A DNA stretch of 64,000 nt from Bigelowiella natans CCMP2755 (taxonomy: Eukaryota > Protista > Cercozoa), in contig ADNK01000555.1 of the NCBI GenBank assembly GCA_000320545.1, forward strand, positions 1-64,000, read 5' to 3'. The position numbers were made by a program, and so were the translations under genes. Numbering within the stretch: position 1 is the stretch's first letter; each line of letters starts with the position of its first letter. Under the pieces are notes generated by a model that ran no database searches, was not told the DNA's origin, and saw nothing but the letters and a program-made list of their open reading frames with translations. Positions 1-64,000 of this stretch are shown here, piece after piece.

Positions 1-15
1 CCCAAGGACTGTCTT

Positions 16-145
16 TTGTTCCTTTTTTTTTTTTACACACCAACAAAAAAAACACCCTTTTTTTTAGCACCCACACCTCTTTTTTTCAAAAGGACGCTCG
101 GGGGGGGGGGAAAAAAAAAAAAAAAAAAAAAACCCCCCCCCCCCT

Positions 146-188
<43 letters not shown>

Positions 189-240
189 AACAGTAGATGT
201 ATATATAAATATGTATTCATATCCATCCCCCCCCCCCCCT
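16..240. repeat. Homopolymer and (TA)n cluster in a DHX37 intron
   Basis: T, A, G and C runs (including about 22 A) followed by about 19 TA units. Confidence 0.9.
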
Positions 241-261
241 CCGCTTGCCTGTAATACTCAG

Positions 262-2173
262 GGCACTGTTATCGAGTGTTCTCCTCGGCTGTGTTTAATG
301 ACTACTTCGACGAACATGAGGCACCTGAAATCCTGACCTCACCGATCGATTCGACTGTCCTTTCTATGAAGGTACGGATTCTCTTATGCAAGTAGATAAC
401 AATTATGAAGATGATGGAGAAGATGATGGAGACGATACCGATGGTGTAATCAAAATGGATCTTTTTTGCCAAATTAGCGAGAGCGCCTCACCAAAAGCAC
501 ATTCGAAACCTTCCTCACATTCGTTTCGCTCCTGCTTCATCTCTCTCCCTGTTGGCATCAGGCTATGGGAATCCAAAATATAGCACGATTTCCATTCCCC
601 ACCCCCCCCTCTCCGGATGCTATCGACGCTGCGACGAAGGTACTGCCTTCGGCGGGGGGAGGGGGATGGGTCGATGCTACATGTTTGGAAATCTGAACAT
701 TTGGTGACCTTATGTTGTCGAGGAGACGAGGGAGGTGTGCTCGATGAAGAGGCGGAATGGTTTTCAAGTATGTTTGTTGGCGGTGTGCATTGTTGTGTGA
801 TCGTAGACGTTGGAAGCTCTTGGGGCAGTTGACAGAACGACTGGCAAGATAACACCTCTCGGTGAAGTTCAGTGTGTATACTGTAGTGTAGCGTGGTTTG
901 GTGTATATGAGAGTGCTGGAGAGAGGGGGAGAGGGAGGGAGAAAGAGAGAGAGAGAGAGAGTTCCGTGCTAATATAAATACGTAAGTAAATATATGTATT
1001 ATATGTATTTTATTGATATAAATATTTATATACATTAATGTTTAAAAATTTCAGGGGAAGGAATGGCTTCGTTTCCGGTTTCTCCTCGTTTCGCACGCAT
1101 GCTGGTGAGATAACGATGGAGAAAAATGATGCTGATGAAGAACGACACACGCTGAGAAGACAAGAGAGAGGCATTGCTGATGGATTATTATCAACAATGC
1201 GTGGTGTTCAAAAAAAAAGAAAGACGATGAGTCGATGATGACTAACGTAGACGACTAAATAATAGCGTTAACATCGTCATAACGAACGCCCCTTTTTCTC
1301 CTATGAAGGTGCTTGCAAACCAGCATCATTGTCTACGATACGTCATCTCTATGGTATATGTATATATACAACTACTATTGGTGCTGTTTGTTACAGAGAG
1401 ACTCGCAAACATATGATGATTGCTTCGTGCATGTTTGATGCTTTCAGGCTAATATTCCATCATTTTTCTTTTTAAGTTTCATTAATGCGCACTGATTTCC
1501 CTCTATCCAGCCCTCCTTTCCTCCTACACACTATCTAACAAATGCGTGCCTTCATATCTTATTTTGAGATGATGCCCCCCCCCTCCCATCCCTCCTGTAG
1601 TGGCGACTTTGAATACGTCTCCACCTTTATACTATCGCATAGATGTGTTTGCTTTTTATGTACGTTTCTCTTATTGTTTTCTTTCTTCTTCTTCTTCTTC
1701 TTCTTCTTCTTCTTCTTTCTCCCCCTCATCCTCTCTCCTCCCGTCGGTCAATCAAAGGTGGCATCCTTTGCCGCAGAGTCGTTGTTTTTGCCCGCCCCTT
1801 CTTCCTCCTCCTCCACTGATGATCCCAACGACACCGAAGGTGTGCCTCCTCTTTGCCGTCATGGGCAACCAAAACACTTAAAATCCCCCACGCATATAGT
1901 CTTTTAATTCAACGCAGATGTTGCGTAGTAGTAGTAGCAGCAGCAGCAGCAGAAGCGGTAGCGGTAGGCATCATCGTCAAATAATATGTGTGACCTCCCT
2001 CTCTCTCTTTGCTACTACTACTACTACTACTGTCCAACACACAGGTGGTGGCGAAGTGATGGATGAAAAGGAAAAAAGAAAGCGAAATCAAGCCAAGAGC
2101 AAGTCACTGATAGTCCACCCCCCCCCCCCCCCTTCCAAAAAATTGTGTTCACGTGTGCTTATGTGGGTGTACT

Positions 2174-2214
<41 letters not shown>

Positions 2215-2680
2215 GCGTGTGTGTGTTTGCAGCATAGGTGCGTGCATCATCACCATTTATCTGTGTCTCTTTTTTGTCCCTCTCTCTCACTCTTTCTCTC
2301 TCTTTCTCTTTCTCTTTGTGCGGTCGTTACTGTTACTGCAGGCATGCATTGGTATTAAGACGATGGCAGCACCCTTGTTCTGACCTTCTCGGTCGTATGA
2401 AAGTCGTAGCAGCTTACCTATGGGAAATGAAGAACAAGGTACTATCTCTTTAGGTAGAAAGAATATGAAGTGTATTAGCTTAAACGGAAATGGGAGGTAG
2501 AGGTGGGGGGGAGGGGGCAAACGCATTTTCATTGTCTTCTCTGAAAGTTGTGCATACATTTGTGTGTCTATGTTTGACGAGAAGAAGAACAAATCGAAGC
2601 AGAAGAACAAGAGCAAGAAGACAATAGGAGGAAGAGCAAGGGCCTTTGAACAGAATAACTTCCTCAGGCCTAAGAGTAAT

Positions 2681-2714
<34 letters not shown>

Positions 2715-2716
2715 GC

Positions 2717-2747
<31 letters not shown>

Positions 2748-2833
2748 ATGACATATCTAACGGCCTCATTGATTGATTGCTACACCCTACGACACGAAGT
2801 ATTTCTCCACATCCGAACCCACTGCCAAATATG

Positions 2834-2871
<38 letters not shown>

Positions 2872-4017
2872 CACTCCAACCCTGCTCCGATGACGGTGGC
2901 ACTAGGCATGAAAGAGGTCGTTGCAGTGGTGCGACAGCTGGAACGTATCATGGAAAATCTTGCTGACCAAAAGATAAGCGATCAAACTACCATTGCATCT
3001 ATCAAGAAGGTAGTAGAGCGAAACGGTGCAGCATGTACTGGGGATTTAATACATTGCCTTCTCCTGTCCTTTCAACCTCGAGAACACGAAGAAGGATGAT
3101 AGCGTCATTCATGGTGATGAGCATGTGTGCTAATGCTTTCACTTGTGTGTGTGTGTGTGTGTGGTATGTTCATATTGCAGGAGCTGTCGATGCCACCGCC
3201 CCCACCTCCAAGCTTAAAACAAGAGAAGATTCTCAGGTAGTTGTTGTTGCTAATATGGTGATAGTGATGAAGGAAGAAAAAGAAGAAGAAGAAGAAAAAG
3301 CAGTATTTTTTAACTATCTGTCCTTTATTTATTTATGTTGGCGTATGTGCACACACATATGAAATTACTATATCACTCTTGTGGTTTGGATATTTTAGGC
3401 AGATCATCACTGCCGGGCTAATGGATAGGGTACGTCTCGTTGTTGTGTATATGTGTGGTATCTGTTTATTCTGGCCCCTCCATGAATGCGTTAAGACTCC
3501 TCCCGTATGGAAACAAATCCACATCAAATCTACATCATCACTATTTTATTCGTTCGTTACTAGACACATCAACACATCTTCGGTACAGGTCGCGAGAAAG
3601 ACTTCTTTTGGGGAGATAATTGCTCCTGGAGATGGCGACGAAGAGGGGGGAGAGGGAGGCAGAGGTGGTTATGCAGTATATAATTTCTTCTACCTTCATA
3701 TGTACATATATAAATATATAAAATACATATGTACTATGTATGTATATATATATATATATGTATATATCCCCTCTTCACAGTAGAAAGCAGCATGAGCATG
3801 GTTCTAATGATAATTCCATGCTATTCCCAGGCGCTTATGAGCTGGTGAGAGGCGGTGTTGCGTACATTCACCCTTCCTCGTCTTTGTTTCCTCCTGATCG
3901 ACAGCCGCAGGTGGTATACCGTAGAATAGTAGCAGTAGTAGTAGCAGAACGAGGAGGAGGAGGAGGAGGATGAGGAGGGGGGGAGGATCCCTATGCTACT
4001 CTTCCCCTGATAAGCAT

Positions 4018-4070
<53 letters not shown>

Positions 4071-6501
4071 AGTACGTGGCATTCTTCGAGATTGTGGAAA
4101 CAAGTCGACGATACATGAAGGCTGTCACAGCAATAGAGCCACGATGGCTTACGATTGTATGTTACAACAATCAACAACATGCCATCATATTAAACAAGAA
4201 CAAGAAGAAGAACAAGAAGAAGAAGAATAGAATGAGGGGAAAAGAACCCACTATTTACTAAGACTTCTTTGCAAGACTTCTTTACATACAACACGCAGAG
4301 TGTGGTATATCTATAATATGCACCTTCTGGTTCCTTTTGTCTGATATATGGGTCGATAGCAATGGCACCACTGATTTGTTGGGATTATTTGCTATTTATT
4401 GTTGTTGTTGCTGCTGTTGTATGGTGTGGTGTCGTCAAAGGTGGGGTCGGATCTGTGCACAGACAGCGCTCCATTAGAGCAGCCAATGCCGGTCTACGAT
4501 GTATGTGAAACAACACAGCAGTACCAGCAGTAGCAGACCCTCTCTCATGCGTACTGTGTTCTTGTTGCTGTTGATGATGATGGTGACGATAGTAATGATA
4601 TTGAGCAGAGGGAGAGAGGAAGAGGGTGAGGAGGGGGGATATGGTAAGATCCTCACATATTTTGCTGATAACTAACTACTCCAATTATCAGCCAAAGAAA
4701 GATGCGATCTTCTGTTTCGTAAGGTACCATTGCCATCAACCCAGTCCATCATCATCATTATCATCATCATTATCATCATCATTATCATCATCGTCGTCGT
4801 CATCGTCATCATCATTGACTATTCTGCTCTCATGAAGGACGACATTTGGGCCTCGACGATGGGAGCTTCCTCATAGGAAACTTCCATATCCCTCCGTAAG
4901 CAGTAGTAGTAGTAGTAGCAGCAGCAGCAGCAGCAGCCAGTAGGAGCACACGTGTTAGCAGCAGCACGATAAGTGTCATTTGCTGGTTCTACTACTCCTA
5001 CCATTGGATGATACCGCGATCTTATCAGCAGATAACACTACTCAACTCTGTTGTTTCCTAGTTGTAGTAGTAGTAGTAGTTGTTGTTGTTGTTGTTGTTG
5101 CTGTAGTGGTAGCATCGTACATGTTGCATCCCTTATCTTGTCTTCTCGTCAGGAAAAGAAGACGGAAATTGTTCGGCACTTCGCACGGCTGCTTCTTTCA
5201 GGTTGTAGTTGTACAGTAGCAATAGCAGCAGCAGCAATAAGGTTCTAGCTCGAGTTGGAAGTAGAGCCTTGAAGGAGAAGAAGAAGTAGTGGTATTAGCA
5301 GTTGTTGTAGTCATGAGTGGCAGTACCGCTTTTCGCAGCTGTAGAAGATAGTAGTAAGTAATCTCATCGGTGCATCTACTGTTTGTCCTGGGTTGTCACG
5401 CTGGTGTCGACTCGGCTTTGTTTGATTTGATTCGATTCAATTTGATACAAAGGTAAGATTGTTAAAGCCCTTGGTGAGTTCTGTCCGTATCTCTCAATAA
5501 GGTGCTCATTTATATATGCATTTCCAGTGAAACATAATCATACACATATTTCATCACTCTCCGGGGGGGGGTACAGCTCATGTTTTCCCTTGGGATAGAA
5601 AGCTTTAAAGTCGCGCTTATGGCATTTCATCGTTGTTTCGAATTCTGCATGCAGCAGACCGTTTGGATCGATATTGACTTTATGATGTTGTAAAGACGTT
5701 GAAATTCATTTCTCTCGATTTCCTTTTCCCTTCTCGGCATACGGAAATGCCTCAACGTCTCCTCCTCCTCCTCACCATGATCATCACCCTCATCATCATG
5801 ATCATTATCATTGTTATCATCATACTCAGACCGGCGTCCCTCGTGAATCCTATTCTCCCTCGGAAGGTGCTTGCAGCATGTCCTATCCCTCCCTCTGACG
5901 AAGATCAGACTAGAGCGAAACAAAACCGAATCTTTTCGATCAATCGTTGGTTGATTGCGTATCTCTCACTCTTCTTCTATTTGTCTGCCTATCTACCAAA
6001 CTGTGTATGTGTATGTGCGTGTACGTGAATCAGGCTAAACGATTCCTCTCTACACTGACGAAGGGTGAAGGTGTCAAAACTCTATCTCAGGTTGTTAGAT
6101 CAAAAGCTTACAGTACGCAACATTTGTGCATATTCGGGAAAATTATCAATATCACCGGAATTTGGTGTTTTGAATCGTTAGTAATGGCAGTTACAAATAG
6201 ATTGTTAAAAAAATTCCACCAAATTTTGTAGCAATTTAACAAAACTTAACTCTGTTTATTGATAGCTCCTCGAGCTATGGCAAAAAGATCCGAAATTCTT
6301 ACTAGACGAGTATTTGGAGCTGGTGCAATGGCAGAAGCAGGATAGGTGTGCACCTCACTCTTGTATGAAACAGTAATAGTCATTATTACATATTCTGATA
6401 TCTTCGGTAGACTATATGTGATGATTCTCTATTTTTCCTCGAATCTGTTGTTTTTCAGATTAAAGTCAATGTGGCCACCAGTGACCCAGCGTAGGGTGTA
6501 G
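262..6501 (+). CDS. DHX37: DEAH-box RNA helicase DHX37/Dhr1, C-terminal part (5' end lies before the window); at least 24 short exons
   Basis: Spliced in-phase GT-AG exons read GHCYRVFSSAVFNDYFDEHEAPEILTSPIDSTVLSMK|AMGIQNIARFPFPTPPSPDAIDAATK|TLEALGAVD..ITPLG|EGMASFPVSPRFARML (HA2 region), then NNFLRPKSMKEV..RQLERI, RQIITAGLMDRVARK, YIHPSSSLF, FEIVETSRRYMKAVTAIEPRWL, TFGPRRWELP, RHFARLLLSG, LWQKDPKFLLDEYLE and MWPPVTQRRV*. These match the DHX37 family pattern I recall. Confidence 0.9.
4743..4815. repeat. (CAT)n microsatellite with a higher-order 12-bp unit (catcatcattat)x3
   Basis: Read directly from the sequence; intronic in DHX37. Confidence 0.85.
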
Positions 6502-6559
6502 TTTATTCCGGTGCGTTGTTGCGGGAAGTTAAAAAGCTACAATCACTGTTGTCAACATT

Positions 6560-7100
6560 TGACCAAATGTTACGCAATACGTCATCGGCGTTTGCTTCCG
6601 AGCACCTGTCTCTCTCCTCATTAGACATGGCAAGCTAGCAAGCGCACGTCTTGTCATAATTTTTGGCATGCCAGTAGGCTAGCTAGCTAGCACGATTTTG
6701 CTACGCACGCTAGCACGCGCACAGCATGATGAGCATGATGTGCCAGCAAGTTGTGTTGTGCCTAGTGTGCTTCGAAGCAGCACCTTCTGAAACAATGTAA
6801 TTGAAAGAAATAGATTCGTAGACTTCAATGTCATAAGTCATGCTGCCTGCCATCTTGCCATGTCCTCATGATTTCTTTTAATTACTTCATTTTGTAAATA
6901 CACTGTGTATTGTCCGTATTCCATTGTCAACACTTCTAGACTTGCTTCCGTAGCAGCTAGCAGCTGTGATGCTGCCATGCAAAGCAGCTTCAACCATTTG
7001 TTTAGAAAGTGTGCATACCTAGATATGGTAGCACATAGCTAGTATTTACTTTACAACTTCGTGTGTTCAATCGTATGCAATACATTGCATGTGTGCGTGC
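6560..7100. other. CTAG/CATG/TGCA-rich convergent spacer 1 (DHX37 > < ZnF)
   Basis: For example ggcatgccagtaggctagctagctagcacg and gcagctagcagctg; no coding signal. Confidence 0.7.
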
Positions 7101-7133
7101 TCTTGAGTACATAGTCTTTTGTGGCTTATAAAC

Positions 7134-8400
7134 CTACTCAATCGATTGATTTAGAACCGATGACGATGTTCGTTGTCTCTTGCTCCTGTTGTTTCTGTAG
7201 TCATCTTCAATACGGTTTCTACTGATGTTACTATCACTGCCACTTTTACCAATAAAATCACTACTGAATTTCGAATTCATGTGATCAGATGATCTAGAGA
7301 AAGATATCGAGAGAGGGTGGTGGATCTGCTGGATGCTTGGATTTGTATCAAAAGTATAAGACGAGCTTGAAGAACTCGATGAATCAGATTCAGATTTACA
7401 CTGTTCTGAATCTGGGTTCGGATGAGAAAGGATACCGTTAGAGTGTGCTATGACAACCGAAGATGGATTGGTGATGGAGCTTTTTGTGGAATAACTCTTT
7501 GCGAATTTTAAGTGCATTTTCGGTGTCCAAAATGGGGGCCTCGAAGACGGGAAATTTATTGGTGTACACAGTTTACGCTCTTTATTTCCTTTCGATAAAA
7601 GACCGTCTAGAAGCTCCTTTGGTGGAGGCCCCGAGACTACACCAGGAGCTCTTTCAGACTTTTCAAACATCGGGGTTAATTTCGAGGTTTGAAACAGCTG
7701 CGGTATCATGTCAGCAATCCGCCCACTGTAGATATTCTCAACCTTCTCTGCTTTCCCCGACCGTTTCGACTTAATATGTCTTTGTAATTCGACAAAGAAA
7801 TTCGGTCGAATTCGCTTCCTTGAAGGTTTCATGTGAGAAGCGATTCTCGCATCAAAAACAAGTTTCGAACAGTTTGTCTTTTTGGATTGAGTGGGGTTAT
7901 CTGTCCTGCACACCGCACATCGTGTTCTTGCCACGTTGTTGTGCAATGTACAAATAGAACAGACCCAATGGCCGGGTTTCTCTAACGATACCGCGCTTGA
8001 TTTGAAGTCGTCAGTCCCCATGATTTGCTCTGTTTCTCCTACCGTCACTTCTTTCAGGGTGTGGATGCATGCACTGCCAAGGAAGATCAGTTCGGAACTG
8101 CCTTCCTCCCGTTTTGGGGGTCATTCTTTCGGAGCGACATGCATCAAATCATGAAACATGACGAAATGACACGTTCCGCGCGTGCGAACAAGGGGATCTA
8201 TCTATGGCAGATTGTTCATGTGCGAAAGAATCACACACGAGAAGCCGTTGTGAAAACTGACAGGACTCCTTCGCACAGCTTCTCGCACCCCTCGATCGTT
8301 TCTTGTGTCACTTTGGGCAAAATGTTCAGGAAAAACTGCCGGTACTGTGCGCATCCTGCCGGTACCTTTGATACCGTAGACTTTTCAAATCCATGGAATG
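7134..8400 (-). CDS. RanBP2-type zinc-finger protein with Ser-rich disordered C-terminus; 5' exons unresolved
   Basis: The 304-codon ORF 7134-8048 contains WVCSICTLHNNVARTRCAVC (W-x-C-x2-C-x3-N-x6-C-x2-C). A plausible upstream coding frame lies at about 8230-8390. Confidence 0.65.
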
Positions 8401-8687
8401 TGTAATGCGATTGTGATTTTTAGTTTGTGATTGGGTTCTGTGATTTTTTTTCGGAATCCAAGGTTTTAATTATTATTTTCTCGGTTTTTTCGGAATCCAA
8501 CGGTTTTCCTCCCGCTTGAGCGTTACCTCCTCAGCCCTTCATAACGATTAAAAAACTCGAAGCTCGAACGGGTATATCTACCATATCCTCAGGAGTTCAA
8601 ACTTGTGGCTTACTGTTCATTGTCATGTGGTGAAAAAGAAATAGGAACTCACAATCATGTTCCATGTTAGGCTAGAAACTCACGAAA

Positions 8688-9786
8688 ATGTCGACGGTTA
8701 AGATTGCTATGGTGGGCCCGAAGGGCATCGGCAAGGTATTAAAGGAAACCGCAAGTTTGTTTCATGGCGCCAATGAGTGTTGAAAACTATTCAGTTGTCG
8801 AATTGAAATGTGTTGGAGGGGCTTGCTATGCACTTATTGTTGAAATGCACTTTGGATCTTCATTCTGCCTTTGTTCATTTCAGTCTGTCCTATCTAATGC
8901 GCTTGCGGGTGACTTCTCTTCCTACGGAGACATGCCGACGGTCGGGGTTAGAATACGAGAGGTATTGGAACTAGCAATGTTATCGAGTTGGATATAATAT
9001 AATCAAATACTTCGTTCAGATTCGGGTTCCGCTTCTAAACGATTATTCGACTATTCCTGTCGAATTGTGGGATGTTTCCGGAGATATAAAGTATCTCGTG
9101 CTAAACATATCTTTCATACACTATTGTATTCATACATTCTCTATGTCAGATACGAACACTGTTGGCCCGCGATTACGGACGGTCTCAATGGGCTTATCAT
9201 AGTTTATAACCCTAAGAACCAAATGCAGTCAAAGGAAGTTAGCTTATGGTAATTCACCTACAGATGATTTGTTTCATAGATTCATAGGGGTACTACACTT
9301 CTGTATAGGATGGAAGCTTTCTGCAAAAACTCTGATGTTACAAGTGGTCAAGTGGTCATATGGGCTCTTAATTTGCCGACGGATCAATCCCCACCTCCAA
9401 TAAAATATGAAGGTTGATAGAATCTATATTGATAAATTAAAATTAAACTGACGAGACATGATTTTAGGCAAAACAGGAACCCTAAGAATCCCTATAGTTG
9501 GGGTTTCCATCTCTCAGAATCCAAAGGTTTCTTTAAGTAATATGAAATTTTATAGAAAAACAACTTAACTCTTTCTGGAATTTCCCGTGTGTTAAAGGCC
9601 AATGAGGATATTCAATTTAATGGAGATGTAAGCTGGCAGTCCTTCGCTGATGCTTGCTACAGGATGCATCCAGACAATCAGGTCCTCCCTCCACGACTCT
9701 TGTGTCGGTTTTGGACGCTCACACATGACTATGAAATTCAGGAATTGGAAGATGAAGACGATGCCTTTCTAGATGGCAACAACTGA
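8688..9786 (+). CDS. IFT22: Intraflagellar transport protein 22 / RABL5 small GTPase-like
   Basis: Spliced exons MSTVKIAMVGPKGIGK|SVLSNAL..PTVGVRIRE, VELWDVSGDIK|YEHCWPAITDGLNGLIIVYNP..EVSLW, with a P-loop and the RABL5-like 'CWPA..G.IIV.N' motif. Acidic tail ends ELEDEDDAFLDGNN*. Confidence 0.85.
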
Positions 9787-9849
9787 GCTAGTGAGCAATG
9801 TTGGACACCATGTTCGCCGACATCCGAAAATCATACTTTACGCACGCAT

Positions 9850-10440
9850 TACTACATTCTAGGATTGGCGGCCAAATGCTCAACTGAGCTGGATGTGAGA
9901 TGAAGCTGTTGTAGAGCTTCATCGCAGCAACTAGCAGCGATTGCCTGGTCCAGGCTAGCAGCTAGCAGCAGGGCTTGCAAAGCCAAATTTGCTGATCACT
10001 TTGCAACTTTGCGTGATCAATTGTGTGCAATTTAATCTGTGTTCCTTTGAATTAACATCAGCCTGCTGCAGTGTGGGGATTTTCTTGTGTCACAATGACT
10101 ACTTAGAACCCTGTGCGCGTGCGATGCGATGAAGCTACGATGATAGACATGCAACATGATGTACATACATGTGTTGTTACGTGCACAAAACGCTCAATAC
10201 GCGCATGGTTGATTAGATCGACTGCGAGCGATGCATGTGTCTGGATATCGCGAGCTACGGCGCCTAGCGACGTTGCATTGGCGAATTTCGGACATGGCAT
10301 CGCGGCAACATTCTATAACATAGCAACCTACCGAAGAAACATTGAGGCTTAAGCTAGTTCGATCTCATTTTTAGCAATACTAGACTCTCATCATGAAATG
10401 CAGCAAAATTTATTCCTAGTTCTGGGAGCTGCACGAGCCC
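9850..10440. other. CTAG/CATG/TGCA-rich convergent spacer 2 (IFT22 > < kinase)
   Basis: For example caggctagcagctagcagc, gacatgcaacatgatgtacatacatg and gcgatgcatgtg. Confidence 0.7.
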
Positions 10441-10559
10441 GTGAAATTCTTATGCCCTAATTATAAGAAATACGTACACGAAAGTAATGAAAGAAATGGG
10501 AATAATTTGTGCAAAGGCGCGTGGCAGGATCACAAAATTGTCAAATTGAAGACTCGCAA

Positions 10560-13260
10560 GGATTTGAACAGGAAGCTTCTCATAATTTTCTCTGCTTCCT
10601 TGTCCTTTGTAAAAATACATGATATTTTTTCGTTTGACCTGATTTAGAGCATACTGTTGAAGATTGTAAACGAAATCAATCGCTTTCGGACGTGAATAAT
10701 TGTGGGCAAGGACAGCCTCCTATCGTATAACATGATTGTAAATTGCAACACTTCATCAAATCCCCGGACAGATTACGTGAAAATGAAACGATGCAACCTC
10801 AATGAACTCCTTCAATTCTTCGTGAATTTTAATCGATGAAGGCACCTTCAGCGTGATGACGTGTCAATATGCGAACTATTCTCCACCAGTTACCAAAACA
10901 CCTTAAAATTTTGCCTTTTCCTTGCAAAATCTTCTCTCTCACATCTTGAATAGCTGAATCGATGACCCATGTCAAAATCGATAGATACTAATCTTTAATT
11001 ATCTAAATTAATCTCTTACTTCATGAATGGTTGATACGAAGTAACAACAAAATATGTGATCAGCCCCAAACTGTATACATCCACCTTAATATTTATGCAA
11101 ATAAACAAGTTACCTTTCTATGTTTTTGATCAAATTGATTCTAATAAACCTTTTCATCATACTCGACGGGTTCAATGAGAACCTGAGAAGTGCCAAAATT
11201 GTCATGTTGATGAAATGAAGAAAATTGCCATATCAAACCTCTGGTGCCATATATCTCAGAGTTCTTTCGGAATAGCAGATGTTCCGGTTTTGTTTGTATC
11301 ACATTACAAGGCACCATGTTAAAGATTGAACTGTCAGGAACAAACTAAAGTGAGTAATGTAAAATATCTCCTCACCCCGTTCTTCCGGTCATTTTGTACC
11401 CCCTGCACATAAAATCAAGATTCAGAAGGTTATTACAGAATTCAGAGATTTTAACCTATCCATCTTTTTTGAAGCCCTTATTCTAGCAAGTCCAAAGTCC
11501 CCAAGTTTTGCCTTTCGATTATGTCTTAGAGATACTTTCGATAGTGGGAAACAATCAATATTCTATTAATGTTAAACGAACTGTTTTTTTTTATTTTTGA
11601 GGAAGTTGGAAGTTGTACCTGTCCACCGGAACCAAACATGATGTTATCTGGGTTACCGCATGCAACAGATGTTCATGATTTATGAAATGGAAAAGAATAC
11701 AATGCTTACCAGGCTTCAAATCTTTCCGAATTAAGTCCACAATATACCAAAAATAGATCAATTCAAACTCTTTTAACCAAAGAAATGGTCCATACCGCGG
11801 TGGATAATCGGAGGCCTATTTCCGTGTAAATATGCAACTGCCTATGTAATCAAGTAAATGGAATTATTCTGATAGGACTCAAAGATAACTTTTGCCCAAT
11901 TTTCTTCGTTCTATCACCTGTCCAATACTGATAGCTATATCCAGTGCTTCTTCCAACCTCAATTCTTCAAATGTCAACGAATATATTCATATTTACCAGT
12001 CTACGACAGTGTTTGATTTTTAAACAGCATGGTTAGTTACTTTTATTTCTCATCTTTTGGGTTAAGTTGCCAGAAAACATATACTCCATCAAAATCTGAT
12101 ACAAACGAACACATAGAACATAATTGGTTAATTGGTTATTACAGATATTATTTGGTATTTTACACCCTTTCTCCATGCATTGGATGGAAGCTTGCGCCTT
12201 AATTTGAAAAACGGTCAGATTTCTTGTACGAACGATGCTAATGCTATAGAAATGTATGGCTGATATCGCATACCAAGGAACATGACGATGTTTGGATGGC
12301 GAAGGGTTCTCCAAAGAGCTATTTCTCTTCGAATATCCTGACCAAAATTCTTAATGATTTCTCAGTTTTCAATTTTGTTTGTTTCAATTGGAAGTACTTT
12401 GACGTCGTGCTGGTTCTCTCTGTCTGTAATCTGCTTTATTACTACCTGCAGCACAAATATTTATTCCTAAGCCAAAGCTATTGACAACACAACTACCTGG
12501 ATTCCTCGAAAGAATCCTCGATATATTTGAGCGCAATTTCCCGCTAAATAAAAATAGAACCTTTAGAAGCCAAATTCCAACTTGAGTTTACCTTTACCTG
12601 CTATCGGTTTGTTTTCCATCTTTATATCTGCTGATGGAACAAACCTGTGTGTGGCACCAATATTTACGATAGAAGATATGTAACATGTATGGTACATCTA
12701 CCAATTCTCCCTTTTTCCATATGTTAGAAGGAGGCTTGGGATTTCATTTGATATCTTAGAATTTATGTGCTTTGCCAGATACTTGAATTATCATTATTAT
12801 GGTCACTTAATAATGAAATTCACAAATAGAACCGAGTCTCTATTTACCTTTGGCACGCCAGAATCTGGGGAACTTTGATGAATGTGTTGCTGATCAATTT
12901 TCCCCCTCGAAGTGTTTAATTTTGAGTCTTTTTGAACCTTGTGTTGGAAGTGGGACATGCTCATTTCATGAGTAATTGAAGTTTAGCGGTGAGCGTACAC
13001 GAACTTGTTTACCCTTAATGACAAGGAAAAATACCTGGTCTACATCGTCATCATCGTCTGTGAGGACATTGTATCTGTCGCTCTTCGTAAGAAAACGCGG
13101 TGATTTGTGGTCGCTCCGCGGTGAACCAATCAATTTTGAATTCTACCATAGTAATGCCCCAGAACATAAGCATAGGTGGTGACAAGACTTGTGGAAATTT
13201 CAGTCACCATTTGTGTGGACAAATAGAGCCTTGATCCTTAAGACACTGTCATGACAAAAG
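10560..13260 (-). CDS. Tyrosine-kinase-like (TKL) Ser/Thr protein kinase, multi-exon; ends approximate
   Basis: Minus-strand exons give REIALK, IRREIALWRTLRHPNIVMFLG, AVAYLHGNRPPIIHR|DLKP, KAKLGDFGLARI, YKMTGRTG|TLRYMAPE and KVDVYSFGLITYF. Confidence 0.85.
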
Positions 13261-13882
13261 GAAAATTTCACCAATGAACCACCTGGTCATCTATTTCATC
13301 CACATGTTCACATCAATGGACATAGTGACACAGCAGTTCAAGTGCGATAAAGTAAAAAACCACAGCCTCTCACACTTCTCTAGAGAGTGATGGATAACCA
13401 TTGAACATTTTAAAATACATGTGATCCAATCTATCAAAGTATCTCAAGTAGACACCAATGAGCGCGAGGCAAATGACACGTTCCATTGATCATTCCATCA
13501 TCGGATCGACTGACTTTGTTCTGAGATGTAAGATCCGGGTAGAGGCTCGGTAAAAGCAGGAAAGAGCGCAAATTCGGCATTTCCTTTCACGCGACAAACT
13601 GCATTTCTCCTCACCAAAAAAAAAAGGACTTAGTGCTGGTTGGAGTTGCCGATATTTTAATTAGGGTTTAGCCGGTGGGGCCCTATTTCGTCCGTTCTCC
13701 AAGATTTAACAGACCCCTACCCAAGTTCATGTCGTAGGGCAAAAAGGCCCTCGAGTTACGAAAATCGTAAACAAATAAACAAAAGCTGGAAGATTGGAAA
13801 TCCGTTCCCACCATCACAAATCTCATGAATGATGCATAAACTATTATTCATCAAATCCTGGTCACGGTAACCCTTCCATAGA

Positions 13883-14437
13883 TTGATCATGGTAGAACAT
13901 GATAATAATGAGGACGATGAGAAGCATGAGAAAAAGCTACTGAAGCTACATCGACCTTGCAATTCTTACAATCTCTATGCAATTGAAGCCATTGTGCGGC
14001 GTTACTTTGTCGCAAACTCCTCACCGGTGGATCTCGAGGACCTTTGGTCTATCATGACCGAAGATGTGGTCGCTGAATACCCTTCTAGTACATCTCGTGG
14101 ATTACAGCAGTACAAAAGTAACGTAACACGGAATACGAATATCATTCGAAGGTGCTTTTGCTATAGTCGTGTGAAACCTACTAATTTCGAAATATCTAAG
14201 AATGAAAAGGGTAAAAACAATGAAGTCAATGTCATAGTTCCTTGGACATACTCAGCGATGCTTTTGTTCTGTTGTTGCCCATTATGTGCATCTGGGGTTA
14301 ATATCTTCACCATCCGATCTGAACCTGGTGTTGATGAAGACCCATCAAGTGATAGAATTTTGATCAGTTATGTTAAGACAGTAGTGGGAAGTACGAAAGG
14401 CCGCGAAGAAGCTTCAAAATGGAGGCAGAACAGTTGA
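13883..14437 (+). CDS. Hypothetical protein, possibly SnoaL/NTF2-like fold
   Basis: Uninterrupted 184-codon ORF with protein-like composition. The segment 'DLEDLWSIMTEDVVAEYP...SRGLQQYK' resembles the SnoaL-like N-terminal pattern; the fold call is inference. Confidence 0.55.
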   Translation: MIMVEHDNNEDDEKHEKKLLKLHRPCNSYNLYAIEAIVRRYFVANSSPVDLEDLWSIMTEDVVAEYPSSTSRGLQQYKSNVTRNTNIIRRCFCYSRVKPTNFEISKNEKGKNNEVNVIVPWTYSAMLLFCCCPLCASGVNIFTIRSEPGVDEDPSSDRILISYVKTVVGSTKGREEASKWRQNS

Positions 14438-14499
14438 GCTGCCTATCATTTATCAACAATGAAAATTACTACACAACGACATAGTTTATAAATGAATCA

Positions 14500-15600
14500 T
14501 GAGCCTTGCACTGTAGCATGTAGCGTGTACTCCGCGTCAACGCGTCAACCAACATGCACTTTAGTGTTCACTTGTCGGACATAATATGAATGCGCACATC
14601 TTTTACGCATTTGTGTGCTTTTTTAATCGATGATTTTGGCTCACAATTGCCACCAATTCTAGAATTGTTAGCAAATGCAAGTCTACGAACAATGACAAAT
14701 GTACGACTTCTCGAAGACATGAACAAAGCACAGGTCTAGAGGTGTACTACGCACGCTAACACGTGCTGCGTGCTGCAGGGAAATAAAGATTGCCATCAAG
14801 ATGGTAGCTGCGCTGCACATTGCACAGCTAGACAGCTACCTAGCTACATGAGCAGGATGGCCATTGAACAGATTTGACTTAATTCAATCATTGATTATAT
14901 CCGTCTCTTGCACAATCTGTTCACATTGTGTCGCATGCACATGTAATAGACATGCTAGCATGTTCGGTTGTTGCGCGGTGCTGGCATTCAGACTTGCATC
15001 ATCACAGAAGCACAAGCATGCCCCATCTCCACATCGCCCACGTGCTGACATGCACACTGCTAGACTGCTAGACTGCCTAACTGCTGGCCAACGATGCATG
15101 CAGCATGATCAAAATGTGGGACAAATAAACATGAAGTTGGCGAATGCCGCATCATGCTAGCAAGGCATCACACCTCACTAGCTCATTTCAATTTTAGCTC
15201 GCACTGCATTGCCAGATTGCATTGCCAGATTGCATTGCAAATCAACATGGCTTGTGCTGCGATGCACTGTCTAGCCGTGCGCATAGCGACGGCATGCATG
15301 ACCTGTCATGCTAGCATGATGGCAGATCGATCTAGGTCACGGCTCTGCGATGCTAATATTCACCTGACAATTTGATGTGACTGAACACCTTGAAACGGTC
15401 AAGCAATTTTGTTAATGTGAAATCTGCAATGATGCAATTTTGTTCGTCGTTGCACCTTGCAAACAATTGTACATGAGTGTCTGGTTGCATCCACTACACG
15501 ACACAGTGCTAAACGCAACTGATTAGACTTATATGAAAAGGAAATGATTCTTTGAAGTAGTAGAATGGTATGTGTCACTCAGCAATCTGATCTAGTGATA
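14500..15600. other. CTAG/CATG/TGCA-rich convergent spacer 3 (SnoaL-like > < ADSS)
   Basis: For example acagctagacagctacctagctacatg, gacatgctagcatg and gcatgcatgacctgtcatgctagcatg. Confidence 0.7.
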
Positions 15601-15648
15601 ATGATTATTGTCTTATCACAATCCTGCTAGCCTGTTGCACTCTGGTAA

Positions 15649-20036
<4,388 letters not shown>

Positions 20037-20245
20037 TGTCCCAACAGCACGTTTCGAAGATTGCTTGCACTTTAACGCGTTTACCGCTTGCAATTCCTCG
20101 GGTGATGGAAGCAAAAATGTAAGTCGGCCAATATAAATGTATGCGGTTTGCTTCAATCCGAGGCGATATGCATTCAAGACTTAGATTTGGTCAAAGATAC
20201 GGCTGCCGAAAAGGTCGTTTCTCAGGAAAGCCGTGGGGTTCCGTA

Positions 20246-21834
20246 GCAAACTGGGTCTAATACCCTACGTTTCTTTTGATCCGAGATGGCTATTGACCAC
20301 AAGGAAGTATTGCGCTGAACATTTGAACCCTTGAAATTGAATATTCGAATTGTCAATTAGATACGTCACAATGATTTCGTACCTGGATTTACAATGGATT
20401 GTTAATGGATTTTAGATTTCGAGAATATTCCATTGTCGCAGATGAAGATAATACTACGCATTTTAATCGCTAAATAAAACCTTCTTTCGGATTCGGCTTC
20501 CGGCAGGTTCCAGAAGAACAAGGACAGAACAGGATTTAACACAAACGAGCAGACGAGGAGGGGAGGAGGAGAAGGAATTGGGTCAGCCTGATAATCAGTA
20601 AAAATATGAATGACTTCCATCAGAAGCAGCGAGACGATAGCTTGATGAAGAATTACAATGTGAGCAAAGTTCAGCACATAGAGCGCAGTCATTGTAGAAG
20701 TAGAAGAGAGGTGCGGAAAAGCATGCCATGTCCTGGACCACCGCGACGGTTGTGGCGAGGCCAATTTTACAGCTACAGAAGAGAACGGGTCGAACAAATA
20801 AGACGTCGTCAGGATACAAATGCCAACCTTCAATTTATCCAGGCAAGGGAATGCCAGCACGCTGTTGCAGCCATTCAAACTAAAAATACTAAGCACGAAA
20901 AGTTACCGAGGAAACAGCTGGATTTGCGCCGTGAAACTAAGACGGCGGAAGGCAATGGAATATGGAGCAACCCTAAGTTCTTAAGAGAGCAGCGACTGAA
21001 AATGAGATTCTCAAAAATGAACTCCATTCGTTTGGGTATAAAATTCATACAGTTGATGTGTAAGCTGAGATTATTACTTATGAACGGATCAATTCTAATC
21101 ACAGGGGGCATCCCTGAAAATTTAATACTGCAATATGGGGTAGAATGACCATCATACTTTACCTTAATTATACTTTCCGCTTAATTCCAAATCATTATGA
21201 TTAAATTTTGAGCACATCTATAAATTGTATGGTATGTTCCTGCAGGGAATCAAAAAGGTTCCACACACAAACAACTTCCCACACGCCATAATGAGATTCG
21301 TGTTCTCATTCTTGTCAACTTGGGTAATAATCTTCCACAATTTAAATGATGCAATCCAGTTTGGCCTAGTTAAAATACGCACTGTGTTTTTGTGCACTTA
21401 GGAGGTCAAGGGCTTGGAAATTGTCTGCAAGAATTGGTTGGTCGCGCTGTGTCAAAGCCTAACATGTTTTTCAACGCTTGCTTCTTTTTCTGTGTATCTG
21501 TTTCAGGCGGAGTATAATAAATACGGATACTTTAAATGAGTTCGCGACGGTTTCCAAAAATCCGCGGCAGAAGTTTAAGCGGGGGCTAAGTCCAGCACCT
21601 AATAATGAGAACGAGGCTCGACATGTGACTCAGAAAGCACTGCAGAGTTTGATCATTTTGAAAAGGGAAAGCAATGTGGCTTCTTTACGATCTAGGAAAT
21701 CATTTGGAGCATTGGCATTTTCTGAGCAAAAATCGACTAAATCCAGTAGACCATCATCATTTGAAGACCATGATGACGATAGAAGAACATTATTAAATGT
21801 TGTTGTTGTTGATGATGATGATGATGAGGAATAA
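20246..21834 (+). CDS. Hypothetical basic/charged protein, multi-exon
   Basis: Long open frames at 20606-21148 and 21506-21834 with plausible AG/GT boundaries between them. No recognisable domain; the start is uncertain. Confidence 0.4.
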
Positions 21835-21849
21835 GCGACGCTGTCTGGC

Positions 21850-22300
21850 TATACCTTCTAGACATTGATGCCCATAGCAGACGTTCATTTTCTAGATGAC
21901 CAATGTTAGCAGACGCTATATACAGTGTAAGTTGTTGTGATAATTGACATGCTGGCGGCGGAGCCCTAATATAAACAAAAAAACTACCATGCATGATCCA
22001 CATGCAAAGCTGTCTAGACATGAAACACAGCAGATGCACATGTACTTGATCAACACGTACACATTGCAGAACATATAGCAGCATGTATATGCGACCTACA
22101 TTGATGCCTAGAAGATTAGATGAGTAGCACCCTGTGATGCATAGTGCTAGCGGATCGAGTGCAAATAAAAGGCAGGCATTCATGTGCTACTGAGCGCTAA
22201 CGTCAGTGGTATATTTGCGTACCAAGCTGCTATGTGAATCGTGAATGATGCAGATGCAAGGCAGCAAATATGTAGCCGTGTGTGCTATAGTGTTTACAAT
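21850..22300. other. CTAG/CATG/TGCA-rich convergent spacer 4 (hypothetical > < giant gene)
   Basis: For example ccatgcatgatccacatgcaaagctgtctagacatg and gatgcatagtgctagc. Confidence 0.65.
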
Positions 22301-22484
22301 TTGGTATCCTCTTGGGTTCGGTGTTTATATTTGAATTTAGACAAAAAGAACCGTTCACAACGAACTATTCATGGAGACTTGATTTTAAAAATCTGGAATA
22401 TATGTATTGTTTTGCATTAAAAGTAAATATTTGATATTTATATATCAGCATTTGAAGCTAGGACGTCTATGGTCATGACGTCCA

Positions 22485-24142
22485 TTATTTGCTAGCTTTC
22501 TTCTCGAGAGGGGGGAACTCTTCAAAGAATTGTGCAAAATTGGTGAGCGACATGGTCTTTGCAAAATTCTGCCCAGCCATGCTTGAGATTTGTACTAGGT
22601 TTGGCTTGTCACCATTGCAGTCGCTTTGACCCTCACTGCACAGAAGTACAGCATCCTCATGCTCAAGTTCAGTTACTCTCTCCAGCTTCCATTTGAATTC
22701 TTGCGACTCTATCAACGACTTCTGCTTGTCATCCTTCTTATTTGCCTCCACGGAGCACACGTACATGCTCTGCAGGAGATGTACCTACACAGGGAAAACC
22801 GGAAACAATTTTAGGAGGCAAACATATGCTACAAATTACCGCACTACCACCAAACATAATACCAGCTGCATTGACGTACACGATAACACTGATGTGGTCA
22901 TGGAATGGACGCTTTCTGATTCTCTGTCACATTGTACATATTTCTCACCGGAAAGTCTGCAGGGAGAGGCTGAGAGAGCAATCCCTTAAATGCTTTCACA
23001 GAATAGTTTGCGCCAAGGGTCACGAGAGGCGAGATCGGCCTGGAAATCAGATACTTGCCAGGAGCCAAAGTTGCGAGCGCAACTAGCTGTGAGGTGCTAT
23101 CCTCATTGTACTTTTCGAAAGCAAGCTCCTTACACATATTTGGTGCAGGGAAAGACTTAACAAGAAGTTGGTCGATAATCCGTTGTAGCAATCCTGCTGC
23201 GTGTTCGGGGGACTTGAGCTTGGAGACGTGCTGGAAATAGTGATCCAGTAGGCCTTTGAAGGCGGCAAGATAACGATCTACATCCTGTTGATCATAGCAG
23301 TCACTTGAGCATTCTATCTGGATCATCTTCGAAAAGAAAGCAAAAGTGGGAGGTGACGTGTACTTCATAATAATACCTGTTTCCCAACTGGCTCCCCATT
23401 GTCTCGGGTCATCCGGAAGTGCATGAACCGTGCGTCCGAATAAGTTGCGATCATCTGCTGCAGGAGGTCCAAAGGCAGTTTATCAAAACTCTTCGCAAAC
23501 TGTTCTTCAATTGAAGAAATCTTGCTTCCGGTCAGCCAGTCTGCTGCCGTCTTCATAACAAGAGGAGAATGATTCTCTTCACTGCTTTTTCCTTTGTCAT
23601 TCGGCACCGAATGTCCAATGGAATCAGCGGCGACAAGAACCAACCTAAATTATTGGTGATGATAATAACATGATCAGAATAAGAACGGTAGTAAACTATG
23701 GTGAAGCAACCCTGTTCGCACCCTCATCCTCACAATTCTAGTATTCAGAAGAATCTCTGGATTAGAATTGCTCCAAAAACCAGCACCAGTATCCACCAAA
23801 AAAACACACATATTTGACATTCCTGTGCAGGATTGATAGTATTACTGTTCCGGAAGGCTCTCGAAGGCCAGCATGTTTGATTGCGATTCGAGCATCTCCA
23901 ACGTTTTCGTCCAAAGAGAACGGAGAAGATCCTGGCTTTCCGCAGTAGCCCTGTTTGCCTCGCTAGTCATGCGCTTGATGAGAGCGTTCCCCCCCTGCAA
24001 TACAAACGAAGAAAATGATTTGTTAAGTCAACAACCATCAATGCATGGGGACTATGATATGGAAAATAAGTTTGTGTGTCTCTGTCTGTGTGGGGGTGCC
24101 ATTCCACATACATGAGACTCTGCTAATTGGGTGTAATTAAGT

Positions 24143-24186
<44 letters not shown>

Positions 24187-25720
24187 TGATCTCATCATCT
24201 CGCAGACCTGCTGCTGCCGCTGATCATTACAAGACACGTAGTCCTTAATTGATGCGAAAGACTTCTGGTAGATGCTGAGCTCATTCCTCGCCAAATCGAG
24301 GTATTTGTTCAGACGGTCGCGGTGGCGAATCCAGCCCATAGACAAGTCCTCCAAAGCTTTCTTCGTGTCTCTGTCTTTCTGCTGCGCTTCAAATGAGGAG
24401 AGCTGCTCGGAGAGCTTGTCAAGCTTGCGGTTGAGGACTCCCACCTTCGAGAGCGAAATGTCGTCGGGGCCATTGGTTGTGTCCTTGTAGGCACGGATCT
24501 ACAGATAAGACGGTGATACGAATAATAACAAAGGGATAATAGTTACTCACTGTGATGGATGTTATTGTGATGACAACAATAAACTCTTCGTGTAGGCGTC
24601 ATCATCATCATTATCACCATCATCATCATAATCCCTTCTTTCCCTCTCCTCCTCCTCCTCCTCCTCCTCCTCACCAGGCGTTCCCCTCGGGTGAGGAAAT
24701 ACGAGCTGACACGCTGCTGCATCTGCACGGCCCAGTCTTGAACGGCAAGCGTGTTGTTCATGCTGTTCACTGTGCGCTGCACGCGCTCTTTCGCCCAATT
24801 TTGTCGACGCTGCATCATTCCTTTGCCTGATGACAATAAGTATTTACCATTACAAAATCACTCGTAGATTTGATGCCTCATCGATTCAATTACGCACCAT
24901 CGATTCTTGCAATTTGTAGCTCTGAATTATAGAGAGATTTGGCACGTCGAAGCAAGCTGTCTGCTCGCTCTAAGGCGTCAGCAACAACGCTGTCAGCCTC
25001 ATCACTCGAGTTGGCACGCTTGACAGCACCATGTGCATCCTGGATAACCCTTATAGCTTCCGTGTGTGCTGTTTCCACCTATTGTGATATCAAGTAGCAT
25101 TTCGAATGCACATTAGCGAGGCCGATGTTGCTTCGAGTTTTCCCCGAGAGATCGGCGATGATGCCTCTTTCATCTAGTGTGCAAATTGGTTCTCTCTCTC
25201 TCTCTCTCACATGACTACAGACTTGCACACACGACGTACCTCTTCATGCACGTTGGGGGGGAGAAGATATTTTTCGACGCTGCTCTGGAAATCACTGAAC
25301 AATTCGGCCGGATTTGTTTCGAAAAGCATCTTCTTCTTCGGCGCGACCTATTTGTTGGAGGCAGCGGTATATATGGAACGCGGTAGAGTTAATGACACGA
25401 TTAAGAAAACGGTCTAGGCTTTCATCAATTCCCTTTACCTTCGCAACTTCCTGCTCCACTTTAAGCATCGTCACTTGCGAGTAGTAATCCATGAGCATGT
25501 CTATATTGGTCATTAAGTTTTCCGCCAAAAGCTCAATGTTCTTGATGACAGCCGCCGTTCCAGCACGGACGGCGTCGCGGAGGCAATACAGATCGCACAG
25601 CACCTTCAAACAAAGGCAAAAACAGAGAAATGAATGAAAAAGTCATATTATTTCCAATATAATGGATTAAAACTCAAATTCAATACTTTCCCCCCTCGCC
25701 CCATGTATAGCACAAATGCG

Positions 25721-25763
<43 letters not shown>

Positions 25764-26670
25764 CCAAGTTGAACCCATTTTGCATTGGGTTGCAGTCATC
25801 GTATCCTTCACGTTCTTCATGCATGTCATAGCCGTTTTGAGCGGTGGCCACTGCAAAATCCTTGATCGCGGACGTGAGAGCGTACGCGCGATCGCACGTT
25901 TGGGAGAATTGGAAGCCCATAGAGAACGAAGGCCCAGCTAGTCCTCCTCCTCCACCAGCGGAAACATCAGGTAGGAACGCACACTGAACGGAAAGACTGT
26001 CAACCACCAAGCCGATGGTGTCGCTGACCATCTCAAAGCTTAAATGCACCTGTTTGCGGATGATGTTTGTAAGAATAAGAACGACCTATAAAGCTGGAGA
26101 AGAGAAAGTACCTTAGCCGATTCCCACGCGCGCTCGATATCTCTTTGGTTGCAGTCGTTCTCAACGGCCGCTGTCATTGTGGTTTCGTCGGTCTTTCCCC
26201 ATTTCTTCCAGGATGTGCCTGCTACAATCCCACAAGCGTCTTTCTCCGTGAAGAGTTCCTAAGGAAAATATAACAGAATAACGGTTATAATTGTAGTACT
26301 AGTAGTCGTAGCCACACACCGTAGAAGAAGAATATTTTCAAGGCAAATACAGAAGTTTCTTTCAGTGTTTGCAGACGACTAATCATGCGGATCAATATAT
26401 TCGGTGTATATCTCCCTCAGTATATTATTACCGTGGCCTCTTCGTAGGCCTCCTCCTCCATCTTTAAGCAGCCTTCGTTGTACTCTGGCTGAGCGGCCTC
26501 GAATTTGACTATTGCTGGCTTTTGCGGTTTACCACCAGGGGCAGCGCCGCCGTTCTTAGCATCAGATGTCATTCCGTCACCAATCATTGGCTTGAACCCG
26601 ATCAGAGAATATCTGTGAGTGGAGGGGGAAACATATGATGAGGATCAACACCTGCACGCCGTCTAGGCAC

Positions 26671-26707
<37 letters not shown>

Positions 26708-28030
26708 GTGTAAAATTTGTAGACAGAGAATTTTCTCCTCATTATTTGTTACTTGGTGCCAACAGATGTCTCGTAGAGCCAGTTGACTTCCATTGGATGT
26801 ACGGTGTCGCCATTCTGCTTGGAGCACCTCTCCTTGGACGCATCCTTCTCAAGAGGGTCGTAGAGACACCATTGCTCAGTAGTCTTCTTGTATTTTATCG
26901 TCGGAACCTTGTTGCTATGCAGCTAATACGATATTCGAGGATAAAGAACAGATAATAAGCAAGTCAGCTTGCAATAATATGAAGCAAATCCATACGACTC
27001 ATTCACGATATTAGCCATTCACACACTGTACGCGCTGGGTACGACGTTCTTTGGATCTCTAATCATCTAGTCATCATCATTACAACTTACCATCCCACTC
27101 TTGCAGCGCATATCAGCCTTGCACAGGGCGTTCATTTGGTTGATATCGCTCTGACTAGACCAGTAGCTGTAAAACGGCTTGTCTGCATCCTTCGACTGCC
27201 TCATTCCACCGACCGTGCCGACGTTACTCCTAGCATAACCGTTTAAGCCAATATTGCACACCATCTGTTTGTTGCTTTTGGTTCCAACGCGTCTGTTCAA
27301 GGCCAAGCGAGCGGCCTCAACGGTGCGGTAAGGCCCGTCTACACTGCGGCGCTGCAAGCCAACGACGCAAAACCACGTGCCTGAGTTTGGAGAAGGGGTC
27401 GGGGCGGGGGTTGGGTACAGTGTAGGAGCCTTCGAGGCGCGTTTATCCCTGCACGGTTTGCTCTCCAAACACATCTTATTCATTGTCGCGACGTCATCTT
27501 TACCGCGATAGTAAGCTTTGAAGTGAGGGGCACTGAGTTATTATTAGCGAAAAGTCTTAGCTTCAAGATGGGCAGAAATTGCAATGGAGCACTAGTTTTT
27601 TTTATATCCCCTCCCTATAATACACCGCTACTTGGCTATTACTCTTACGTACATTTGCCTCTGCATTCCATCTTTAGAGTTGAGAACTGACGGGTTGGCA
27701 CGGGCAGTCTTTGTAGCGGAGGTAATCTGGCAGATCATTTGGGGGTTGAGAGAGGAAGCATCGTACTTGTTAAGTTCTGCCCTGGCAGAAGAAAGGGACG
27801 AGTATGGTCCTGATACTGTACCCTGTTGTTGGAATAAATGTAGAGACCATTATTCGTCAAATCATTGGTGAATTCTTTCGATAACTGAATGAATTGAAAA
27901 CTTATCTTCCACCTCTGCATTCATATTTGTTCTATTACGCTCAGGTCCTCTCCTCTCTCTCCCCCTCCTGGTCCTCTCCTCTCTCTCCCCCTCCTGGTCC
28001 TCTCCTCTCTCTCCCCCTCTTTCACACGCA

Positions 28031-28090
<60 letters not shown>

Positions 28091-31000
28091 ACAGCAGCAG
28101 CATAAAAATGGCTGCAAAACTAATATACGCTGACCTGAGCTCTTCTGGCAACGCACCAATGGTATTGTTTGGTCGAATAAGGCGTAGGATATCGTGTAGG
28201 GTACCGAGTACGAGCAGGTCCCTAGCCAGTACAAACAGAAGTTTTACGATGGCCGAATCGCGGCGAAGGAAATCAGATTGAGACTGTATAGTATCATCAT
28301 AAATAATAGCTACTTACTACCCTTCTGCAGGCTTTACTGTGACTGCATTTGTGGTTCAATATGTTTATATCGTGCCAGCCAAACCAATACTTCTGGAAGC
28401 CTCCACGAGCTCCTATGTTATGATGATGATGAGGAGGAGGAGGATTTGATGATGATAGTGAGGACGCTCCTTTGGAATTAATAGAGAGAACGAAGACTGC
28501 CGCTAATGATTCAGTTGTCAGTAGCATTTTTTGTTTTGAAAAACAGAAAATAGAAATTACCAGAGCTCATAACCGCATACACACTCTCACATCTTAAAAT
28601 CGACACCCGATGAACTCACTCTGTTACTGTTTTGTCACTTCTATTCAAACAATAGCATTTGCACACAATCGCAATACCTGCTCCCTGGTTCCTGCCTCCA
28701 ACTCTATGCGGATCACGTTTGGCCTTGCCATTACGCATTTCGCACACCATTTGCCGATTGAAGATATTTCCTCTCACTTTATTCAGAACCCTTTGCGCTT
28801 GCGCCACGGTTCTGTAAGGACCCTCTACATTACGCTTGTTCATTCGCGCGACACAAAACCAGGTACGGCCGTCTACCGAGTCATCATCATGCGCCCATTC
28901 TTCAACAGCAGTAGTTTCATTGTATATTTCTTCAGAATCCGCTCCCACAAGATCAAAAGCAGTATGCTCCTCTCCTTCCATGAGATCTGCTGATGCTGCT
29001 GCTTCACGATCGACATCGGGATTTGCTGCTGCTTTCAGATTCACACCTGTATATACTTCTCCTTCCATAAGATCTGCAAGTTTCACATCTGTATTCCTAT
29101 TGACAAATTCGTCATAATCGTAGCTAGAGATCTCATCGTGATGTTGTTCCATTGCCTCATCGTCCACAGAGAGGATGTCTTCTTCATCTTCCATTTCCTC
29201 GTCCTCCGCAGCCAACAATGTGACTGGAGGCTCGTAATCACGAGGGGAGACCATTCCCGTCTTGAAAGATAGCGTCTGTACCATCTTCGGCTGTTTGAGC
29301 GAGTCATAGCCCGTTGGACAGTAGATGCCTTCGTAGCTTCTCATACCGTTCAGTGGTAGAGGTGAAATCATTGCTCCAGAATACGATGGGTGCATGCAGC
29401 AGCTCAGCTTGACAGCATTCCACTCATCTGCCTTCTCGTACTCAACCTCAACAGCACCAATCACGGTGTGGCGAGGGCATTCTGGATTCAATTTTGCGTC
29501 GCGCATGGCCTCTGCAGGGGTGAAACTTTTGGAAATCTGGTAGAATCGCTCCATTGTGCACGCTCCCATTCCGAGGAGTGGCGCACACTTGAATTCCATG
29601 CGGTAATTGTCGACCTTTCTGAAGGCCCACATCGCCTCGCCAGGAGGGCACTTTGCAGTCATCGTGACCTTTGCGAACATCGAAGTGTACACTTGGGAGC
29701 CAGTGTGGTGAGAGCGGCGCATCCGCACGCATTTCGGGTGAAGGCCGAAGCTCTGCAGATAACCGACATGAGACTCAGGGCATCTCCAGTCAACATTTGC
29801 TCGACGGGCATTGATGAGTTCCTCTTGCTTGCCGATCCGCTCTAACAGTTGCATTGGCGTGTAGGTAATTGAGGATGAACCGATTGGATAACGTGTCGGA
29901 TGGAGAGTAGGGTAGGTCGTAGGATACCGAGTTGGACGCAACGTAGGCTTGCGAGTGGGGCGCTTCTTCTTTCCAGTCAAAACGCTGTTGAACGCATCGG
30001 CCTCAGAAGAGTCCTCACTTTCAATAAGAGCTGCGGCCTCAGAAGAGTCCTCGCTTTCAGTAAGAGCTGCTGCTGCTGTCTCGGGTTGAGAGTTTGCGGA
30101 CGAGATCTCGTCACCATCACCCTCCTCATCGTCGTCGTCTCTGCTATCATCTTTCTGCTCTTTTTCCATCATCTGCTGTCCGGAGGCGTCGATGACCTTC
30201 ATATCGGCTATACTCTCATAAATCTCCTGTTGTAGTAGTAGGTGACGAACAGAGAGAAAAAATTAGAGGCAATCAAAGACGTAGTAATAAAGTTGGGAAC
30301 ATATGATAAGCCATACTCAGCATAAAATACTGCGACATTGGGCATTCCAAGTGTCCATGAAGAGCATGGAATACCTCTGTGCCAGTCTCGAGCATCAGAC
30401 CGCTCTTATCCAGATACACAAGATCAATTAGCTCCCACGTCCATCGTTGAGGAAGGTTAGAATCCTTCACTTCCCCAGATCGATCCACCGCACCGTTATC
30501 CGGCCTTACTCTTAAAAATCTCCTGTTGTAGTGGTTCCAAAGACCCACGTGACCGTCCCTCCCGGGCATCACCTAGTTTGTATTTAGCTCTTCAATGCGT
30601 ATGCTAGGGTAGTACATTTCATAAATAGGAAAGGCGGGCTCATATTGCCCAGTTTGAAGAGGAGTTCTACAAGAATCCTACAACAGAGGTTAAAAGAATC
30701 TCGCACTGTTCGTTGACCCCCCTTCACTGTAACAACATCCGGGAGACCTTTGAGGCAGTGCTTATGTAACTTTATGGCAGCATACATTACATTCTGCATG
30801 AGAAAAACCACACTGCATAACCCCCTCCCGTCGCCTCACCCCACCCCCAAACCTTAAACATTGCTGTCTCAAAGGAAGGATCAAACCGGCCATGGGGAGA
30901 GTAAGATGTCCATCTGATTTGTGAAGTCCCTTGCGGCATATCGAGGAATCTCTTGTTATACATGTTCCAAAACGCGTACAGTCCGTTTCCTGCGTCTACG

Positions 31001-34000
31001 ATTTTGAACCTCTCCATTTTCCACCGAGCAGGAATGCCTTTTGGAGACGCAACAGGGCTCAAAGAAATCGTATTACCCCTAGGCTTTAGGTACTTAAACA
31101 CGCTGATGGCAAAGAGTCCGATGGTACTGCCGATTCTCAGAGGAACAGAGGGCGGCCCCGGAACGACGACTTCTTTCGAATTCTCCCATTTTGGTGTCAT
31201 TATGCATTGCTCCATCGACAGCACATCCAGGATTTTACGAGATCCCTTAGGGTAGTCGTGAAGTCCTAGGCACTCCTTTTTGTACTGCTTTCGGCCCTCA
31301 ACTGGTGGAAGTGACATCTGCAGAGCGGTTGTCCCATCCAACGTAATGCGCCAACCAAAGTCTCCAGGAACTCTGTCGCTTACGCGCTCATGGATCCTGT
31401 TTGATCTGAAGCTATACTCAATCCACTTGGGGCGACTCTCATGCTGGAGCTGGAAGACGCCAAAGCTACGGTATTCCATAAACATCAACTCCTCCATCAC
31501 AGCGTTCTGCATCTCCACCGCCTTGGTTGATGGGTCGAAGATCATCACACACCCTGAGCATTGCATGTTTGTCAGTCCAATAGCCCCGGTGGTGTCAATC
31601 CACTCCCCGTCCATACAAACGATTGAATCTCCAGCACCTTTGGCCTTGATCAGAGAGTATCGCCCCTCAAGGCATGAAACTGTCAGCTGTGTGCCGTGGG
31701 GAAGGGTCGGTGGCATTACCATCTTCTCATCCTGCGTATCCACGTTCATATACGTGCAGGGAGCGCACATCTCAATCTTTGAATCAGCTAGGAGCCGGTT
31801 GACATCGCACTGAATGGCCAGATCCTCCCACTCGCATTTTCCGTAGGGAGAGTCCATTCCGGTTATGTATGCTCGGCGTTTTGTCTCTTCCCAGCATTTT
31901 TGTGGGTTGGCGATGTGGCAGAGACGGGTTTGTCCCTTTTGCTTCGGTTTCGCGTACATGTTCACGGTCACTTCTGTGCCAAAGACGCGCACCATATTCT
32001 TGCAGTCCGAATACAGAACACATGCGCTTCCGTCTTCTGTTTCCAAGAATCCGAAAAAGTTACACCTCGGATCATCGCCGCAGTCAGTGGCGCAAGAGTC
32101 TCCATCTTTGAACGACTGCGACAGCAGAAACCTCGTGTCACAGACATGTGGGGCAGTCCAGAGGTGGTGCCTATCGATCAAGAGGCGATTGAAGGACGCC
32201 CCTGAGGTCATGGCTCCCTTTGAAGCGGCCTCAAATGCGCTATCGTCCACTGGGTAGTTCTTACCCCAGGGCTCAAAGAAACATTCACAAGGGTGAAGAT
32301 GATAGTCATTCTCTATCTCAGTGTTGGGGTCATCAAAGACGAAAACCGCCTTTTTGATGTTCTCATCCTCCGACCCAGAAGTGTCCGTGATCAATCCAGT
32401 CGCGGCTTCCCTGTCAATTTCTTGTTTCTTCTCCTTTCCTTCCTCGCCGTTTTCTTCCTTCTCGCTGGAATCGTCCTCGTCGGGATCTTCGAATTCAATT
32501 GGGAGGTTGCATCCGCGACCCACGGGATAAATAACTGCCTTGCTCTTACCGACCACGTTCTTTATAGAAGATTCGGAGTCCGCGTACGGCACTTGGTCAT
32601 AGAGAAACCTACCTCCTACCATGGCCGTTGGAGCCCCGGTAGCAGGAGACTTTTTTGCGGTAGCGCTGCCCGATTTTGTTGATGAGAGTGCTGCTGCCGC
32701 CATTTTGTCCTTGTCCATGTAAAAGGCCTCTTTGTCGGCAAGGCTTTTAGCAGAGGTACGGTTGTTAGCCAGATTAGGTTGTGGCCCGTTAGTCGCGTTG
32801 CTAGAGGAAGAAGAAAGGTACACGTGCGTAGCTGAAGAGCTCACTGCAAGAAGAGAGACTTCAGAATCTGGGCCCAGGTTGATAGGGGTCGTGAGACATG
32901 CTTCGATGCCGCCGTGCGTCTCAACGTAGCTCTTCTCGATGTTGATGATATCGTCACCCTTCGAGCTCGCCTTTCGAATGACCCAGTCGGTGTTCGCCAC
33001 AGTACATCCAGAAGGTAATTTGGCCGTTGTGGATTTATCGAATTGCTGAAGATAAAAGGTGTACTCCTCGTGCTGCTTAGGCTTGACATAGATCGGTTGT
33101 GGAATAGCCTTTTCACTATGCACCACTGGGCAATATAATCCCGAGATGTACGCTTGGTTTGCAACGTCCACATACACGCACGTCTGGTGCAGCTGGCAGT
33201 TATCAATCTTGAGCTCAGAGGTTTTTGGAAGATCCTCAGCCGCCCAGGGTAGGAGGCCTTTATTACGAGAAAGCACGATTTCGGAGCACCGTTTCGTCTT
33301 TTTGTTGAAGCTATATCCTGGACAGGCCTTGTTCTTTAAGCATTTAAGCTTACAGGCGATGACGTCTTTCTCAGTAGAAGACTCTTGGCTTCGAACGGAG
33401 GTAATATAGTCTCCATACTGAAGTCCTGGTGCACGCACCCAACAGTGATCATCGTCAATTTGCACGACTAAGGGATGGGTGCTTTTCTCCAACCGGACTT
33501 GAGGCAGATAGGAAGCAGACTCAATCCCAACGTACACTTCACATCGTAACGTAATGGATGCCCGCCCTCGAGTCGAAGGCATGAACTCACGGAGCCCGAC
33601 GTGTGGCGATCCGGAGATCTTTCCTGTGATTGGGTGAACATTGATGACAGGTAGGCCATGGATATTGACGTTTCCTGTCGCCATATCGTACTCCACAGGC
33701 AGCTGGTTAGTGCTGCTGCAGTCCAAGTTAACGGAGAACTGTCCCTCGATGTCCTTGACCTTGTTCGTGCTGTACTCAACTCTGTCCAGAGCGCCTAGCT
33801 TGACGGGTACGACGATTGGCTGACCAACTGTGACGCGGATCGAGGCGGATGGCTCAAACGTAATCGTTTGTGGCTTGGATGGTGGGTAAGCGAAAACAGA
33901 CACCTGCAAAGAGTGTTTTTGCAGCCCTGAAACTGCGGTGACGTAACAGCTGCTACGCATAACAGTTTCATGACCCGAGGGTGTCGTAAGGTTATTTGTG

Positions 34001-36188
34001 AACATCATCCCCTTGTATCGTTCGAAGAGGTCAGCGTAGTCCTTGGCCGTCGAGGTATCCTTCAGGTAGATAATCCCCGTCTTCTCGTCAATCGCTACAA
34101 AGCTCTTTGGCGCGCATGTCATCGAGTATTTGTAATTAGCAGCTTTTGACGGCGCCCAAACAGGTTGGAATTCCCGAGAGAAGCTGTATTCGTCGAAAGT
34201 GACTGCCGATCCAATGCCTTTATGGGGAGGGGGTGATTCGCAAATTAAGTACAACCACACGTATCTAAAGTAATGGTACAGACATGTACAGACATACAGA
34301 ACGTGATTGTAGAAGACAAAAGGAAAGAGGTTGTATATGTTTTCTTCTACCATAGCTTGGGTTGTCAGTCGAAGAGTAGCCAAACGAGTGAATAGTGATC
34401 TCAATCGTGTGATTGGTATCGATGTACTTTGGATTCAACTTATTCGACTCTGAAACTGATGGATTCCGTGCGGTAACCGTGCATTTTACAGCGAAGGGTT
34501 CATCGTGCATTGGGGTTCCAGAGATTACACCGGTGTTTCCTAAGGTATTAAGAAGATACGGTAGTAACTGAAGCAATTATGATAACAATGACAGAACAGT
34601 AATCGTAAAAATTACTAATAATATAGACTAGTCTACCACACAATCCTAACAAATTACCGTCCATGGTGAGATTGAATTTGGCCAGTTCACAGTCTTTCGA
34701 GAGAATATACGACTTTGCAGTGCGAGGAACCTATAATTTCAGAATATCGATTGATGCAGCGAGTAGTGAATGCTGAATACTGAATCGAAAAGCTACCCCC
34801 ATTCTATACTTTACGTGGAAACGCTTTAGGAGTCATGATTAGTTGTTGATTGTAAAAGAGTCACACTTACCGGCACCGCCTTAAACTCAGAACCTACTAA
34901 GCCCATACCATTCGTACGCTCCATGTAATACCTGTAAAATTGCCAAATTTGAATAGAAAATCGCCATAAATACATAAGCCTTCTAAGAGAGGTCGATCAT
35001 CATTACTCGAAAGGAGTTCCGGAGTGAAGTCCTCCACCGCAGGCGCAGCAGGCCTCTGCAGGAGAAAGCCCCTTGTATCTTGATATAGAAACAACACATA
35101 GACACCCAAAACAGTTCACTTGTAAGATGGAATATTCAAAGGAGCACTAGGTGAAATAATCGGGAAAACCAGAGGCTAACTACGGAGCACCATTTCGATA
35201 TAATTCGTTCTTCAGTACAGTTTTACAACACGGGTTGGATATAAATCTAGATAACTTATCTATACTTATAATCAGCTAAAGATTCTTTTCCAGGGGCTGG
35301 TCTTCCACCATAGCACCATCCTCTGAGCGCATAAGTTGCGCACGAATGACCGTCTTTGTCCAGGAACCGTCTGTCATTCTTGCACTTGATGCACCTCTGA
35401 TCGATCATCTGGTATCCGCCGAAACACTTGTTACATCCACCGTTGCCGTACTCCTCGCAGCCACTATGAATGATTGAACAAGAAGGGTATATCAAGTGGG
35501 TATCTCAAAATTTTCCATTCGAAATATTTCTCTGAAACTATTTTTTACCGCACCTGCAGGCAAGAGAAGATTCTTCCTTATCGAATTCGTTCGGACAGCA
35601 TGTTTGATGCACCTTCTTGCCAACAAAGGAAAAAATGGTGCTCTCAGAGCCGGACTTACATGTGCAGGGACCTTCAGTCTGTGTCGTATCGCAATAGTAT
35701 GACACAGCTGATGCCTCGCCTCCTTCAGCTGTCAAAACGTGGAAGCCTGTGGATGTGGTAAGAGATTATGAGTTGCAGGGATAGCACCAAGAATATTCTT
35801 TATCAAATCAGAACAGATGTGTCTGGGTGTGTATGTCTTTGTGTGTGATTTCTTGTCGGTATAACGACGACAGAGAGTACATTGAAGTGTGATGCTGTGA
35901 CTTTCAGCATAAAAACTTACCAGGAAAGTTAGGACCATCTGCTGGGCAGGTTTCAAATACTCTCTTCTGATGATGCTTCTTGGATACGGCGCTAGAGCCA
36001 TGCGGATTCGCTCTCAGTGGCTGAGATACCGAAATCACAGAATCTATCGCAGACTCCATCGCAGTTTCATTTTGATGTGGCTTCAACGCAGATTGCTTCT
36101 GAAACCAGTGCGCATCAATCGTGGGCACACCCAAAAGAATAGAAGCCAGAAGGGCCAAGCCCCTAGCCGGCTCCCGAACTGAACGCAT
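22485..36188 (-). CDS. Giant secreted multidomain protein (about 28 exons, roughly 3,200 aa)
   Basis: Signal peptide MRSVREPARGLALLASILLGVPTIDA. Phase-compatible GT-AG junctions I checked include 35921/35746, 35554/35463, 30853/30572 (FK|VMPG), 30375/30226 (TE|EIYE) and 27091/26922 (CKSGM|LHSNK, donor GTAAGT); most of the remaining junctions down to 22485 also fit in phase. Modules: Cys-rich, 'C..Y...GWC...ACCACGGG', He_PIG/Ig-like (MDGNTGVISGTP; IHPITGKISGSP), PAN/apple-like, sushi-like, beta-trefoil-like, acidic spacer, three novel repeats, helical C-terminus. Confidence 0.8.
27944..28020. repeat. Intronic tandem repeat of about 26 bp x3, followed by (CA)n(GA)n
   Basis: ggtcctctcctctctctccccctcct repeated three times in an intron of the giant gene. 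Confidence 0.85.
29998..30075 (-). repeat. 36-bp coding tandem duplication in the giant gene (AAALTESEDSSE / AAALIESEDSSE)
   Basis: cggcctcagaagagtcctc occurs twice, 36 nt apart. Confidence 0.85.
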
Positions 36189-36675
36189 GAAAGGTTGGGG
36201 CCGCAGACGTTTGATATTTGATCCATTTGAGTCCGTTGGTGCAGGCCCTGATCAGTGATCAATGTAACGCACAACGTGTTTTCATGTCGCTCTATGATAA
36301 CGTCTTCATATTTCGTCCATGAACGTCATAACCTCTTTGTCGTTCTGTGTGAAAAGCTGAATTTTCGGAGGGAACGGGTTTGGTTTTCCGCTCGGCGGAA
36401 CCGGTAAACACATTTAATTTTTCGCAACTGTTCCCTGATATCCCGTTGGTATTCCAGGTAGATCTATTCCATCGTTGTGAGGATGGGTACCTGCAAACGC
36501 CGCCGCAGCCACTGTGTGTTTTTGAAGGGATGTCGCACAGCATAAATTGAGGTGTTATTTCTCAATAAATATTAAATACAAAAATACCGGTACATCTTCG
36601 TGTTGTACGAGTACTGGCTACTGGATTTTTCCTGGAGTGTGTTGTGGTCTTTTTTCCTGACGTCTCTCCGCCGAG

Positions 36676-37144
36676 ATGGATGTTGGACCTGTGCTCTCGG
36701 CTACACTCCGAAGCGTTCTTCCATGGTATATTCTCTGGCTGGTCGACCACACTGTGGTTTTCTTTGTCCTCCTCGCGATCTCCGCGATGGTAGCAGTGCG
36801 CTTTTTAGCCAGCTATGCCAGTATGATGTACAGGGTGTTGGGGCTAGGAATCACCGTGGGGTTCATCGTAGCACATGTAGGAGCGATGTCGACGGCCTGG
36901 TTTGCGCTCGGTAAGGATGCAGGGGTTGTTCAGGTGGTAGGGACTCTCATAAAAGCGGCTACCCTGCCTACTCGACTATCTATACAAGTGATACTATCTC
37001 CATTCAGTTCAATTATTAGCACAGCAAGGTAATCATGAGAGATGTGTGGTGGTGAGAACGATGACGACAACGCCGAAAACGGCTGCGAATGAAAGCTTTT
37101 ATATGATAAAGTAGACACATGAGTATGCACATACTCATAGCTTT

Positions 37145-37182
<38 letters not shown>

Positions 37183-37497
37183 AACCTTCGCGCTTCCCTT
37201 TCTGCTCGATTCAGAACTGTCGCGGGAATAGTTGCTAGCCCTATGCTGAAGATTATTCATGTGCAATGGCACCTATTGTTGGGTGTAGCACACGCACTTC
37301 TACGGGAAACAATTCTGGGCTTTAGTATGACTGTGGTGCTCCTTTACTATCATTGCAAGGCAAGATTTGTCCATAATGCTTGCATCATGTTTCGAATTCT
37401 ATATTTGATGGCCTCCGTATGTTTGTGTGGTTTTTCCTAAAGTAACGACGTGTGTTTCGCTTGAAACTGTGCACCATATACCATTGTGCCAAGCCCG

Positions 37498-37584
<87 letters not shown>

Positions 37585-38363
37585 ATGTGGGTGAAATAAA
37601 ACTGTGTCACCACTGCTACATACAAGAGCGCAACTCACTGTCAACTTTCATCACGTGCAGTCCTCTAGAGCGGCACCTTTAGTTCTAGCAGTATGCGCTG
37701 AGATCGAGAATGGGGGTGAGTTACACACACACACACACTTCGAGACCATAAGTATTATCTATTTATCGCGTAATGTTTTGAATTTGTATTCCAACTCTCT
37801 AATTTCTGATTTTAAGTCGAACTGAAATTATTTTTGCATGATTAAGAGGATGTACTCGCATATTTGCGATAAATTACTTAGTCACCTCCAAGAAGTCATC
37901 CTCGATACAATATTCCTCCCCGAAATCTCGAATAAACTCTAGTGGCGCCGCAATAAAGGGGAACCAAAAGCCCAATGTACAAAAGATGTCAGCCGAATCT
38001 AAGGGGCAGCCAAGACCGCATTTATCAAGTGGAAATAAGAGGACGACGACAAACACCGCAATACTTCCAAAAACCTTTATAAGCTTGATTCCCAAAATTC
38101 TCCCGGGCTTCGTTCTCACTTTGATAAGGATTGTTACCTCATTCATTAGAATAATAAGCACGCCATTATCATCACCACCTTCTCCAACTCATCATAGACT
38201 GTCTTTGCTATCGTTCAAGGGCTCATCAGCATCCTATCCGATTGAATCTTGTCATTGCCACAATACTTGCCCTTGCTCTGCATCCTATTCGGGATTTTGT
38301 CATACTTGGACTTGTACTAAGGTTTTTGGGTTTGGAGCTTTTTGTTGCCGTTGTGGATCATAA
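36676..38363 (+). CDS. Hypothetical multi-pass membrane protein
   Basis: The first exon MDVGPV...VVFFVLLAISAMVAVRFL...VLGLGITVGFIVAHVGAMSTAWFALG has 2-3 hydrophobic segments. Further plausible exons lie at about 37210-37360, 37645-37715 (GTGAGT donor) and 37880 onward. Exon joining is not fully resolved. Confidence 0.45.
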
Positions 38364-38419
38364 TAAAATGATATAGATGACTATTTAGTGTAGAGATCAA
38401 GATTGTATGTATTAATCGA

Positions 38420-39311
38420 CATCAAATGTGGCGATGGCATGCTGAGCTACACTGTGGCTGTAGTATCTAAGCGAGCAAAGGCACGAAATATGGGCGCGCT
38501 GAATGCATCGTTGCCTCGCAATTTTGCAAATTGATCGAGTCGCGCTTATTGACTGCAGAAATGTCCCAGCAACTGTGGCTCATGCCACGCCCGATGCATC
38601 CATCACATACCATGTGCATACGGCTTGTGTCGTCTAGGGTCTACTAGTCTAATCTACAACAATGAATACAGTGACATGCAACACATCAACTATTTTGCCA
38701 CTGCTAGACTGTGCAGCATCATGCTAGCATGCACGTCTTTCAAACCATCGATGATCTCAGATTTCATCACACACCGGGTAGCACAATGAGCAATCATATC
38801 ACATCCATGTTTTTCTTCTAGCTAGTTCTGGACGGCACACCATGCAGGTACAACTAAGACAACTTCACGTTCGCAGTTGCACACACGCCACACATGCCAC
38901 TGATCACCGCAACCATTTGTGCGCGAATGCTCGAAGCTTCCAAAATGCCCATATTCACCACGTGATGCTCACTGTCACAATCAAGTGCTACAATTGTTGC
39001 TATTTGTTGATCATTGTCGACTCAAACAACACGAAGCGAAATCACCCATGCTAGCATGCAATCGTGAGCGATGAGAATTTGCAATTGACGACCCCACGTG
39101 CGAAGTGTTTGCTGCTGTGCACACATGCTGCCGTCATTGTCACGACACACACTAGACACACCAGATGATGTCGTGCATTGCCACCTTGTCACGATCAACG
39201 TGCAGCAAGTGAAATCACGTCAGTCCAACTGTGTGCATCACAACAATGCGAAGTCTGCATGAGGGTAGGGTTCACCACTTTTTGCCCATGACTTGCATGC
39301 ACGGTGACACA

Positions 39312-39350
<39 letters not shown>

Positions 39351-39790
39351 CACAGACCAACACACGTGACATCCATCACACACACACGCCTAGACGCGCC
39401 CGCGCGCGCGAGGGAGCGTGCACGTGTGGGTGCACTGACATGGTCGCGTTCATCAATTGCACTCCCTCCCAGCTCTGGAGACAGCACAGCTCTGTTGATT
39501 GCCTTGGCGATGCAACTTCTTCGTTCATCATGCAGAGCAAAAAACAATGGGAAAATTGGAAACGGGTTGCAATGCACGGCATCGCCAACTGATGATTGAC
39601 ACCACACAATTGTCTCACTTGAAGGCAAAAAAGAAGAGCTTGTCCAAAGCTTGCAATTGGCAAGAAAGAAGTTCCTCGTCTTGGAACGCAGCACCCCATC
39701 GAATCGCATGGTTCAGGATCAGCGATCCTGCTGCTGTTCACTGCTCCTTCAGTTCGCGCCGGGATTTGCATTTTGAGCGAACCTCATGCT
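38420..39790. other. CTAG/CATG/TGCA-rich spacer 5 (after the membrane-protein gene)
   Basis: For example gcagcatcatgctagcatgcacg and ccatgctagcatgcaatcg. It is the longest such block and contains a (CA)n tract and a residual CG-rich patch near 39390-39425. Confidence 0.65.
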
Positions 39791-40308
39791 AGCATGGGGT
39801 CAAAAGAGGAAACTAGGATTGCCAAATGGGGAAGAGCATGCACCTGTAGCAGTCCACCATGAGAGAATGATCCCTGTGCACACACCGTGAAGTGCAACGA
39901 GTTGCAAAACACAACCATTGAACATCGAACATTGAAAGAAGCATTGATCAACTAACTCACCCAGTCCATTTGAAATGTATTTCACTCTGGCAATTTTTTT
40001 ACGTTTTTCCTAGGATGAATAAAATACAATAATATTTGCCACAGATGATTGTTGTTTTGGTACTGTGGTGGTTGAAGCGGCATTTCGTGTTTTCAGTGGT
40101 TTCTTCTAGGTCAAAATTATGTTTATTATTCTCTTTTTTACATGGCTGACTACTCGTAATCAATCATCATTCGGAATCATCGGCACAATGGCTGCTTGCC
40201 TGAAGGACGACACAAGGAAATGATGTGTTAGTTTACTTCCGTCCCCCCCAATCCAAAATTATCTTTAGTTAAGGCTTTCAGGAAAATAGTGCCCCGCTTC
40301 TCGTTCCG

Positions 40309-42251
40309 ATGGTGACTATCATTCGGTGGGCGATGGGGTCTGCTTTTCTCTGGCTCATTACCGGCGTAGCTGCAGCACTCAACGAACATGATGCTGGAGG
40401 GCTCTCTTTGTCGCTAAAGCAATCGCTCAGGCTGCGTGGTGGGGGGCGCACGACTTACGTACGCCCCCTTCCGCACACGGGTCCAACTGTTGGGCTTGGG
40501 GGCGTTGATCCAAGCGACAATAGAGTGGTAGTTTTGGGATGAGAACAAAAATAATAGCAGAGATGTGCATTGCTTGACGAGAACTGTTGTGCAGTGCTGC
40601 TAAATTTCGCGTACCCTCCCATTCGCGTATGTACGCGCGCGTCAATGTTTGTGCATGTGCATGTTTATGTGTGAGTGTGTGGGTGTGTCGGTGTGTTTCC
40701 GAGAGGAAGGGTGGGGGGGGAGGAGCGGTAGATAGACTCCTCCAATGATACAACCGGGCTTCATTTCTTCTAATTAATCTTATAAATTACAGCTTGGGTC
40801 GGATATTTGGAGAGTGCGAAAGACTTTCATACGAGACAACATGAGAGAAACACGGTCTACCTAACATTGATGCAGAGTGCTTCCATCCTTGCCTCATAAA
40901 ACTTGTTTTTACTCATCCTATCTTGTTCAGCCCCCTCCCCGCAGTGAAAGTACTCTCCCTGCAGCTAGAAGAACCATGGTACATTGACGCTGATAAATAA
41001 ATCGTGCATCCAGTAACGATGATGTTGAGTTGCTGCTCTTTCCTCCACAGTTTATAAAAACGATATGTTGTTGATTCGTAACACACAGGGGGTTGGAGCT
41101 AGAGCCGAGAGAAAGCAGCTTGGGAGCGGTGATTCCTGTGGCTTATGTGATGTGATTGCTGTCACTGATAAGTGAAGTGAATCATAGAGAAAGGATTCCA
41201 CATGTAATGTGTTATATTCCCTGCGCAATTTTGTGTTGTTTAGATTGTGAAATCGATCGACCCAGCCGGCCAAGCCGCCAACTTCAAAAAGGTATAGAGT
41301 GGGGGTGTGGTTATGTATACTACATACATGCATTAATCGGTAATAATCTAAGAAGTTAGATGAAGTACAGTACTTAAGTAAAGAATCCACCCTAAAAGAA
41401 TTTATGGGTCACCAATCGCCAGCCCCCGCCTAAATACCTTTTCTTCTCCAGGTAAAAGTCGGTATGCATGTATTGTCAATAAATGGTGAGGATGTGAGGC
41501 TACGAGTGTGGACAAGCATCCAAAGGTTTCTTCAAGAAAAATAAACCCCATGATGTGTTTCTTTCGCGTCGAACAGACGATGATTATCATCGTAACGAAC
41601 ATGGCCATACGAATATCATTAGACACATTGACCGCTGCAAGGAGAAAGGTGGCGCTATTTCCTTTCAGCTGCTGGATCCGTCCTACGTCGCTGGTGGGGA
41701 AAAGGTCATCTCGCTGTCGTCGTCGTCTGTTACCAATTGTGTTTATTTGCATGGAACTATCGTGTAAGTATTATTCTTCAAAGTCATCGTCACCATCATC
41801 ACCATCATCAAAGCAGATAAGGTTGCGGATGCGAAGGCCTTTGGGACTTGAGTTGGCGGAGGACACAAACCCGCAGATAAACAACAAACTTGTCGGCACA
41901 AAGGTGGTGGTGGTGGTAGGCAATAGCAACAGCAGCAGTAGCAGTAGTGGTGTGTATAATTTAGTGTGTGCTTATCATTATCATATTTCTGAATATCCTT
42001 CTGGAGAGGAGAAACTCATGCAACGCATCTATATACGTCCCCTCGTTTCTCCATCTTCTCTTCCCTGTACCACCCCTCTGTTGATGCACGTACTGTGTGG
42101 TGGATGCTCTCTGATGTCAGGTCGCTAGGCTGGTGAGTGGCGGAAGTGCTCTTTCACAAGGTATCACAACGGCGCTAGGAAGAACGATAATACGATAACA
42201 ATGATAGTGATATTATCCTCAATTCAACTGGATGATGCGTTTTTTTGTTTG

Positions 42252-42288
<37 letters not shown>

Positions 42289-42419
42289 TCCTCGTCTTCA
42301 TTGTCGTGCTTCCTATTTGCTACCGTCAGGGCAAGTGCGGGTTGGGATGAGGATACTCTCTGTCAATAACATCACAGCAGATCGAGCGACACCTGCCGAT
42401 GTGACGTTAAACATAAATG

Positions 42420-42450
<31 letters not shown>

Positions 42451-42462
42451 TTCATTTATATA

Positions 42463-42498
<36 letters not shown>

Positions 42499-42765
42499 GA
42501 TGACCATTTGTCAATGTCCAGATACGTCTATTCTTACGAGAGGAATGCGGCAAAGATAACCAGAAGGCGTGTGCATATGTGACATCACAATGACGAAACT
42601 ATAGCTATTCTAAAGCATACACAGATTATTATAATATTCCCTTGGCACACACAGGTGGATATCGAGTTCAGTACACCGTTTTATGTTAAGGGAGAGACTT
42701 TGAATGTCTCGCTGCCAAAGGTAGTCGTCGTCATCTGATCTATTAGAAGGAAGAAGAAAGGAGTC

Positions 42766-42798
<33 letters not shown>

Positions 42799-42963
42799 TA
42801 ATGATGATGATGATGGTGATGATGATGATGATGATGGGAAGATCAAGGATAGAGGGAGAATGCTTCAGAACGAGATGATGCACTTTAGAATCAAACTTCA
42901 ACACAGCTATCAGTGACATACGCGCACACGTGCGCACACACCCACACACACAGGCGTAGAGAG

Positions 42964-43002
<39 letters not shown>

Positions 43003-43017
43003 CTTGTATATTGCACA

Positions 43018-43059
<42 letters not shown>

Positions 43060-43689
43060 ACCAATGTCGGCCTCTCTCTCTCTCTTTCTCTTCGCAGCCA
43101 CTTGGACTTGAGCTTGAGGAAGACAAGGCTACAGGGGAGGTGTGTGTAGATGTGTGTGTGGATGTGTGTGTGTGTGGACGTGTGTGTGGTTGCATTTTCT
43201 TTATCTCCCCTTACCTCTCCTTACCGCCAATCGGATAATTAATATAGGTTTTTGTACGCAAAGTCTTGAAGGAAGGTCAAGTCGCCATCAGCTTTCCTCC
43301 TTCCTTTCTTGTCCCCCTCCCCCCCCAACCGTGAAACGCGACGTGCCATCCCCTTCCCCCTTTTCGAATTATTGCGTGTTTGGTTTTTTGCTCGAAACGA
43401 ACATTAACGACGACCGATGGTAGGGTCAGCATGTGCGGTGGCAGGGAACGCCATCGTGCCTGGGATGCATATATGCTCTGTACAAGGCATCGACGTGCTA
43501 TTGAGAGGCGTGGCCACAGTCAAAGCGGTCTATTATATTAGTAGTGAGGGGGGGGGGGTGGGAGGAAGCATTCAACAGTTTCATTGTGAGGAATGATCTA
43601 CTCGCTGTACTAAGCTAGGGGGCGGGAAGCAGATAGATTATAAATGCTCGTTGGTTTGAAAAACAACTCGCTGCTGCGATGATGATGAC

Positions 43690-43723
<34 letters not shown>

Positions 43724-44190
43724 CGTTGAGCGTCTACGTCGTACGTGACGACGCGGATCGGCTAGCACTGCATACACACATCAATCGAATACATTACTGA
43801 CAAAGCTACTGCTGCTGCTGCTGCTGCAACTACTACTACTACTACAAATGCGACTATTTCTATCTAGATTCTGTCTTCTGTGCCGCCGAGCGAAAAGGTA
43901 CAGCTATGTTTGCAGATGTTGCGGCAAAATCCGGGCAGTAGTAGTAGCAGCACCAGCTCTTCATCACCAACCCAAGGGATGACGATGGGGTTTCTCGCCC
44001 CTCTCGAAAAGGCGCGCCCACTTCCAAGAATCTCGAAGGGAAGGCTTCTTGCCTTAAATCTATCAACACCATTAGGTTGTATCAGTAGTAGTAGCAGTAG
44101 TAGGTAGCGCAGCAGTGTAAGTTGAAGTGCTTTAGATTTCGCCAAAGGCAGCGGCAGTGGCAGTAGTAGTAGTAGTAGTAGTACAGTAGC

Positions 44191-44221
<31 letters not shown>

Positions 44222-45335
44222 TAGTAGTGTGATGTGGTGGTAGTAGTAGAAGTTGATCTAAATTGCATCGAATACACAGGCATGGTTTTCTCTGCACGAA
44301 CGCCCGAGGGCCTCGGTGCGAAGCTGGTGGAGCATCTCGAGAACTCTCGCGTTCCTGAGGGACTGCTCAAAGTCGAGTCCACGCTCGAGGAAGGTGATGG
44401 CCAACTCCTAGACCTGTCGTTATTGTTGTTATAATAATAAGTCGTGGTAAATGCGGCCACACGCTTGTGTTGGGTGCTCCGCTGGCACAGCAATGATACT
44501 CTATTTCTTGCACCGTCGTCAGTTGAGGGCATTGACGTGCGTAACCGCTCTCTGGACACCGTGCAGCGCCTAATACAGAACGCGTTCAATCCGAAATGCG
44601 TGACGTTAAAATTCCGGTGAGCAATTAAGTAGCAGCAGCCCTTCTCCTTGCGCTTCTTCCCCCTTCTTTCGACAACTAGTGTGTGTAGTACTCCCTAGCA
44701 TTCTTCTTCGTGTATACCGCATCGTCATCATCGTCATCGTTGACAAGATTCATGAGAGGATATATGACCGAGTTCTACTGTGCTTTCTTCCTTTGTGCAG
44801 ATTACCCCCAGACCATGGTTCCATCTTGCTGTCTGAGCAGCTTCTAGACGGCGTTCTCACGGAGGTCGGTTCTCTATGCGTATAGTTATGGGAGTTGGTG
44901 AAAGAAAGAATAGGCTAGCGAAAAGGGAATTGGAATCTCCAATTTGCTACTAGCTGCTCCTTTAAACGACACACTCCCCTCTCCTCCTTCTCCTTCTTTT
45001 TCTTCTTCCTACGGCATTATTGTTGTACACTCTTTTCTGCATCTCTGCACCGTATTATTAGATGGAGGGAAATTCCCCCTCGGAAAAAGCACGACATATA
45101 GTGGCGCGAATCGAGCCTATTTTTTCATCGCCGAGAAACCTCAGTTTATTCCTTAAGAGCGTGCGGACATTAACGCTGATGATCGAAGGCAAAGCGTATG
45201 AGGGGTAAGTGACGACGCAAGGGGTAGATGCTAGAAGGGAGAGCGAGAAAGACAAAGAGAGTAAGAACGACATTCCTGTATCATCAACATCATGATTACG
45301 AGCGGAGCTGAAGATGTGAATACCATGCTTGCATC

Positions 45336-45386
<51 letters not shown>

Positions 45387-45725
45387 CTTATATATATTTA
45401 TGGATGATAGAGAAGTAAGAAGCCCTCGTGGGAGGATCGGTGGCCCTTCGATGGTGGTAATGGCAAAGCAAACATTCAAATAATAAATTGTAACGATTCC
45501 TGCAAATGTTGCATAGCATCCATCGTGCTGAAGGGGGGGGGGGGGGGGCATGTATGTTCGTTGTATTATTACCTGTTCTCGCCTTCTCATTTCCATTGAT
45601 TTCAGGCTTAGCGAGTGCACGACGAAGGGCATTTCCCCGGTCCGTGAATAGTCGCACAAATATCAGTCGCTACACGCTCCTATGCTATCAACGGGAGCTT
45701 GTCATCGACGCGGTTCAAAAGGTAG

Positions 45726-45759
<34 letters not shown>

Positions 45760-46215
45760 GGAGAAGAAGAAGGCTTGACAACGTTTTCCCTTCGTGTGGA
45801 TGCGTTGATCTCGTATACGTTCTTATTCGCGCGCACACACACACACACACACACGCTTTGTCCTCTACATTTTTGCGCATTTCTGTTGGAATATCAGGCG
45901 CAGGAAAAGTACAATCGGTCGAATTTCCTACTGAAAGTTGGCGGTGAGTGATGATGATGATGATGATGATATTCTTCCTGCCGTAAACCATGTGTGCGAT
46001 GTGCGTGCGTGCGTGTGTATGTGTGTGCGTGTGTGTGTGTGTGTGATGTATATGAGAATCTCTCCTGTGCCATGTGTGCGACTGCAGAAAATTTTGGAAA
46101 GCCAATCACGCACACACACACACACACATACGCACTCTCTCACGCAAGTATCGCTCCTACCTCTTGCCTCGATTAGATATTATTCATTAAATAATATATA
46201 CTCCTCATCTCCATC

Positions 46216-46262
<47 letters not shown>

Positions 46263-46359
46263 TTCAAAGGTCCTGAGGCAGACAGCTTTACGAAAAAAGT
46301 GTGCGAACAGGTATGCAAAGATGGGGATGGTGATAACGATGAATGAGAACGTGTATGTA

Positions 46360-46397
<38 letters not shown>

Positions 46398-46417
46398 CAC
46401 ACACATACGCACGCACA

Positions 46418-46448
<31 letters not shown>

Positions 46449-46889
46449 TATTTCTCATCATGCTCACGTACATCTTCAAATGGCGTTCTCTCTCCCTCCA
46501 TATCCGCTCCGGTTTCATCAAAAACAGGCGTCCAAATTCCCACCAGAGCATCGAATGCGGCTCTCCCAGCTCAATGAGCGCATGGTCTCTTTGCTCCTGC
46601 ACGCACACATTTCAATAATGATGATGGGGAGCGTATTCGCGCGCGCGTGCGGCGTGTGTAAAATGGTATTGAATACAAATGGATATAAATGCACGTAGGT
46701 GGAAGGAAGACAGCAGCGACAAATTGCAGAGAAGGAAGAGCAAATGAGTACAAGAATGACCGAGTTTGAGGTATGTTTGTCATAATAACTTGTAAGTCAC
46801 GATTTCGTCCACAACCATCTACAACTCGGAGAGGATGTGAGATTAGTAGCGGTGGGGCATATGCGCTCACAGCTTAGGCTCAATCACTG

Positions 46890-46932
<43 letters not shown>

Positions 46933-47240
46933 TTATGAGGGTGAAATTGGATCAGGCGTACGAGCTATATTGGTCTCAACAGAAAGGCGTCTCCAAACGG
47001 TATTGTGAATTGTGAAAATCTGCCTTGTGCTTAAGAAGAGCAACGATGCGGTTCTTCCTGGCGCAGTTTTGTGTCTCTTTGACTATAACCTAAACCAAAT
47101 CATAGAAAGTTGTCATCGTCATCGTCATCAGTAACATCCATCACCATGCGTATCTGTAGGTCGAAGGTGGCTGGCTCTGCCGATTTCAAGATGCACAACG
47201 ACAATTGGCTGGCAGGATTCTAGCAGGGCAAAGTAAATAA
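40309..47240 (+). CDS. Signal-peptide protein with about three PDZ-like domains, many small exons
   Basis: N-terminus MVTIIRWAMGSAFLWLITGVAAALNE..SLRLRGG. PDZ-like exon sets: RRPLGLELAE../VARLVSGGSA../VRVGMRILSVNN; LPK|PLGLELEEDKATGE|VFVRKVLKEG../PGMHICSVQGIDV; TPL|GMVFSA../VEGIDVRNRSLDTVQRLI. The 3' exons are less certain. Confidence 0.65.
42250..46925. repeat. Dense compound microsatellite field in the introns of the PDZ gene
   Basis: Many (GT)n, (TA)n, (GA)n, (ATA)n, (GAT)n, (GTA)n and (CT)n(CA)n tracts between small exons. Confidence 0.9.
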
Positions 47241-47329
47241 AAATCAATATTGAGTAATGATACTAGATAATTACATAGATGCTGGACTCAGCAGAAGCTT
47301 ACAAGCAGCACGACGTAGTAGTACAAAAG

Positions 47330-47540
47330 TTAAATTGTAAAGGAGATGCTACTGCACGTATCTGATGATAGGGACTCTCGTAGCTGCGCCAAGCATTACT
47401 TAGTTATAAAAAAGTGCAATGAATAAGGCAGCTATTTTGTTCATGTGCGTTAAGAGTATACAAATACTTGCTGGTGTGGTCGCAGCGCTCACCATAGCCA
47501 CAGTACGCAACATAACACATGTGCATATCACACACACATG

Positions 47541-47580
<40 letters not shown>

Positions 47581-48250
47581 TGTGTATGCATTTGTACACA
47601 CACACATAATATCATTATATCACATATAAATGTCAATGCACAGAGATGTGTAGTCGTATGACATGACACATTTTCTTTTTCAATTGTCATCCTGATAACA
47701 TCATGTAAGTTGCAAAGCTGCCGCTACGATATGTAACGTTCAATTCATTGTATTTGCATGAGGATGCTGCGCTTTAATGTGTAAATGATGCGCATGTAAT
47801 GCTGCATGTCTATCATTGTAAAATGCTTTGTGACTACATATTGCATGCACATGTGCTGAGCCGCACGTCTCTCTGTGTTCTGCGGACAAGCGTTTAGTCC
47901 GATCGTGCCTATATCAATTATAACCTTTAGCTTGGTTTCTGAATAATCAACACATTAATAGTCCGCATAATATTTCATATAAAACATTGTGTCCATAGCT
48001 AGCGAGACACATCCCAGTTAATTCCTATGCACGTTTGACTTGTATACTGCCTAAACATTTGGCAATCTAATGTGTATTCTTGCTGCCTTTGAAATCCCGA
48101 CACCACTGCGCGTAGATAGATACTATTTTGCGTGTATTTTGCGGGTGCTTGCTACATTGCTTACTGGTAAAATTTAAGCTTCGTATGACATGCTCAGCTC
48201 TTCCTTCCTATGCTACCGCGCAGTTAAAAGGTTAGCGGTTCCAACGGTCC
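47330..48250. other. CATG/TGCA-rich convergent spacer 6 (PDZ gene > < hypothetical)
   Basis: For example gcgcatgtaatgctgcatg, ttgcatgcacatgtgc and catagctagcgag. Confidence 0.6.
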
Positions 48251-48432
48251 ATGTGATCCATGAGGTTTAATGGCTACATTGTGTCAATTATCAACTGACG
48301 TTCTAACAGATACAATAACAGATCTACTTTAATAATGGGCTAAAAAAACTTTGGCAGTGTGACATGAAGCCAATCGATATCTTGCGGAAGTTTATTCTGC
48401 ATCGAACCCCTCCTCCACACCGTGAGAACTTT

Positions 48433-49348
48433 TTAATACCACTGTGCCTCAACACCAAGAAACGTAGGCTTTACTGAACTCTCTTGCCTCTGTCCCCATC
48501 GGCTAAATCCAAGACCTCCGTCTGGGCGTATTGTTTTCTGTACGTCGGAGCTTTGCAGGTCTCCCCCTCCACTACGGCTACTCGCGGCTACCTTGTGCAC
48601 ACTGTGGGATGCACTCCCCTGTTGCTTCGCAGCAACGTGATCAGAAATCATATCGTACGGGGAATCTATAGGCGCACTCCTTCTCATCTCGTAGCCCTTT
48701 TTCGCTTCCCCATCTCCCTTGTGACCACTGTCATTTTTCTTCTTCCTCAGGTCCCGATAGCTCGGACCTTGATAGGAAGGTTGATCATCATAAATGTCCC
48801 AGAATGCCCCCCCTCCGTTGGTGCTCTTTGCGTGATGGTGGTTATTATTCACTGTAGTGATTGCCGGAGCTGCGTCGTCGAAAAAATCCCACATGGCATC
48901 GCCATTCGATCCTATTATTACATGTATTCGGGAACATGCTTGCATTATTTTCTGGGCATATATATTTACAAATGCGGGGAATTTCACACCTGTTTCTCCA
49001 ACGTGACCGTTTTCAAGAATGTCCTTTCCATAATACTTCGCTTGCGAGCCATAGTACCTTAAAATTGTGCATGACGTACAATCATTCGGTGAAGATCCGA
49101 TATAATTCGATTAGGGGTTTCGGATTCAGACTTGTCAGCTGGATCTGTAGCCCCATGCCGTGGAATGCTGTCGGCTCTCCTCCGGGACGTACGAGCCGGT
49201 GCTCTGTTAAATGGAAAGGAGATTAACCACTAGAGGGGGGCGGGGACGCATAATTATAGCGTCAGCTTCTACAAGACCTCCGACCGCGCTGGGGTGGAGC
49301 AGTCGCCCTTTGTGGAGGTTTATCAAACATCATTTGCGAAGACAACAT
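48433..49348 (-). CDS. Hypothetical low-complexity protein (3-4 exons)
   Basis: Phase-compatible exons MLSSQMMFDKPP..GR|RAPARTS..ADK|YYGSQAKYYGK..ETG|SNGDAMWDFFDD...EAQWY*. No domain recognised. Confidence 0.5.
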
Positions 49349-49748
49349 GGTGATAGGGGAGGAACGGAGAGGTGTTTGTGTGGGTGGGGGGGTTCCAATC
49401 TGCTGCGTCGTCTGGGACCACTCGATCGCCTGGGTTCCGAAGAGGTGTGGAGAATCAAAATTGCCTATTTAGCCTGTATTTTCCCCCTGCGTCAACACTT
49501 TGTCACCTTATTTTCCCTGAACTGAAGCTGTGGAGCAAAATCCTTTCTAAAATACCATGGTTTCCCCTTAAACGACAGAGCTTCTTGTTCGTCTTAGCGT
49601 TCTCAATGCTCGGTAGTGATAATTTCGGTTGCTCTTCTAGAAACGCAGGAGATTTTTTACCAGAGTCATGATAAAATCGGCAAATTATTAAGGAAATAGA
49701 TTCTGACTTGGTACTTCTGTCCTGCTCCAAGTGCTTGCATCCCCCTCC

Positions 49749-52565
49749 ATGACGACAAGCGCTTCGAATCTGAGCGGCTCGTCTATGATCTGGTTGGGAT
49801 CACGTTCTCTTACCACCGCCATGATCATATGCTGCGCATTCACTATGACGTGCTTTCGTGGTAGCTACTACTTGCTTTCGGAGAATGAGGTGATATTCTG
49901 CATTTTCGAAGACACTCAAACAAGTGTGCGCATGGACATCTACATTCATACGAAATTTAGAAGTTGCTTTTCGTTAAGGATGCTAGAGAGTTTTTCCGAG
50001 CCGATAAAGGTGAACTGTACGAAGCAAGCATGGATCACATATCTAGGATAGACGGCAACACATCTGCGGATGCGTCTGCTCATTCTTCAAACTTTGAGCG
50101 GCTAGAATCACGATTGAAGCAGCTCGTTGAAATTGACAAGGGGATTTTGAAGTCGAATGAACGCATCTATCTCAAACTACACGCGCTCAACGAGAGTGGG
50201 TTGTGTTTGTATCTTTGCTTTACACTTACACGTGTGCATCCGTGCTCTCTATCTGCATGTCTGGTCTGTGTGTCAATATACTCAAAAATGTAATACATGC
50301 TCTCAAATTTCTTGTTCATCTAACTCTTTGGCAAACGCCCTACTATGAAAGCTCTGATGCACAGTGTTACGACGACTGAGGATGTGGGTGGAACTGTCGT
50401 TGAATCGATATCAAAAACCAGCTTCGACTTGAAAGACACTCTAAAAACAGCTCTTCTTGCGATGATGCCGAGGTGGATTGGAGCACAGATGAGAGAATTC
50501 CAAATAGAACCCCACGAAAAAAGTCTGAACGTTCAAGATAACATCGCATCATTGTCTCTTATCCTGTATTCATATTCGACTACCGATTCCCAAATACATC
50601 TAATAACTGTTGCAGGAGCAAAAACATCGCAAAATATAGGTCATCTGGCATCTACTCCGATGACAAAGCGGGAGTGTCCTCTCTCACATGTAATACCAGC
50701 AGCAGCAGTAGGATCAGCATCAGTGAAAACAATGGCTCCTCACCTTCCCTCATTACCGAACGATCTCACCTAGGAGCACCTGGAAGCAATATCACCATCA
50801 ATTCAGCACCCATCCTCGACAAAATCACTGTTCAGCCTCTTGAAATGAACGAAACTAGCGTCACTACCACTAACGATAGCCGCAGCATTCACAATAGCAT
50901 TAGCATAGGTAGCAGTATGATGAATAATGAGAACATTGAAACCAATGACGAAGGCGAGGAGAAGAAAGAGGATCAGAAACCACTAGTGATAATAGACGCT
51001 TCTTCCACCTCCTCATCCCCAATACCTCCTACCACACATATGGCAACTCCGCAGCTAGCGAACCGTCATCATCTGACTGGAGGAATAACGTCGCATGTCA
51101 CGTTCCTGCCGAACAAGCAACAGACAACTAGGCTCGTGCACATACCAAAGACAGCGGGCTACTCTGTCCTCACGGTGAATTATGAAGAGGGGAAAGGAGG
51201 GGATGGGGCGAAGAAAACCACGTTAGGTGGTATTATGGTCATCATCATCGTCAGTATAGTTATTATGATCCAAACCCTCTTTCATCACAACAAACTTCTC
51301 CGATGTACCAAATTAGGATGTGCGAGGATACATGAAGATGTTCGAATCGGAAGATTGCGCGCGAAGTAATGTGTGCCCACAATGTGGAGCGTACAAGGTG
51401 GTAGAATCTAACTTACATCATCATCAGCAGCAATAGCGGTATCAGTAACAATAATCAACGAATATGCAGCAAGTGTTAGATAATGAGATGAGATACAGAA
51501 CGAATACTACTTGTGCAAAGACACCGCTGCTATAATGTTTGAAGAGGGTAACATTTGACTCATTACGACTCATCAGATGATATATCTTCGAGATCCCCGC
51601 AAACACGTTCTCTCACAGTTTTTCGAGTGCACCTACGGACATGCCAAGGTCTGGACTAGCGTGGACAAGAGATTCCCGAAGTTTCACGACGTGCGACGGG
51701 TGGATCCCAAGCTGAGCACTGCCGAGCAGACGCGCCTCGACATGTTGGCATTTGACAAGTGGCTTGATTATTTCAGTCCAGGCAGCTGGAACGTTCGAGA
51801 TGGCCATTTAGGGTGCTATCATCCTCGAAACATGCAAGCTCGGTGAGAAGAAGAATACTCTGAGAGTGGATAGATCGCTACTACGATGTCTTCTATAATG
51901 GTGATGATGAGATAGGGCTGGTGGCGATGAGTATCATCATTATTAGTTTATTCTCCAATGCTCTGTGTTATGTAGATTACTATCTGTATTATCGATATTT
52001 GTTTTGAAGTTCATCCACACAAGCTCATATCTCCTCTACCCCGCCCTTCAAACCCCCAATTCATCTTTCTCCTCTCCCTACCCTGCTGTCCCTCTACTAT
52101 CATTTGTCTGAACACTTACTATTCAGCTATATGGTATGCGAACGGCGCGGTTGGATGAACTCCCACGGTGTGCAGTCTCCACATCTACTGGAGCCGAATA
52201 TCTCCCGCGCAAAAGCGTTCCTTAATAGCACGTTCATGTTGGGACTGGTTGAAGAATACGGTCTATCATTGTGCGTCATCGCATTCCAAGCGAGACAGGG
52301 TTCCCTACCAGGCTGGTGTTCTTGCGAGCCAACCGCGCCAAAACCGCCAAGCTTTGCACGTGTTCTTCACGGTGCCCCAGTGCACTCGCTCCGTAACGCC
52401 CGCAATGAGAGTCTGGCTAAGATTGACAAGCTGGTACGCGTCGATTTGGAGCTCTACGCGTACGCGGAGCAGTTGTTTTGGGCGAGGGTTGAAGATGTCG
52501 AGGCGAGAACGGGAAAAGACCTCAGCTGTCTCGCCAGACGAAAGCTGACGCCGACGAAATATTAA
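49749..52565 (+). CDS. Type II membrane sulfotransferase (Sulfotransfer_2-like) with long stem
   Basis: 5'-PSB-like RLVHIPKTAGYS (about 51130-51170), 3'-PB-like YLRDPRKHVLSQF (51580) and C-terminal 'IDKLVRVDLELYAYAEQLF'. There is a hydrophobic N-terminal anchor. That the stem exons belong to the same gene is inferred. Confidence 0.7.
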
Positions 52566-52599
52566 TGGTGTCGTTATTAATGGAGTGAAGTACGCATCG

Positions 52600-53500
52600 T
52601 GTTGAACCACTACACGTAGCTTGTCAGATGACGACTGGACTTCTGCTTTGGTACTGCGTACAGTGTGGTCACTCGCAACTAAAAGTGTGGTCGGTCTAGA
52701 CCGAGCAATACAATTACAAAAAAATGCATGGTTTCTTAACCGCAAGTAGTTGCAGCTTCTTGTCTGCGCATGCATAGCTGCACGTGCTAGCGTGCATCGT
52801 CAGCTTTACCATGATTGCAGCACCACGTACCCGCACCATAACATCACAAGAGTAGTGCGCGGCCGCCCCATGTTAGCATGTGTGGAATCCTGTGCATGCA
52901 TTGTTCACACATTTTAATCACTCGCACATTAGCTAGTTAGGCCGCACACATAGACGTTGCGTCCCCCATCTAGCCATGCCGTGCTGGCGTGTGCCCTGAA
53001 TGATGCAATGTGGATGGCATGGATCACGGCCATCTAGCCAATGATGCCAGCACTAGAGCATGGCATCAAGCATGCATTTGAAAGGAACAAATGTAACACC
53101 ATGTTGTTCCGCTGAATTAAGTGGCTAGATAAAGAGCAGCTACAACCATGCCACAACATCGCATCAGCACTGAAGTTATGTAAATTAGAGTAGGCAGAAG
53201 AACGCAGCTAGCAAGAAGAAATTGTCCAGTGCAACTTCTGATGGAATATGCGCACAGGTTTTTCATCGTGTGTTACGTATTGTCGCTTTCAGAGTCGCAT
53301 AATCTGCGACACGTTATGATCCATAAATCCAGATGCGTACGCGCAAGAATACTTAAATTCTGATCATACAAAATCTAGAATATTACCGCTGGAAAATATT
53401 TTTTTATGAAATGCATTATTGCATCATGTCGACGTTTGCTGTGCACACATTCTAATCAGTATCGGAGTCATCGTCAGCAATTTTTATGCTTGATTTAGCT
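52600..53500. other. CTAG/CATG/TGCA-rich convergent spacer 7 (sulfotransferase > < ankyrin gene)
   Basis: For example gcgcatgcatagctgcacgtgctagcgtgcatc and gcactagagcatggcatcaagcatgcat. Confidence 0.7.
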
Positions 53501-53546
53501 TCATCTTCGGCAACAGCTGATAGAATATCATATTATCAGTCATATT

Positions 53547-54780
53547 TTAACGACTATGCTGAGCACTACGATTATCGCTAAAAGCAAAAATCAAGACCAC
53601 CAAAAGTCTACGACAGATCCCTATTCCAAGTTTCCACTCTAATATCTTTCTCCCGGTCAAAAATGATCCTGGCATCGTTGTTTTACTACCAAGAAGTTTT
53701 TCCCTTGCCTCTTGCGATCGTCCGAGGTCCAGCGGCACCTTTCCTGAAAGCAGTGAAATGAGAACGATAGTAAAACTTCTCGCAACTAAAGAATACCATT
53801 TTGGTTCTTCAGTCCTTTCTCCGCGCCAGCATCAATGAGCACCTTTATTACATCTACACAGTCTCGCCAAGCGGCCACTTGAAAACAATACCATTACAAC
53901 GAAAGATTATAATTAAAGATTCCGGAATTCCTGTCGCTCATGTGTGTGTGTGTGTGCGCGCGCGCGCGCGCGTGTGGGTTTGTGTTGAATGTATTGCCTT
54001 GTATGGTTGTGCAAATGCGGGGAAACGGTGCATGCACGCGAAATAGGGATATAAGAGCGATTTTTGTCTATCTGTCATGAATAGCTGCGCTAGGATCATT
54101 GTTGGTGGTAGAGTGTATGAAACTTAACTATGCAGCGGCGTATCCTTGACTTTGTTTTGAGCATTCACGCTCGCCTTTGCATCGATCAGCATCTAGATTT
54201 ATTTAGGGGAATGGAGCACAACAACCATCAGGCATAGCAATGGATTAGGATGAAGGACCCCGATTTGTTGATATCTATCTGGTCAACATTCATAGCTATC
54301 CTTACTAGTTCTCCAGTTTTACCTGAGCAACTTTGGTGTGCCCTCCTATTGTCCAAAACATGAAAACACTCAGAGGAGTCTCAAAAGATTGGATGGGGTG
54401 CACAGGAAATACGTGCATAATTGTTATCAAGAATATTCGATAGTTTTCGTTATATTTTTATAAATGTACTGATAACTCTTCGCTTTAACACCTGAGCTAG
54501 CCCAATGAAGTGCGGTATTTCCAAGCTGGCCAGGCGTGTTAATCGAGGACTTGGAATCTTTCAAGATCTTCGCAACCTCTTCATCCACACCGCGAGTACA
54601 GAACTACAAATGCAATCATGCGCAATGATATTTCTGAAACAAATTCATTGAGGTCAACAGAAGCCTATTCTGGTTGCTTGATATTTGACGAAAAACAACG
54701 TCGTGTTTTGGCACTTTGATCACACCAACCTCGTGGAACTGCTCGAGCACAGATATCTTTTTTGTAGTCATCCGTTCTGT
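53547..54780 (-). CDS. Ankyrin-repeat protein (OSTF1-like ankyrin region)
   Basis: Exons join to GNTALHWASS|GGHTKVAQ|MLIDAKASVNAQNKVKDTPLH|VAAWRDCVDVIKVLIDAGAEKGLKNQN|GKVPLDL. The start is uncertain. Confidence 0.75.
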
Positions 54781-55912
54781 ATAAGGGACACTGTGAGCAG
54801 GTGATAACGTCGTAGCTTAGCTTTCCGATTCCGGATGCAACAAAAGCAAATAATTCCTGGAAACATGTGCCATGCATCAACTGTTCTATGGATTTCCTCG
54901 ATTAAATGGCAGGCGAGATTCTACATACAAGTAGATTACGAATCTCACATAAAAATGGGGTCCTTGGATTGCAGTGGTGGTAGGCACGACCTTTTCAAGC
55001 GAGTTGGCTGAAGTACACGATGTATTTACACGAGTCTATCAGGCTTTTAGTACTTAGAGAGTCGGCCAAATTCTCAAATCGCGCAAAAATCACACCCAAT
55101 ATTGAAGAAAACATTAAAATAATTATGTCTCATATTGATAAGTAGATAGATATTTAGTTACAAATGAGGTCCATAGTCTTTCCTGTGAGTCTTACAACAA
55201 GAAACTACCATTAATATGAATAGTGTGTGATATTCTTTTAAAGAGACAAACATATTATGTTAAAAATAGTGAAAAAAGGATCAATCACTGCTGACTGGGT
55301 ATTTGAGGCAAGATGATAAAATAGGTTATATTTGAGTCTAGATCTATAATGTTGGTAAACAACAGTTCTGACGCAAAAACACAATTGGAATCCATATTTT
55401 TATTATAACGACAACAGGTTTATGTAGACGTTAGTTGCAAATGCTGAATATTCCTTGACTTTTTCCGGACCACAAGTGCCGGGATTAAACTTCGCGACGA
55501 TTCGAGAAAGAATCCCGTCCGTCATTACCGGATTTTGGTGACGATAATTGTAAAAATGAAGGGGATACTACAACTAGATCTAGGGTTACAGAAGATACAT
55601 CATTTACGAGTAGCTTAATTTACATTCTGAATTTATTTCAGAAATCATAGAATCTACAGTCCATTCACAATTTACGACTTGATCATCGCCAAGAATTTGT
55701 TATTTGCGGGCAGTGGTTAGACCGCAAGGTGTTGTTTATCGCGAAGTGAAAGCCGTCGAAGGGTTTCACCGAAACAAATTAACAAAAAACGTATTTATGG
55801 ATTATCGTCCTTGATAAATAGCCTTGATTTTGCCTCTTCCTTCAACCCAAACCCCACCAACCAACCTCAACCCTCTACGCTTGACAGAACTCAAACGAAG
55901 AAATTCTATAAC

Positions 55913-56483
55913 ATGCCTCGTCGTGGTCGCTCCTCCCGTTCCCGTGGATCCTCTTTCGGATCGCGTAGATCTATGTCTACAACTACTGCTTCTAAGCCTA
56001 AGGCCAAACGTCCACCACCACCAGCGCAGTCTAGAACAGCTCCTGCTCCTGCCCAATCTCAAGGGGGGTCCATGGTAGGCGGACTTGGCTCCATGCTTAT
56101 GCAAGGTCCTATCAATATTCTGTTTTCGGACTTGTAAATATTTGAGCATCGTTTTTACGTATTTTTCATCTCCACGAAGCCTGATAACTACGAATACAAC
56201 AAAAGGTATGGCTTGGGGTGCTGCATCCTCTGTTGGACACCGAGCTGTGGACGCCGTAATGGGCCCTCGCTCCGTGAATGTGGAGCACTCCCATCCTGAG
56301 TCGAAGGGGGAAACTAAGCAGGCTCCCCAGCAAAACTCCGAAGGATTCAACTGCAGCTTCGAACTGGGTCAGTTCAATCAGTGTGTCCAAAAAAATAGTG
56401 GAGACATCGGTGCTTGTCAGTTCTATTTTGATGCGATGAACCAGTGCAACCAAACCTTAAAGGACAACCAGAAGTGGAACTAG
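55913..56483 (+). CDS. CHCHD2: Mitochondrial intermembrane-space CHCH protein, CHCHD2/CHCHD10/Mix17 family (2 exons)
   Basis: MPRRGRS.. N-terminus, GGLGSMLMQG|MAWGAASSVGHRAVDAVMG hydrophobic helix and twin CX9C motif (CSFELGQFNQC..CQFYFDAMNQC). Confidence 0.9.
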
Positions 56484-56639
56484 AGTTCCTAATGTGAATA
56501 TATCATCGTGAGACCGGCGTTGAAACTTGACCGAGAACTCGTGATAACACATAATTTGTCGGTGGGTCCAGGGTTAGAGGTTGATGTTCAGAATCTTAAA
56601 AAAATGTACATCACCATGTAGCCGTGATTCATAAAAATG

Positions 56640-57400
56640 GAATGCAGTAAATCGTCGCTTTTGTCGCATATATCGCGTTCATGCTCTGTTGTGCATGCAT
56701 GGTACCTGTGTTATTGTAATAAATATGCTTGATTTCGATCCTTTTTGGAGTTGACATCGCAGCTAGGCGTGTGCCTCATGTGTGCTAGCTAGAGTACGGC
56801 ATGCATGTACATCTACATAGAATTGCAGTAACGATGCTTGTGCCTAGCTGCATACGTGTGTAGTGTCTAACTGCCTACGCATGTATAAGTATCTGCTTTT
56901 ATGTGTGTCCTCAATTTTTCGCAGCACGATTCTGTGCATCATCACAAACCATGCTAGCTAGCTAGCCAGCATGCACGACGGCGCACATGCACGTATAGCT
57001 AGCGTAGTCTAGCTAGCAGATATCAGCAGTGCATGCGCAACACTATTCTAGCTGGATGGGAATAAATAGGCTGTAGTTTCCCTTCCCGTACATACATGTC
57101 TAGTAGACGTGTTGCAGGCTAGCAGGGTGCGTATCTATGGTCAACTCTAAGGAGAGTAGAGTGTCTATATTTACTTGCGTGCATGTGTACCGATTGCGGC
57201 GATTGGCATTGCACTGCGAATGATAGACATGCAATACACAATATATATAATATATATAGTGTATTGCTGTGTCTATTATGCGAGGCCGTACCGTGCCAAT
57301 AATCCTGCATAGTTTTATGGCGCATAAGGCTAATTATAAAAGCTCATACGATGTTGCAGGTATTACATCGCATGCTCTGCTCATATATCTATAAAAACAA
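56640..57400. other. CTAG/CATG/TGCA-rich convergent spacer 8 (CHCHD2 > < UBLCP1)
   Basis: Hand count of about 13 CTAG and about 13 GCAT in about 720 nt, against about 3 expected each at uniform composition; for example catgctagctagctagccagcatgcacg. Confidence 0.75.
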
Positions 57401-57421
57401 GACACATTGTATAGGACGGAC

Positions 57422-57570
57422 TTAAGAGTCAAGTAGTTTCTTTTCATTCGAATGTAATAGGTATTTCTGCCAATTTTCATGCTCCAGAGTCCTGAAATCA
57501 TCTTTGGTTGCTATTAATTTAAGATATTCTGTAAGATACAGAAGTTCCTTATCCCTATGCCTAGAATGGG

Positions 57571-57612
<42 letters not shown>

Positions 57613-58115
57613 GCGCGCGCGCATGAATCATGCACCGTCATAAGACTACCAAATTATTTAGATTAATATTTGCCTGTTTTTATAAGCCTTCTTATACGCC
57701 TTAATCTTCAGCCCAGACTGCGGATTCATCACTGTACGTGCAATGTTGTAATTTACATATAAAATAAATTTTAAATCACGAATAAAAGTATGCGTTGGCG
57801 GGGAATGAGATTAGTTCCAGTTCCACTAGATAAAGTAATCATTAATTGATTTTATTGTTCACTTTTTGATCTCGTTTTATACTTTGATCACTCTCACTAC
57901 TACCAAAGTTGCGGCCAAGATCATCAACGTGGACGGTATTTTTGGCGCTCCACTGAGGAAATTTGCTCCATATAATTCCCAGAGATTTCACCTATTTTGA
58001 TTGTGTTGAGGAACTCCCATTGCTTACGAATATATTGTATTACCTGGTGCTTGCGAACGCGTCCCTTCCTCATCGAGGAGACACTGAACATGCACCTGTA
58101 ATAGATAGGTGTATG

Positions 58116-58167
<52 letters not shown>

Positions 58168-60128
58168 AGAGAAAGAAAGACAGAAAGATAGAGAGAAAGG
58201 AGATTATGCAATATTGGGAGACTATTGAGTCGAGTTAGGGCTAAATGCGACTTCCACAATTTGAAAAACAAATCATTACGTCTTGTCCAAGACGAAACAT
58301 ATCTTATAATCCGGATGTGTGAGAAATCCTATCAATACCGCATACAGCATTCGACTTTAGAAACGTATTCGGAATGATATAAATGCGAAAGGAAACATGG
58401 ATAGTTTTGCAGAGTGAGCATCACAAACGTCATAATTGATTTCTACTTCACTACTACCTAATTCTGTGAGCTTGATCTCCAGCCACTTCCAGGACGTTTG
58501 GCTCCAAAAGATAATATCTTTTCGAGTGCAATGCACATATAAGAAGAACCCAAAAAGAGAGGGATGGAAAACCAACCGTCAAGAGCCAGAAACGGAGATA
58601 TTAGAACAGCAAAATAAATTAGCAGGGGAAGATTTACCATAATAGGGGTACAGTTCTTTCAGAAAGTGATCGGAGAAAGGCCGTTTTAGCTCTGAACATT
58701 TGAGGCAGTGCAAAAAAATAAAGATAATTTTATGACCACTTTGCGATGACTGGTGCCTCATATAACTCAGTAAAATGCAAATCTCCAGCACTTCCGTATT
58801 AAATATCCGGGCATTAATGTTGATCTCTCAAATGCATATGGTAAATATGGAACAGTCACTGATGTAATTAGGATGGTGAGTGGTATTAGAATAATTCCAT
58901 CACCGTTAAAGTTTTCTGCGGAAGATTTCATGTCGAACAGAGTGTAGTCCAAATCCATCACTAGCTATACACCATTACACCAACATACTTATTTTTAGTG
59001 GAGCCAAAATCCGTGTTCTCATGGCATTTATAGCAACCAAGCTGCATGATATTTGTGCCATATATGTATAAATGAAGAAGTCTATCAGAAGAATATGCAG
59101 AAGATGTAAGCTTCGCGTGATTTTTGTGGGTTGATTTGTTCGTTTGTGTCATCGTCAAACCAGAGGCTTGTCCTTTCGAGGTTTGTTCATGATGTTTATT
59201 GTGAGTTGTCCAGCAACTTCCTTCTGATCAGACAATATTTTTGCGATTATCAATTAAAAGGAGCAAATCACTGAATTCTACCATCTTGGCAATATTTTCG
59301 GGCGCATTTTTCAGGATGAGGGCCTCTTCGATCTAGCATCCATAGTGCACATGGAAAATAAAATATTAATCATAACATGGAGCAAGCATGATTTATCCTA
59401 CAAATATCAAGAAAATGAGTTTGATCTCGTGTGTGTAAAAAAAATGTTGGCAAACGACTACTGGCAACATCTCTCCCTTCACTCTCTCTGAACGAACACA
59501 ACTACGCACGTCATAGTTGAAGTCTTGGTCTAGATCATTCAACACCTCCGGTAGATCCTTTTCGTCTGGTGTTATCAACTAGGTATTTGTTTTACACTGA
59601 CGGATGGTCTTAGGGTTGGGAGACATGTACAGTGCGTGCGCATAAGTTGCGTAGGTGTAGGCATTCACAGCACCTTTATCCACCACTGCCTCTGCTTCAG
59701 GTACGCCGACCATCATAAACTATGGAAACCAATCTTAGCTTGCAGATGAGAATATGCTTTCTCTATCTACCACAACCGCATACACCTTTTTCACTTCTCC
59801 CAAGTGATACCTTTGTTTTCCGCCCACCTCGGAGTGACAACGCCGCGAGCTTGGTGTTGTCGGAAATGCTTGTGGTCGACGACGATGATGATTCTGAGGA
59901 CGATGACGAATGTTCTTTTTTCTTGTGTAGACGCAGACCAATAAGTTTTTGTCGCTTCGGCTGCACCTGTGTCAGGTCTGCGAGCATCTGCCGCACTTTC
60001 CCAATTGTATGTTCTTTTGACAACTGGCATTTTATAGAAAACCATCCTTATGTTGTTAATGTACGGAACCTTTGCTGCTGTTGCTTACTCCCTCCCTCCC
60101 TCCCGTTCCCCTCCTCCAACCACCCCCC

Positions 60129-60177
<49 letters not shown>

Positions 60178-60333
60178 TCTCTCACTCTCGCTCTCTCTCT
60201 CTCGCTAGTTTGTTCTCACCTTGAGGGTGAAGCTCTTCTTTTGCCACTTGCATAGAAGCTCAACACTTGAGTCATCCTTCTTCGGGCTCGCAATTTTTTG
60301 CACATCCTTCGCCTTACCCTCTTTCACACTCAT
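57422..60333 (-). CDS. UBLCP1: Ubiquitin-like domain-containing CTD phosphatase 1
   Basis: N-terminal Ubl (LLCKWQKKSFTLK|LSKEHTIGKVRQMLADLTQVQPKRQKLIGL), HAD motif LVMDLDYTLFD, ELKRPF, IIFWSQTSWKWLEIKLTELG, DDLGRNF, MNPQSGLKI and DKELLYLTEYLKLIA. Confidence 0.9.
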
Positions 60334-60617
60334 GGTAGAGCTCAGAGCAATATCGGTGCGAACGTAGTTCTCTAGCCTCCCTCCCCTTTATTTTCTCCCC
60401 AAGCAAGGCAAGCTTTCTTTCCGAGGTCGTCTGCTTCCTTCGAGGAGGCGAAGAGAATTGGGGAAGGTGGTCATTGTGTCAAATATTCAACCCGAAAACT
60501 TCCACATGGAATGGGACATACGAAGTCGATATCTAGCCATCTAGCTTCGAGATAGTGCTCAACGGAAGCGGGACGGCGCATGTTTTTCGGAAGTTCCTCG
60601 GTCATCCATCCGGAAAG

Positions 60618-62149
60618 ATGGAATCAGCGGGAATTGAAGCGCTGCGACATGAACGACTGACTACCCCTTTCTCGTTGTCGCGGAACGGAAAGTCGCAAGT
60701 TCTCCAGCAGGGGCATTTATACAAATAAGTCAGTGTAGAATCATTGTCGCGGGGGTAATATACGAAGCCTAATTACCGTACTCTCTGTTCGGACTTCTGA
60801 CGCTCGTAGAGTTCGAATCGATCGCCTTCGAGATTCACGCAGCGCTCTTGGGGCATTCCCAGCTCCTGGAGATGAGCAATGTTGCCCACCATGGTGACCG
60901 AGGTAGATAAAATACGACTGCAGAATCTGTTTGCTGAATTAGTCTTACGGGGGAGCATTTTATCATATGGAGATGTGTATGACGTCAAGAGCGAATATGC
61001 GAAAGAGAGAATGATAGGATATGTAGGGTGAGACTGTTACAATGAAGGGTATCCTACACATCCCACTTACATTCGATTTCCGCTAAGATTCCAAGACGCT
61101 CAGCCATTTAGGTCACCAAGTCATTAATTTCTCTTTTGCAGCAGGCCATATGCAGAAAAATCGATCAGGTGCGTCGCCTACCATAGCACCCACCTCGGCC
61201 CCAGAAGCGTCTTCGCTTAACAACAGGAGCAAGATGAATTACCCGCCCGGTTTTGCACAGTATTCTGCGACATTGTCGCGTGAACAACAGCAGGCCTTCG
61301 TTTCTCGGTGAGCCCCCTGCTTTCGGCATATATACGCGACATATGCGTCCAAGTCTGATTCTCTCTCCCTCCCTTTAACTTTCCTCCCTCTGATGTACTA
61401 AATCGCAGCACTAGATAGACTCATCATCTATTCGTTTTCATCTCATTGGTTTAGACCTAGTTACTCCGCTATTGCCCGGCCCCAACAAAATGATCTCAAG
61501 ACCAGCATTAGAAATGCTGTGGTATCACTCAGCACAGGCTCTCTCTACTCAAAGAGTAGGGTTCATGGCGGTCGGAGACCTAAAAGAGGGACAGCTAGCG
61601 TCGCAAGCGAGAGGGTAAACAATTCCTCCTTGAATGGGGCGTTGTCATCCCAGAAAAAGTCGTATTTGGAAGTCTTGAAGAGAGCAGATAATCACCACGC
61701 TCCTGCTCCATCGATATATGATCGTAATAGCGGCAGAACTAGTGCTCATTTTAATAGCAATAGTGCTAACACACGCCAGCGAAACTCATCTCTACAGCAG
61801 GAGCGCAGCCATTACCATCAGCAGCAGCCCCAATATCAACTCTCATCGTCACGACAACGTGCTAATCAGAATCAATTTGATGTTGGGAATAATATTGGTT
61901 CCACAGCTGGAACACGATTCTCCACTCCCCAACCTCTCAATTCCCACCATCAGCAGTACTTTAAGCAAGGAACCAATTATGCGCACACGCAACACAACAG
62001 CTACACCCACCAGTATCAGCCTCAAAACGGTGGTATTTTCTCACATCCCTCTCATCATCATCATCATCAGCAGCAGCAGCAACCCATCCCCTCTAATTTC
62101 CATGGACATTCTACTCCTTCTCGCCTTGGATATGATAACCCACCGCTAT

Positions 62150-62189
<40 letters not shown>

Positions 62190-62403
62190 CGTGAGATCCC
62201 CACAATATCCTTATAACGGCTCGCACTTCCAGCCCGCCCCACAAGTTTATGTACCCCCTCCCAAATTTCAGCCTGTACAAAGTGTTCAGGTAGATAGTTA
62301 TAATGAAAATTTCATCGGAAGATGATTAGTGCGAAAAGCAGCAGTAGCAGCAGCAGCAGCACCATTGTGCTCCCATCTGCAACTGTATTCGCGAAGAACC
62401 GCA

Positions 62404-62448
<45 letters not shown>

Positions 62449-62490
62449 GCGCACACATATCCACATTAAAAATTGTGTCTTACATATTGG

Positions 62491-62524
<34 letters not shown>

Positions 62525-62843
62525 TCCTGGTGATGGATGGGATGTCGTTTACAGATTACGCGAGAATGGCTGATGAACCTTGCACGGACGATGATGAACA
62601 ATCCCCAGCTAGCAAATAGCGTGCGCGAACGGGGGAAGTTCCAAGAAAGAAAGAGAATCAGCAGCAAATACGACGACGTTTCTATCACTGGGGATATAAA
62701 CTTTGGGACAGTTGTTATTGAGAAGTCAAGAATAGAGCAGGACGAGGATCAAATATTAGGTGATGATGATGATGATAATGATGATTAATTGTTACATGGC
62801 ACGTATTGACGAAGGCACAGTTGAATAGCAAAGAATATGTATA

Positions 62844-62881
<38 letters not shown>

Positions 62882-63261
62882 TAGTAGATAACGCCCCTCC
62901 ACCCCCGCATATATTTTACTCTAGATGCACTTACAAAACTTGGAATGGTGGATGATGAAGATGGTGGCGATTATGGCGAGGGAGAAGAGGGGGAAGATGA
63001 TGGCGGTTATGGAGAGGGAGAAGAGGAGGAAGAGAAGGAGGGGGAGATAATAGAGGAAGATGAAGAGGAAGAGAAGAAGGGCGTGGATGAATCCTCTAAG
63101 TACGGTGAGGATGATAACGGGAATAAAAATCAAGCAGAAAGAGGAGGAGGAGGAGGAGGAGGAGGAGGGGGAGGAGGAAAGAGGAACAAGAGAAGCTTCT
63201 TAATTAGAAACATCTCACCTACCACGCCATATAAGGTTTGTTTATGATTTGACTCAGATGT

Positions 63262-63293
<32 letters not shown>

Positions 63294-64000
63294 TATCATA
63301 ATCATCATTGTACCATAAAAATATTCACTCTTCCTTCGCCTCCTCCTCAATCATCACCTACCCTCTACTTTCTTCATATTTCCTATTAGGTCATAGCGTT
63401 CGTAGTCCCCCCGGTGTACGAGCACTTCTCCATCTATCCCGAGGGGGGGGAGGGCCTATTACAGCCTGGACAATTCTTGGAAGTGCAGGTGGATGGCGTG
63501 AATGACAATTCGTGCTGATATATTAATCAGACCATGAATACGTGGTTTGAAAGCAAAACAACCAACAAATTGTCTATACTTCCAGGTGAAGTGCCACCAT
63601 TTCAACGACGACGATGATGATACGTCTGGGAAGAGGCAGCAGCAGCCAGGAACGTTTGCATGTTGGGTTATGTTTGTGATCCAAAGACCCACGATGTTCT
63701 CCCCCGATAAGATCGCAGAGGGCGAGCGCTATGTCGTCGTTCGGCGCCTCAGCGTGAGCAGAGCTTACGACGAGGACATCTTCAAGTAATATATGAATAG
63801 AATACGGAGGGAGAGGGGGGAGGAGGGGACGGGGGGAAACTACTGCGAAATATTCGTAAAATGGACAACAGCATTGTTTTTATTGCTGATTTGTGAGTTT
63901 GGTAAGTCTTGCATCTCGTGGACAAATAATGCACCTCATCCTCATTCCGCCTCCTCCTTCTGACCCATACATGCAACCTTGCTGTTGTAATCTGAGAATG
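60618..64000 (+). CDS. Hypothetical protein with Q/H/N/S-rich and acidic regions; runs off the window end
   Basis: The long ORF 61519-62325 is followed by AG/GT-bounded exons at about 62555-62760, 62927-63100, 63466-63497 and 63587-63785. No family recognised; the start is uncertain. Confidence 0.45.

Follow-up and report, generated by a model that had tools for sequence, protein, structure and literature searches.

Animal extracellular proteins such as thrombospondins, laminins and matrilins pair binding modules with a coiled-coil assembly domain, while PAN/apple domains are found in apicomplexan adhesins and lectins, including Toxoplasma MIC4, Sarcocystis SML-2 and the Eimeria PAN module. 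Here, a 64,000-nt window of the Bigelowiella natans CCMP2755 genome (contig ADNK01000555.1) was analyzed, and a scatter of unannotatable open reading frames (ORFs) was resolved into a defined gene product of 3,243 aa. Its predicted PAN fold superposes on those of the apicomplexan proteins (Z 6.9, rmsd 2.1-3.2 A for TgMIC4-A5 and SML-2). Secretion, richness in disulfides and a modular build appear to be common to it and the micronemal adhesins, and the alveolate neighbourhood is the source of both. However, no sequence family relationship was detected beyond the PAN fold, the architecture is wholly different, size differs about five-fold, and the micronemal proteins lack the ~900-aa helical C-terminal domain. 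By analogy, thrombospondins, laminins and matrilins would share with the B. natans protein the many small disulfide-bonded modules, linkers that are flexible and a potential assembly region made of helices, and TSP1 domains occur in some members of the giant protein family described below. In contrast, the helical domain is not homologous to theirs, and AF2 predicts antiparallel bundles for it.

One minus-strand gene of 27 exons

Transcript and homology evidence confirmed that 22485-36188 is a single minus-strand gene. The model starts at an ATG at 36188, ends with a stop codon at 22485, is open throughout and has GT..AG at every intron. Its parts are as follows.

22485-36188, minus strand: whole coding region, 27 exons, CDS of 9,732 nt, 3,243 aa
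36188-35921, 35746-35554, 35463-35266, 35078-35007, minus strand: exons 1-4 (collinear homologues)
34931-34871, 34730-34658, 34539-34351, minus strand: exons 5-7 (collinear homologues)
34217-30853, 30572-30375, 30226-28678, 28412-28321, minus strand: exons 8-11 (cDNA contigs)
28221-28135, 27822-27653, 27532-27091, 26922-26753, minus strand: exons 12-15 (cDNA contigs)
26612-26432, 26258-26112, 26049-25765, 25603-25439, minus strand: exons 16-19 (cDNA contigs)
25347-25240, 25078-24898, 24826-24675, 24498-24208, minus strand: exons 20-23 (collinear homologues)
23994-23846, 23644-23377, 23326-22949, 22784-22485, minus strand: exons 24-27 (collinear homologues)
30853/30572, 30375/30226, 28321/28221, minus strand: RNA joints, exon end/exon start (cDNA contigs)
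28135/27822, 27653/27532, 27091/26922, minus strand: RNA joints, exon end/exon start (cDNA contigs)
26753/26612, 26432/26258, 26112/26049, minus strand: RNA joints, exon end/exon start (cDNA contigs)
25439 to 25347, minus strand: join made by a loose contig end (cDNA contigs)

Mapping of transcript contigs covered the interval 25400-31399 (~6 kb) and fixed exons 8-19; exons 1-7 and 20-27 were placed by collinear homology, canonical GT..AG sites and contig-length arithmetic. The interval was matched by one 9,876-nt contig (run X1, study P1) and by contigs of runs X5 (P2) and X9 (P3). At the contig joints, the skipped parts end in CT..AC on the plus strand, which corresponds to GT..AG on the minus strand, and translation showed the reading frame to be continuous over every RNA-defined junction. 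Junction 28678/28412 was derived from record arithmetic, as both contig and model measure 2,643 nt. By arithmetic, the 9,876-nt contig also has the length of a CDS that lacks its first 28 nt and carries a 3' UTR of 172 nt, and the X5 contig ends no more than 35 nt from the 3' end of the longer one. The ATG at 36188 lies 28 nt 5' of the computed contig start, the start codon being model-based. A raw RNA-seq run (X18) yielded 8 reads from 6% of the run, too few for strand or transcript ends.

The earlier note on this DNA had joined about 15 ORFs by splice phase into one gene for a protein of ~3,200 aa, running from a signal peptide at 36188 to a stop at 22485. The size and both ends agree with the RNA and homology evidence and no longer rest on phases, whereas the count of parts rises to 27 exons. 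Phase fit alone is weak evidence and attainable by chance, since a crude ab initio dynamic-programming chain (25 exons) also had fitting phases; compared with the RNA, this chain was wrong in several places and was dropped as evidence. The cDNA check proposed for 27091/26922 and 30853/30572 found both crossed, together with eight further GT..AG introns.

Alternatively, at least two neighbouring genes, such as one for the lectin modules that stops at about 27067 and a separate one for a helical protein, could have been merged through coincidence of reading frame or assembly of overlapping transcripts. This would accommodate the in-frame stop within ORF 27067-27483 and the fact that exon chains with matching frames can arise by chance; moreover, a contig spanning two genes does not by itself prove a single transcript, a caveat that comes with the mapping tool. 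Yet the stop lies within the 27091/26922 intron, which is removed in contigs of three studies and is thus bypassed by splicing, as the earlier note had supposed, and the ORF is unbroken at all junctions. The same N-to-C architecture also recurs in uninterrupted ORFs elsewhere and in a paralogue within the genome. Three uninterrupted or nearly uninterrupted homologues are collinear with the locus, which places the N-terminal modules and the helical C-terminus in one protein. Adjacent genes are therefore extremely unlikely, and the single-gene reading was retained.

Modules of the predicted protein

The spliced product is divided into the features listed below, in N- to C-terminal order.

36111-36188, minus strand: signal-peptide-like N-terminus, ~aa 1-26 (hydropathy)
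35921-36110, minus strand: Cys-free spacer of ~50 aa (aa 27 to ~76) with a dibasic QKR end (translation)
34871-35746, minus strand: N-terminal Cys-rich module, exons 2-5 (collinear homologues)
33900-34730, minus strand: He_PIG-like (putative Ig) region with a G-x-ISGTP motif, exons 6-7 and start of exon 8
33283-33375, minus strand: first PAN/apple, core of the Pfam match (PAN_1, E 3.1e-7)
31426-32388, minus strand: family signature core, ~320 aa, strongest conserved block in 261 relatives
~31915-32184, minus strand: second PAN/apple, within the core (predicted fold)
~31549-31752, minus strand: CCP/sushi module, within the core (predicted fold)
30375-31200, minus strand: beta-trefoil-like repeats, end of exon 8 and exon 9 (matches to P0015, P0068, P0077)
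29885-30226, minus strand: acidic spacer, then PT-type linker (translation; Pfam PT, E 0.0012)
29255-29683, minus strand: second conserved Cys-rich module (collinear homologues)
27091-28867, minus strand: three repeats of ~95-130 aa with PT linkers between them (translation over RNA-confirmed junctions)
22485-26922, minus strand: C-terminal region, ~920 aa, exons 15-27 (collinear homologues)
25439-25603, minus strand: exon 19, most conserved C-terminal motif, CDLxC-x-RDAV-xx-G... (RNA depth and loose end fit the limits)

Signal peptide and anchor were judged by hydropathy rather than by a trained predictor. Residues 11-29 form the sole Kyte-Doolittle window above 1.5 in the entire protein, no transmembrane segment was found along the spliced model, and a hydrophobic leader recurs in many full-length homologues (hydropathy, 34 relatives); this matches the signal peptide and lack of a clear anchor proposed earlier. 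Exon 1 continues past the QKR spacer, which may be a propeptide, into the conserved FETC with which the mature protein begins. In the metagenomic homologue P0001, the signal peptide runs directly into FETC without a spacer. A role of the spacer in plastid or periplastid targeting was considered and rejected, as the mature modules are disulfide-dependent and extracellular in type and the homologue lacks the spacer. The N-terminal Cys-rich module, which includes a CCACGGG peptide motif in exon 4 (35078-35007), matched no Pfam family but is collinear with aa 55-225 of P0001, with n1 on the same scaffold (L001) and with the paralogue; dinoflagellate giants match it too.

Several of the module names given in the earlier note stood fully and others in part. 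The He_PIG repeats persist as a weak Pfam similarity: matches to PF05345 cover the C-terminal third of the profile only and score below the curated cut-off of 24 bits in both the B. natans protein (E 0.022, 15.6 bits) and P0001 (E 4e-4, 17.8-21.1 bits), so that membership of He_PIG is not supported in either. Conversely, the PAN/apple assignment (PF00024/PF14295) is carried by sequence score (30.6 bits for PAN_1, where the cut-off is 21.4) as well as by an apple fold in the core. The AF2 model of the core has a pLDDT of 86.7, and its PAN part resembles plasminogen PAN (Z 8.3), MANEC (8.1) and the HGF N domain (7.3); neighbours range from Z 8.3 to 6.9, and among them are the apple domains of TgMIC4 and Sarcocystis SML-2, which bind sugars. 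The sushi module holds at the level of fold, with matches to MASP-2, C1s, DAF and factor H (Foldseek probability 0.97-1.0, E 0.03-0.2; MASP-2 at probability 1.0 and VIA Z 6.4, range over CCPs 6.4-4.2), but not at that of sequence family, as Pfam gave no match to PF00084.

Conservation of the core is pronounced, with phmmer E-values down to 1e-220. Alignment A2 of 45 sequences contains 11 invariant residues, nine of them Cys (C34, C83, C99, C123, C129, C157, C165, R171, C239, C258 and W263), in the pattern LHPC-x-C ... CRLYS-x-C ... QCD ... TCV-x-G-x-W. Within the CCP module C239, C258 and W263 are invariant and C277 is nearly so. A shape search of the ESM Atlas with the core returned generic PAN matches only, and comparison of exons 8 and 10 with PDB sequences gave nothing significant.

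Downstream of the core, the trefoil-like repeats span the 280-nt intron 30852-30573 and match P0015 (in nine stretches), P0068 and P0077. The repeats of P0015 match Pfam RicinB_lectin_2 at E 1.2e-12; by this transitive route, a ricin-type beta-trefoil identity of the B. natans repeats is weakly supported. They have no direct Pfam match at E up to 1, PF00652 and PF14200 included, and the beta-trefoil label of the earlier note is thus kept through P0015 and not by a match of its own. The acidic spacer (29 D/E per 100 residues), the PT linkers and the three repeats are all visible in translation as described earlier. The second Cys-rich module had no Pfam or PDB sequence match, but collinear counterparts lie in P0001 (aa 1373-1613) and in dinoflagellate P0005, P0006, P0008 and P0025. 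The triple repeat, spread over exons 10-14, follows the motif W-F/C-C-V ... GPY ... QMVC ... INxMNxxC, and copies of its unit are present in Gymnodinium smaydae P0077 and in P0006. Both the trefoil-like and the triple repeats are missing from P0001 and the paralogue.

For searches with the multi-exon C-terminus, pieces of P0001 stood in, and single exons were used otherwise. The region aligns collinearly with aa 1752-2509 of P0001 as well as with n1 and the paralogue. Its first ~260 aa, up to the motif exon, hold most of the conserved Cys, and long helices make up the remainder. AF2 modelling of the homologue fragment P0001:1700-2565, used in place of the spliced B. natans sequence, produced almost exclusively long helices at moderate confidence (pLDDT 60.8, pTM 0.48), in keeping with the helical C-terminus of ~900 aa proposed earlier. 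The predicted helices are arranged in antiparallel bundles, not in a simple parallel coiled coil, and a short beta hairpin lies between long helices. Seven nearly invariant Cys in alignment A1 argue for a disulfide-locked domain. Comparison with the PDB (Foldseek, VIA-wide and profile search) gave generic helical-bundle and coiled-coil rows, none significant; feature search of the ESM Atlas gave no usable match, and Pfam searches with the small C-terminal exons nothing meaningful. The exon 19 motif shares 55-60% identity with P0001, n1 and the paralogue, and almost all long relatives from dinoflagellates or Chromera match it. In the form D-C ... C-D-L-x-C-x-R-D-A-V it occurs in more than 25 dinoflagellate and Chromera proteins, always C-terminal to the core, and the cDNA contig carries core and motif on one mRNA.

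Relatives in chlorarachniophytes, dinoflagellates and Chromera

P0001 (2,565 aa) and n1 (2,548 aa) are uninterrupted, intron-free ORFs on marine metagenome scaffold L001. The paralogue is intron-poor (G000:C3064:19872-29956), and the gene at 22485-36188 is the larger of the two B. natans copies. All three homologues are collinear with it from ~35,760 to 22,925, beginning in the N-module and reaching the last large exon. Identity is 41% over ~1,000 aa to P0001 and 25-35% to dinoflagellate members. The earlier note had pointed to similar giants in dinoflagellates; such proteins were indeed found in Gymnodinium smaydae, Effrenium, Symbiodinium and Durusdinium and, in addition, in Chromera, with lengths of 2,000-4,500 aa and five modules matched in the same order. 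Named relatives are:

Chromera velia Cvel_3628 (A0A0G4FQB4) and Cvel_27174; Effrenium voratum CAJ1416515; Symbiodinium CAE7497806
Gymnodinium smaydae EukProt transcripts; Amorphochlora amoebiformis GAB5370315; metagenome P0001

Their entries read "Apple domain-containing" or "unnamed protein product", and literature searches for Cvel_3628, Chromera apple and sushi proteins and the dinoflagellate PAN domain returned no relevant paper. The Chromera, dinoflagellate, Amorphochlora and P0001 proteins share one order: leader, N-terminal Cys module, PAN+CCP core, second Cys module and helical C-terminus with CDLxC-RDAV. In the B. natans protein the core, the downstream motif-bearing helical domain and the leader without an anchor (hydropathy) are all present. 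Compared with P0001 and the paralogue, it adds the beta-trefoil-like repeats and the three extra repeats, whereas ricin B, TSP1, discoidin (PF00754) or PA14 (PF07691) takes their place in other members. Judged by sequence, these proteins form an undescribed family of giant PAN-CCP-helical proteins common to chlorarachniophytes, dinoflagellates and Chromera, in which a constant scaffold appears to be combined with swappable carbohydrate- or protein-binding cassettes and a large helical domain for which no structural precedent was found.

With midpoint rooting, the chlorarachniophyte sequences formed one well-supported clade on a long branch, outside all dinoflagellate subclades. Genes neighbouring P0001 and n1 on L001 had only weak matches in the B. 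natans genome, which is not decisive for where the scaffold belongs. The trefoil and triple-repeat inserts offer a clean case for module insertion, and the series of 27 exons here, an intron-poor paralogue and intron-free metagenomic relatives offers one for intron gain or loss.

Proposed role and its alternatives

The product of this single gene is rather likely to be a secreted protein without a membrane anchor that serves in multivalent extracellular adhesion, in a coat or in a matrix; judged from domain content, an adhesin or matrix role is the most likely one. Secretion is suggested by the N-terminus as the only hydrophobic segment, the leaders of homologues, the invariant Cys of the disulfide-dependent PAN and CCP modules and the Cys of the helical domain. 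A binding role is suggested by PAN (Pfam and fold), the CCP fold, the trefoil link to RicinB_lectin_2 and the ricin B, TSP1, discoidin or PA14 domains of relatives. The signal peptide would direct the protein into the secretory pathway. The scaffold would have a fixed order of Cys-rich N-module, Ig-like region, PAN domain, linker and PAN+CCP core, followed by second Cys module, PT linker and a ~900-aa helical domain with conserved Cys. Between core and second Cys module, lineages may insert differing binding cassettes, namely ricin-type beta-trefoil-like repeats in B. natans, with a triple repeat added further on, and ricin B, TSP1, discoidin or PA14 in dinoflagellates. In the N-terminal two-thirds, several lectin-like modules, spaced by flexible PT and acidic linkers, would then serve as binding sites for glycans or proteins, and the helical domain could mediate self-assembly or attachment to the cell surface or a partner.

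Content of a regulated secretory organelle (extrusome or mucocyst) is an alternative that we regard as unlikely. Here, the giant protein would be stored condensed and then discharged, with the helical C-terminus driving packing or rapid extension and the lectin modules making the discharged material sticky. Acidic spacers and long helices in a soluble secreted giant are consistent with this, as is the dibasic site behind the signal peptide, which may mark a propeptide, and the named members looked up belong to chlorarachniophytes, dinoflagellates and Chromera. Dinoflagellates own ejectile organelles such as trichocysts and mucocysts, and ciliates are the classic extrusome bearers. However, ciliates are absent among the named matches looked up (28 of the 150 listed, plus further named ones), and the protein resembles no known matrix protein of trichocysts or extrusomes. 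Still less probable is a modular toxin or membrane-active effector, whose lectin modules would target the surface of prey or competitors while the C-terminal helices rearrange and insert into membranes as an alpha-helical pore former of the ClyA, Hbl or Cry6 type. Apart from the short hairpin in the P0001 model, this draws on weak similarities to the Hbl binding component 2nrj (Foldseek E 1.2), to Cry6Aa (E 0.06 in PDB profile search) and to Vip3 and Cry8 among generic helical rows at Z ~7.3, the noise that the tool states for helical models being about Z 13. All of these fall below significance and are typical of any long helical bundle; moreover, hydropathy found no hydrophobic helix or hairpin beyond the signal peptide, and the conserved Cys argue for a disulfide-locked structure. 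Direct assignment to the ClyA-type pore formers (ClyA, Hbl-B, Nhe, Cry6Aa) was rejected, with similarity insignificant and no hydrophobic segment after the signal peptide.

A more far-reaching reading, which we consider doubtful, is that the ~900-aa helical, Cys-stabilised domain is a new extracellular assembly or membrane-engaging machine. It would define "variable lectin cassette" giants, whether of ancient SAR origin or spread laterally, with which chlorarachniophytes, dinoflagellates (coral symbionts among them) and chromerids would recognise cell surfaces, for instance in prey capture, mating or host-symbiont contact. The immediate impact of the locus is moderate, as it is one ordinary-looking eukaryotic gene with a role assigned from domains. 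At the level of the family, these proteins are plausible players in surface recognition in groups with little-known surface biology, and the dinoflagellate members include Symbiodiniaceae symbionts of corals.

A single spliced and expressed gene

The minus-strand locus at 22485-36188 is one gene, and its product is spliced and expressed. The window has the composition of eukaryotic nuclear DNA (38-51% GC, microsatellites, numerous short ORFs), and two very long minus-strand frames are accompanied by many short frames on the same strand.

Long open frames
34434-30790, minus, 1,215 codons
30262-28619, minus, 548 codons

RNA sequencing runs from the same organism contained 56-69% of the words sampled from the 10-kb gene stretch 24000-33999, the level expected for a spliced transcript. 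Four runs were then placed on 25400-31399 (6,000 nt). Nine segments, all with CT..AC ends on the plus strand (GT..AG on the coding strand), were skipped by a 9,876-nt contig from run X1 (study P1) together with shorter contigs from X5 (P2) and X9 (P3).

Splice junctions and joints
30853/30572, minus, RNA contig
30375/30226, minus, RNA contig
28678/28412, minus, contig-length arithmetic (a masked repeat nearby kept it out of the read table)
28321/28221, minus, RNA contig
28135/27822, minus, RNA contig
27653/27532, minus, RNA contig
27091/26922, minus, RNA contigs from three studies
26753/26612, minus, RNA contig
26432/26258, minus, RNA contig
26112/26049, minus, RNA contig
25439 to 25347, minus, loose end of the RNA alignment

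Both junctions singled out in the earlier note (27091/26922 and 30853/30572) are thus crossed by spliced contigs, and the stop of ORF 27067-27483, which it considered bypassed, falls within a 168-nt intron. Contig positions 3390-6032 comprise exactly 2,643 nt, the sum of modelled exons 8 (part), 9, 10, 11, 12 and 13.

The resulting model (27 exons; CDS of 9,732 nt; 3,243 aa) combines RNA-fixed exons with flanks assembled by hand, using homologues and canonical splice sites as guides, and its introns are GT..AG in every case, with lengths of 50-312 nt. Flanking exons 1-7 and 20-27 lie outside the RNA-aligned stretch and are the main weak point of the model. The contig extends 3,844 nt beyond 31399, compared to a model distance of 3,872 nt to the ATG, and 2,168 nt below 25769, compared to 1,996 nt to the stop; these sums identify it as the modelled mRNA, 28 nt short at the 5' end and with 172 nt of added 3' UTR. 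A separate X5 contig ended within 35 nt of the 3' end of the X1 contig. A crude exon-chaining program could also easily link 36188 to 22485 in one open chain, several exons of which were contradicted by RNA, so that fitting splice phases, as invoked in the earlier note, are no evidence alone.

Microsatellites of (GT)n, (GA)n and (TA)n type lie within several introns (25710-25768, 26664-26716, 28005-28096 and about 24150-24195); three were masked in the read alignment, which removed two joints from the read table. Very short spliceosomal introns also occur on the minus strand, one of 62 nt (26050-26111, RNA-confirmed) and one of 50 nt (23327-23376, modelled only), next to others of 70-310 nt.

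A family with conserved module order

A query of 1,147 residues from the long exon 8-bearing frame, run against 1.84 billion representatives, recovered 261 relatives. The best, P0001 (2,565 aa; 41% identity across some 1,000 aa), comes from a single unbroken ORF on L001, a 28-kb marine metagenome scaffold of 62% GC; P0001 and the window run collinear between 35714 and 22925. The adjacent, divergently transcribed n1 (2,548 aa, 42% identity to P0001) shows this collinearity too, and so does the one paralogue in the window's own genome (35762 to 22928), which has far fewer introns and a P0001-type architecture.

Collinear homologues
L001 (ENA KOPF15-1_SAMEA7422968 scaffold_1929) 256-7902, minus, intron-free, 2,548 aa
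L001 (same scaffold) 8496-16193, plus, intron-free, 2,565 aa
G000:C3064:19872-29956 (loci L003, L004, L009-L011), minus, paralogue, about 2,550 aa

Dinoflagellate and Chromera proteins of 2,000-4,500 aa matched five window modules in the same order.

Modules matched, in order
N-terminal Cys module
33.9-32.9 kb region
32.4-31.4 kb, core
29.65-29.26 kb, second Cys module
25606-25440, exon 19

Both the family and the order of its modules are conserved; the shared order indicates that the N-terminal modules belong with the helical C-terminus family-wide. L001 is gene-dense; together with its intron-free paralogues and their grouping with chlorarachniophyte sequences in the core tree, this points to a so far unsampled, compact-genome relative as its source.

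Predicted binding modules and the two ends of the protein

The window protein was searched exon by exon, with the joined translation used only for frame, hydropathy and composition checks. The first PAN module (PAN_1, exon 8) scored above the Pfam cut-off, and the core (31426-32388), the signature block of the family, has a confident predicted fold (pLDDT 86.7).

Fold matches of core parts (Foldseek E-values weak)
PAN/apple, plasminogen, Z 8.3
PAN/apple, MANEC, Z 8.1
PAN/apple, HGF N domain, Z 7.3
PAN/apple, factor XI, TgMIC4 and SML-2, about Z 7
CCP/sushi, MASP-2, Z 6.4, Foldseek probability 1.0
CCP/sushi, C1s, DAF and factor H, Z 5.7-4.2

In this predicted structure the protein carries PAN and CCP folds, in line with the PAN/apple and sushi modules of the earlier note. 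In the homologues P0067, P0044 (Chromera velia) and P0054, a several-hundred-residue insertion splits the core (about 320 aa) in two, and the PAN half is therefore separable from the CCP half. Among the other modules proposed earlier, the acidic spacers and PT linkers can be read directly from the translated sequence, and the three repeats with PT linkers between copies are real and recur in dinoflagellate proteins. The He_PIG repeats fell below the Pfam cut-off. The beta-trefoil repeats are a transitive assignment, made solely through the homologue P0015 and RicinB_lectin_2. Trefoil-like repeats and triple repeat are missing from P0001, n1 and the paralogue, which marks them as inserts in the window gene; in dinoflagellate relatives, the variable part carries ricin B, TSP1, discoidin or PA14. 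Taken together, window gene and paralogue preserve a record of inserted modules and of introns gained or lost.

Hydropathy placed the sole hydrophobic stretch at aa 11-29, indicating a predicted leader and no anchor, as claimed earlier; leaders are common among relatives. On the minus strand, 35960-36110 encodes about 50 cysteine-free residues, with a dibasic QKR end, that separate the signal peptide from the conserved FETC start. This spacer, absent from P0001, may represent a propeptide, with a Kex2- or furin-like protease as the cutting enzyme.

The C-terminal region is spread over 13 exons, and its fold was predicted on P0001:1700-2565 as a stand-in (alignment of 24 sequences). The model consists almost throughout of long helices (pLDDT 60.8 overall, 77-93 at residues 520-740), in agreement with the helical C-terminus described previously. 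Nearly invariant cysteines occupy seven positions, and the domain is probably disulfide-stabilised. It is conserved and has no recognisable precedent in the searches run: Foldseek gave no match below E 0.25, the rows returned by VIA-wide were generic helical ones (Z <=10) under the noise level that the tool states for such models, only coiled-coil-like rows came out of a PDB sequence profile search, and the Atlas feature search was blank.

Overall, the window protein would be an extracellular multivalent binding protein, which the helical C-terminus may assemble or attach. Extrusome content is a possible alternative; a toxin is likewise possible, although this analysis yielded no positive support for that reading.

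Distribution among protists

Member names were taken from 28 of the 150 listed matches, plus a few more, and none of the named members carries a functional name.

Family members
Chlorarachniophytes: Amorphochlora amoebiformis (closest named relatives of the window gene)
Dinoflagellates: Gymnodinium smaydae, Effrenium voratum, Symbiodinium, Durusdinium
Chromerids: Chromera velia
Environmental: marine metatranscriptomes

The dinoflagellate members bear out the earlier note's mention of similar uncharacterised giants in that group. A quick maximum-likelihood analysis of the core placed the window gene, its paralogue, Amorphochlora and both L001 proteins in one clade (SH-aLRT 99) on a long branch, with the dinoflagellates spread over many paralogous clades; as the tree is unrooted, ancient SAR ancestry and lateral transfer are indistinguishable.

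Three proteins of 4,300-4,500 aa from Gymnodinium smaydae and relatives (P0014, P0035 and P0039) carry the C-terminal motif internally, at about aa 1,830-1,900 in P0014 and P0035 and at a similar place in P0039. In P0014 and P0035, another short hit to the N-terminal part comes after it (about aa 2,530-2,590), and each of these two may be a tandem double-unit protein or a chimeric transcript assembly.
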